This document shows positions 1-64,000 of a stretch of DNA of 64,000 bases, piece by piece. Source of the stretch: Haliotis rufescens (Eukaryota); NCBI RefSeq assembly GCF_023055435.1, contig NW_025964334.1, forward strand, positions 21,080,001 to 21,144,000, read 5' to 3'. The notes beneath the pieces are model-generated. The model did no database searches. It had not been told where the DNA came from and saw only the letters and a list, made by a program, of their open reading frames with translations. The position numbers were made by a program, and so were the translations under genes. Within the stretch, counting starts at the first letter, position 1. Every line of letters starts with the position of its first letter.

Positions 1-731
1 TTTCTATGAAACATGCAGTGAATAACTGATGCATAAATTGACCCTGGATGAGTGAGGATGGGTCCTCTACCTCAAGGTTCCACGAAGGTTTAGGATGTGC
101 AACAATGTAGTGGGTGTGCGAGAGAAGAGTGAGTGAGTATGGTTTTACACCACTTTTTGCAATAGTCCACCAATATCACAGCGGGAGACATTGGAAAATG
201 GGCTTCACACATTGTACCCCTGTGGGGAATCGAACCCCGGTCTTCGGCATGCCAAGCGAATGTTTAACCACTACACTATCCCCCTGCCTGGTCATTGGAG
301 CCTCTACCTGTGCCTTGATGCCAGCTGGTACAAGGGTTCACAACACATCGACCTGCAACCTGGTTTCCCTCAACCTTCGACAATAGTTGGTGGCCATTTC
401 AAGAAGAGGCACTTTGGGCATTCCTCTCACATAAAGCTGAGACACAGTGAGTTACTGGAATACTGTCCTAAGTGGCACGAAACCAAACTCAAGACAAATT
501 TACATGGCAAATTTCTATGAAACATGCAGTGAATAACTGATGCATAAATTGACCCTGGATGAGTGAGGATGGGTCCTCTACCTCAAGGTTCCACGAAGGT
601 TTGGGATGTGCAACAATGTGGTGGGTGTGCGAGAGAAGAGTGAGTGAGTATGGTTTTACACCACTTTTTGCAATAGTCCACCAATATCACAGCGGGGGAC
701 ACTGGAAAATGGGCTTCACACATTGTACCCC
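1..731. repeat. Local direct duplication, period 511 bp (1-220 matches 512-731), each copy containing a family-A SINE part
   Basis: TTTCTATGAAACATGCAGTGAATAACTG... at 1 recurs at 512 with few mismatches up to CATTGTACCCC; the unit probably starts before the window. Confidence 0.85.
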
Positions 732-875
732 TCGTGATGAGCCAACGCTTTAACCACAAGGCTACCCCACCACCCCTATGCGAGACAAAAACCTCATCTA
801 CATAGTTTGTGTTTCTTTTGTCTCAGCTTGTATTTGGCTCTTGACACTTGTTCGTGCACTTCAAAACAGGCATAT

Positions 876-1091
876 TTGTTTGTTTAACGCAGCACTCAGC
901 AATATTTCAGCTATGGGACTGGCGGTATGTACATAATCGTGTCTGGATCAGACAATCCAGTGATTGACATCATGAGCATCGATCTTCACAATTGGGATAC
1001 ATTGACATGCATCAATGAAGTTAGTGAGCCTGACAATGCGATGCGACAAGCATGGGTTGCTGAAGACCAATTTTAACCCAGACCTTCACGG
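876..1091 (-). mobile_element. SINE-like family B copy
   Basis: (TTTG)n-TTTAACGC..CACTCAGCAATAT...GACCTTCACGGG, same as the copies at 46997, 47408, 54507 and 61663. Confidence 0.8.
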
Positions 1092-1143
1092 GACAAAAAA
1101 ACAGGTATAACAAAAGTTTATTGCATTTGTACTGTTGGTGAAT

Positions 1144-1658
1144 CAATCCCATTAAAATATGATCTTTTAATCCAATACAATATCTCTCTGCGTAAAGAAG
1201 TAAGGACACTTCCTTCAAGGCTTTTAAATTCTATGTATGAGTGAGTGAAGAAATCAGACCAGCATATCTGATTTCTGTATCTCGAAAACAAATTAAAATC
1301 TTTCCTGAATGTACATGGTGAAGGCCATTTTTCTGCTGTGAGATATTGTATACACCTTGTAGTTTCCGAGCTCCATGGCATCTATCCCTAAAAGGAAGTA
1401 CCATTGAAGGAATATCTGTGTCCTATGGGGGTTTCCTTGTATTAAAATCGACATTACTGAATCAATGTGGTAAAGGAACTGAACCAAATGGGTTTAGAAA
1501 GCTGACATCAGACTGACTCCATAACCCACACATGCTTTGTTTGGACTGGGCGGTCAAGCATCCCTGAGGGTTCCCCTGACTCAACCTTCCATGGAGGTGT
1601 CCTCAGATCTTCAGAGAGGTGTCGTATCTGAGTAAAAGATCTGATTTTAATGAGATTG
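1144..1658. mobile_element. Older non-autonomous TIR element related to the AcademH-like element of the array
   Basis: Left end CAATCCCATTAAAATATGATC; right end reverse-complements to CAATCTCATTAAAATCAGATC...AGATCTGAGGAC; 9-bp TSD TTGGTGAAT/TTGGTCAAT. Confidence 0.75.
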
Positions 1659-1983
1659 TTGGTCAATGGGACTTGGAATTCCAATCCTTCATTATTATGG
1701 CTTCATCCAGCGTAGTAATCTAAGTGCTGTGGCTGCCATACATTTTCATGGACTTACAACAGTTGTAGGCTCCCTCTGTAACCATGACAATTGGACCAAG
1801 TAGCTAATGGACATAACTCCACAAAGCAGGGATTTATGCCCTGTTTCACCTGACAGCCTCCAAAAGTCATATAACCGGTCATTTTGAGGTCCCCTTTACT
1901 CGTGCAAAAGTATCAAGGTAACTTCACATCTTGGCCTTGGCAATGAAGAAAGGTAAACACTGGCATCGGACTTTACGGGCTGA

Positions 1984-4900
1984 TTAGAAGTCAAGTTTGG
2001 ATGAAGGTCCTCCACACGCTAGAGATGTGGGTTTGAATCTGGGTGCAGGATCCTCCTGGTCTCGACTAGCCGACTCCGACAACTCAGGGGGGAGGTGCAA
2101 CATCTGGCCAACATAGAACACAACACAGTATCAGGGTGAGTGAAACAAGAGTCATCAGAAAGATGACATATCCCCCCGGCAGTTGTCTGTAAAGTAACCA
2201 CAAGTAAATGCGCAATTCTGTATGTAATGAGTCAAGAGTTGAATGTTCTTTAAGAAGCATACATTGTTTCCACCATGGTCGCATCCATATGAAATGGAAA
2301 GTAAAACGTGTGTTTCTGTGGGTTTTTTTTATGCAAACAAATGACAAATTACAAGAAACAAGCGTATAGTCAACTATCTATCTGTATCATCTATATCCCC
2401 AACCCATTTTAACACGTTATGGTCCCAAACCAGGTAACTGACTCAACATTTCTCTTAGCCCATGTCAAAATAGCTCAGAGGGCCACGACAAATGAGTGAG
2501 TGAGTGAGTTTAAGCAATATGCTAGCAATATCACGACAGGGGACACCCATTGTACCCATGTCGGGAATCGAACCCTGGTCTTCGGCATGACGAGCAAACG
2601 CTTTATCCACTAGGCTACAGGACTGCCCCAGAGCCACGACAAAAATGTAGGTGTACTGATCAATACATCTAAAGCCCTACGCGCAAACTTTGCTGTAAAT
2701 AACATCTCGATGTATGAAACAGAAATTTTTCAGAAATTTAGAAAACGAAGAAATACTGTGCAGTCCTTCAGTGAGAATATCACACTGGTCTGCAACAGAC
2801 ATGCGAATGAACCCACCTCAATTGTGAATTTTTTCCGCCTGAGTTTGAAAGCCAGGTCGAGAGTGTCGGGCATGTGCGAGATGAGAGAGTTGAGACGTGG
2901 CAGCTGACGGAGGTGCAACAGTCCTGCAACATAAGAGTGAGTGAGTGAGTATGGTTTTACGCCGCTTTTAGCAATATTCCAGCAATATCACGGCGGGGGA
3001 CACCAGAAATGGGCTTCACACAATGTACCCATGTCGGGATTCGAACCCGGGTCTTCGGCGTGACAAGCTAACGCTTTAACCACTAGGCTACCCGACCGCC
3101 CCTGCAACATAAGAAGGTGGATGTATTTTTGTTTGTTTATTTGTTTGTTTCTTGTTAAATGCCACACTCAGCAATATTCCAGCAATACTATGACTATCTG
3201 TAAATAATCGAGTTTGGGCCAGACAATCCAATGATTGACATCATGAGCATCGATCTACGCAATATGGATATGATAATATGCATCAACTAAGTCAGCGAGT
3301 CTGACCACCCGATCCTGTTGGTTGCCTCCCACGACAAGCAGGGGTCACAAAAACCAGTTCTAACCTGAATCGGTGTGGATGACAAGCAATATTCCAGCTC
3401 TATCATGTTGGCTTGTAAACAAACAGCCGGGCACCCCTGCCTCGCCACACTATGATTACCTCTTGGCTCCACACAAGACCCGTCACCCTTGCCTCGCCAC
3501 ACTATGATTACCTCTTGGCTCCACACAAGACCCGTCACCCTTGCCTCGCCACACTATGATTACCTCTTGGCTCCACACAAGACCCGTCACCCTTGCCTCG
3601 CCACACTATGATTACCTCTTGGCTCCACACAAGACCCGTCACCCTTGCCTCGCCACACTATGATTACCTCTTGGCTCCACACAAGACCCGTCACCCTTGC
3701 CTCGCCACACTATGATAACCTCTTGGCTCCACACAAGACCCGTCACCCTTGCCTCGCCACAAAATGTGTACCCTCTGATTCTCTGTACAGTCAACTAACA
3801 ACTTACCATGATATTCCTTAAAAGCAGGATTTTTCTCCTTACTGGATCCAGCAAAACTCTCGAGGCGTATCGCCGTGTCACTCAGACGTACAAGTCTTTC
3901 CACAAAACCTGGATCCTGAACACAGAAAGAGCATATTGTTGAAGTGTATAGTTCAAACAGAGTAGCTTCTAGCATTTTTCCATCAATATTGAGAGGATAT
4001 TCCATGTGTCGAGTGAAATATCATGTTTCTCTCATCGAGTGACGGGGGGAAAGGAGATATTTTCAAGAGATGAGAGAAACATGATATTTCACTCGACACA
4101 TGGAATATCCTATTTATTATATACTTTTTGTGTAGTTGTCTACCAGGGAATTAAATTATTTCATTACAAATGTAAAACCTTGAAACGTAAGTTCTCCCTG
4201 CCTAACACAGGGACGGTTCACCACCCCTTGTATTTGCGACTTAAAAAGTAGTTTGGTGTTTGCAAAATCTTAAAAAATCTTTAAAAAAGTATTAAAAAAT
4301 ATTTAGGGTCACAAAAATTGTTTATCATACATTTAGATATGATTATATACAAAATCTACTTTTTCAAAAAATATTCTTGAAAACTAGGAGACCGCTGTTG
4401 AAAGCGAAAGAATACACGCTGGTCAAGTAACAAAAATGGCGCTTTGCGAAACGAACAGTCTCGTTTGACGAGTTAAATATCAAATTTACAGTTTATAAGG
4501 AAACATTTTTGAGAGAATAACAAAAGGCAAGAAGTTATATTAACTCCATAAATGACCATCTGTCGTTATTTAGCCTTGTCAATGTGGACCTAAAGTAAAA
4601 AGAAGTCAACAGTTTGTGTACACGCTAGTCACTGATGACAATTTAAGGGGAGGTAACACTTGTTATGTTCGCTGCAATGATATATAAATTTTCTCAACTT
4701 CAGAAAACTCAGTCTTTCACACCGAAGTATATAATCAAATGTGTGTTTAGTTATAATCATGTTTCACTCTACATATAATATACAAGATTTTGTCTTTCAA
4801 CATCTGTTTAAGTTAATATTAACATGTTGAGTCGGAAACATGGATTCTGTATCACAACGTGTATATCATAAGGTGAGGTGAGGTGAGGTGAAATGGGGTT

Positions 4901-7900
4901 TAACGTCGCGTCCAAGATTATTGCACTTATATAGCGACGTGCATGTACGTGTGTGTGTTTGTTTGGCTGCTTGTACTAGTCCGGACTGATGCCGATTTAT
5001 AGTGCTAACACTGAGATACCATGCCGCAGTTTAACATGAATACCCCACTCAGACACAGTATACTGACTCCGAGCCGACCAGTCCTTGTTTTAGCCCCTTA
5101 ATGCCGAGCGTCAGACAGGGTTACAACAAGTACCATCTTTTAACGTCTTCTGGTATGACGCGGCCGGGGATCGAACTCTTGACTTTCCGCTCTCCGTGCG
5201 GACGCTCAACCACTAGACCACGGAGGCGGTCGTACATCATTAGGGGCTGTGTTGAGATGACTTACCTGGAACAGGTGAGAAGGCACGGTGATGAGACAAC
5301 AGGCGTAGGCTGTCCTCAGCATCGACCTGAGTGCATAGAGGAACCGGGGCAGGGAGGGGTCCGCACTCACACCATCTGACCCCACCCCACCACTCTCCCC
5401 CCACAGTGGAGAACCCAGGGAGTGTATTGCTGCAATGAGACAGGGGTGTGTGTGTTATACAGGAACCAGGGAGAGCTGTCAACCCCACCCCACCCTTCCA
5501 CTCTCACCCCACAGTGGAGAACCCAGGGAGTGTATTGCCGCAATGAGACAGGGGTGTGTGTGTTATACAGGAACCAGGTAGAGCTGTCAACACCACCCCG
5601 ACCCACCCCACCACTCTCACCTCACAGTGGAGAACCCAGGGAGTGTATTGCTGCAATGAGACAGGGGTGTGTGTGTTATACAGGAACCAGGGAGAGCTGT
5701 TAACCCCACCTCACCCCACCACTCTCCCCCCACAGTGGAGAACCCAGGGAGTGTATTGCTGCAATGAGACAGGGCTGTGTGTGTTATACAGGAACCAGGT
5801 AGAGCTGTCAACACCACCCCGACCTACCCCACCACTCTCACCTCACAGTGGAGAACCCAGGGAGTGTATTGCTGCAATGAGACAGGGGTGTGTGTGTTAT
5901 ACAGGAACCAGGGAGAGCTGTCAACCCCACCCCACCCCTCCACTCTCACCCAACAGTGGAGAACCCAGGGAGTGTATTGCTGCAATGAGAGAGGGGTGTG
6001 TGTGTTCCACAGGAATTAAGGAGAACTCGGGCACCACAACAACACCAATCAACATATCAATATGATTTTCCCACTTGAAGGACACCTTACCTATCCTAAG
6101 TATCCTCCTGTTGTCACACTGCTGGCTGGTGGAGAACTTGCCGGCCTCTATCTTGCTGTGAATGTGCTGGAGCAGCTTGCAGTAGTGGGGGGTCATGAAT
6201 GGACAGGGGTCAAGGCTGGGAAGGGACAGAACTCTTGCTTTAGCATGTTCATGTATAATGTCATCATGTGTTCATTTAAAAAGGCTACTGGATCGACGTG
6301 AAGGATATCACTAAAGGTATGACTTAAATGAGAAATTATTTTCAGATTTTATAACACTTACTGCTGTAAGTAGTACAGTAAACTACGGTTATAACGAACT
6401 CGAGGGGACCACTAATTTCAGTTCGTAATAACCGTAGTTCGTTATAAGCATACATACAGCATATCTACAACAAATGGTTAGGACTAAAAACTAAGTACGT
6501 TATATCTGTCAGTTCGTTATAAGCGTGTTCGTTATAAATGTAGTTTACAGTATTTGAAAAACGTATATTCCCTCACGGAGTCCTACCTGTGCGTAAAGTT
6601 ATGTTTTGATAGTGTCGTGACATCAGAACTGAGGACGGTCTCTTCTGACATAGACTTCGTCAGGTCATAGTAATGTCCGAACTTGGCGGAGGGTTGGTTA
6701 GACTGCAATTATAATCTAATTATAATCTAATAATAATAATAATAATAATAATAATTATAATAATATCTTGCTGATTTAATCTAGCATAACTGTCAACGAT
6801 GACTTACGAGGGTTATGTCATCCAAACATGTCAAGATCTATCGGCGTAACCGATTGGCCATAAGGCCTGGGTACAACGTTGGCATCACAATCATTGTGGT
6901 ATACTGCAACATCTTAGGTTATTGAGTGCGTATTGTTTTACGCCAATATCACATCTGGGGACATCAGAAGAGGGCTCCACACATTGCAACCATCTGTGGA
7001 ATCAAACTTGGGTGTCACAAACAAATGCTTTGACCACTAGACTACCTCCATCTTCCCAATCGTAGCGCCACCAGTGACTATTTATGGAATAACCCACAAG
7101 GTACGAGTGATTACGGAAAATATGTCACAAGTGAAATTAATGTTTTAAGTTCCGAGCTTTGTCCCTCCTATTGACCAATCAGATTCCTATGTTACACATT
7201 ACATGATACATGTTACATTTTGGTTTGGTTGGTTTGTTGTTTTACGCGGCACTCAGCAATATTCCAGCTATATGACGGCAGTCTGTAAATGATCAAGTCT
7301 GGACCACACAATCAAGTGATTGATATCATGAGCATCGATCCAGGCAATCGGGATCGATGACATGCATCAACCAAGTCAGCGAGTCTGACCACCCGATCCC
7401 GTTAGTCGCCTCTTACGACAAGCAGTCGCACAATACATGTTACATGATACACGATACAAGTTGCATGATACATGACACACAATACAAGTTACATTATACA
7501 CGATACAAGTTACATGATACATGACACACAATACAAGTTACATAATACACGATACAAGGTACATGTTACATGTTACATGACCCCTAGCCTAGCAACTCAA
7601 TATTAATGTGACTTCCCCCTCCCAATCCCCAGTGGAATGATATACATCCTTCCCTAACTCCAACCTTACCTTAATCTAATTATTTGTGTAATCAGACCTG
7701 AATGGTTGTTCATGCTATCAACCAGTTGTTTGCCTGGCCCAGATTTAATTATCTAAAGGCTGCTGTGATGGTAGATGGAATATTGTTCAATGTAAATCAA
7801 CATTCACTGACTCTCACGGCATCTCTAAGTTAAGTCACATTGATATGACATCCACATAACAACCATGACCTTATCTTACAACTGAATGTGACTTGTTGAC

Positions 7901-10900
7901 CCGACAGCTCACCTGAACTTGAGGTTTATTCTGGTACCTCCAGGCGATCTTCATGGACCCTGAATCTGCCCCTTCAGACATGGCCTCGGCTGGGTCGTCT
8001 GTAATAGGGGCAGGTAACTCCTGCAACAACCCAGCATAACAGTGTTCATCGTCAATTCTTCACAGTTTTAGCACTCCGAACTCAGCAAGTAATGTGTTTG
8101 TTTGTTTGTTGTTTAACGCCGCACTCAGCAATATTCCAGCTATATGATGGTGGTCTGGACAGGCAATCTAGTGATCCGTGTGACTATACCTGAATGAGTG
8201 AGTTGGGGTCCGTGTGACTATACCTGAATGAGTGAGCTGGGGTCTGTGTGACTCTACCTGGTAGAGTTGGGGTCTGTGTGACTCGACCTGGTAGAGTCGG
8301 AGTCTGTGTGACTCTACCTGAGTGAGTGAGTTGGTGTCTGTGTGACTCTACCTGAATGAGTGAGTCGGGGTCTGTGTGACTCTACCTGGTAGAGTCGGGG
8401 TCTGTGTGACTCTACCTGGTAGAGTCGGGGTCTGTGTGACTCTACCTGGTAGAGTCGGGGTCTGTGTGACTCTACCTGGTAGAGTCGGGGTGTGTGTGAC
8501 TCTACCTGAGTGAGTGAGTTGGTGTCTGTGTGACTACCTGAATGAGTGAGTCGGGGTCTGTGTGACTCTACCTGGTAGAGTCGGGGTCTGTGTGACTCTA
8601 CATGAATGAGTGAGTTAGGGTCTGTGTGACTTGAGTGAGTCGGGGTGTGTGTGACTATACCTGAATGAGTGAGTCGGGGTCTGTGTGACTCTACCTGAAT
8701 GAGTGAGCTGGGGTTAGTGTGACTCTACCTGGTAGAGTCGGGGTCTGTGTGACTCTACGTGAATGAGTGAGTTGGGGTCCGTGTGACTCTACCTGAATGA
8801 GTGAGTTGGGGTCCGTGTGACTCTACCTGGTAGAGTCGGGGTCTGTGTGACTCTACATGAATGAGTGAGCTGGGGGCCGTGTGCCTATACCTGAATGAGT
8901 GAGTTGGGGTCTGTGTGACTCTACCTGAATGAGTGAGTTGGGGACTGTGTGACTTGAGTGAGTCGGGGTGTGTGTGACTATACCTGAATGAGTGAGTTGG
9001 GGTCTGTGTGACTCTACCTGGTAGAGTCGGGGTCTGTGTGACTCTACCTGAATGAGTGAGTTGGTGTCTGTATGACACTTCCTGAGTGAGTCGGGGTCTG
9101 TGTCGAGGTCTGTGTGACTCTACCTGAGTGAGTGAGTTGGGGTCTGTGTCGAGGTCTGTGTGACACTACCTGAGTGAGTGAGTCGGGGTCTGTGTCGAGG
9201 TCTATGTGACACTACCTGAGTGAGTGAGTTGGGGTCTGTGTCGAGGTCTGTGTGACTCTACCTGAATGAGTGAGTCGGGGTCTGTGTCGAGGTCTGTGTG
9301 ACACTACCTGAATGAGTGAGTCGGGGTCTGTGTCGAGGTCTGTGTGACACTACCTGAATGAGTGAGTCGGGGTCTGTGTCGAGGTCTGTGTGACTCTACC
9401 TGAATGAGTGAGTCAGGGTCTGTGTCGAGGTCTGTGTGACACTACCTGAATGAGTGAATTGGGGTCTGTGTCGAGGTCTGTGTGACTCTACCTGTATGAG
9501 TGAGTTGGGGTCTGTGTCGAGGTCTGCCAGGAGAGTTGACTGCCTTGTCATGACACTCTCTGCTACAAAATACTTCACCAGCAGTCGGGCATAGCTACCA
9601 TAGGTATCTTCCTCTGGAAAATAGGATTTGGAGAAATTAGTCAACAAAGTTATCGCCTAAAGGGTACATTACATTAACTGAATTTGTCCAGGCATCCTTC
9701 AGTCCAGACAAATATCATTATTTAGTTTTTGATGATTTGTTTGTTCTTTAATGCCACACTCAGCGATATTTTAGCTATTTGATGGCGGTCTGTAAATCGA
9801 GTCTCGATCAGACAATCCAGTGATTGACATCATGAACATGGATCCACGCAATTGGAATACAATGACATGCACCAACCAAGTCACCAAGCCAGACCACCCA
9901 ATCCAATTAGTTACCTCTTACTAAAAGCGTAATCGCTTTTTACAGCAAGCATTGGTTGCTGAAGACCTATGCTGACCTGGATCTTCACAGGTGAGTTTTT
10001 GATGAACAGAACTGACCATGTTAACAGAATATGTTTTCCATAATTTCATTTTGTTTTAAAAATAAGAATTGTCCTGTCTGTTTTAAACAGCAACCTTTTA
10101 TACCAGTAATTGCAATAACAAGGATGGATCCAGCTTTTTTTTAAAGGGGGGTCCTAACCATCAAAATCCTCTCAGTCAGTTTCACTGTCTATAACAGGGG
10201 GTGGGGGTCTGAACACCCTGGACCACACCCCTTCTGGACCCACCTATCAATAAACATGATAATAGTATCGAATACTTTGAATAAGTCATTGATCAGTTTA
10301 AAAAGTAAACAAAGAAAACATGATACAATCAATCAAAAAGTTGTTTATCACCTGAAACTAAACAGGATCCTGGTCTCCTTGATGGTTTCTCTCCCTCTAC
10401 ATCTTTATCTTTAAACGTTAGGTCATGACACAGACCCCTTGACTTTAATGCTCATTTCCAAACACTGCCCTTGGTTATATTTCTTTGGATAATCGACAAT
10501 CCTGTAGATTATAGGGCTTGGTGCCTAGTTCCACTTTCATCTCCTTCAGCCATATCAACTTGAAGACCATGGGTTTGAAGCGACCAACAATGGTCCAATT
10601 TCTGTATCAATATCTCAGTTTTATAAAAATATTTACTTTTTTTTTTCTGATGACATCTTTTTAAGATTAAGAGTGAAGGATAAAGATAAAGTACCGTATT
10701 CGACGTAATAAGCGCCCCGCTCTATTAAGCGCACAGGGAGATATTTGCTAATATATTGGCTAGTGAACAATCCCAATTAGCACCCCTTCCGATTGATCAA
10801 TGTACACAAGAATTATTTGTTCGTGTATAATACGCACTCATGTGTTATATGCACCCTTAATTATGGGCAATTAAACTCTGGAAAAATATATCTGTCGTAT

Positions 10901-13636
10901 ATAAACATTTCAGGCTGTTTGCATAAACCACGAAATTTACCTTCCAACTGTTTTTTTTCCACCAAAATAATATTCTAATAAGAGCCCCCTATTTCTAATT
11001 TTGAAAGCGCCCTGGGCGCTTACTACGTTGAATACGGTATGTCTTATTTGAAGCTACACAAAAACCTACCTATTAGCAGCACTGTGCCTACAGCCAAACC
11101 ACCACCTGCAGGAGAAACAAACAAAGGTTTTCGTCTTATTATGCAATTTTCACGCTACATCACAGCAGCCTGTAAACAATCAATTAAAAAAATAATTGTT
11201 GTTTTAGACTTAGAAATAATAAAAGAATTGGTTCTCAGGCAATGTTTTTTGAAAATATAGAGCGGGCGGGCGATGTCTTTTTTCCTTTTTGGTCGTTCAA
11301 ACCAGTATGTAACCATTAAACAGTCATTTACAATCAATCTGGGAAAGGGCCTCCCTACATAAATGTATTCCTTGATAAGTAAAATTCTGGAATACAGTAT
11401 TTGACTACCATTGGACTTAGAACACTTAAGGATTTTTTTTTTTTTAAAAGTGGAAATAAAAACGAAACGTGCGCAAACTTTATGATGATGTGGGCGGTGC
11501 CTGAGAACCAAGAACTATTATTTTTTTTAGCCTCATGCCGCATTCAGCAATATTCCAGCTATATGATGGTGGTCTGTTAATAACTGAGTTTGGACCAGAC
11601 AAGCCAGTGATTGACATCATGAGCATCGATCCACGCCACTATCTACTCCATTGGGAGTATGATGGCAACAATGAACCAAGTCACTGAGTCTGACCACCTG
11701 ATCCATTTATTTGTCTCTCAGGACCGGCATAGGTTGCTGGTAAACAATCCTGACCCGGAATCCCAACGTGGATCAAGTCACGGCCAGTCAAACCAATGCT
11801 TGATGTTATGAATATTCAAGCAATATCACTGCAGGAGACACCAGAATAGGGCTTCATACCTGTGGGAAATCTAAAACGAGCGTTATATTTGATGAGCGAC
11901 TACTTTCAGCACAAGGCAACCTCTGTTGATATCACACACAACATCCCATGTCGTTGGGGCAGATGGCAAGCAGTCAACAAAATCACTGAGCCTGAACACC
12001 TCATCCAATTTGACATGCAACAGAACAGGGTTTAAGTGAGTGAGTGAGTTGGGTTTAACAGTATTCCAGTCATATCGCGGCGTGTCAGCTTAATGTGGGA
12101 GGAAAGCACAGGGTTTAAGACTAACTGCATTTCATTGTAGGGATATTCAAGGTGGAAAGTAAGTAATACTGTAGTATTAATTGTTTTCCAACTTTAATTT
12201 GCAGTAGCATTGGACAGATTCATTCTTGTTCCTCTACGTCTTGGTTGGGAAATTCTTCGAAGCGCGATGGATGTTGTTTTCACAAGTCTTTTCCTTTGTA
12301 TATTACAGTCAATTTGTAAAATGTGATTCTCTCAGGCAATTTATAAAATGTGTAAATATTTCAGTCATTTTGACTGAAAAATCTGTCCATTTCTTTAACA
12401 GATTGACCAAAATTGATTAAGACAATCAATAGAGTCTAAAAACATCACAATAGATTATTATGTAGGATTAGAAGCCAAACAATATAGAAATGTACTTTTC
12501 ATCATAACATTTTCAGTCTCTTGATGATGATATCAAACATAAAAATGTTTGGAATTCGTTGTAATAATAATACAGATGGACATATTTTTCAGTCAATTTT
12601 TAAAATAACTGAATATTCAGGTGTTAATAAATTTCCTAAGTGAAAATTTTGCACATTTTGACTGTAAAAATATAAACAGCATTAAATAAGCAATGCTCAG
12701 GAGAAATATTTACTTTGTGTTGCAAGTCAAAATAGTGTAAACGAAAATCGGACAATTACCAAGCAAGTGACTTATCAAAACTTCGGCACCATTACCGATG
12801 CTACCCACAAAGATACCTACATTTCCTTATTATTTCCAAAACTGTATTTCATTTTGTTGATCAATGTGACCATACACCCTTATACTATCAATAAAAGTGA
12901 CATATGCGCTTATGAATTGCGCACTAGTCTAGGTTTCTGCTATATCATCCGGGTACTCACGGGGAAAAACAATAACAAAGGCAACAACCAGTCCCGGGGA
13001 ATTGCTTTAGATCAGTGCCCCTTTAAGAAAACACTGTTTCCATTGACAATTAGTTCTGGGCTCCTTGATCCAAGTAGCAGTTAAGATTTTGATTGGAGTA
13101 TTTTATTTAACAATAATATCAGGGGAAGGTACATAAAGTGATTTCAGTCAATAGCTTTGAACGGTGGCTTTATGTATCATATGCGGTTTGGAAGTTCAGA
13201 CGTGATAAATGTGACGGTTGGCAACACTGTTTATGAGATATACACTATATTCCAGATTTATCATGGCTGTCTGGACCAGACTATGCAGTGATTGAGCATC
13301 GATCAACGCCACTGGGATATTGGTTGTTGTTTACCCTGAAGGGTTTGATTGTATCAAAGACGTATGTAGATATTTGATTGTATGTTGATGATAATATTGT
13401 CTTATAAACGAATATTCAGAAATACGTTAATTTAATAACACCTGAGTTAGATGACGTGATAAAATGCGAGAAAAATTCCACAAAGACATAATTAATGACT
13501 AAATACCTATGACATTATCTAAAGACGGGACACCGGTAGATATCAATAATTGACTGTTTAACAGTGATGGTTTCGTTCCAGATATTTGCGGTATTTTCAC
13601 ACGTGTTTTCTTCTGAAAGCTTGTTGATGCTGCCAT
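1984..13636 (-). CDS. ELP4: Elongator complex protein 4 (378 aa, 10 coding exons)
   Basis: Exons 13636-13507, 11105-11070, 9613-9492, 8020-7913, 6702-6587, 6215-6091, 5429-5266, 3915-3807, 2923-2817, 2103-1984, all GT-AG with consistent phases (1137 nt). Translation has ELP4 motifs [79 protein letters not shown] and C-terminal KLDF*. Confidence 0.96.
2494..2628 (-). mobile_element. tRNA-derived SINE family A, degenerate
   Basis: (GAGT)n tail, CATTGTACCCATGTCGGGAATCGAACC B-box region, flanking duplication GCCACGACAAA. Confidence 0.75.
2937..3100 (-). mobile_element. tRNA-derived SINE family A, full length
   Basis: Head GGGGCGGTCGGGTAGCCTAGTGGTTAAAGCG with A/B boxes (GGGTTCGAATCCC), (ACTC)n tail, TSD CCTGCAACATAAGA. 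Confidence 0.9.
3128..3372 (-). mobile_element. SINE-like family B copy
   Basis: Matches the family B consensus, (TTTG)n tail. Confidence 0.75.
3434..3760. repeat. Minisatellite, 52-bp unit x about 6.3
   Basis: CCCTTGCCTCGCCACACTATGATTACCTCTTGGCTCCACACAAGACCCGTCA repeated without spacers in ELP4 intron 8. Confidence 0.95.
3994..4111. repeat. Perfect 43-bp inverted repeat with 32-nt loop (possible end of a Crypton-like non-autonomous element)
   Basis: AGGATATTCCATGTGTCGAGTGAAATATCATGTTTCTCTCATC (3994-4036) is the reverse complement of 4069-4111. Confidence 0.8.
4871..5231 (-). mobile_element. tRNA-derived SINE family C (Meta-domain-like core)
   Basis: Head GACCGCCTCCGTGGTCTAGTGG, core CATACCAGAAGACGTTAAAAGATGGTACTTG, (CACCT)n tail. 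Confidence 0.85.
5380..6015. repeat. Minisatellite of alternating 108/113-bp units (6 copies) spanning the ELP4 exon 7 acceptor
   Basis: CAGTGGAGAACCCAGGGAGTGTATTGCTGCAATGAGACAGGGG recurs, with acceptor positions at 5430, 5538, 5651, 5759, 5872 and 5980. Confidence 0.95.
6375..6550. mobile_element. Tc1/mariner (pogo/Tigger-type) MITE
   Basis: TA|CAGTAAACTACGGTTATAACGAAC ... GTTCGTTATAAATGTAGTTTACAG|TA, with internal GTTCGTTATAA repeats. Confidence 0.75.
6728..6764. repeat. (TAA)n microsatellite
   Basis: Direct reading. Confidence 0.85.
7222..7425 (-). mobile_element. SINE-like family B copy inside a degenerate (ACATGAT/ACAAGTT)n simple repeat (7190-7580)
   Basis: Matches the family B consensus. 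Confidence 0.8.
8176..9525. repeat. Compound minisatellite (46-bp units near the exon, 34- and 30-bp variants further away) derived from the ELP4 exon 3 end and donor
   Basis: Minus-strand unit GTAGAGTCACACAGACCTCGACACAGACCCCAACTCACTCATTCAG; the first unit overlaps codons [11 protein letters not shown]. Confidence 0.95.
9736..9992 (-). mobile_element. SINE-like family B copy
   Basis: Full-length match ending GGATCTTCACAGG. Confidence 0.8.
10694..11037. mobile_element. Tc1/mariner-type MITE
   Basis: TA|CCGTATTCGACGTAATAAGCGCCC ... GGGCGCTTACTACGTTGAATACGG|TA. Confidence 0.8.
11535..11775 (-). mobile_element. SINE-like family B copy, degenerate
   Basis: CAGCAATATTCCAGCTATATG...GAGCATCGATCC. 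Confidence 0.7.
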
Positions 13637-14809
13637 GTTGAAAATTTATTTAAGTCGATAAAATGGTTTAGATGTGTTTGGGGGCAGTTAGTTGTAATTC
13701 TCATATACACATTGTGATATATCCAGAAACATTATAAATATTGAAAATGATATGTCTGAACTAAGTAATAGAGAAAAAAACCCAGGCAACGCGCTACACA
13801 GTGTGGCTCTATTTTATCGAGTAATATGCATCTCTTGTGGCTTGGAGATACAAAATTAGGAGTACTATATTCCTAAAAACCGTTGTTATGTAAATATCAC
13901 ATTTCATACATTTCTTCCCTGAAAACATTAGAACACAAAGTCTGCAATAGCATAAGTGCACAATGTGACATACTGAACACAAAACAGACGCAAATACAAA
14001 CACCAGATACTAAAACTATTAAAATTACGGCATACATACTGATTGAGTTCTCATGGTAAAATATTTAGTTCATTTAATATCAAATAATTTACCGATTATT
14101 TTAATATATATGCCAGTATAAAATATGAAACAATCGCTCCATCCTCAAACGTAACATATATCGACAGATGCAAATGACGTTCTTTTAGTAGCGCGGATGC
14201 CACATGACATTTCTGGATAATAGTACTAAAAATAAATGAACGCCATAAAGAGATTAAATGTTGATCACGAGAATACTTGTCCATATTGTCGTAGTGAATA
14301 TGTTTACGTATGGGAGTAAAGACCATATTCAAATGTGTGTGTGTGGTGTCGTATGGAAGCACGGATCTATGTTAAATCGTGATGGGGGTAATGATATTTC
14401 ACTGAGGCCTCATTTCAACTGAAGGTTTTTCTAATGACAGTATTAGTTGGATAGTAAGTAGTACCTAAATGTAAACAAGTATGTGTTCATTGCACGTGCG
14501 TTCGTGATCTCCGTTTATGTTTTGACTCATCCGCGATCAAATCCATTCTTTTGTGTTTACGATTAATTGTTAAAAAGGAAATAACATTATTCAATATTTT
14601 GTCAATATTAGTAATATAGTTTGGAAGACTGATTTGAAACTCCCGCCTTGACAAGTTGTAGAAGCCTAGCAGACGACGTTGCTGTCACAGAAGCAGACGA
14701 TCATTTACATCCGGTTGTATTATTTTTGTTAGACGTCAGGGTATTATGTTGTGCTTCTTTTAGGTTAAGCATTTTGTTTGGAACGTTACTGCTGAAAAGA
14801 CGCACCAAG
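13637..14809. promoter_or_regulatory. Putative bidirectional promoter between ELP4 and FBXO47, including a probable non-coding first exon of FBXO47 ending at 14809
   Basis: Divergent genes; CpG-richer stretch at 14640-14810 ending CACCAAG|GTAGGT; acceptor TTTCAG at 15434 just before the FBXO47 ATG. Confidence 0.55.
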
Positions 14810-15436
14810 GTAGGTATATTTAAAAGATGTTTTTGTATTCTAAATGATGCATGTACTGATGAAGTAGGCAAAGTGGCTTTCGAGATATGAGTATGACAGT
14901 CAGAAACTTATGCACATTTATCAGTTTATGGCATTTAAAAGATTATGTATATGAAGTACTTGCACATAGTGGGCCTAGATCTACTATTAAATATTCAGAT
15001 TTATTTTGTTTATTATCTGTTGTCAAGATTTATTTAACCACTTAGTAACAAATTTGAAATTTCACTCAGGATCAGCTGGTATAATAGTTACTGACGTTTA
15101 TTATGTTCAGGAGTAGTAGTAGGCTTACATTACGATATTCATGCATCACTTTTAAATGTTATAACTGATTATGATGATGTGTCATGGGGTTCATACCCAA
15201 ACCTTTTGAAAAATCACATGGATCCTAATAGAAACAACAAAAATTACTAGATCTACCTTGTACCAATCCTTGATCTGTCACACTCTCGTTTTGATAACAA
15301 AATTCAAAACAACATAATATATTTTTTAATCTTATTAACAAAGTCTATTTGGCCCTAGATCTATGTGTTTTAAAATCTTATGAAAGTTCAGAATACTTTG
15401 ACATTTCTGAAAATAGTGAAACTATTTCTTTCAGAA

Positions 15437-18400
15437 ATGGATATCAAAACATACATGTCGTGTAAGAAACCTAGACGATCAATACGCCTTGAAGGAAAAG
15501 TTCAGGAACACATGAAAGAAACAGCAATAAAACAGAGCCCGCTTGGAATTTTCGACATATTGCCACTTGAGTTGAAATTCTACATACTTAAGTTTTGTTC
15601 AGGTTTGTTATTTTAACTGAAAATATACATTCAAATGTGTCTATGTCATATCCTATTATATATTTAGCAGACATTGATTCAAAATTGAAGAGAATTTCAG
15701 AATCCTTTTTATGATGCATTTCTTTGTTCATAGATTTAATTTCCATAAATCAACATAAGAATAAATTAAGTTTTTTACCATTCATCTACTCCATGATGGT
15801 AACTCTAGTTTCTCACTTGATATTTTTCTTATAATTTTCATTTCCTTTGCAGTTATTGATTTGAGTCTTATGACAATTACATCAAAAGCAATGAGGAATT
15901 TGATAGAAGGATACAGAGTAACAAGGCCTTTGAGTCGTCACTTCTTGGAATTGCCTGATCCTCATGTCATTCTGCCTTTAGATGAACAAGCAGAGTATTT
16001 CAAAAAGTATCAAAGATTAGGTAAATGCTGTCCCAGATACCTCTGACGAATAATGTTGTAACTTACATGCCAAGTGACTTGCAATTTCTTTTTATCTCAC
16101 TTCACCACATGGTTTTAACTGCTATGTGTACAGAATTCATGTTGTAGTTTCTTGAAAAGTAACATATATTTCTGGTTATAACTGTTATAGAATGATTGCT
16201 AGCAAACCATGGTTATGGTTTATAGTACTAAGAATGATTTAATTCAATCAGCCAAAATTAAGGATGATAAGATATGAGCATGCTATTTTGAAAATAAATA
16301 TTTTCCTGGAACCCTTATTTATGTACACAGTGTGCATGTTTGTAATACTTTGTTTGATACTGAAGCTGAAAACTATTTTGCTGGCAAGGGATTTTTTATT
16401 ATTTCACCTGATCATCCCTCAGTAATAACATACTTTAGGTATTTGTGTATTTTGTTACAGGCCTGCTTATGAAGAGGTCCTCATGCTTGTATGCCACAAA
16501 GGAAAGGCTGAAATTTGTCAATGATTTCTTAACGAGGGTAACACTTTAAATATTATTGTCATAAACTTAAACTCTAGTGCCATTTTAGTATGAGATGATT
16601 ATTATGCATTTGTGTATCATTTTCAGTGGGGTATGGTTTGGTACTGTACAGTTGTCAAAGGTATCACTGTTACCTGTGAAGGATCCACTGATTGTGAGTT
16701 TGAATCTCAATCCTAGTATTGATCCAATGGTTTGTCACCACAATACCCATATTTGATGGTAAACATCCACAGTTTGCATAACTGTAAGATTTCCTCTGAG
16801 CTGACACACCCTAATATGACTGAAATATTGTTCAAATCAGCTTTAAAGTCAACTCACTGACTCACTCACAAATCAAAATAATTTTTGTTGAAATATTTGG
16901 CCAATGGTAAAGGTTACTTGCTTTAAACTGTCCTTAACATTCATGGGTATTCTTGAATTCATTTATGCAGATGATGTGCTCCAACTCAAAATACTGTACT
17001 GAGGCAGTAAGTTGTGTTGCTCTATGCAGCTTTGGGCATTTCTTCCATACTGTGATAGCTGGCTGGGATGACAGTGAATGCCAGAAAGCATATGATGTTG
17101 TCTGTCAACATTCATGTATACTCAAGACATTGAAATATGTAGTGACAGGAAATCCAGGTAATTATAGTGAACATTTAACCTCAGCCATGTTTTTTTATGT
17201 TTTTATAGAAAGACATGATACTGATTATGGTACTGTCATCTTCAGACATATTGTAGACACGAAGACTCGAGTGAGATTTACAATTTTAATTAGTTAAAGG
17301 AATAGTAATCAAAGTCAGCTTGGTCTTAAAAAAGGACATCCTCACCACTTCATCTTCAATGCTTCACTGCCGTAAGCCTAAATTTAATTTTGAAATGCCT
17401 CCAGATAGTATGGGATAAGTGACATCAATTTCCTTCTTTTGTGTTGAAAAAAAAGAACAAATACAACCACAGTGTTCAAATGAATGAGGGTCGGGGAGGG
17501 GACACAGGAGGGGGCTCTGGGATCCTTGAGGTTTGTTATAGCTCCGACCAATAACTTAGGGTTGGGGTATATAGTTATACCAAGGAATTCTGTCTGTCCT
17601 TTCCGAGGACATTTTTGTGTGTGACCTAGAACTTGAAAACTACTGATTAGATTCTTTTCAAAATTTGTGAAAACTTTCTATACCAATTGGAGTGGTGCAG
17701 TGGGAAGGTTGATTGAAATATTTCTTAAAAATAAAGCAATTTTCATTTTTTTTACTGAGAATTTTGTTAGAATTTTGTGCTTGAACATTTGTGCGACCTA
17801 TTACTTGAGAACTGGTACATGGATTCTTTTCAATTTAAAGAACACTCTCTTTACTAATAAGTTTGATTTTGATATGTGTATTTTCTGAAGAGTATGATTT
17901 TGTTCATGTTTTGAACATTGAATATTTTTTACTGCAACATTTGTGCAAACTGTAACTTGAAAACTACTTCAAGGTTTCTGTTTCTATTTGGGGCACAGTT
18001 TCTGTACCAATAGGAGAGGAGCAGTGCAAAGTGTGATTTCGACAAGTGGCTATTCTGAGAAAATATTGCTTTTTTCATGTTTTGAACTTAGAAATATGTT
18101 GGAGTATTTGGCCACACTTTTTTAATTTAATGTTTCACAGATTTATTCCAGTTTTCTGCACAAGGTCAGTCAAAGTAAAAACAAAAATAAATGTCAATTA
18201 TTTATTTATTTATATGAAAGTCATTCTGACATGAAGTTAAAACTACAGGTAGCCTCTTTAATCACTGACAGTAGACATGGAATCTATATAAATTAACAAC
18301 ATTATATATTATATAAGTGGGTCTATATTATTAGTGGGAGACATACTGAAAATATATATTTTGATGTTAATTTATTTCTTAGACCGACTCCTTTTCAGTA

Positions 18401-21400
18401 GGAAAAATAAAAAACGTGTGGCCTTAGCGAGCCCTGCTTACTTTTTGCCTTTTTCATTTAAGGGACCCCTTAATAGAGTGTACTTTTAGCAGTAGGGTTA
18501 TGACAAGGATCCCTCAAGACTTCCAGGCTTAATTAATAACAACCATCAGGCACCTTTTTGTTTTACTACATGTCAACACAAAGCCCCTTTATAACTTGCA
18601 ACTTTGTGTTCAGGTTACAGTGTGGACCAAGAGATGAAGTGTCGTGTCTTCCTTAGGCGAGTGTTTCTAGATGCATGTCCAACATCGCAAGACAAGGCAT
18701 TCTGGCTCAGCAGAATTCTCAAGCCATGGCCCATGGTCCACCAGGCAAAGATCCTTTATTTACTGTATGGGGCTGAGACAGATGGTCAGTACCCAGATTA
18801 TTTTGTTAACATGAAAAATTAATCAATGGTTTCACAATATCTTTAATGCTATATGTTAAAATGAAATAGGCGGCCATGTCATTAGTTGACCCTTCATATT
18901 TTGACCTTGTTCTTAACTTTTTTCTCTTTTGTTTTTGTTTTTCATTTTTGCAGCTATGAAGCTTTATCACATTTAGATTAAAGCATTCTTCTAGAGACTA
19001 TGCTATGAGATCAAGTACATGTATTAGTACAGTCCTTAGAGTCAGTAAGATATCCTATTTAGAACAAATACCATTCTTTTGATATAGAAGGTCTATAACA
19101 GTCCTTGTGTAAAATTTGGCAATCATGTTTTAATATGAAACTAATGTATTTGTTCCCATCCACTATGTTTTGCTTGTCAGTGAAACTTAAATTAAACTGT
19201 GCCATAATATACTGCACAGAATGTTTATTAATCAGAATGATTTAGAGACAAAAACATTTCCTGTTAAATAAAATTGCCATTATTGGGACAAGGAAATGTA
19301 TTCAGATAGTCCTAGATGAATAGTAATCCAATTCATCAACTGTTTGTCTTGCATTTAAATCTTTATCAAACCTTTGATTAAAATTGACACTTAAGTTATA
19401 TTAAAACTGGAAAATGTATATGAGCTGTGGTTTTGTGTGTGTATGTATGAAATGATATTGAAACAAGATGCAAAAGTCAGCTAGACTAAACCATATTTTT
19501 CTCTGTTTTCTTCACCATCTTTTGGCACATTGCAGTCTGTGTCTGTCTCTTGGAATCATTTTCAGTAGATTTTAGTGTTATGATACAGAGTATTATTAGC
19601 TAAGCTTTCAAGACTGAACAGAATTTGACTAGACTTCGGACTAGTTTTTAAAATGATAGACTGCCATTGGCATTTCATAAGATCATTAGATGCATACCAT
19701 AGATGCATTTTGCTTAGAGAAGTCCAGGTATAATGTTGACTATGGATTTGTAAAGCAAAAGGAATCTTGTAGTTGTTTGTTTGTTTGTTTGTTTGTTTGT
19801 ATGTATGTTGTTAACGCTGCACACATCAGTATTCCAGCTATATGACAGTGATCTGTCAATAATCAAGTCTGGATCAGATAATCCAGTGGTGGACATCATT
19901 AACATCGATCCACACAACTAGTATATGATGACATTCAATCCACCATGTCCCCAAGTCTGACCCATTTAGCTGCTTGTTATGACAAAGATAGGTTGCATGA
20001 TTTCTACCTGTATTCTTACCTGGAATCCACACAGATGAATCTTGTGTCTGACACTTAAAGTTAATACAACACATGTTCATTTGATGTCCTGTCACTTTTG
20101 GTTTTTATATTTGATTGTGACAGTTAATTATTCTATGTTGTCAGTGATGAAGAATGATGTCTGTTTATTTTGTATAATGACCTCAGTATTTTCACAAGGT
20201 TTAACTAGCTTTTCGATTAACAGCATATGGATGTTTGCTTTTTTTTAATAGGTGAATTACTTTGGTATGACATGTGTGAAAGCACTCCTTCAACATCAGA
20301 AGAATCAGCACGGCAGTTTGGAGAAATTGCAAACATTATTCAGATTCTGTACCTCCAAAGCAAGGAATGGTCAGAAGATGACATCATCAGTGTTCTGGAT
20401 GAACTTACAAGTAAACATCTTTCCCCTTCTTGCATTTATTGCCATTTCAGACTTACAATCAATGCAAGTCAGCTGCTCTTGTAGTGGAAACAAAAATGAA
20501 AAAAATGTGTGCTCACATAACCCTAATGTTGAAAGTGAAAATCCCATGTTTCAGACACAGCAGGTCCCAGGATACCCTTAAAGTTATTTTCTCTCTCTGC
20601 TCTCTATGTTTGTACACAAAGTACACTTTTCTTGTTGGAGTCATGTTGTTCCAGCTATAAATCTTTCCAGTAACCATTTATGCTATTTAGGAGCTAAATG
20701 AATTTTTGATGCATAGGAACTTTATTGTCAGCATGTATCAAAATAATATCATTCTTAAAGTTATTGATGTTTAAGACATATTTTAACTAGATAAAGTAAC
20801 TTTAGAAACCATGTATAAATCCAATGTTTAAGTAAACTGCCCTATTTATCATATAGAACTAAGTTATTTGCAGCCACATTTGTTTGCACATATCATGAAA
20901 GTCAATAACTTTTTGATGAAGCAGACACTACATCAATGTATGGGGCTTAAAATTAGTTCATGCTCAGTACCCTCATTTGCATACTTATTATATCATGATA
21001 CCAAGTTTATCGGAGTGGTTTAAGGCATTGATCATAACACTATGGATTATGTGATGAATATATTTCTGTCATGTAAACGATGCTTAATATAGCAGTCCTG
21101 AACATTAACACAAAAACTTACTTGATATTATGCCAAAATACAAGACTCAAACATTTTTTGTCACAAACTGCTGGTTACATGTTCACGAGCAGGCAGCTAT
21201 TTCGAATAGTTTTACACCTAAAATGTTGGAGACTGAGTAATTGGTTTTACTTGGAGAGAATGATAGTATTGTAGAATACATGGCTTTTCATCCTGGCAGG
21301 TTACCCTGACGAATGGTTGGCAGAGAATGTGGCACATCTTTTACTTATGTGCGGAGATCAGATAACATCCAAACTCCTCATCAGCAAGGCAATCAATGGA

Positions 21401-22834
21401 AGAATTATCGAACTGTGCAGCATCACTACCTCATTCTGTTTGGTACGTAGAACATAAAACTAAGATTCTAATATTCTTTAAACTGTTCTATGCTACTTTG
21501 ATAATACCCTGGACCTATTTGTTACCATGACTTCATTTTGAGACTCATTTGAGTGACACTACCAAGGTTTGTTAGTCTACTGGTTCGAGACGATTCATGT
21601 AGGAGCTCCGTAAGGACTATAACCTTTCCCCTTGAAATGGTTTCATGAATTATCGTGACGATTAATTACCAAATATAGCTGCATGTGAACTAATACTAAT
21701 AAAGTGAAAACAAGCCATTCCAGCAAAAAGGAATTTTACTCACAGTAACGACAAAAATTGAAAAGTGTGCTTTTCAAGAAATATGCATTTTGCTAGCTAT
21801 AAACATCATCATTGAGTTTTTATCACATGGTTACAATCTGACTGAAGAGTTGGGTGACTGTGAGCAGCTATATTTAGCAGTGTGTTCAGCGTACACACAT
21901 TACCAGAACTAACTGAAAGAAAAAACATGCTGATGCAGTACTGTTGACCAAGTTGACAACTCGCAGTCACCCAGATTGTAACCCTGTGATCAAAACTCAT
22001 TGATGATTATTGCCAGCAAAGAATATTGATACTGTCTTGGTTGACATTTCAAACTGTCGACTATGTATACAGGTGAGCTACAGTGCCATGGCACTATTTC
22101 TCAAGTAGTTCTGAATGAGAGGCATTATGTTAATCTCAGTGTCTTTTCAGGTGTGTGTGAAGAACAATTTCAGCTTGAGCTATGTAATCACGATGCTGCA
22201 GAACATCATCAAAGTAATGGACAGCCCTAAAGACAGGATTACTTTCATCAACAGCATGATGGACATGTTCAAGGAGCTTATCCTTGACATGCATGAGTAC
22301 ACAGAATCAGGTACTACATCAAAATATTAAACTCTACAGTATAATTATTTTTGAAGAAAAGCTCCATGATATTCAGCTCACTGTTACTTAAACTAATTCT
22401 TCTACACAACATTTAATGATAGATGATGTATCAATGTACTGGTATTGGCTTCTGATCAATTGAGTTAATTGAAAATTTTACATTGCATCAGCAATATTGC
22501 AGCCATATTGCAATGTCAGATGAATTGAACCTAAATATTGGAAAAGAAAATTGGATAGAAAGATACTATTTTTGAGGCAGGAAAAGCCTCTCAATATTAA
22601 ATAATGTTCTATATATTAATAAATCTTGAATTGGCACTGACATTACTTTGTGACTTGTTAAGTCATAATTTAACAAAATTTGTGTATACCATGGCAAGAT
22701 TTTCCTGTTGCCATATAAGGAAATCTTTTCTTTCAGGTGATGGACACGATGGTGAACTTTATTACCTTGTCATGGCCCTCTCTGAGTTCACGAAGAGGGT
22801 GATCCATATTGCTTTCAAAAGCCTCCTAGGATAA
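15437..22834 (+). CDS. FBXO47: F-box only protein 47 (442 aa, 9 coding exons)
   Basis: Exons 15437-15602, 15853-16020, 16461-16537, 16971-17157, 18614-18784, 20252-20410, 21300-21442, 22151-22310, 22737-22834 (1329 nt, phases consistent). F-box LGIFDILPLELKFYILKF; FBXO47 motifs GLLMKRSSCLYATKERL, IAGWDDSEC, AFWLSRILKPWPMVHQAKILYLLYG, EWLAENVA. Confidence 0.93.
17535..18345. mobile_element. Helentron/HINE (pearl-like) non-autonomous element, degenerate
   Basis: TTATAGCTCC start, three roughly 160-170 bp internal repeats with AACTTGAAAACTACT...GATTCTTTTCAA, end near GTGGGAGACAT. Confidence 0.45.
19775..20035 (-). mobile_element. SINE-like family B copy, degenerate
   Basis: (TTTG)n tail and family B body. 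Confidence 0.7.
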
Positions 22835-24602
22835 ATTTGTGACACATGTGACCACACTCTCAGAATGCTGTATCTGTGATATGAACTGCTAATTAATATT
22901 GTGGACATGTTCTGATTTAGCCTGAACTTAAATTTTTAATCTTACTTTTGACAGTAAGTGCCATAAACAGAACACCAGTAAGTCAGTTTCTTCATATATT
23001 TTGAAATGGTGATCATACCAACTTAATGTTCTGACTGTTTGTTTATCACATTTTGCTGGTATAGTTTTAAAATCACATTTCGTTAGCAGATCATGGGTTT
23101 ATGAAGTTAAAATTTGTTATTATTATTGTGTATAAAATCCTGCAGCAATGAAAAATATTGGGTATTCTTGGCTGTCTACTGCATATTAAAATGAAAGAAT
23201 GTCAAGTCATTATTTTACCAGACTAGTAAACATAGCCAATAACGGTTGATCTGTTTAAGAAAATAATTCTGAAAAAAACAACTTTGAGGCTTGTAGGCAG
23301 AAGTGTTTCATACAGACTGCATGTATTTCCTTTGTTGGACCCAAATCACTTTGGTAATTTTGATATGTTCTTACTTCACAAGAAATGTCTTTAATTTGTT
23401 CTACAAAAGTGTAACATGTCCTCTGATATCTATTATACTATGTGCCTGTAAATATCACTGAATAATCTAGCCTCTGGTAGATAAAATGCTCTCCGCAAAA
23501 CAGAAATATTAACTTCTCTGACTCTCAACACTAATCGGGTGTTTATGGAAATGCTTGCTACAGACATATTTCCTGATACTCAATGAGGAAAAATCTTGTG
23601 TTTTCCATATATATTTAAAATCACTTATATTGAAGAAATTCATATTTGTAAAAGACTACATGTACTTCATTGTGTACATAGTCAATGGAGTTGTAAGTTT
23701 CCCTCAGATGAACAAGACATTAATATACATGTTTGCATTTGATGTTCTCCTTTCAGAATATTTTTTTTTAAATGCGTCTTGAATATAGGACTTTAATATT
23801 AGTCAGTTGTGTAACCTGTACAGGCACTAGTAGGCACTAACTGTTTAAAAACACTCCATACCAAACTTTCAAACAGAGGTATACAAATTTATACACTGAA
23901 ATATTTGTAGTCATAACAGGTGTGGAATATTCACATGGCATCCAAATAGAATATAAGTGTTTTCCTCAGGACATTTTGTGTGGCAGTTAGTCAAAGTCCT
24001 TGTATATAAACAACTCTGAATCTCTGCTGTGTATAAAAGAGCATAAAATGATGTTGTTCATGTAACTTAACTTATATCAATGTTATACATGTATTTCCTG
24101 ATCCATGTGAACTGGTGATGATTTTCTGTGATAAACATGACCTTTATTTGAAGTTGAAGTATGCTGTCACATGTCCTTTGAAAGCTGAATGTAAGTAATG
24201 AATGTGCTGCATTTGTTGACTTTGAAAATAAAGAAAATGCTAAGAAATATTTTTGATCAAGTTTCTACAGATCATATTGTATTCTCAAACCAAGATACTG
24301 TTGGTGATTATGGTCCAGGGTAACCAGTGGTCGACAGTTGGAGTATAATGTGACTCCCTCAGTTTAGCTCTTACTGATGAGCATGGAATACTGGGGACCT
24401 ATTCCGCCACCAAGCCATGAAGGTAAGCTGCTTTCGTGGCTTCACATATATCTGCATGTGTTCTAGTGTGTTGCAGGGTCCAATACCAGAGCTTGCCTAG
24501 TGCTGTCACCCATCCACCTAAACCAAATATTTATACTTGATTTGATCCTTACAGTACTACATTCACCCAGGACATACTGGCACTTTATAATGGCACTGAC
24601 GA

Positions 24603-24835
24603 GTTTGTTTGTGTAGTTTGTTGTTTAACACCACACTCAGCAATATTCCTGGGCCGCGGTCTGTAAAGAATCGAGTCTGGACAAGACAATCCAGTGATTG
24701 TTATCATGAGCATCGACCACGCAATTGGGATACGATGACATGCATCAGCCAAGTCAGCGAGCCTGACCACCAGATCCCATAGTCACCTCATACAACAAGC
24801 ATAGTCACCCTTTACAGGTTGCTGAAGATCTATTC
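24603..24835 (-). mobile_element. SINE-like family B copy
   Basis: Matches the family B consensus. Confidence 0.75.
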
Positions 24836-24925
24836 AAAAGTACAATCAGTATAGAATGAATAGTGTTGCTGTAGTATACTTCATTTTTCAGGAAAATAAC
24901 AAAAAAAACCGCCAAGTATACGTTT

Positions 24926-25436
24926 CAATCTCATTAAAATCAGATGTTAGTTCTTGCTACCGCTAAACAAAGATCTGAGGACATCCAATTAGGGGTCACG
25001 TCAGAAGGACCTTTCACCCGACCAATCAGAGCGTAGCTTACCAGATCATGAAAGTGACAGTCGGAATGTGATTTCTTATCATGCAACCCCGAAAACTTTT
25101 TACACGGGGTATTCCGAACGATAGTTACGAGGTTAACGACTGAATCCATACAATCTCGACCATCTAGTAGCCATTCGAGAATGTTCTTTTGTTCAGGTTT
25201 CAAATTTTTAATCGAGAATTTGTCAAAATATGTTTCGAAGCGTAGTCGCCAATTTGAAATTAGTGCCGTAAAACACGAGTAAGCTGCCTTCTGACTGGCT
25301 AATGTCGACTTCTCGTCAGTCATTCCATTGGTCGATCAAAGTTCGCGCAAGGTCGGTCTGACATGACCCGTGATGGGATGTCCTCAGATCTTTGTTTAGC
25401 GGTAGCGAGAACTAAGATCTGATTTGAGTGAGATTG
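24926..25436. mobile_element. AcademH-like non-autonomous DNA transposon (511 bp), original insertion
   Basis: About 80-bp imperfect TIRs CAATCTCATTAAAATCAGATGTTAGTTC.../...GATCTGATTTGAGTGAGATTG; 10-bp TSD GTATACGTTT/GTATTCGTTT; RecQ-helicase-like remnant FSIKNLKPEQKNILEWLLDGRD on minus. Confidence 0.8.
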
Positions 25437-25827
25437 GTATTCGTTTCTGCAGACATTCTAACTCTGTGTATTGATTACACATGCTACATTAAAGCATGTC
25501 ATAGAGGGCAAACCTAATATTTGGAAAACTGTACATAAGGTCAAAGGTTGTTAACTTTCAGAAAATACTCAAAATACTGAAGACATGTCATATTTCTTTT
25601 ATTTCAGAGCCATATGGAGTAGAAATTGACAAGAAGTATAAAACACGATGCTCTGTCATTAACCTGAATGTTATGCTTTCTATTAAACTATATGAAATTT
25701 AAGGACCATGGCCTTAGGGTATGGAAATTTGTTTCCTGGTGACATAAGGTCGGTCAATAACCTTCTGTTAAGGTGAGCTTAACATTGTAATTGTATGTAT
25801 ATGTACATCACGATGATCATCCCCACG

Positions 25828-27623
25828 TCACACAATTGCATATTCCGTGGATGAAACCGAATAGACCCTATTAATGTCAACATTAATGTCATGTTTATTG
25901 TACAATCTCGTCATGGAAAGATAAAACTTAAACTTGTTGGCTTGAACGAACTCGCAAGCCATCTTGTTTTCAACCGGCTGAGTGAAAATGACCTCTCCGT
26001 TTTCTGGCACAAAAGAAGCCAGTTTACAAAACAAGGCATGAGCAATTTTGTCACTGTCGGCAAAAAGTGGATACATACGAAAGCCAATATCCGCTGCTCT
26101 CAGTACCCCATATCCACATATCTTTCCATTCTGAACGGCAACAAACGTCTTTGCCTTTTTAAATAAAGCCCAGTTTCTCATATAGGAGGGTCTCGGCAAT
26201 GTATGAATGTCTGCGTCGTATGTAACAACGTCATCAAAATTGACGTCTTCTACTGGGATGATATCAAAATCTCCTTTACTCGCTTCCTTCACGAAATCCG
26301 GATTTACTGGTCCCATGTTATAGTGGAATGTAAACGATGGGATGGTCCATCCAAATTGTTCATAGAACGTGATTCTGTTGGAAAGGGCTGTTCCTCCAAC
26401 GTTGCGATGTTTCATGACATCCATGACGGACCGAAACAGTATCTTTCCTATGCCCTTTCCACGGTATTCTTCTTTGACAACGTTCATTCCCGACGAAGCA
26501 AACGTGTCACTGTGTGACAGAATGCCATTGTGCCCTGAATAAATGAAAGACTACAAAAGTATCAACTTATTACATGCATGAGGGTGAGGGTCTACTGTGT
26601 CTACTGATTTAAGACCCGTGAATATCCGGGGTAGAATCTTCAGCAACCCATGCGTGCCGTAAAATAGCGACTGTACTTGTCGTAAGAGGCAACTAACGGG
26701 ATCGGGTAGTCAGGCTCGCTGACTTGGTTGATGCATCATGTAGCATGTCATCGTATCCTAATTTGATTGTCTGGTCCAGACTCGATTATTTACAGACCGC
26801 CGGCATATAGCTGGAATATTGTCGAGTGCGGCGTAAAACAACAAACCAAACCAAACGTCTCCTAATTGCGTGGATCGATGCTCGTGATGTCAATCACTGG
26901 ATTGTCTGGTCTAGACTCGATTATTTTTCAGACCGCTGTCAAATAGCTGGAATATTGCTGAGTGTGGTGTTAAACAACAGACAACGTGTGCTAATTTGTG
27001 TACTTCCACACTTCATAATTAGCCGAAGGTGAAGTAAAAGTGTCTTTAAGATTAAAAGCCATGTTTGAATGTTGTTTAACGCCACACTTAGATATATTCC
27101 AGCTATATGACGGTGTTTTTTAAGTAATCTACATATTTATAACACGGAACAATTGTGCGATATCAACTACAATGAAAACTTTCGTTAAATCACCAAGTAG
27201 GCAAGTAATGACGAAATTGCTTGGTCGATCTAGAGATCAGACAATATATCAACACTCGTTGATAAAAGTTTAAAGCTTTTCGGCAAGCGTCGGCGTTTTA
27301 AACTTTTACTACTCGTGTTTATATATTCATATCAAAAGACACTCGGGTGAGATTCTCTATTAATGTTTAGTTGACGTTATTTCTATCATTAAACAGATGC
27401 GTTGTTCGCCTACTGAATGTTTCCCCTCTTCAAACACTCTGATCTACAAGTAACATTACTGTTGTGGGGAGTTTGCTGTACCTATAACTTCCCCAGTGGG
27501 CGTGACCACTACCACAAGTCCAGAGGGGTCCGTGTCGAAAATACACTCCAAGTAGTCTTTCTCCATGTTCCACTGGTTGGCCGACGTCAACTCGTACAGG
27601 CTTTGAATGTCCTCACGGCGCAT
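25828..27623 (-). CDS. Two-domain GNAT acetyltransferase (YitH/HolE, Acetyltransf_18-like), copy 1; 5' end possibly defective
   Basis: Exons 27623-27482 and 26534-25828 joined in phase 1 (282 aa from MRREDI); acetyl-CoA motif A VKEEYRGKGIG, FYEQFGW, second domain GYGVLR..PLFADS. Start codon uncertain. Confidence 0.8.
26613..26985 (+). mobile_element. Two family B SINE-like pieces in the GNAT intron (repeated in every array unit)
   Basis: GACCCGTGAATATCCGGG head, GTCGTAAGAGGCAAC hairpin, two GCTGGAATATTG..TAAAC tails. Confidence 0.8.
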
Positions 27624-28416
27624 GCGTCGAACCTCATAGTCAACCCCTTCTCGTACAGTGGAAAACCTTAAGTTGTATTCATTGTATTAAACAGTGATTG
27701 AACTAAGTATCGACGCTGTGTTATCACTGCTACACGTAGTATCAGTACTGGCTACATGAAATATATACTTATGGTCAAACGTTCAGCACAACATGCATGA
27801 AATTAAACATCAATTTCACAGCTTTCTTAATAATTTTTAAATATTTAAGGAAAACAAAAAGCTGTTGGTTATAATTTAAATATGTTGATTTACTGCCACT
27901 TTGGTAAATGTAATCTGTTATGGCGTTAAGATTTGTATATTTATGATGTGAATTTCCATATATTGTTCAGTTTGTCCAGTGGAAATGTCAACAAATGTAC
28001 TTATACATTTTCACATTTCAATCGCAATGACATTACTATTCATTCATAACTTTCCATTTTCACTCCTTTTCGTGAAATGTTTCCTGTCCAGAAAATATCA
28101 TGAATTGAAAAGTAGAACAGTTACGTTGCCTATTTTCTTACCATACGTATATGCACATCCGAACTGGCGCAGTCGATGGTGTGGGGATTTAATTCAGCGG
28201 GTAAGATACTACCTTCATCATCCAGGCCAGTTGCCGTTTACAAACAACAATCGATACAAATAATGGGGAAACATGTTTTGTGGGTGAAGGATGAGAGTGA
28301 GTGAGTGAGTTTGGTTTTACGCCGCTTTTAGCAATATTCCAGCAATATCACCGCGGGGGACACCAGAAATGGGCTTCACACATTGTACCCATGTCGGGAA
28401 TCGAATCCGGGTCTTT

Positions 28417-28927
28417 CAATCTCATTAAAATCAGATGTTAGTTCTTGCTACCGCTAAACAAAGATCTGAGGACATCCAATTAGGGGTCACGTCAGAAGGA
28501 CCTTTCACCCGACCAATCAGAGCGTAGCTTACCAGATCATGAAAGTGACAGTCGGAATGTGATTTCTTATCATGCAACCCCGAAAACTTTTTACACGGGG
28601 TATTCCGAACGATAGTTACGAGGTTAACGACTGAATCCATACAATCTAGACCATCTAGTAGCCATTCGAGAATGTTCTTTTGTTCAGGTTTCAAATTTTT
28701 AATCGAGAATTTGTCAAAATATGTTTCGAAGCGTAGTCGCCAATTTGAAATTAGTGCCGTAAAACACGAGTAAGCTGCCTTCTGACTGGCTAATGTCGAC
28801 TTCTCGTCAGTCATTCCATTGGTCGATCAAAGTTCGCGCAAGGTCGGTCTGACATGACCCGTGATGGGATGTCCTCAGATCTTTGTTTAGCGGTAGCGAG
28901 AACTAAGATCTGATTTGAGTGAGATTG
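28417..28927. mobile_element. AcademH-like element, array copy 2
   Basis: Near-identical to 24926-25436; left TSD replaced by a truncated SINE. Confidence 0.8.
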
Positions 28928-29318
28928 GTATTCGTTTCTGCAGACATTCTAACTCTGTGTATTGATTACACATGCTACATTAAAGCATGTCATAGAGGGC
29001 AAACCTAATATTTGGAAAACTGTACATAAGGTCAAAGGTTGTTAACTTTCAGAAAATACTCAAAATACTGAAGACATGTCATATTTCTTTTATTTCAGAG
29101 CCATATGGAGTAGAAATTGACAAGAAGTATAAAACACGATGCTCTGTCATTAACCTGAATGTTATGCTTTCTATTAAACTATATGAAATTTAAGGACCAT
29201 GGCCTTAGGGTATGGAAATTTGTTTCCTGGTGACATAAGGTCGGTCAATAACCTTCTGTTAAGGTGAGCTTAACATTGTAATTGTATGTATATGTACATC
29301 ACGATGATCATCCCCACG

Positions 29319-31114
29319 TCACACAATTGCATATTCCGTGGATGAAACCGAATAGACCCTATTAATGTCAACATTAATGTCATGTTTATTGTACAATCTC
29401 GTCATGGAAAGATAAAACTTAAACTTGTTGGCTTGAACGAACTCGCAAGCCATCTTGTTTTCAACCGGCTGAGTGAAAATGACCTCTCCGTTTTCTGGCA
29501 CAAAAGAAGCCAGTTTACAAAACAAGGCATGAGCAATTTTGTCACTGTCGGCAAAAAGTGGATACATACGAAAGCCAATATCCGCTGCTCTCAGTACCCC
29601 ATATCCACATATCTTTCCATTCTGAACGGCAACAAACGTCTTTGCCTTTTTAAATAAAGCCCAGTTTCTCATATAGGAGGGTCTCGGCAATGTATGAATG
29701 TCTGCGTCGTATGTAACAACGTCATCAAAATTGACGTCTTCTACTGGGATGATATCAAAATCTCCTTTACTCGCTTCCTTCACGAAATCCGGATTTACTG
29801 GTCCCATGTTATAGTGGAATGTAAACGATGGGATGGTCCATCCAAATTGTTCATAGAACGTGATTCTGTTGGAAAGGGCTGTTCCTCCAACGTTGCGATG
29901 TTTCATGACATCCATGACGGACCGAAACAGTATCTTTCCTATGCCCTTTCCACGGTATTCTTCTTTGACAACGTTCATTCCCGACGAAGCAAACGTGTCA
30001 CTGTGTGACAGAATGCCATTGTGCCCTGAATAAATGAAAGACTACAAAAGTATCAACTTATTACATGCATGAGGGTGAGGGTCTACTGTGTCTACTGATT
30101 TAAGACCCGTGAATATCCGGGGTAGAATCTTCAGCAACCCATGCGTGCCGTAAAATAGCGACTGTACTTGTCGTAAGAGGCAACTAACGGGATCGGGTAG
30201 TCAGGCTCGCTGACTTGGTTGATGCATCATGTAGCATGTCATCGTATCCTAATTTGATTGTCTGGTCCAGACTCGATTATTTACAGACCGCCGGCATATA
30301 GCTGGAATATTGTCGAGTGCGGCGTAAAACAACAAACCAAACCAAACGTCTCCTAATTGCGTGGATCGATGCTCGTGATGTCAATCACTGGATTGTCTGG
30401 TCTAGACTCGATTATTTTTCAGACCGCTGTCAAATAGCTGGAATATTGCTGAGTGTGGTGTTAAACAACAGACAACGTGTGCTAATTTGTGTACTTCCAC
30501 ACTTCATAATTAGCCGAAGGTGAAGTAAAAGTGTCTTTAAGATTAAAAGCCATGTTTGAATGTTGTTTAACGCCACACTTAGATATATTCCAGCTATATG
30601 ACGGTGTTTTTTAAGTAATCTACATATTTATAACACGGAACAATTGTGCGATATCAACTACAATGAAAACTTTCGTTAAATCACCAAGTAGGCAAGTAAT
30701 GACGAAATTGCTTGGTCGATCTAGAGATCAGACAATATATCAACACTCGTTGATAAAAGTTTAAAGCTTTTCGGCAAGCGTCGGCGTTTTAAACTTTTAC
30801 TACTCGTGTTTATATATTCATATCAAAAGACACTCGGGTGAGATTCTCTATTAATGTTTAGTTGACGTTATTTCTATCATTAAACAGATGCGTTGTTCGC
30901 CTACTGAATGTTTCCCCTCTTCAAACACTCTGATCTACAAGTAACATTACTGTTGTGGGGAGTTTGCTGTACCTATAACTTCCCCAGTGGGCGTGACCAC
31001 TACCACAAGTCCAGAGGGGTCCGTGTCGAAAATACACTCCAAGTAGTCTTTCTCCATGTTCCACTGGTTGGCCGACGTCAACTCGTACAGGCTTTGAATG
31101 TCCTCACGGCGCAT
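29319..31114 (-). CDS. GNAT acetyltransferase copy 2
   Basis: Exons 31114-30973 and 30025-29319, same translation as copy 1. Confidence 0.8.
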
Positions 31115-31907
31115 GCGTCGAACCTCATAGTCAACCCCTTCTCGTACAGTGGAAAACCTTAAGTTGTATTCATTGTATTAAACAGTGATTGAACTAAGTA
31201 TCGACGCTGTGTTATCACTGCTACACGTAGTATCAGTACTGGCTACATGAAATATATACTTATGGTCAAACGTTCAGCACAACATGCATGAAATTAAACA
31301 TCAATTTCACAGCTTTCTTAATAATTTTTAAATATTTAAGGAAAACAAAAAGCTGTTGGTTATAATTTAAATATGTTGATTTACTGCCACTTTGGTAAAT
31401 GTAATCTGTTATGGCGTTAAGATTTGTATATTTATGATGTGAATTTCCATATATTGTTCAGTTTGTCCAGTGGAAATGTCAACAAATGTACTTATACATT
31501 TTCACATTTCAATCGCAATGACATTACTATTCATTCATAACTTTCCATTTTCACTCCTTTTCGTGAAATGTTTCCTGTCCAGAAAATATCATGAATTGAA
31601 AAGTAGAACAGTTACGTTGCCTATTTTCTTACCATACGTATATGCACATCCGAACTGGCGCAGTCGATGGTGTGGGGATTTAATTCAGCGGGTAAGATAC
31701 TACCTTCATCATCCAGGCCAGTTGCCGTTTACAAACAACAATCGATACAAATAATGGGGAAACATGTTTTGTGGGTGAAGGATGAGAGTGAGTGAGTGAG
31801 TTTGGTTTTACGCCGCTTTTAGCAATATTCCAGCAATATCACCGCGGGGGACACCAGAAATGGGCTTCACACATTGTACCCATGTCGGGAATCGAATCCG
31901 GGTCTTT

Positions 31908-32418
31908 CAATCTCATTAAAATCAGATGTTAGTTCTTGCTACCGCTAAACAAAGATCTGAGGACATCCAATTAGGGGTCACGTCAGAAGGACCTTTCACC
32001 CGACCAATCAGAGCGTAGCTTACCAGATCATGAAAGTGACAGTCGGAATGTGATTTCTTATCATGCAACCCCGAAAACTTTTTACACGGGGTATTCCGAA
32101 CGATAGTTACGAGGTTAACGACTGAATCCATACAATCTCGACCATCTAGTAGCCATTCGAGAATGTTCTTTTGTTCAGGTTTCAAATTTTTAATCGAGAA
32201 TTTGTCAAAATATGTTTCGAAGCGTAGTCGCCAATTTGAAATTAGTGCCGTAAAACACGAGTAAGCTGCCTTCTGACTGGCTAATGTCGACTTCTCGTCA
32301 GTCATTCCATTGGTCGATCAAAGTTCGCGCAAGGTCGGTCTGACATGACCCGTGATGGGATGTCCTCAGATCTTTGTTTAGCGGTAGCGAGAACTAAGAT
32401 CTGATTTGAGTGAGATTG
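31908..32418. mobile_element. AcademH-like element, array copy 3
   Basis: Same TIRs and internal sequence. Confidence 0.8.
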
Positions 32419-32809
32419 GTATTCGTTTCTGCAGACATTCTAACTCTGTGTATTGATTACACATGCTACATTAAAGCATGTCATAGAGGGCAAACCTAAT
32501 ATTTGGAAAACTGTACATAAGGTCAAAGGTTGTTAACTTTCAGAAAATACTCAAAATACTGAAGACATGTCATATTTCTTTTATTTCAGAGCCATATGGA
32601 GTAGAAATTGACAAGAAGTATAAAACACGATGCTCTGTCATTAACCTGAATGTTATGCTTTCTATTAAACTATATGAAATTTAAGGACCATGGCCTTAGG
32701 GTATGGAAATTTGTTTCCTGGTGACATAAGGTCGGTCAATAACCTTCTGTTAAGGTGAGCTTAACATTGTAATTGTATGTATATGTACATCACGATGATC
32801 ATCCCCACG

Positions 32810-34605
32810 TCACACAATTGCATATTCCGTGGATGAAACCGAATAGACCCTATTAATGTCAACATTAATGTCATGTTTATTGTACAATCTCGTCATGGAA
32901 AGATAAAACTTAAACTTGTTGGCTTGAACGAACTCGCAAGCCATCTTGTTTTCAACCGGCTGAGTGAAAATGACCTCTCCGTTTTCTGGCACAAAAGAAG
33001 CCAGTTTACAAAACAAGGCATGAGCAATTTTGTCACTGTCGGCAAAAAGTGGATACATACGAAAGCCAATATCCGCTGCTCTCAGTACCCCATATCCACA
33101 TATCTTTCCATTCTGAACGGCAACAAACGTCTTTGCCTTTTTAAATAAAGCCCAGTTTCTCATATAGGAGGGTCTCGGCAATGTATGAATGTCTGCGTCG
33201 TATGTAACAACGTCATCAAAATTGACGTCTTCTACTGGGATGATATCAAAATCTCCTTTACTCGCTTCCTTCACGAAATCCGGATTTACTGGTCCCATGT
33301 TATAGTGGAATGTAAACGATGGGATGGTCCATCCAAATTGTTCATAGAACGTGATTCTGTTGGAAAGGGCTGTTCCTCCAACGTTGCGATGTTTCATGAC
33401 ATCCATGACGGACCGAAACAGTATCTTTCCTATGCCCTTTCCACGGTATTCTTCTTTGACAACGTTCATTCCCGACGAAGCAAACGTGTCACTGTGTGAC
33501 AGAATGCCATTGTGCCCTGAATAAATGAAAGACTACAAAAGTATCAACTTATTACATGCATGAGGGTGAGGGTCTACTGTGTCTACTGATTTAAGACCCG
33601 TGAATATCCGGGGTAGAATCTTCAGCAACCCATGCGTGCCGTAAAATAGCGACTGTACTTGTCGTAAGAGGCAACTAACGGGATCGGGTAGTCAGGCTCG
33701 CTGACTTGGTTGATGCATCATGTAGCATGTCATCGTATCCTAATTTGATTGTCTGGTCCAGACTCGATTATTTACAGACCGCCGGCATATAGCTGGAATA
33801 TTGTCGAGTGCGGCGTAAAACAACAAACCAAACCAAACGTCTCCTAATTGCGTGGATCGATGCTCGTGATGTCAATCACTGGATTGTCTGGTCTAGACTC
33901 GATTATTTTTCAGACCGCTGTCAAATAGCTGGAATATTGCTGAGTGTGGTGTTAAACAACAGACAACGTGTGCTAATTTGTGTACTTCCACACTTCATAA
34001 TTAGCCGAAGGTGAAGTAAAAGTGTCTTTAAGATTAAAAGCCATGTTTGAATGTTGTTTAACGCCACACTTAGATATATTCCAGCTATATGACGGTGTTT
34101 TTTAAGTAATCTACATATTTATAACACGGAACAATTGTGCGATATCAACTACAATGAAAACTTTCGTTAAATCACCAAGTAGGCAAGTAATGACGAAATT
34201 GCTTGGTCGATCTAGAGATCAGACAATATATCAACACTCGTTGATAAAAGTTTAAAGCTTTTCGGCAAGCATCGGCGTTTTAAACTTTTACTACTCGTGT
34301 TTATATATTCATATCAAAAGACACTCGGGTGAGATTCTCTATTAATGTTTAGTTGACGTTATTTCTATCATTAAACAGATGCGTTGTTCGCCTACTGAAT
34401 GTTTCCCCTCTTCAAACACTCTGATCTACAAGTAACATTACTGTTGTGGGGAGTTTGCTGTACCTATAACTTCCCCAGTGGGCGTGACCACTACCACAAG
34501 TCCAGAGGGGTCCGTGTCGAAAATACACTCCAAGTAGTCTTTCTCCATGTTCCACTGGTTGGCCGACGTCAACTCGTACAGGCTTTGAATGTCCTCACGG
34601 CGCAT
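32810..34605 (-). CDS. GNAT acetyltransferase copy 3
   Basis: Exons 34605-34464 and 33516-32810. Confidence 0.8.
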
Positions 34606-35398
34606 GCGTCGAACCTCATAGTCAACCCCTTCTCGTACAGTGGAAAACCTTAAGTTGTATTCATTGTATTAAACAGTGATTGAACTAAGTATCGACGCTG
34701 TGTTATCACTGCTACACGTAGTATCAGTACTGGCTACATGAAATATATACTTATGGTCAAACGTTCAGCACAACATGCATGAAATTAAACATCAATTTCA
34801 CAGCTTTCTTAATAATTTTTAAATATTTAAGGAAAACAAAAAGCTGTTGGTTATAATTTAAATATGTTGATTTACTGCCACTTTGGTAAATGTAATCTGT
34901 TATGGCGTTAAGATTTGTATATTTATGATGTGAATTTCCATATATTGTTCAGTTTGTCCAGTGGAAATGTCAACAAATGTACTTATACATTTTCACATTT
35001 CAATCGCAATGACATTACTATTCATTCATAACTTTCCATTTTCACTCCTTTTCGTGAAATGTTTCCTGTCCAGAAAATATCATGAATTGAAAAGTAGAAC
35101 AGTTACGTTGCCTATTTTCTTACCATACGTATATGCACATCCGAACTGGCGCAGTCGATGGTGTGGGGATTTAATTCAGCGGGTAAGATACTACCTTCAT
35201 CATCCAGGCCAGTTGCCGTTTACAAACAACAATCGATACAAATAATGGGGAAACATGTTTTGTGGGTGAAGGATGAGAGTGAGTGAGTGAGTTTGGTTTT
35301 ACGCCGCTTTTAGCAATATTCCAGCAATATCACGGCGGGGGACACCAGAAATGGGCTTCACACATTGTACCCATGTCGGGAATCGAATCCGGGTCTTT

Positions 35399-35909
35399 CA
35401 ATCTCATTAAAATCAGATGTTAGTTCTTGCTACCGCTAAACAAAGATCTGAGGACATCCAATTAGGGGTCACGTCAGAAGGACCTTTCACCCGACCAATC
35501 AGAGCGTAGCTTACCAGATCATGAAAGTGACAGTCGGAATGTGATTTCTTATCATGCAACCCCGAAAACTTTTTACACGGGGTATTCCGAACGATAGTTA
35601 CGAGGTTAACGACTGAATCCATACAATCTCGACCATCTAGTAGCCATTCGAGAATGTTCTTTTGTTCAGGTTTCAAATTTTTAATCGAGAATTTGTCAAA
35701 ATATGTTTCGAAGCGTAGTCGCCAATTTGAAATTAGTGCCGTAAAACACGAGTAAGCTGCCTTCTGACTGGCTAATGTCGACTTCTCGTCAGTCATTCCA
35801 TTGGTCGATCAAAGTTCGCGCAAGGTCGGTCTGACATGACCCGTGATGGGATGTCCTCAGATCTTTGTTTAGCGGTAGCGAGAACTAAGATCTGATTTGA
35901 GTGAGATTG
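35399..35909. mobile_element. AcademH-like element, array copy 4
   Basis: Same TIRs and internal sequence. Confidence 0.8.
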
Positions 35910-36300
35910 GTATTCGTTTCTGCAGACATTCTAACTCTGTGTATTGATTACACATGCTACATTAAAGCATGTCATAGAGGGCAAACCTAATATTTGGAAA
36001 ACTGTACATAAGGTCAAAGGTTGTTAACTTTCAGAAAATACTCAAAATACTGAAGACATGTCATATTTCTTTTATTTCAGAGCCATATGGAGTAGAAATT
36101 GACAAGAAGTATAAAACACGATGCTCTGTCATTAACCTGAATGTTATGCTTTCTATTAAACTATATGAAATTTAAGGACCATGGCCTTAGGGTATGGAAA
36201 TTTGTTTCCTGGTGACATAAGGTCGGTCAATAACCTTCTGTTAAGGTGAGCTTAACATTGTAATTGTATGTATATGTACATCACGATGATCATCCCCACG

Positions 36301-38096
36301 TCACACAATTGCATATTCCGTGGATGAAACCGAATAGACCCTATTAATGTCAACATTAATGTCATGTTTATTGTACAATCTCGTCATGGAAAGATAAAAC
36401 TTAAACTTGTTGGCTTGAACGAACTCGCAAGCCATCTTGTTTTCAACCGGCTGAGTGAAAATGACCTCTCCGTTTTCTGGCACAAAAGAAGCCAGTTTAC
36501 AAAACAAGGCATGAGCAATTTTGTCACTGTCGGCAAAAAGTGGATACATACGAAAGCCAATATCCGCTGCTCTCAGTACCCCATATCCACATATCTTTCC
36601 ATTCTGAACGGCAACAAACGTCTTTGCCTTTTTAAATAAAGCCCAGTTTCTCATATAGGAGGGTCTCGGCAATGTATGAATGTCTGCGTCGTATGTAACA
36701 ACGTCATCAAAATTGACGTCTTCTACTGGGATGATATCAAAATCTCCTTTACTCGCTTCCTTCACGAAATCCGGATTTACTGGTCCCATGTTATAGTGGA
36801 ATGTAAACGATGGGATGGTCCATCCAAATTGTTCATAGAACGTGATTCTGTTGGAAAGGGCTGTTCCTCCAACGTTGCGATGTTTCATGACATCCATGAC
36901 GGACCGAAACAGTATCTTTCCTATGCCCTTTCCACGGTATTCTTCTTTGACAACGTTCATTCCCGACGAAGCAAACGTGTCACTGTGTGACAGAATGCCA
37001 TTGTGCCCTGAATAAATGAAAGACTACAAAAGTATCAACTTATTACATGCATGAGGGTGAGGGTCTACTGTGTCTACTGATTTAAGACCCGTGAATATCC
37101 GGGGTAGAATCTTCAGCAACCCATGCGTGCCGTAAAATAGCGACTGTACTTGTCGTAAGAGGCAACTAACGGGATCGGGTAGTCAGGCTCGCTGACTTGG
37201 TTGATGCATCATGTAGCATGTCATCGTATCCTAATTTGATTGTCTGGTCCAGACTCGATTATTTACAGACCGCCGGCATATAGCTGGAATATTGTCGAGT
37301 GCGGCGTAAAACAACAAACCAAACCAAACGTCTCCTAATTGCGTGGATCGATGCTCGTGATGTCAATCACTGGATTGTCTGGTCTAGACTCGATTATTTT
37401 TCAGACCGCTGTCAAATAGCTGGAATATTGCTGAGTGTGGTGTTAAACAACAGACAACGTGTGCTAATTTGTGTACTTCCACACTTCATAATTAGCCGAA
37501 GGTGAAGTAAAAGTGTCTTTAAGATTAAAAGCCATGTTTGAATGTTGTTTAACGCCACACTTAGATATATTCCAGCTATATGACGGTGTTTTTTAAGTAA
37601 TCTACATATTTATAACACGGAACAATTGTGCGATATCAACTACAATGAAAACTTTCGTTAAATCACCAAGTAGGCAAGTAATGACGAAATTGCTTGGTCG
37701 ATCTAGAGATCAGACAATATATCAACACTCGTTGATAAAAGTTTAAAGCTTTTCGGCAAGCGTCGGCGTTTTAAACTTTTACTACTCGTGTTTATATATT
37801 CATATCAAAAGACACTCGGGTGAGATTCTCTATTAATGTTTAGTTGACGTTATTTCTATCATTAAACAGATGCGTTGTTCGCCTACTGAATGTTTCCCCT
37901 CTTCAAACACTCTGATCTACAAGTAACATTACTGTTGTGGGGAGTTTGCTGTACCTATAACTTCCCCAGTGGGCGTGACCACTACCACAAGTCCAGAGGG
38001 GTCCGTGTCGAAAATACACTCCAAGTAGTCTTTCTCCATGTTCCACTGGTTGGCCGACGTCAACTCGTACAGGCTTTGAATGTCCTCACGGCGCAT
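36301..38096 (-). CDS. GNAT acetyltransferase copy 4
   Basis: Exons 38096-37955 and 37007-36301. Confidence 0.8.
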
Positions 38097-38889
38097 GCGT
38101 CGAACCTCATAGTCAACCCCTTCTCGTACAGTGGAAAACCTTAAGTTGTATTCATTGTATTAAACAGTGATTGAACTAAGTATCGACGCTGTGTTATCAC
38201 TGCTACACGTAGTATCAGTACTGGCTACATGAAATATATACTTATGGTCAAACGTTCAGCACAACATGCATGAAATTAAACATCAATTTCACAGCTTTCT
38301 TAATAATTTTTAAATATTTAAGGAAAACAAAAAGCTGTTGGTTATAATTTAAATATGTTGATTTACTGCCACTTTGGTAAATGTAATCTGTTATGGCGTT
38401 AAGATTTGTATATTTATGATGTGAATTTCCATATATTGTTCAGTTTGTCCAGTGGAAATGTCAACAAATGTACTTATACATTTTCACATTTCAATCGCAA
38501 TGACATTACTATTCATTCATAACTTTCCATTTTCACTCCTTTTCGTGAAATGTTTCCTGTCCAGAAAATATCATGAATTGAAAAGTAGAACAGTTACGTT
38601 GCCTATTTTCTTACCATACGTATATGCACATCCGAACTGGCGCAGTCGATGGTGTGGGGATTTAATTCAGCGGGTAAGATACTACCTTCATCATCCAGGC
38701 CAGTTGCCGTTTACAAACAACAATCGATACAAATAATGGGGAAACATGTTTTGTGGGTGAAGGATGAGAGTGAGTGAGTGAGTTTGGTTTTACGCCGCTT
38801 TTAGCAATATTCCAGCAATATCACGGCGGGGGACACCAGAAATGGGCTTCACACATTGTACCCATGTCGGGAATCGAATCCGGGTCTTT

Positions 38890-39400
38890 CAATCTCATTA
38901 AAATCAGATGTTAGTTCTTGCTACCGCTAAACAAAGATCTGAGGACATCCAATTAGGGGTCACGTCAGAAGGACCTTTCACCCGACCAATCAGAGCGTAG
39001 CTTACCAGATCATGAAAGTGACAGTCGGAATGTGATTTCTTATCATGCAACCCCGAAAACTTTTTACACGGGGTATTCCGAACGATAGTTACGAGGTTAA
39101 CGACTGAATCCATACAATCTCGACCATCTAGTAGCCATTCGAGAATGTTCTTTTGTTCAGGTTTCAAATTTTTAATCGAGAATTTGTCAAAATATGTTTC
39201 GAAGCGTAGTCGCCAATTTGAAATTAGTGCCGTAAAACACGAGTAAGCTGCCTTCTGACTGGCTAATGTCGACTTCTCGTCAGTCATTCCATTGGTCGAT
39301 CAAAGTTCGCGCAAGGTCGGTCTGACATGACCCGTGATGGGATGTCCTCAGATCTTTGTTTAGCGGTAGCGAGAACTAAGATCTGATTTGAGTGAGATTG
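38890..39400. mobile_element. AcademH-like element, array copy 5
   Basis: Same TIRs and internal sequence. Confidence 0.8.
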
Positions 39401-39791
39401 GTATTCGTTTCTGCAGACATTCTAACTCTGTGTATTGATTACACATGCTACATTAAAGCATGTCATAGAGGGCAAACCTAATATTTGGAAAACTGTACAT
39501 AAGGTCAAAGGTTGTTAACTTTCAGAAAATACTCAAAATACTGAAGACATGTCATATTTCTTTTATTTCAGAGCCATATGGAGTAGAAATTGACAAGAAG
39601 TATAAAACACGATGCTCTGTCATTAACCTGAATGTTATGCTTTCTATTAAACTATATGAAATTTAAGGACCATGGCCTTAGGGTATGGAAATTTGTTTCC
39701 TGGTGACATAAGGTCGGTCAATAACCTTCTGTTAAGGTGAGCTTAACATTGTAATTGTATGTATATGTACATCACGATGATCATCCCCACG

Positions 39792-41587
39792 TCACACAAT
39801 TGCATATTCCGTGGATGAAACCGAATAGACCCTATTAATGTCAACATTAATGTCATGTTTATTGTACAATCTCGTCATGGAAAGATAAAACTTAAACTTG
39901 TTGGCTTGAACGAACTCGCAAGCCATCTTGTTTTCAACCGGCTGAGTGAAAATGACCTCTCCGTTTTCTGGCACAAAAGAAGCCAGTTTACAAAACAAGG
40001 CATGAGCAATTTTGTCACTGTCGGCAAAAAGTGGATACATACGAAAGCCAATATCCGCTGCTCTCAGTACCCCATATCCACATATCTTTCCATTCTGAAC
40101 GGCAACAAACGTCTTTGCCTTTTTAAATAAAGCCCAGTTTCTCATATAGGAGGGTCTCGGCAATGTATGAATGTCTGCGTCGTATGTAACAACGTCATCA
40201 AAATTGACGTCTTCTACTGGGATGATATCAAAATCTCCTTTACTCGCTTCCTTCACGAAATCCGGATTTACTGGTCCCATGTTATAGTGGAATGTAAACG
40301 ATGGGATGGTCCATCCAAATTGTTCATAGAACGTGATTCTGTTGGAAAGGGCTGTTCCTCCAACGTTGCGATGTTTCATGACATCCATGACGGACCGAAA
40401 CAGTATCTTTCCTATGCCCTTTCCACGGTATTCTTCTTTGACAACGTTCATTCCCGACGAAGCAAACGTGTCACTGTGTGACAGAATGCCATTGTGCCCT
40501 GAATAAATGAAAGACTACAAAAGTATCAACTTATTACATGCATGAGGGTGAGGGTCTACTGTGTCTACTGATTTAAGACCCGTGAATATCCGGGGTAGAA
40601 TCTTCAGCAACCCATGCGTGCCGTAAAATAGCGACTGTACTTGTCGTAAGAGGCAACTAACGGGATCGGGTAGTCAGGCTCGCTGACTTGGTTGATGCAT
40701 CATGTAGCATGTCATCGTATCCTAATTTGATTGTCTGGTCCAGGCTCGATTATTTACAGACCGCCGGCATATAGCTGGAATATTGTCGAGTGCGGCGTAA
40801 AACAACAAACCAAACCAAACGTCTCCTAATTGCGTGGATCGATGCTCGTGATGTCAATCACTGGATTGTCTGGTCTAGACTCGATTATTTTTCAGACCGC
40901 TGTCAAATAGCTGGAATATTGCTGAGTGTGGTGTTAAACAACAGACAACGTGTGCTAATTTGTGTACTTCCACACTTCATAATTAGCCGAAGGTGAAGTA
41001 AAAGTGTCTTTAAGATTAAAAGCCATGTTTGAATGTTGTTTAACGCCACACTTAGATATATTCCAGCTATATGACGGTGTTTTTTAAGTAATCTACATAT
41101 TTATAACACGGAACAATTGTGCGATATCAACTACAATGAAAACTTTCGTTAAATCACCAAGTAGGCAAGTAATGACGAAATTGCTTGGTCGATCTAGAGA
41201 TCAGACAATATATCAACACTCGTTGATAAAAGTTTAAAGCTTTTCGGCAAGCATCGGCGTTTTAAACTTTTACTACTCGTGTTTATATATTCATATCAAA
41301 AGACACTCGGGTGAGATTCTCTATTAATGTTTAGTTGACGTTATTTCTATCATTAAACAGATGCGTTGTTCGCCTACTGAATGTTTCCCCTCTTCAAACA
41401 CTCTGATCTACAAGTAACATTACTGTTGTGGGGAGTTTGCTGTACCTATAACTTCCCCAGTGGGCGTGACCACTACCACAAGTCCAGAGGGGTCCGTGTC
41501 GAAAATACACTCCAAGTAGTCTTTCTCCATGTTCCACTGGTTGGCCGACGTCAACTCGTACAGGCTTTGAATGTCCTCACGGCGCAT
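39792..41587 (-). CDS. GNAT acetyltransferase copy 5
   Basis: Exons 41587-41446 and 40498-39792. Confidence 0.8.
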
Positions 41588-42380
41588 GCGTCGAACCTCA
41601 TAGTCAACCCCTTCTCGTACAGTGGAAAACCTTAAGTTGTATTCATTGTATTAAACAGTGATTGAACTAAGTATCGACGCTGTGTTATCACTGCTACACG
41701 TAGTATCAGTACTGGCTACATGAAATATATACTTATGGTCAAACGTTCAGCACAACATGCATGAAATTAAACATCAATTTCACAGCTTTCTTAATAATTT
41801 TTAAATATTTAAGGAAAACAAAAAGCTGTTGGTTATAATTTAAATATGTTGATTTACTGCCACTTTGGTAAATGTAATCTGTTATGGCGTTAAGATTTGT
41901 ATATTTATGATGTGAATTTCCATATATTGTTCAGTTTGTCCAGTGGAAATGTCAACAAATGTACTTATACATTTTCACATTTCAATCGCAATGACATTAC
42001 TATTCATTCATAACTTTCCATTTTCACTCCTTTTCGTGAAATGTTTCCTGTCCAGAAAATATCATGAATTGAAAAGTAGAACAGTTACGTTGCCTATTTT
42101 CTTACCATACGTATATGCACATCCGAACTGGCGCAGTCGATGGTGTGGGGATTTAATTCAGCGGGTAAGATACTACCTTCATCATCCAGGCCAGTTGCCG
42201 TTTACAAACAACAATCGATACAAATAATGGGGAAACATGTTTTGTGGGTGAAGGATGAGAGTGAGTGAGTGAGTTTGGTTTTACGCCGCTTTTAGCAATA
42301 TTCCAGCAATATCACGGCGGGGGACACCAGAAATGGGCTTCACACATTGTACCCATGTCGGGAATCGAATCCGGGTCTTT

Positions 42381-42891
42381 CAATCTCATTAAAATCAGAT
42401 GTTAGTTCTTGCTACCGCTAAACAAAGATCTGAGGACATCCAATTAGGGGTCACGTCAGAAGGACCTTTCACCCGACCAATCAGAGCGTAGCTTACCAGA
42501 TCATGAAAGTGACAGTCGGAATGTGATTTCTTATCATGCAACCCCGAAAACTTTTTACACGGGGTATTCCGAACGATAGTTACGAGGTTAACGACTGAAT
42601 CCATACAATCTCGACCATCTAGTAGCCATTCGAGAATGTTCTTTTGTTCAGGTTTCAAATTTTTAATCGAGAATTTGTCAAAATATGTTTCGAAGCGTAG
42701 TCGCCAATTTGAAATTAGTGCCGTAAAACACGAGTAAGCTGCCTTCTGACTGGCTAATGTCGACTTCTCGTCAGTCATTCCATTGGTCGATCAAAGTTCG
42801 CGCAAGGTCGGTCTGACATGACCCGTGATGGGATGTCCTCAGATCTTTGTTTAGCGGTAGCGAGAACTAAGATCTGATTTGAGTGAGATTG
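42381..42891. mobile_element. AcademH-like element, array copy 6
   Basis: Same TIRs and internal sequence. Confidence 0.8.
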
Positions 42892-43282
42892 GTATTCGTT
42901 TCTGCAGACATTCTAACTCTGTGTATTGATTACACATGCTACATTAAAGCATGTCATAGAGGGCAAACCTAATATTTGGAAAACTGTACATAAGGTCAAA
43001 GGTTGTTAACTTTCAGAAAATACTCAAAATACTGAAGACATGTCATATTTCTTTTATTTCAGAGCCATATGGAGTAGAAATTGACAAGAAGTATAAAACA
43101 CGATGCTCTGTCATTAACCTGAATGTTATGCTTTCTATTAAACTATATGAAATTTAAGGACCATGGCCTTAGGGTATGGAAATTTGTTTCCTGGTGACAT
43201 AAGGTCGGTCAATAACCTTCTGTTAAGGTGAGCTTAACATTGTAATTGTATGTATATGTACATCACGATGATCATCCCCACG

Positions 43283-45671
43283 TCACACAATTGCATATTC
43301 CGTGGATGAAACCGAATAGACCCTATTAATGTCAACATTAATGTCATGTTTATTGTACAATCTCGTCATGGAAAGATAAAACTTAAACTTGTTGGCTTGA
43401 ACGAACTCGCAAGCCATCTTGTTTTCAACCGGCTGAGTGAAAATGACCTCTCCGTTTTCTGGCACAAAAGAAGCCAGTTTACAAAACAAGGCATGAGCAA
43501 TTTTGTCACTGTCGGCAAAAAGTGGATACATACGAAAGCCAATATCCGCTGCTCTCAGTACCCCATATCCACATATCTTTCCATTCTGAACGGCAACAAA
43601 CGTCTTTGCCTTTTTAAATAAAGCCCAGTTTCTCATATAGGAGGGTCTCGGCAATGTATGAATGTCGGCGTCGAATGTAACAACGTCATCAAAATTGACG
43701 TCTTCTACTGGGATGATATCAAAATCTCCTGTACTCGCTTCCTTCACGAAATCCGGATTTACTGGTCCCATGTTATAGTGGAATGTAAACGATGGGATTG
43801 TCCATCCAAATTGTTCATAGAACGTGATTCTGTTGGACAGGGCTGTTCCTCCAACGTTGCGATGTTTCATGACATCCATGACGGACCGAAACAGTATCTT
43901 TCCTATGCCCTTTCCACGGTATTCTTCTTTGACAATGTTCATTCCCGACGAAGCAAACGTGTCACTGTGTGACAAAATGCCATTGTGCCCTGAATAAATG
44001 AAAGACTACATATGTATAAACTTATTACATGCATGAGGGTGAGGGTCTACTGTGTCTACTGACTTAAGACCCGTGAATATCCGGGGTAGAATCTTCAGCA
44101 ACCCATGCGTGCCGTAAAATAGCGACTGCACTTTTCGTAAGAGGCAACTAACGGGATCGGGTAGTCAGGCTCGCTGACTTGGTTGATGCATCATGTAGCA
44201 TGTCATCGTATCCTAATTTGATTGTCTGGTCCAGACTCGATTATTTACAGACCGCCGTCATATAGCTGGAATATTGTCGAGTGCGGCGTAAAACAACAAA
44301 CCAAACCAAACGTCCCCTAATTGCGTGGATCGATGCTCGTGATGTCAATCACTGGATTGTCTGGTCTAAACTCGATTATTTTTCAGACCGCCGTCAAATA
44401 GCTGGAATATTGCTGAGTGCGTTGTTAAACAACAGACAACGTGTGCTAATTTGTGTACTTCCACACTTCATAATTAGCCGAAGGTGAAGTAGAAGTGTCT
44501 TTAAGATTAAAAGCCATGTTTGAATGTTGTTTAACGCCACACTCAGACATATTCCAGCTATATGACGGTGTCTTGTAAGTAATTTACATATTTTTTACAC
44601 GGAACAATTGTGCGATATCAACTACAATGAAAACTTTCGTTAAATCACCAAGTAGGCGATGACGAAATTGCTTGGTCGATCTAGAGATCAGACAATATAT
44701 CAACACTCGTTGATAAAAGTTTAAAGCTTTTCGGCAAGCATCGGCGTTTTAAACTTTTACTACTCGTGTTTATATATTCATATCAAAAGACACTCGGGTG
44801 AGATTCTCTATTAATGTTTAGTTGACGTCATTTCTATCATTTAACAGATGCGTTGTTCGCCTACTGAATGTTTCCCCTCTTCAAACACTCTGATCTACAA
44901 GTAACATTACTGTTGTGGGGAGTTTGCTGTACCTATAACTTCCCCAGTGGGCGTGACCACTACCACAAGTCCAGAGGGGTCCGTGTCGAAAATACACTCC
45001 AAGTAGTCTTTCTCCATGTTCCACTGGTTGGCCGACGTCAACTCGTACAGGCTTTGAATGTCCTCACGGCGCATGCGTCGAACCTCATAGTCAACCCCTT
45101 CTCGTACAGTGGAAAACCTTAAATTGTATTCATTGTACTAAACAGTGATTGAACTAAGTATCGACGTTGTGTTATCACTGCTACACGTAGTATCAGTACT
45201 GGCTACATGAAATATATACTTATGGTCAAACGTTCAGCACAACATGCATGAAATTAAACATCCATTACACAGCTTTCTTAATAATTTTTGAATATGTTAG
45301 GTAAACAAAAAGCTGTTGGTTATAATTTAAATATGTTGATTTACTGCCACTTTGGTAAATGTAATCTGTTATGGCGTTAAGATTTGTTTTTTTGATGTGA
45401 ATTTCCATACATTGTTCAGTTTGTCCAGTGGAAATGTCAACAAATTTACTTATACATTTTCACATTTTAATCGTAATGACATTGATAATCATTCATAACT
45501 TTCCATTTTCACTCCTTTTCGTGAAATGTTTCCTGTCCAGAAAATATCATGAATTGAAAAGTAGAACAGTTACGTTGCCTATTTTCTTACCATACGTATA
45601 TGCACATCCGAACTGGCGCAGTCGATGGTGTGGGGATTTAATTCAGCGGGTAAGATACTACCCTTCATCAT
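43283..45671 (-). CDS. GNAT acetyltransferase copy 6 (predicted full-length, about 330 aa)
   Basis: Exons 45671-45591 (MMKGSIL...IRM|GTAAG, less certain), 45137-44933 (after TGTTTAG) and 43989-43283; 993 nt open; differs from copies 1-5 by V>I, K>T and Y>F in the last exon. Confidence 0.8.
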
Positions 45672-45747
45672 CCAGGCCAGTTGCCGTTTACAAACAACAA
45701 TCGATACAAATAATGGGGAAACATGTTTTGTGGGTGAAGGATGAGAG

Positions 45748-45920
45748 TGAATGAGTGAGTGAGTGAGTTTGGTTTTACGCCGCTTTTAGCAATATTCCAG
45801 CAATATCACGGCGGGGGACACCAGAAATGGGCTTCACACATTGTACCCATGTCGGGAATCGAACCCGGGTCTTCGGCGTGTCGAGCGAACGCTTTAACCA
45901 CTAGGCTACCCGACCGCCCC
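45748..45920 (-). mobile_element. tRNA-derived SINE family A, full length (truncated versions end units 1-5)
   Basis: TSD TGAAGGATGAGAG on both sides; A/B boxes. Confidence 0.9.
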
Positions 45921-46029
45921 TGAAGGATGAGAGGGGCCATAAATAAAATATTATTTGTTGATTAAGTTCAGCTTATATAATAAACTGTTTCAAATTCTGC
46001 GACTTGCTTGTAGAAATGGAAACGTGAAG

Positions 46030-46065
46030 TAGAGACCATATAGCGATACCGGTATATGGCCTCTG
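46030..46065. mobile_element. 36-bp palindromic insertion, probable P-superfamily footprint
   Basis: TAGAGACCATATA...TATATGGCCTCTG flanked by the 7-bp duplication CGTGAAG. Confidence 0.6.
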
Positions 46066-46122
46066 CGTGAAGAAGTCAAGATTAAGAACATAATCAAGAT
46101 AGATGTACGTGCTTCTCAATAA

Positions 46123-46149
46123 CAGAGACCATATAATAGATGGTCTCTG
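46123..46149. mobile_element. 27-bp palindromic insertion, probable P-superfamily footprint
   Basis: CAGAGACCATATAATAGATGGTCTCTG flanked by the 7-bp duplication TCAATAA. Confidence 0.65.
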
Positions 46150-46996
46150 TCAATAACGAATGTCCTTTTATCGGGGATACATATATAAAAAGGATGTATT
46201 TCTTTATTAAATGTATAACCTGACTAGTAATAGGAATTCAAAATCGTCAACCGTCGAGTATATATTCTGGTACTGGTTGGTACTTGCGGAAACCCTAAGT
46301 TTGGTTTATGGTCCGATATGCGGTTTCATGGTGGCCGAAAGCCAGTTCACGGTAACCTATAACAAAGTTTAAGTAAACAACCAGTTATATTACAGCTTCC
46401 GCCAGGAAGCATATGTTCGAATAGCGAGATAAGATGGGAATGCTAAAAATAGGGACAAATTAATAAAAACATGTCTTGAAAAATCTTCTTGCGTAATACC
46501 TCTGTCCAATGTGCGTAGCAGGATACGAGCAAATAGGCCCGCGTGTGCGGAACGCAGCCAAAGCCAGTTTCTTCAAAATCTGGGCCATCTTCAGCGTGCT
46601 GACACGTCAGTATCTGTCCCTTTCCCAGACCAAGCCTCAGCGCTACGTGTATCAAGAGGTATGCCTGTTGTACAAGCGCGTAGTTCAACTATCTATGTAT
46701 GTTAACTGTATCTAAGCACGACAAAACGAAACGCGGGACATGTTGTGCCTCACGCCGACCCAGGCAGAGTTTAATGGAACAGATGGTCCCGGGATAATTT
46801 TGGGTGGCGATAACACCGCCTTATCTGTGGTTGGCGGAGTGATCGTAATTGGCGACTACTTCGGCTTTAGATAAACACAGATGCCATCTGCCATGAAGTT
46901 GGCAACTGATAATAACCGAGATATGCCTAATCTTGTCTTTGGTTCACGTTATTCATGCAGTTTACAGAGAATTACGCAGTGTCACTGAATGAAATA

Positions 46997-47250
46997 GTGG
47001 TTGGTTGGTTTGTTGTTTAACGCCGCACTCAGCAATATTACAGTTATATGACGGCGGTCTGTAAATAATCGAGTCTGGACCAGACAATCCCGTGATTAAT
47101 ATCATGAGCATCGATCCACGCAATTGGGATCGATGACATGCATCCACCAAGTCAGCGAGCCTGACCACCCGATACCGTTAGTCGCCTTTTACGACAAGCA
47201 TAGTCACCTTTTACGGCAAGCATGGGTTGCTGAAGACCTATTCTACCCCG
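46997..47250 (-). mobile_element. SINE-like family B copy
   Basis: Near-consensus match. Confidence 0.85.
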
Positions 47251-47407
47251 GAAGAATGAATTAAATAGTGATAAGCTATTGTAACATTTATAATTGTTCG
47301 TAAAGTTTGTGTTGTATATACTGTTAATCTGATAGGTGTCATGCAGCTTTGGGATCTATTCTATGGCTGTATAGTTGCTTGTGCATACGCCCATTGTATT
47401 AAATATT

Positions 47408-47646
47408 GGTTTGTTTGTTGTTGTTTTTTGTTAAACGCGCACTCAGCAATATTCCAGCTATATGATCGCGGTCTGTAAATATCATGACCATCGATCCAGG
47501 CAATTTGGATACGATGACATGCATCAACAAAGTCAGCCAGCCAGACCACCCGATCCCGTTAGTCGCCTCTTGCGACAAGCATAGTCGCCTCTTACGGCAA
47601 GCATGGGTTGCTGAAGACCTATACTTTACCCGGATCTTCACGGGTC
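47408..47646 (-). mobile_element. SINE-like family B copy
   Basis: Ends CCGGATCTTCACGGGTC. Confidence 0.85.
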
Positions 47647-48095
47647 TTGCATTAAATAAGAAACACATCTAGCCATCGAAGGTTATCATTCGGCTTTAAT
47701 TGTCTCTATTGACAGTGGCATTCATAATCCAAAACAATAATAATCTGTCACGGACTTTTAATCTAAACATTCTTTTCGTAGCTACTAGTATATGAACTAG
47801 TATATTGACGATGCGAAAATAAACTTCACCACACTTGAGTAAAACAAGCAGCCATAGTGTTCACATCTCCCCATGTTGACTTCGTGCATATGTATAAAAT
47901 GAGCATATACCACATTAAAGAGGCATTAAAATATGCAAACATCAAACTAAACACTCATGTACTAAATGTACAGCTCAACATTGAAAACATGAACGTAAAG
48001 CTTAGTCAAAACGGGGAATTAAACTGAGTAATTCCCAAACACAAAGAATGTAATGAACTGTGACTTCACTGTGCACAATCCTCTACCGCGGAATG

Positions 48096-48447
48096 ACCGC
48101 CTCCGTGGTCTAGTGGTAGAGCGTCCGCCCGGAGAGCGGAAGGTCCGATGTTCGATCCCCTGCCGCGTCACCTAAAAGACGTTTAAATATGGTACTTGTT
48201 GTTACCCTGTCTGGCGCTCGGCATTAAGGGGCTAAAACAAGGACTGGTCGATCGGAGTATACTGTGTCTGAGTGGGGTATTCATGTTAAACTGCGGCATG
48301 GTATCTCAGTGTGCTAGCACTATAAATCGGCATCAGTCCGGACTAGTACAAGCAGCCACACAAACACACACACGTACATGCACGTCGCTATATAAGTGCA
48401 ATAATCTTGGACGCGACGTTAAACCCCATTTCACCTCACCTCACCTC
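48096..48447 (+). mobile_element. SINE family C, full length
   Basis: tRNA-like head, Meta-like core, (CACCT)n tail. Confidence 0.88.
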
Positions 48448-49149
48448 TACAACGGAAGATTTGGATCACCAGTCGAGGCCTGTTAGTTATAAGAAATACT
48501 CAGTCCACCAGGTGCCTTTGGAAACACGATAGTAATAATGCGCCGAGTGAGAAATCAGACTTACCGGAAGCGCTCGTAAAATATCCGACAAAGCTTTCAT
48601 GTTTATACGTGAAGCTTTTGTTTGTTTGTCTATTGTTTAACGCCGCAGATCTTCACGGGTCTTCTACATAAAGCGGTGTAGCTGACTCGGTCAAGTGGAT
48701 AGATTAACATTTGATATATGAAATGTAAATAGTTGAAAGATTTTTTGTTCATTGTCTTTTCATATGTAATCAGAAGGTGCCCAGTAAATCTCTTCATTTT
48801 TTTAAATCTGAAGAAATCTAGACTTGCCGAGAATTTGGTAGTTTTCTGATGTTTTAGTTTCCGTGTCTGCTTCATGTTCCGAGTCAAGTGTCCACTGGCC
48901 TAAAACAAAGCCTAGTTTCTTCGGAAAGACGAGTCTGCTTGAGAATCTAACAAGTGGGAAATCCCAACCTTTTGGGTTACGATCGCTTTCCCATCTTAAT
49001 ATCTCTCGTTAATACCTTTAACGATTTCGAGAACAAACCCATATTTCTCTTAGGGTTAACAGGCGAACTGGTCAGTTTTGCCAAAGCCTTTCTATACGTA
49101 TACACTCAAGTTAAAGTTATTGTTAAGCTTTGTGAATAATGTTGACCAC

Positions 49150-49400
49150 ATTATCATGTAATGTTGCTTTTCAAATGTTTTCTGGGTTGTCTCGAGTGTA
49201 ATGCCGGATTCATCGGAAGCACATATTAAATCATCATCATTAATACGAATACGACAGCTGATTTTCTTATATGCAATTCCGGCCAACGTTGCACGTACAT
49301 AATTACAGTTGAAAAGTGCTTGAAATTCATCACCAATGTCACTACTATCACACAAATTACATTTTCTTACACCAGAAACTGACCATAACTTCTGCGGTCT
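49150..49400 (-). mobile_element. Decayed non-LTR retrotransposon fragment
   Basis: KCNLCDSSDIGDEFQALFNC resembles the C-terminal zinc knuckle (CxxC..EDEFHFL..C) of LINE ORF2. Confidence 0.45.
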
Positions 49401-49451
49401 ACTTATACTGCTTGGTGTTGTTTTGTCCGTGTTGGGCACTCTGGGTGACAA

Positions 49452-49726
49452 GGGGCCACGGGTAGCCCAGTCGTCTAAGGCGCCGCGATTCGCTATACAG
49501 AGTTGCGTCCCTTGGGTACGCCATGATTGTGGGTTCGAATCCCGGTACGCACCGATTATATTTCTAGGTTTGTCAGCACTGTACCCGTGCTCGTGGGTTT
49601 CACCGAAGTGGTAAACGTCTGAGACCTGCATCACTTCGGGCTTTCCTCCCACATTAAGCTGACACGCCGCGATATAACTCTAATACTGTTAAAAAGTGGC
49701 GTTAAACGCAACTCACTCACTCACTC
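49452..49726 (+). mobile_element. tRNA-derived SINE family D (V-domain-like core)
   Basis: Head GGGGCCACGGGTAGCCCAGTCG..GGGTTCGAATCCC, core GTGGGTTT...GCTTTCCTCCCAC, (ACTC)n tail, TSD about CTCTGG.TGA.AA. Confidence 0.8.
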
Positions 49727-50436
49727 TGGTTGATAACCCTTCTACGTCTGGACAGGGTTTCCCCCCCTCCTGTATTTGTCGACATTATTGTTAATTTGAG
49801 TTAAAGAATTATCTAGTCACGCCGAAGGCCTGCATTCATTCTAGTCCTTGGTCGGGTGTCCCCCAGAGAGGGTATGCAAGACCACGTCATTCGTGGTAGT
49901 TTTTCTCCACCACAATTTTAATCGTAGAATATATGTTCATTTAACTTTGTCTACATTTGTCAATAATCGCCAACAACTGAAGGGATGGTGTAAATCCGGC
50001 TGGGGTCCATGCATGAAGCAAAGGTACTGTAGGTCCCCATGGGCCCTAGTGTGGTAATCTACCTTCAGCTGCTGGAAATCTATAGCCCTTTTTACATACT
50101 GTAACATATAGTGATATCTGTTTATGGTTGTATGCTAGTTTTAAATATTAATCTGTGATATTCTTGTTATTTTACTGTCCATCGATTGCGGGTTTTTAAT
50201 TAACATAAATATATGAATTCTTAATGTAAAATTCCTCGTCAAGATTTGGTTGAAATATTGCCGATGTGACGTAAATATTACTCACTCACTCTGTAAGGGT
50301 ACAATGTGTGAAGTCATTTTGCCACAGAAGCATGCGATCCTTTCACTCTATTTCCAGACAAATGCAGGGTTATATCATCTCGTGACAGATATACGGAGAG
50401 GCGCAACTTGGCGCTAATTTGGCTCTTCGGGAGACC

Positions 50437-50716
50437 CGGGGGCACGGGTGGCCCAGTCGTCTAAGGCGCTGCAATTCGCTGTGCAGAGTTGCGTCCCTTG
50501 GGCACGCCAGAAACTAGCTATGAGGGTTCGAATCCCGGTTGGCCCCGATTATGTTTCTAGGTTTGTCAGCACCATACCCGTGCTCGTGGGTTTCGCCGAA
50601 GTGGTAGACGTCTGAGACCCGCATCACTTCGGGCTTTCCACCCACATTAAGCTGACATGCCGCGATATAACTGGAATACTGTTAAAGCGTAGTTAAACCC
50701 AATTCACTCACTCACT
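50437..50716 (+). mobile_element. SINE family D copy, nested in a family A-like fragment
   Basis: Homologous to 49452-49726; TSD about CTCTTC.G.AGACCC. Confidence 0.8.
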
Positions 50717-52322
50717 CTTCAGTAGACCCGGGTTCGATTCCCACATGGACCATGTGAGAAGTCCGTTAATTGGTACCAGCTCTACTGATTTACCAGTGTT
50801 GCCTAGTGAGTTTGGTTTTACGCTGTTTTTCACTGAATACGTACGTACGTATTGCGGTTATACCCCGTCATGCTAGCTTAATGATGGGGACAAGGCCGTA
50901 GACACTTGCCACTTTGGTGAAACACGCGAGCACTGGTATGGTGCTGGCAAACCATGAATCTGGGATCCGAACCCACGAACAGCTAGTGGCTCCTAATTAG
51001 CTGGCGCACCTTAGAACATATAGGTTCTTAAAATAGACACTTGAACATGATTTTCAGATCGTAGCTTGAAGTTTTAAATTTGATAGTTGCTTAGCGATAA
51101 TTTTAACGTTTATTTGACACATCGAATATCGTTTTATCATGTATATGCGCCATGCTGTTTTCTCATTACTTCACTGGGGCGTGTTTACGTAAGATAACGA
51201 GTACACTCAAAATAGGCGACATATATATCTGTATATTGTTGTTTATTTTGGTCTGTAAAACATTCTCTAAAAAATAACCAAATCAAGCCCTTACGTATTA
51301 CTTAAACCTAACATATATGCCTCTCATTGTGGGGCAAAAAACAAGAGTGTGTACTTTTCTTGCAGGCACGTCTCCAAAGATTACAGCTCATTATATTAAT
51401 TTTATTTAAAAAAAATGAGCACCTGTATATGTTGGAGAAAATAAAAACATAACTGACCTCCTATTTAAACATGCTGATCCAGAACCTACCCCAACCCCCG
51501 CCCCACATCCCTATATGTTTTCCAATGCACAGTATATTTTATACTTAAACTAACCTAATTCAAAAATGAAGAACTATATCAACTGATTCCTCGCAACCGT
51601 GCATGCATATAAATGGTTCAGTTCACATAGAAGAGAAGTGTTCAGCTGCCTTTTATCTTTAATCAGCCAGCATTTTTAAAAGATCTAGCTTGCCTATAGC
51701 TAGATCTACGTGAAATTTGCAAAGACGCGTTTCTTGTAAATAAACTTATAATGGAACAACGTGCGGTAACCAGGAGGCTAATGAGGGTATATATCGTAGT
51801 CTGGCATTAGACTTGTTGATTGACTGTTTCTATAAATATCCCTGGTTCCAGTATCCGAGATATTTCATTTGACGTCACACAGTCTTGTTGTGGGAAATTT
51901 GTGAGCAGAAAATGATGATTTCTATGACATACTAGTTTCGTCACAACTTAATACTGTATCCATTAATAATTTCTACACTTGGTAATTAGTGTATGTCACA
52001 TTTAAAATGCTATTATTTTATGACTCTTGTGTATCCATATGTATATCAGTTACGGAAACTATATCTGAATTTGGGAATGTATTCGTCACTGAAACAACAT
52101 GTAAATACAGCAGTGTGAAATAGTCGTGTGGTAACTAGTCTCAATAATGCCAATGACCAATAACAGAATTGATCAGAAAAAATAGACAGCTTATTATGGG
52201 TTTCTAGCAAACGTTATTGGCAATCTATCGTCGACTGATCTATTTTCAGATCTGTAGGTAATTTTATTTTGTATATAACAACGGATTTCGTGTGCTCTGC
52301 CCCATTAAACGGAGCGGCAGTC

Positions 52323-55300
52323 ATGTTGAGCGAAGACAGTTTGCGAACCATCCAGTCCGGTTCTGAAGCAGATCTTACCAAAGTGCTTGAAGCATTTAAT
52401 TCAGAGGTGAGTTTCATGAAGAATTTTTATAGTGTTAGTCCGTGTACTCCTGTTTTTGTAGCGATATCTATATTAGCGACCGCGCCCAGCTCTTTTGTGC
52501 AATTCTGACATGCGATTTTAAGGATTTCTGTTGCAGTGCTTGCAGGTGTCGACCCTAATTGGTTTCCCATGAAATGTTATCCTATCTTTGACAGTTGCTC
52601 CTTCATGTTGATCCAGAGTTCAACACATACATAGCACACCAACTGTCTTTGTGTATGTGTAAACGAAGTTTAATCCGGTGTATTACTTTGATCTATCGAT
52701 CTTATTTGTTACCAGCTAGATCTAGCATAGTTCTTACATGGTAATTTTTTGTTATATTCTGAATTCTTTTTCATCTTGGGTGATTGATGCTGACAAAATT
52801 AGAGGTTACAAGTGTTGTGAATGTACATACACATATATTCGCATAATATCAGTGTCAAATGTTTTTGGCATTTCAGTTGTTTGTTTTTTTACCCAATGAT
52901 ATCAGATCGGAGGTATGTTATCAGGGTTATATATTGCTGTTCATGTTGTCGTCCACACAGGTGCTACAGACATGTACCCAAGGCAGCTTTCAGTATGCAC
53001 AAAAGTACCCTAGCATGGCAAAATATGAAAGGGACGCTCTATTATCACAAAGCACAAAACCAGGTTCGGTTGTGCTGTAACGTAAACTCAGTTGCCTTAT
53101 GGTGCAATTATGCTGTTCACCATAATACCCTTTAATTCTGACTTTAGCGCCATTAAAATTGCCATGCTAGGGTAAATTTGTGTATACAGAAAGAAACATG
53201 GGGTACATTTGTTTAAGGAGAATTGTTTCTAAAAAAGGCCTGTGTCGTATTTAAATACACAATAGACTGGAACCAAAGTAAAAATATATGGAATACCCAA
53301 GGAAAACTATTGAAAGATTGTTATTGAATAATCTTGTACATATTGTTTCTGATATGTTTGTAATTAATTGTATGAGCATATGATGATGGCTGTGTTTATC
53401 TCCTTTCAGAATGCCCAGACATTCAGCTTCCCTAATGTAACAACTGACTTCAAACAGGTGAGCCACACTGATATATAATGATAGCCCCTGGGAAAGAATG
53501 GGTCATTTAATCTACTGTACCCTACTCCAAGCTTGATGGCTGTTTAATTTGGAAATACATGTCTGTCTCTGTCACTCGCTTTTGAACGAAGTAATCATAA
53601 TAGGATAGACTAGAAGATTCAACTTTAGAATTACGTGGATTTATTTGCAGAAATGCGTGCAGACAATCACAGGTCGCCTGAAGGGGGCACTGTCGTCCAA
53701 GTGTCAGATTCTGTGCCTGCAGGCTCTTAGGATCTACAGTCGTGAGAAGGAAAGGATGGAGGTACTGACGTCGGATGAAACCCTGGAGCTCCTGGTCAAG
53801 CTGTCCGGGCTGCAGTACTACGCAGAAGAGGAAGGGGAGGGTGTCACTATCCAAGATGGAGACCAAGATGGTGAGAACCACATATTTTGTGATCATGTAA
53901 ACGTTCATCCTGACAATTAAGACACAATATAAAGTTGAACCTTGTTGCGTTGAACTTGTGGGGACCAGGAGTTATCCGGGCTTCGAGGCAACTCTGGATT
54001 TTAAGGCATACATGCAGCCCAGACTATTGACAGTCAACTCAGGCGAAGCATCAATGACACTGTCACTGTTTGGATCAGCGTCGTTGTATGAGTCGATTGT
54101 CGAATAATAAATTCCCTAACATAATCTTAATCTGTTTGAAAGTTTGCAACTGTGGGTGTGTGGACGTTATTTTTTATTTTGAACTGTTTGAGTCATCTGG
54201 GGAATTTTATGCATAATTTGGATACTTGAGACTCCCAAATGAGTTCAAGACAACCGGCACTTTGCCACATCCAGTTCAACAGATCCGAGTATAAATGATG
54301 ATAAATATATAAAGGAGTTGTGATGTTAGAAGGTAAGTTTCAGACACCTGGGAATTTAACACATCCACTTTCTACACGAAGTTCAAGTGTATGTTGTTTT
54401 GCAGATCTTTTATCACGATAAGGAGGTCCTCTTAATTTCATGTCTGTAGACAACTTGGTGGACTAATTGGGGATTGTTTGTTCACAATGTCTGGCGAGTA
54501 TGAATTGACCCGTGAAGATGTGGGTTTGAAATGGTCTTCAGCAACCTGTGCACGTCGTAACAGGTGACTAACAGGATCGGGTAGTTAGGCTTGCCGAATT
54601 GGTTGATGCATGTCATCTTATCCCAATTGTGTAAATCGATGCTCATGATGTCAATCACTGGATTGTCTGGTCCAGAATTGTTTATTTACAGATCACGGTC
54701 ATACAGCTGGAATATTGCTGCGTGTGGCGTTAAACAACAAACAAACAAACAAATTGGTTTGAATTGACCTTAGGTATGATAGGAAATCATAAGGGGACCA
54801 ACTTCATTGTAACCAGACTCATTGTGTTGGGCAAAGTTCATTAATTTGAAAGTGTTTTCATATGTATGTGTAAAACATTGAACATGTTGAACATGTTGAA
54901 AGCAATCAGACGTTTATATTTTATTTTCAGTGATGGTTGAAAGCCAGAAATGCCTGTGCAATCTCATCTTCAACAGTACAGTTGCTCAAAGATACTGCAG
55001 GTGAGTCATCTTCCTAACATGTACTTTGATTGGCCACTGCTTTGTTCTCAGCTCAACTCTGTAGACGCGTGATTGGTTGACTGATGATAATAACTATTTA
55101 TTGTTTCAGTGAAAAGGGATGCATCGTTGGCTTGGTGCAGAGATTGAAAACATACGGTGACCCTGACCTCAACTATGAGATAAAGGTATTTCCTCTTGAG
55201 TGACCTGATATATTTTAGTTTTACAGCATATTATCAGTTGTAGCATCATCACAAGGGGCACATGGGGTTTTGTGCGTCCCTCGTTAGGTTTTATGCCACT

Positions 55301-58300
55301 CGCCTCAGTCTCGTGGTATAAGACCTGACCCTAGTGATCATGCTACAACTATTAACATGCGGGGTATAACATATTTATTCGCCTCCTGAGAAATTTATTT
55401 CCCTCCAAGGTGGGATACATAATATCTTTTATCAGGATCACGTGGACCAATCAGATCTCATCACTCTCACATGGAGGTATGATAATAATTCTTTGTAATA
55501 TTTTACCTGCTATGTTGACTATAAAGCGTGTATATAGAGGTTCTCATGCAAGTGTGTTTTGGGATAGTAAATAATAGGGATTTACCTGGATCTACATATT
55601 TGGAGTCCAGGGGACCAATTTTAGGGTTCCAAGACATGACTATTATGGTCCAAGGCTGGTAACCTGTGGCATGCTTCATTTGATTTCCAAGAACTTTATC
55701 ATTGCACATAGTCATAAACGTGTCATAGATGTCAGATTAATTGATGAAAGTCACCTGTTGACACCCTAAACATGTCCTCTATGATAATATTAATAAAGTT
55801 AATGATTCAAACAGCCATATGTTTTTGTGTCCCACAGGACTCGGTATAAATTGTTTCAGTCTAATCTCAATTTGTATGCGATAAGACATTGAAGGTCCTG
55901 TGTTAGGAAGAAATATTGTAACCACTGAGCCTAGCGTCCTGACTAAATGGCTTCACAATTTCTGTCTCCAGCGTTTCCTACGTATTGGAGAAATGCCTCG
56001 AATCTGTTAATTCTGGAAGGGAAGCAGAGAGAATTGATTTTACTTCCAGAATCAACAGATTTGAGTGATTTCTCCGACTTTAGATATTGTATGCCATGTC
56101 ACAGTTGATATATACTTTACTGTAAATCTTGAAATTAACTCATGCATGAATTAAATGCGAAAAATGCGAGTGGTCTTTGGTTGCATTAACTAAACTTTGC
56201 ATTTATGTCTCCAAAATGACTATCAACAATGAGACGGCCTCATGGCACACTTTTGATAGCGGAAATACCAACTTGAATATTAACACAAACAACCATATAT
56301 TCAGGGGCTATTTGCTGTTTGATTGGATTAAGGTAAGGTTGGATTAAGGTAAGGATATATATCATTCCACTGGGTATGGTGGGTTGGGTGTCAGGGGGAG
56401 GAGTGTCACATTAATAATGAGCCACATTTTTGGGTAGGGGTCAGCAGTCCTATTAATTTGGAGATGCATTAATTTCAAGATTTACAGTAATTTCTCTATG
56501 AATTTGCATAATGACCTACAGTTGTGTCCGTTTTGCTTGTATTTAATTCTGAATGGCAGTGATCTTCTGAGAATCAACAACAACAACAATAGTGTGACGT
56601 CATCATGATGGTTCAGTGTTGTAAAAGGCCTCACCTACGTCCTGTTACTTAATGATTCCTGTTGGTAACCAAGGCAACTGGTTTTCTGAGTATGTCTGAC
56701 CGCCTCCCTGGTCTAGTGGTAGAGCGTCCGCCCGGAGAGCGGAAGGTCCGGAGTTTGATCCCCTGCCGCGTCATACCAAAAGATGCTATAAGATGGTACT
56801 TGTTGTTACCCTGTCTGGCGCTCGGCATTAAGGTGCTTAAGCAAGGACTGGTCGGCTCGGAGTCAGTATACTGTGTGTGAGTGGGGTATTCATGTTAAAC
56901 TGTGGCATGATATCTCAGTGTGCTAGCACTATAAATTGGCATCAGTCCGGACTAGTACAAGCAGCTACACACATACACACACACACATGTCGCTATATAA
57001 GTGCAATAATCTTGGACGCGACGTTAAACCCAATTTCACCTCTGAGTATGTCCACATTTTACATCAATGTATTTTTCTGTTGCAGTTCTTTGACATGAGA
57101 ATGTTGTTTCTCTTGACTGCCTTGCCAACATGTATTCAGACCAGGTACTTGATCTTTACATAGACACCTGATTGTTTTGTGTTCCTTATGCAGTGTTCGA
57201 AATTAAGCATGAAAATCAAGGGATTCTTGTCCTAACTCTAATGGTAGTTTAAGGGATCCCTGTTTCAATACTAAAGCAGAAAACCTCATGGCACTGAGGG
57301 ACCCCTATTTTTCCAACACTGATTTGAAACCTAAGACATGGGTAAGAGAAGTTTGAATATTTTGTACATATCTTTGTAAATATACTATACCAGTCTTTGA
57401 AAGGCATTTTGAAGTGGAACACATAAGGAAGAGAATTTATTGAGATATTGTCGATGTTCTTCAGTATAAAGAAGTATACATCCATACATTCTCTTCACTA
57501 TACCAGTGTTTGAAATTATGCATGAGTCAAAGGGCTCTTGTCATAGCCCTAATGTTAAAAAGTAAAGCGTTAATGGTATAGCGTTAACACCCTAGGACCC
57601 CTTAACTTCGAACACTGCTATACTAAAAAATACTATTGGTATGTAATTCTATATGATGGTAATAACAACCATTTTAGGTTTTCGTTCTATATTATCTTCA
57701 GATTTGAATTGCTTTTGTAAGAAGTCATTTAGTTGGTAACTAAGATGGAAAACTGTACCGGCTATGTTCACTTGACTGTCTTCTGTGACGTCCAAGACCT
57801 GCATCACTTCAGGCTTTCCTCCCACATTAAGCTGACACGCCACGATATAACTGGAATACTGTTAAAAGCGGCGTTAAACCCAACTCACTCACTCACTCAC
57901 TCACTGTCTTCTGTGACTTGTTTGCTCCTAAGCATATTGACAACTGGTAACATTTGCCTTCATGATAGAAGGGGGGCGGTCGGGTTGCCTAGTGGTTAAA
58001 GCGTTCGCTCGTCACGCCGAAGACCTGGGTTCGATTCCCGACATGGGTACAATGTGTGAAGCCCATTTCTGGTGTCCCCCGCCGTGATATTGCTGGAATA
58101 TTGCTAAAAGCGGCGTAAAACCAAACTTACTCACTCACTCATGATAGAAGGGTTATTGAACTAGAGTTATAGGTCAGTGGCTAAACCTAGAAAGTATTGC
58201 TGTTATAGTTCTTTAATACAGTTGCTGAACACTGCCCTGTTTGTATTGCATCCAAGGAGTGTTACTTTGTTACTATACCATGTGACCGCCTCTTGGTCTA

Positions 58301-58904
58301 GTGGATAGAGCGTCTACCCAGAGATTGGAAGGTTGGTGGTTCAATCCTTGGCCGCATTATACCGAACAACATTAAAAGATGGTAATTGTTGTTACCCTGC
58401 CTGGAGCTCGGCATTAGGGGGATAACTCAAGGAGTGGTCTTTTTGGAGTCAGTATACAGTTTGTGAGTGGGTTATCCATCTTAAACTGTGGCATGATACT
58501 TTAGTTGATTAGTGCCATAAAACTGGAATTCCGGACTCGTACAATCAGACACCCACACTCATGCATATCACTAAGTTCAAATATCTTTTTTTTTTCAATT
58601 TTTTTTTTCAATCATTTTACATTTATTTGATAAATGTGACATTCAATATCAAATATCTTGAACGTGACATTAAACCCCATTTCACCTCACCTTTATTGTA
58701 CCATGTCTGTGACTATCCTTCAGACCAAAGATCCGGTATGAACTTCATGGCTTCACGTATCTGATGGAGGTGCTGGACCTCACACTGCGAGCTGCGGAGG
58801 AGAAGAGGACAGGGCTTGGTGACCAGGATGTCGACCTGTGTAGCGAAATCCTCAAGATCCTCTTCAACCTCACGGTGGCTGTTGAGAAGAAGTCTGCAGA
58901 TGAG
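52323..58904 (+). CDS. RIC8A: Synembryn / RIC8 guanine-nucleotide exchange factor, first 7 coding exons (3' partial)
   Basis: Exons 52323-52406, 53410-53457, 53651-53870, 54931-55000, 55110-55185, 57086-57144, 58724-58904, phases consistent; motifs CLQALRIYSRE, ESQKCLCNLIFNS, FFDMRMLFLLTAL, SEILKILFNLT. The A/B paralogue distinction is not meaningful in invertebrates. Confidence 0.93.
52969..53215. mobile_element. MITE with about 55-bp imperfect TIRs
   Basis: ATGTACCC...TACCCTAGCATGGCAA versus TTGCCATGCTAGGGTA...GGGTACAT. Confidence 0.65.
54507..54752 (+). mobile_element. SINE-like family B copy
   Basis: GACCCGTGAAGAT head, (AAAC)n tail. Confidence 0.85.
56698..57043 (+). mobile_element. 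SINE family C
   Basis: Full-length; TSD about TCTGAGTATGTC. Confidence 0.85.
57790..57903 (+). mobile_element. 5'-truncated SINE family D
   Basis: TSD ACTGTCTTCTGTGAC. Confidence 0.75.
57971..58140 (+). mobile_element. SINE family A, full length
   Basis: TSD CATGATAGAAGGG; A/B boxes. Confidence 0.9.
58284..58690 (+). mobile_element. SINE family C, degenerate
   Basis: Homologous to 48096-48447. Confidence 0.75.
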
Positions 58905-61662
58905 GTGAGTCTAGAAAAAGGTGGGGTGGTGGGTTGGCTAAGTGATTGAGGAACTGACTTGTCAAGCTGAAGGCCTGAGGTCCATTCCATTACCCACATG
59001 GGTACAATGTGTGAAGCCTATTGCTAGTGACCCCTCCAGTGATGTGGTTGAATATTGTTAAACTCCCTGACTCATTTACTCGCCAGACAGAAGCTGAGTC
59101 ATGTCATGGCTGACTCGTTGGTTTATATAAAAGTTGAGATACATACAGCTTGGTTGTTTAATGCCTCACTCAGCAGTATTCCAGCTATATGACGTCAGTC
59201 TGTGAATAATCGAGTCTGGACGAGACAATCCAGTGATTGACACCATGATCATCGATCCACGCAATTGGGATACGATGACATGCTGTTCACACAAGGCATT
59301 GACTTTCAAGGCCTGCATCGTGAAGGCTGGGATTTTTATTGATCAATGCAAGATCATCTTTGAGACACTAACAGCCTTTTACAAATTCTGCAATAGGGGA
59401 GATAATGGATTAAGGGGAGATAATTCTTAAACAGTTTCCATTCATACTGAAGTTTTGACAAATAGCATTTGCAAGCCTCCAAGGGTTGTTATGCCTCTAA
59501 AATAATTATTTGGATAGTTTTTGTTGAGAAAGTCTCACTGTTTTTTTAGTTTCATAGGAAAACTGAGCTCACTTCTTTGAAGGTCCAATTTATTAAGATT
59601 TTAGACTATCAGTTTGCTGTTCTAGGGAAAATTAATCATGTGGATTGATATAATGTACAATAATGAAACAGTATTAGTATTATTTTGACATGTTAGAAGC
59701 TTCATTAAAGTTAAAGTCAAACTGACATACAGTTATTTTGATAAAACTTGCATCAGTAGTAATGTGTAAACTATGTACTGCAACACACAACTCCGTGGTC
59801 TAGTGGATAGATCATCTGTCCTGAGAGCAGAAGTTTGGTGGTTCAATCCTTGGACATGTCATACCAAAAGACGTTTACCCAATGAAAAATGTAATAACCC
59901 AATTTAGAGAGAAATCTTCGAGTAAAAACTCAATTGCTAAAAAAGTTAAGTGTATTGAGTCCAAGATAATTCATTTTTTATATTTTTTATTGACCTTCCT
60001 ACTCCTTGTGATAACATCTACAATGCAATTGCTACAATTGAAGAGAATTGAAACAGAACGAGATCAACGCCCTGCCTGCAAAGATTGCAGACATATTTTC
60101 TCCACTGCTGATCCACATGATCTGTTGCCTTCCAGACCACAAGTGTTCCCATCATTCCCACCTCTCAGAGGAAGTCTTTCTATATCTAGGCTAGTGTCAT
60201 TGACCAACGATCTAAATCTTGGGATGTTGAGCATGGGCCTTCCTCCATGAGGAAGCCTAAACGCGTCACCATACTGGCTGTCCCCTCCACTGTAACAGCC
60301 CTGAAACCACTTGCGTCTAACATCACTTCCCTGTTGGTTGAGGACAGTGGCGTGTCTGACAGTGTTCTTTATGATGACGTTCCTGCCAAAACAAACCAGC
60401 CATCAGTCCTCAGTTCATCTGCAACCACGTCTACACTGCAACAATCTATCTCATCGGACGTTTGCACAGTCATGTTGAAGGACAGCTTGACTACGTCAGC
60501 CTTGACAGTCCATACAGTCAACCCTTCTTGCATTTCATGGACATCAGCAGAATCATCCCCAGCTCCTCAACGTGATGTCCATGGATTGATCGACTAAGTT
60601 CGCCTTCTACTTCTACTAAAGAGCCACAGAGCAGAGATCCAATTTGCTCTGACAAGGATCGCCGTGCTTCCTCTAAGAGCCATCGCTTGAATGATCAATG
60701 ATCTTGTGATATCTCTTCTAAAGGTTGACATTTAAAGCATCGACTTTCGGGTTGTAAAGGCCGATGTTCCGGGGACTGACGCTCTGGTTCAACAGGTTGA
60801 CGTTCCAGATGTCAAGGCTCTTTTCCAATGGACACTCATCTGGATAGACACTCGGACAGTCGATCCACATCACGGTCTACGTTTCCGGCTTCACACCACC
60901 TAAGACCCTGGCTGTGGCAGCTCCTGCTACAGAGGCTCTTCCATCTGCCTACCTCATGGAACCATCATGACCAGACCAGTGTTTCGACACCTGACTGAGT
61001 TGCTCCTACAGACCACAACTTCTGCTCTACAGCATCATACTGGTCCGCCCTTGATACCTCCTCGGGACACTAAGACTCTCTCGTCGGCCATTGAACAGGT
61101 AGATCAGGTCGGCGTGAAGCTCAGGATGATCTCCAATATCAGCTGCATTCTTGCAAGACATCTACTTCGATTGATCAAGACCACATTGTCAATCTCAACC
61201 TGCAGGACGCGTACCTACACATACCCATCCACCAGGAGCACCGCCATTTCCTCTGGTTCATTTTCCAAGGCCACAACTACCAAATCTGTCCCCATGGATT
61301 TTTACCCATATTACCAAGCCAATCACAAAGTTCCTGCACACCCAAAGAATCTTCCTTGAAGCGTACATCCTCATGCGTCATCTAGAACTTACACAGCAGC
61401 GTCTCCATCAGCTTGGCTGATACGACTTTCCCTCAACCGACCTTCTACCTTGAGTCATTCCCAAGGTGATGTCCGCCAACCAACTTTGACTTCTGTCATC
61501 TCACCCTATTGATCAGCTCGAATTTGCTTCTCAGCATTGGTAATAATTCCACCATCTTCCTATGCAGGATGAACTTCTCCACCTCACTCCCGCCTCCTGT
61601 AGTTGTCGCTTGGAACCCTACATCTATCACTGAGGCGCATTATACTTCCACCAATATCTTGG

Positions 61663-61930
61663 CACCCGTGAAGATCGTGGATAGAATAAGTCTTCAGCAA
61701 CCCATGCTTGCAGTAAAAGGCGACTAAGTTTGTCGTAAGAGGCAACTAACGGGATCGGGTGGTCAGGCTCGCTGACTTGGTTGATGCATGTCATCGATCC
61801 CAATTGAGTGATCGATTATCATGATATCAATCACTGGATTGTCTGGTCCAGACTCGATTATTTACAGACCGCCGTCACATAGCTGGAATATTGCTGAGTG
61901 CGGCGTAAAACAACATACCAACCAACCAAC
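61663..61930 (+). mobile_element. SINE-like family B inserted in the DIRS relic
   Basis: TSD ACCAATATCTTGG/ACCAAGATCTTGG. Confidence 0.85.
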
Positions 61931-62524
61931 CAAGATCTTGGATCGACTCGGAACTCAAGGGCTCCACTTATGCTTCTTACCTTGCGCAAACAACTCTGTC
62001 ATTACCACTATAACCGTATCTAAGATCTCCACGGTTGCTGAGCTACAGTCCCTCATTCAGTCCTACAAGTTGGTGGACCACTTGTCTTGATTTCAACCAC
62101 CCACTTGGGACCTATTCACAGCATCCTTCGTCATCTGACTTTGGCAGAGAATGGACCACTTGATGAGAAGGACTTTGAGTTGTTCACCCTTTAACAGCTG
62201 CTACATCGAGTGAGATCCACGTTCTCAGTGGGATATCTGGGATAACCAGATCGTCCATCCTCAACACAGATGACCTAATGCCAGATGACCTTCAAGCTCT
62301 CCACATCTAGCGGCGGTACAGCCACTTCGGCGTGGATGTAAGAGACTCTTCATCCCACTTTCTACAGTGGCCACAACGGAAGTTTCCCATACCACAGTCT
62401 CCTTTTGGCTCCATTCGACTACCCTTCAAGCTTACACCTTGCTGGATTGCCTCCTGTGACATCCAATCCACATGAGACTAGAGCCCTCACTTCTACCCTG
62501 GCCTTGCACAGCAATTGCCCCCAG

Positions 62525-62785
62525 TTGTTGTTACCCTGTCTGGCGCTCGGCATTAAGTGGCTAAAACAGGACTGGTCGGCTCGGAGTCAGTATACTGTGA
62601 CTGAGTGGGGTATTCATGTTAAACTGCGGCATGGTATCTCAGTGTGCTAGTACTATAAATCGGCATCAGTCCGGACTAGTACAAGCAGCCACACACACAC
62701 ATATACACGTGCATGCACGTAGCTATATAAGTGCAGTAATCTTGGACGCAACGTTAAACCCCTTTTCACCTCACCTCACCTCACC
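62525..62785 (+). mobile_element. 5'-truncated SINE family C inserted in the DIRS relic
   Basis: Family C core and (CACCT)n tail. Confidence 0.8.
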
Positions 62786-64000
62786 AGTTGGATCCCTTGG
62801 TGCTGGCGTAACAGCTGACGACTGCCCATCAATGCAGATAGATGATACCGTACCAGCACCTGGTCGCCAGTACTTTGTATCCTGTATTTACAGAATAAAT
62901 ATTGGAATCGGCACTCCTTTGTTTATAGTCATCATTATTCTGGTTCCCAGACTGAGTATCCAGTAGTGGTTGATTGACCTTGTCTATAGAGACTCTGGTC
63001 TACAACATAGATGTCGCCACAAGGCAAAGCCGTTTCGACGGTGTCCTAAACCTTTACCTGCCCACCTCTGCTTTAGGTCTCTGCTTTAGGTACATGCTTC
63101 CATAATGTTTTGAAGATCCTCTTGTGGATGATGTCAATCTTCCCTCTTCTCGTCTTAGCATGCTTCAATCCCACGGGCATGATCGATAGCTTTGACAAAG
63201 TTCTAAAAGAGATGCCAAGCTGGCTCTCCTGTCTGTTGGAAATAGAGATGTGGTTCTATTGTAGAACTGATTGGCTGGAGACCCCTTCCAGATTGGTTAT
63301 AAGTAGCAAGCTGAATAGATCTCTTCATAGCATCGCGATCTATCTTGTATCAATGACCTAGGTGAAAACATGTGACACATGTTATACCTGTTCTCATATT
63401 ACGTCCTACTAGTGTAAATGGGTTACATCGCCTACTATGGCCACTCAAAAGTTCTTGTCTTTACGAAATGCGACAGTATTATGACTTGTTTGTGTCACTG
63501 TTTAGCACCACTGTACCCCGTGTACTTCTCATGGTTGTAGATTACTTAGGCCAGGGTATCTGTCCAACCGTGGGATAAATGCATGGTGTGAGACAGGATT
63601 ATGTATGACCATCCCTGCATCACAGCTCCTCTAGCTTGTCAGATCTAAGAAAGGGAATGAAGTGGCAGAGATAGCCATGTGTTTAGGTCAGGACAGGTTT
63701 ATAGTGTCCCATTTGTATGGGTAGTGACCATGGTGATACTGGGATGTGTTCGCGTGAATTATTTTTTTGAAGCTGAAAACTTTTGTTCAAGCATGTTTCC
63801 ATGTTGGTTTGAAAGAAGGAGAAATGCATAGTGTGAGATAGGATCAGTATTATCAATGTACAATTTAATGTAAAATTTACAAACTGTTCAATAATCAGCA
63901 TACTTAGATTTCTAGTATTTCCCGCTTGGCAATAAATAGCGTAACATTCACACTGCCCTCCAGCCTATATGGTAACTGCCCTGCAATTTCCTATCTTCAA

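Follow-up and report, generated by a model that had tools for sequence, protein, structure and literature searches.

The red abalone (Haliotis rufescens) gene LOC124151322, which encodes a GNAT acetyltransferase (Acetyltransf_1/7 plus Acetyltransf_18), appears to have undergone a recent tandem amplification, within and downstream of the gene, that has left a 3,491-bp unit repeated six times, each time beginning 3 bp outside the left terminal inverted repeat (TIR) of a miniature DNA transposon (MITE). A repeat pattern that starts at a TIR has already been described for maize, and the question I discuss here is whether the transposon end made the duplication or was only standing where it began. 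I give about an even chance to an ordinary microhomology-mediated duplication followed by unequal exchange, with the position of the TIR a coincidence and not the cause; a causal role for the transposon, by whatever route, is unproven and is rated somewhat short of even.

The window, to which all positions refer, is the whole stretch of 64,000 nucleotides that was analysed. The tandem array lies at 24923..45873 (no strand assigned), with six head-to-tail copies in direct orientation starting at 24923, 28414, 31905, 35396, 38887 and 42378 (24923 + 3491 x k) and with homology ending at 45873, the last copy being 3,496 bp long because of indels. TRF did not report the array, since a period of 3,491 bp exceeds its 500-bp ceiling. 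Copies 1-5 differ at just 4 sites (divergence <0.1%), and copy 6 is the same as these over unit positions 1-1289 and then 2.3% diverged, its 'B-type' tail (43667..45873, no strand assigned) carrying 51 substitutions in 2,196 aligned sites and four indels when set against copies 1-5. The two copy types differ by 1.4% in coding and by 2.6% in non-coding sequence, a contrast that is not significant (p = 0.13) and so does not separate alleles from old paralogues. A unit comprises the MITE, the gene's 3' flank, exon 3, exon 2 and a portion of intron 1, but neither exon 1 nor the promoter.

The MITE of copy 1 is a 511-bp non-autonomous element (24926..25436, plus strand) with the termini CAATCTC...GAGATTG and TIRs of ~88 bp at 89% identity, and identical MITE copies begin at 28417, 31908, 35399, 38890 and 42381. 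The left half of its target site duplication (TSD), the 10-bp GTATACGTTT (24916..24925, plus strand), stands before copy 1 only, and the right half, GTATTCGTTT (25437..25446, plus strand), is present in all six copies, so the MITEs of copies 2-6 are preceded by the SINE and followed by GTATTCGTTT. Copy 1 is closed by a truncated SINE fragment, the 3' part only (28298..28413, minus strand), after which come a TT microhomology at 28414-28415, a T at 28416 and the next TIR, and this same structure is found at all five internal junctions, which read identically as GGGTC-TT-T-CAATCTC, a string with exactly 5 occurrences in the 1.33-Gb genome, all of them in this array. The cut tRNA-SINE thus meets the MITE flank 1-3 bp short of the left TIR, over a microhomology of 2 bp, and the junction parents share TT alone and no longer homology. 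The repeat unit opens with the last three bases of the left TSD half (TTT, 24923-24925), so that the repeat start (24923) and the TIR start (24926) lie 3 bp apart, with TT common to the SINE and one T seemingly derived from the flank. Because at least one old-flank base seems to be retained, the joint as read does not look like a precise strand transfer, and a joint at the exact TIR end could have been made only if, in the array-type SINE allele, the CpG at 45874 carried a T.

The complete tRNA-derived SINE (45748..45920, minus strand) lies in intron 1 between TSDs of 13 bp (45735-45747 and 45921-45933), and it follows copy 6 only, with the right breakpoint of the array (45871-45873) inside its tRNA-like head. 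This head matches the Rfam tRNA model RF00005 at 45844-45915 on the minus strand with 30.2 bits (gathering score 29), and (GAGT)n repeats make up the tail, so that the tRNA-like head, simple-repeat tail and TSDs of the class are all present; ARAGORN called no tRNA in the head, as expected of one that has decayed. In all of this anatomy, that is, six copies, both TSD halves at the first element only, a SINE cut 1-3 bp from the TIR with about 2 bp of microhomology at every internal junction, and an entire SINE with its TSD only after copy 6, the sequence-only reading from which this work set out was accurate.

It is very unlikely that the array is an artefact in which the HiFi assembler inflated a duplication of one or two copies and copy 6 records a haplotype switch, even though the HiFi read N50 (15.7 kb) falls short of the 21-kb array, the primary assembly represents a pseudo-haplotype, heterozygosity stands at 1.37%, and copy 6 changes abruptly at 43667 from the array type to the 2.3% diverged type. 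The four copy-specific SNVs make the copies individually distinct, and the NCBI annotation lists them separately. Word depth in short-read contigs was used for copy number, and although such depth is not itself a copy number, in sample X4 it stood at 141-171 over all unique parts of the unit versus 38-48 in the right flank (about 3-4 times flank), whereas in sample X2 unit and flank were alike (about 9-20 versus 15-17, or about 1 times), the latter counting towards an artefact. Sample X4 comes from a 2019 study and is therefore probably another animal, and the depths fit a real array whose copy number varies between animals. The SINE-MITE junction was bridged by no short-read contig, the contigs stopping short of it because both sides are high-copy repeats. 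In one contig of run X14, position 43052 abuts 42286, and the 765 bp missing between them have the MITE at their centre; the joint was rejected as an intron, there being no GT-AG on either strand. This loss could mean that the MITE is a break-prone site.

In the preferred reading, the founding step would have been a single non-homologous joining with 2-3 bp of microhomology, either by end-joining between sister chromatids or homologues or by a replicative template switch, which brought a site in the intron-1 SINE together with one lying 1-3 bp beyond the left end of an old MITE, so that 3,491 bp were duplicated in direct orientation. The number would then have risen to six by unequal exchange between these 3.5-kb repeats, which would explain why the five junctions are identical. 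The microhomology and the lack of longer homology at the founding joint are as known from microhomology-mediated duplication (end-joining, FoSTeS, MMBIR), and the identical later junctions, the near-identical copies and the apparent variation in copy number between animals are as known where unequal crossing-over follows; what these mechanisms do not predict is a breakpoint at a transposon end. With ~8-10 repeat termini per 3.5 kb here, as estimated from repeat blocks, a random breakpoint would fall no more than 3 bp outside some terminus in about 1% of cases, and one of two breakpoints would do so in about 1.5-3%. The array also resembles partial, 5'-truncated tandem gene duplicates, in which a block running from intron 1 past the 3' end places promoterless copies behind the parent, but it differs in having five such copies with all splice sites intact and a frame open from an internal Met.

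What the coincidence is measured against is the duplication signature of maize, where hAT elements, Ac/Ds among them, induce tandem direct duplications through reversed-ends transposition; there the transposon marks the start of each repeat, and the first element is flanked by both TSDs but the later one by a single TSD, a combination that other mechanisms do not predict (Zhang, Zuo and Peterson, 2013; PMC3744419). In the abalone array too the element begins each repeat, a host segment has been duplicated along with it, and the later elements have the common TSD at one end, with an unrelated flank at the other. The maize cases differ in having exactly two copies and a precise joint at the element, where the abalone has six and seemingly keeps 1-3 flank bases; the hAT TSD is 8 bp against 9-10 bp here and the present host is an animal; and in the abalone neither the reciprocal deletion nor a target TSD is visible in the array. 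It is unlikely that an AcademH-like transposase cut the left end of the MITE and joined it into the SINE of the sister chromatid, by reversed-ends or one-ended alternative transposition or by end-joining of the cut end during or after replication, with unequal exchange expanding the result. Besides the matching signature, the family makes clean TSDs of 9 or 10 bp (~18 of the 24 non-array copies sampled) and has therefore moved by cut-and-paste transposition; a related 515-bp element lies 23 kb upstream at 1144-1658, having the terminal 23 bp in common with 1 mismatch, and its right end (1658) faces the left end of the array MITE, no related terminus having been found nearer, which is the geometry that reversed-ends transposition needs; and the X14 contig, without the MITE and its flanks, could be an excision with resection. 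Against these points stand the ages of the elements, for among the best-scoring candidates scored, 25 family copies are 2.7-5.5% from the consensus (the array MITE is 3.3%), none is >95.1% identical to the array MITE, and transposase activity near the time of a duplication diverged by <0.1% has left no sign, which suggests that the family is old relative to the array. Within its terminal 12-30 bp the array MITE also departs from the family consensus at 2 positions per end, the seemingly imprecise joint with its retained flank base counts the same way, and so do the six copies.

A second tandem array with this MITE family, at C112:23582363-23594636, consists of ~3.25 units of ~3.6 kb, and there the MITE is internal to the unit, no less than 780 bp away from its boundary; it was the sole other array found with the family, and it does not begin at the TIR. 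The case for a causal TIR thus rests on a single coincidence, because no young copies were seen among those scored, no autonomous partner was found and the C112 MITE is internal, and of the earlier proposal that the TIR end drove the duplication, the anatomical part agrees with the maize signature and the remainder finds no such backing. The stronger claim that an AcademH-like transposase still acts on the old MITE ends of the abalone, seeding tandem duplications of host DNA, and that the X14 joint is an excision with resection, is decidedly doubtful. A slightly less probable route than the cut by transposase, for the duplication itself, needs no enzyme of the transposon at all: the 88-bp arms of the MITE would form a hairpin or cruciform, and the break would arise at the stem base, through fork stalling or nuclease cleavage. 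As single-stranded DNA the MITE has a predicted fold of -120 kcal/mol (z = -14.6), with the stem starting from CAATCTC at the TIR ends, 1-3 nt off the breakpoint, and a microhomology joint suits break repair or template switching. Long inverted repeats are often lost together with their flanks, and the X14 contig has lost just these. But the arms are 89% matched and ~335 bp apart, an arrangement with weak fragility in model systems, the C112 array does not break at its MITE, and there is no evidence that the about 5,000-10,000 such MITEs in the genome mark duplications. If the transposon end was causal, a mechanism known up to now chiefly from maize would have an example among animals, in the abalone, and decayed MITEs would have a way to go on altering genes; if a transposase still acts, this would be the first animal counterpart of the alternative-transposition duplications of maize.

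The MITE family has CAATCTCATTAAAATCAGAT-type termini, and the label 'AcademH-like' given to it by the sequence-only reading is plausible because its TSDs are 9-10 bp long and it keeps a short remnant that looks like a helicase. This remnant is a match of 25 residues at 40% identity (pairwise E = 3e-6) between the internal ORF of the MITE and multi-copy RecQ-like ORFs of the genome, located in the Q-motif region directly ahead of the Walker A motif of a RecQ-type helicase; Pfam and PDB sequence searches of the 127-residue MITE ORF returned no helicase match and no match at all. Mutator-like elements likewise have 9-10 bp TSDs and long TIRs, and a Mutator-like affiliation is also compatible with these features. 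AcademH transposons have TSDs of 9 or 10 bp (Kojima, 2020, cited in PMC10045372), and the MITE is like them in this, in its terminal inverted repeats and in a remnant similar to the beginning of a RecQ-type helicase domain, but differs in being just a 511-bp non-autonomous derivative, neither a transposase nor an entire helicase having been found with these TIRs. An autonomous AcademH with the same TIR did not appear among 150 protein matches, all with open frames of at most 166 residues. An Academ-like element 4.9 Mb away (C556:26.02 Mb) was rejected as the parent, having no common TIR and no helicase domain, and the multi-copy DEAD/RecQ-like ORFs (L064-L066, L069) likewise share no TIR with the MITE and show no DNA similarity to it within 3.4 kb.

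For the gene the earlier picture changes, since it had taken the amplified unit to be a transposon plus one host gene and the event to be a host gene amplification, while the unit holds exons 2 and 3 alone and five of the six copies are without exon 1 and promoter. In copy 1, exon 3, the last coding exon and the one with the stop, lies at 25828..26534 and exon 2 at 27482..27666, both on the minus strand with splice sites intact (an AG acceptor for exon 3, AG...GT for exon 2) and both recurring at +3491 x k, which in copy 6 gives 43283-43989 and 44933-45117; the AATAAA signal of the 3' UTR (25598..25603, minus strand) recurs in every copy, and the MITE lies ~150 bp past it. The coding part of the true exon 1 (46500..46588, minus strand; ATG 46588-46586, donor GT 46499-46498) is outside the repeated unit, to the right of the array, so that the gene is complete only at copy 6, which adjoins it, and exon 1 with the copy-6 exons 2 and 3 gives RefSeq XP_046379681.2 exactly. 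Two other candidates for exon 1, an upstream ATG in the 45670 region and a short 'MCIYVW' exon inside the unit, were dropped, since the H. asinina protein puts exon 1 at 46500-46588. Copies 1-5 are 5'-truncated exon 2-3 fragments, promoterless and downstream of the intact gene behind its own poly(A) site, which keep intact splice sites and an open 282-residue frame from an internal Met, and match RefSeq 282-residue models annotated as separate protein genes. The practical value of this is a corrected annotation, in which a 'six-copy gene' becomes one complete acetyltransferase gene and five promoterless exon 2-3 copies, and the apparent copy-number variation between animals matters for marker use and for expression readings at the locus. 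Exon 3 scores 57.5 bits with PF18014, 36.9 with PF13508 and 34.2 with PF00583, the GNAT and PF18014 matches being above their cut-offs; NCBI names the gene 'holothin acyltransferase-like' in relatives, and the mollusc orthologues of the protein are 58-89% identical.

The array (24923-45873), six head-to-tail units of 3,491 bp, is one complete gene, consisting of exon 1 and copy 6, with, downstream of its AATAAA, five exon 2-3 copies that lack a promoter. Database searches for this gene were done exon by exon. Exon 3 encodes GNAT and Acetyltransf_18 domains and the closest relatives of its product are mollusc proteins of 316-333 residues, including an 89% identical Haliotis asinina protein whose first 34 residues, when aligned with the window, map to 46588-46484 on the minus strand; this puts exon 1 beyond the right end of the array by 600-700 bp, where an ATG is present and a GT donor matches the phase required by exon 2. 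The protein cluster also includes H. rufescens XP_046379681.2 (326 residues, LOC124151322) and a 282-residue protein, identical across four accessions with other LOC numbers, from the same 61.5-Mb scaffold. When exon 1 (46500-46588), copy-6 exon 2 (44933-45117) and exon 3 (43283-43989) were joined by a local script, the translation was exactly XP_046379681.2 and all introns were GT-AG; since exon 1 lies outside the array, the right breakpoint is in intron 1. In every one of copies 1-5, exons 2-3 translate from an internal Met into the RefSeq protein of 282 residues. It is therefore misleading to describe an amplified host gene, as the sequence-only reading did, because only copy 6 has exon 1, and extra dosage from the five promoterless copies would require new promoters or transcriptional read-through. 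The complete gene (copy 6; 43283-43989) and the truncated copies (25828-26534) differ at three residues (I/V 110, T/K 178 and F/Y 201 in the 326-residue numbering), one derived in the array type, i.e., the sequence of copies 1-5, and two in copy 6 when compared with three other Haliotis species. The 30-residue leader encoded by exon 1 (MAQILKKLALAAFRTRG...) is basic and amphipathic; conserved in Haliotis and missing from the 282-residue models, it looks like a putative organelle-targeting peptide.

In a self-comparison of the window, which contains zero N, the match at a 3,491-bp offset is near perfect from 24923 to about 41100, and a repeat finder placed the unit starts at 24923, 28414, 31905, 35396, 38887 and 42378; TRF missed the array because the period exceeds its 500-bp limit. 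Six-unit alignment gave only four variable sites among copies 1-5 (unit positions 235, 1858, 2367 and 3439), with copy 6 identical to them over positions 1-1289 and then, from 43667 on, diverging by 51 substitutions in 2,196 aligned sites (2.3%) and four indels. The first unit opens with TTT (24923-25), with which the left TSD GTATACGTTT ends, followed by the 511-bp MITE (24926-25436; CAATCTC...GAGATTG) and the right TSD GTATTCGTTT, and units end in a SINE fragment, ...GGGTC, that reads GGGTCTTCGG where it is uninterrupted after copy 6. Given these two readings, the TT of the joint GGGTC-TT-T-CAATCTC is common to both parents and one more T matches the old flank only; the 1.33-Gb assembly contains exactly five instances of a 24-mer spanning the joint, all of them inside the array. 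The complete SINE (45748-45920) has a 13-bp TSD and a head that Rfam scored as tRNA and in which ARAGORN called no tRNA. Self-comparison, unit alignment and junction reading thus bear out what had been read directly from the sequence about the six copies, junctions, TSDs and SINE.

The MITE belongs to a family that runs to thousands of copies (first-look candidates: 5,430 at the DNA level, 9,714 at the protein level), with clean 9- or 10-bp TSDs in about 18 of 24 non-array copies. The best 25 copies lie 2.7-5.5% from the consensus and the array's own copy 3.3%, and no scored candidate exceeds 95.1% identity to the latter. Over 25 residues the MITE's internal ORF matches (40% identity, pairwise E = 3e-6) multi-copy RecQ-like ORFs of the same genome in their Q-motif region, which directly precedes the Walker A motif, and since PMC10045372 gives 9-10 bp as the AcademH TSD rule, the original label "AcademH-like" is plausible; a Mutator-like origin is possible. 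No autonomous partner, including an AcademH sharing the TIR, was found among the genome loci examined (protein matches, an Academ-like element and helicase loci). A 515-bp element of a different family (1144-1658) has its terminal 23 bp (CAATCTCATTAAAATCAGAT...) in common with the array's MITE, a further such terminus (L058) is located about 12 kb upstream of the window, and several non-autonomous families seem to use one common transposase. Loci L064-L066 and L069 (C334:25.16 Mb, C594:16.08 Mb, C423:0.78 Mb and C346:2.86 Mb) carry near-identical copies of an ORF of about 200 residues that has RecQ-type Q-motif and Walker A sequences (DEAD domain, 66-72 bits); the ORF ends prematurely after motif II, adjoins a retrotransposon-like ORF in L064, and is probably part of a repeat.

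The array anatomy equals the signature of transposon-induced tandem duplications in maize, where the element initiates each repeat and the first element has both TSDs and the next only one (Zhang et al., PMC3744419), although the abalone array has six copies and the maize case two. There is an even chance that the left breakpoint lies at the transposon end by coincidence. In favour of a causal role, a random breakpoint is estimated to fall within 3 bp outside a repeat terminus in about 1% of cases per breakpoint, assuming about 8-10 termini per 3.5 kb as judged from repeat blocks. Duplication driven by a transposase is doubtful, since despite the maize-like anatomy the family appears long inactive and the array extremely young, the termini of the array's MITE are mutated, the joint, as read, is not a precise strand transfer, and in the only other tandem array found with this family the MITE sits inside the unit, at least 780 bp from its boundary. 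That array (C112:23582363-23594636, L054-L057) comprises about 3.25 units that measure about 3.6 kb and are 97.7-98.8% identical, with a MITE in each and a roughly 550-bp insertion interrupting the first. Breakage at a hairpin would also implicate the element, which is predicted to fold into a very stable hairpin with the TIR end as its base, and is unlikely.

That the six-copy array is an assembly artefact is very improbable, but its 21 kb exceed most HiFi reads behind xgHalRufe1 (N50 15.7 kb, hifiasm pseudo-haplotypes, heterozygosity 1.37%; PMC9709998), so the exact count of six is provisional. The read evidence consists of Logan contigs, whose word depth per contig is, by the tool's own statement, not a copy number. 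In X4, a sample from a 2019 study, depth is 141-171 over unique unit parts versus 38-48 in the right flank and only 6-13 for the copy-6-type tail, and in X2, from a 2024 study, about 9-20 versus 15-17, with both tail types present; the fit to a real array of variable copy number, e.g., about seven units in the diploid genome of X4, is suggestive only. No Logan contig bridges the SINE/MITE junction because both sides are high-copy repeats. The tail in X15, from a related species, has a mixture of states from both types, which argues that they are old lineages, either alleles or old paralogues, two options that coding versus non-coding divergence did not separate (p = 0.13). The simplest history is that an array of one type was joined to a chromosome of the other, via crossover or an assembly haplotype switch within the identical first 1,289 bp.

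A 1,779-nt contig from X14, a run guessed to be RNA, starts exactly where exon 3 does, covers the 3' UTR as far as 43052, resumes at 42286 and ends with the final base of exon 2 in the next copy, both halves being array type. Because both of its ends are exon borders, the contig suggests spliced RNA, transcribed by read-through across adjacent copies. The 765 bp skipped (42287-43051, or the equivalent phase in other copies) comprise the MITE with 94 bp of left flank and 160 bp of right flank. The joint has a 1-nt overlap and is GT-AG on neither strand. The skip may instead be a deletion variant of the junction in the genome. On the right side of the array, two 22-bp tandem duplets with nearly the same unit lie 380 bp apart (47179-47223 and 47560-47604). 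They are fragments of a different repeat family, since their motif recurs on the array's left side (about 24780-24810) and, in inverted orientation, within intron 2.
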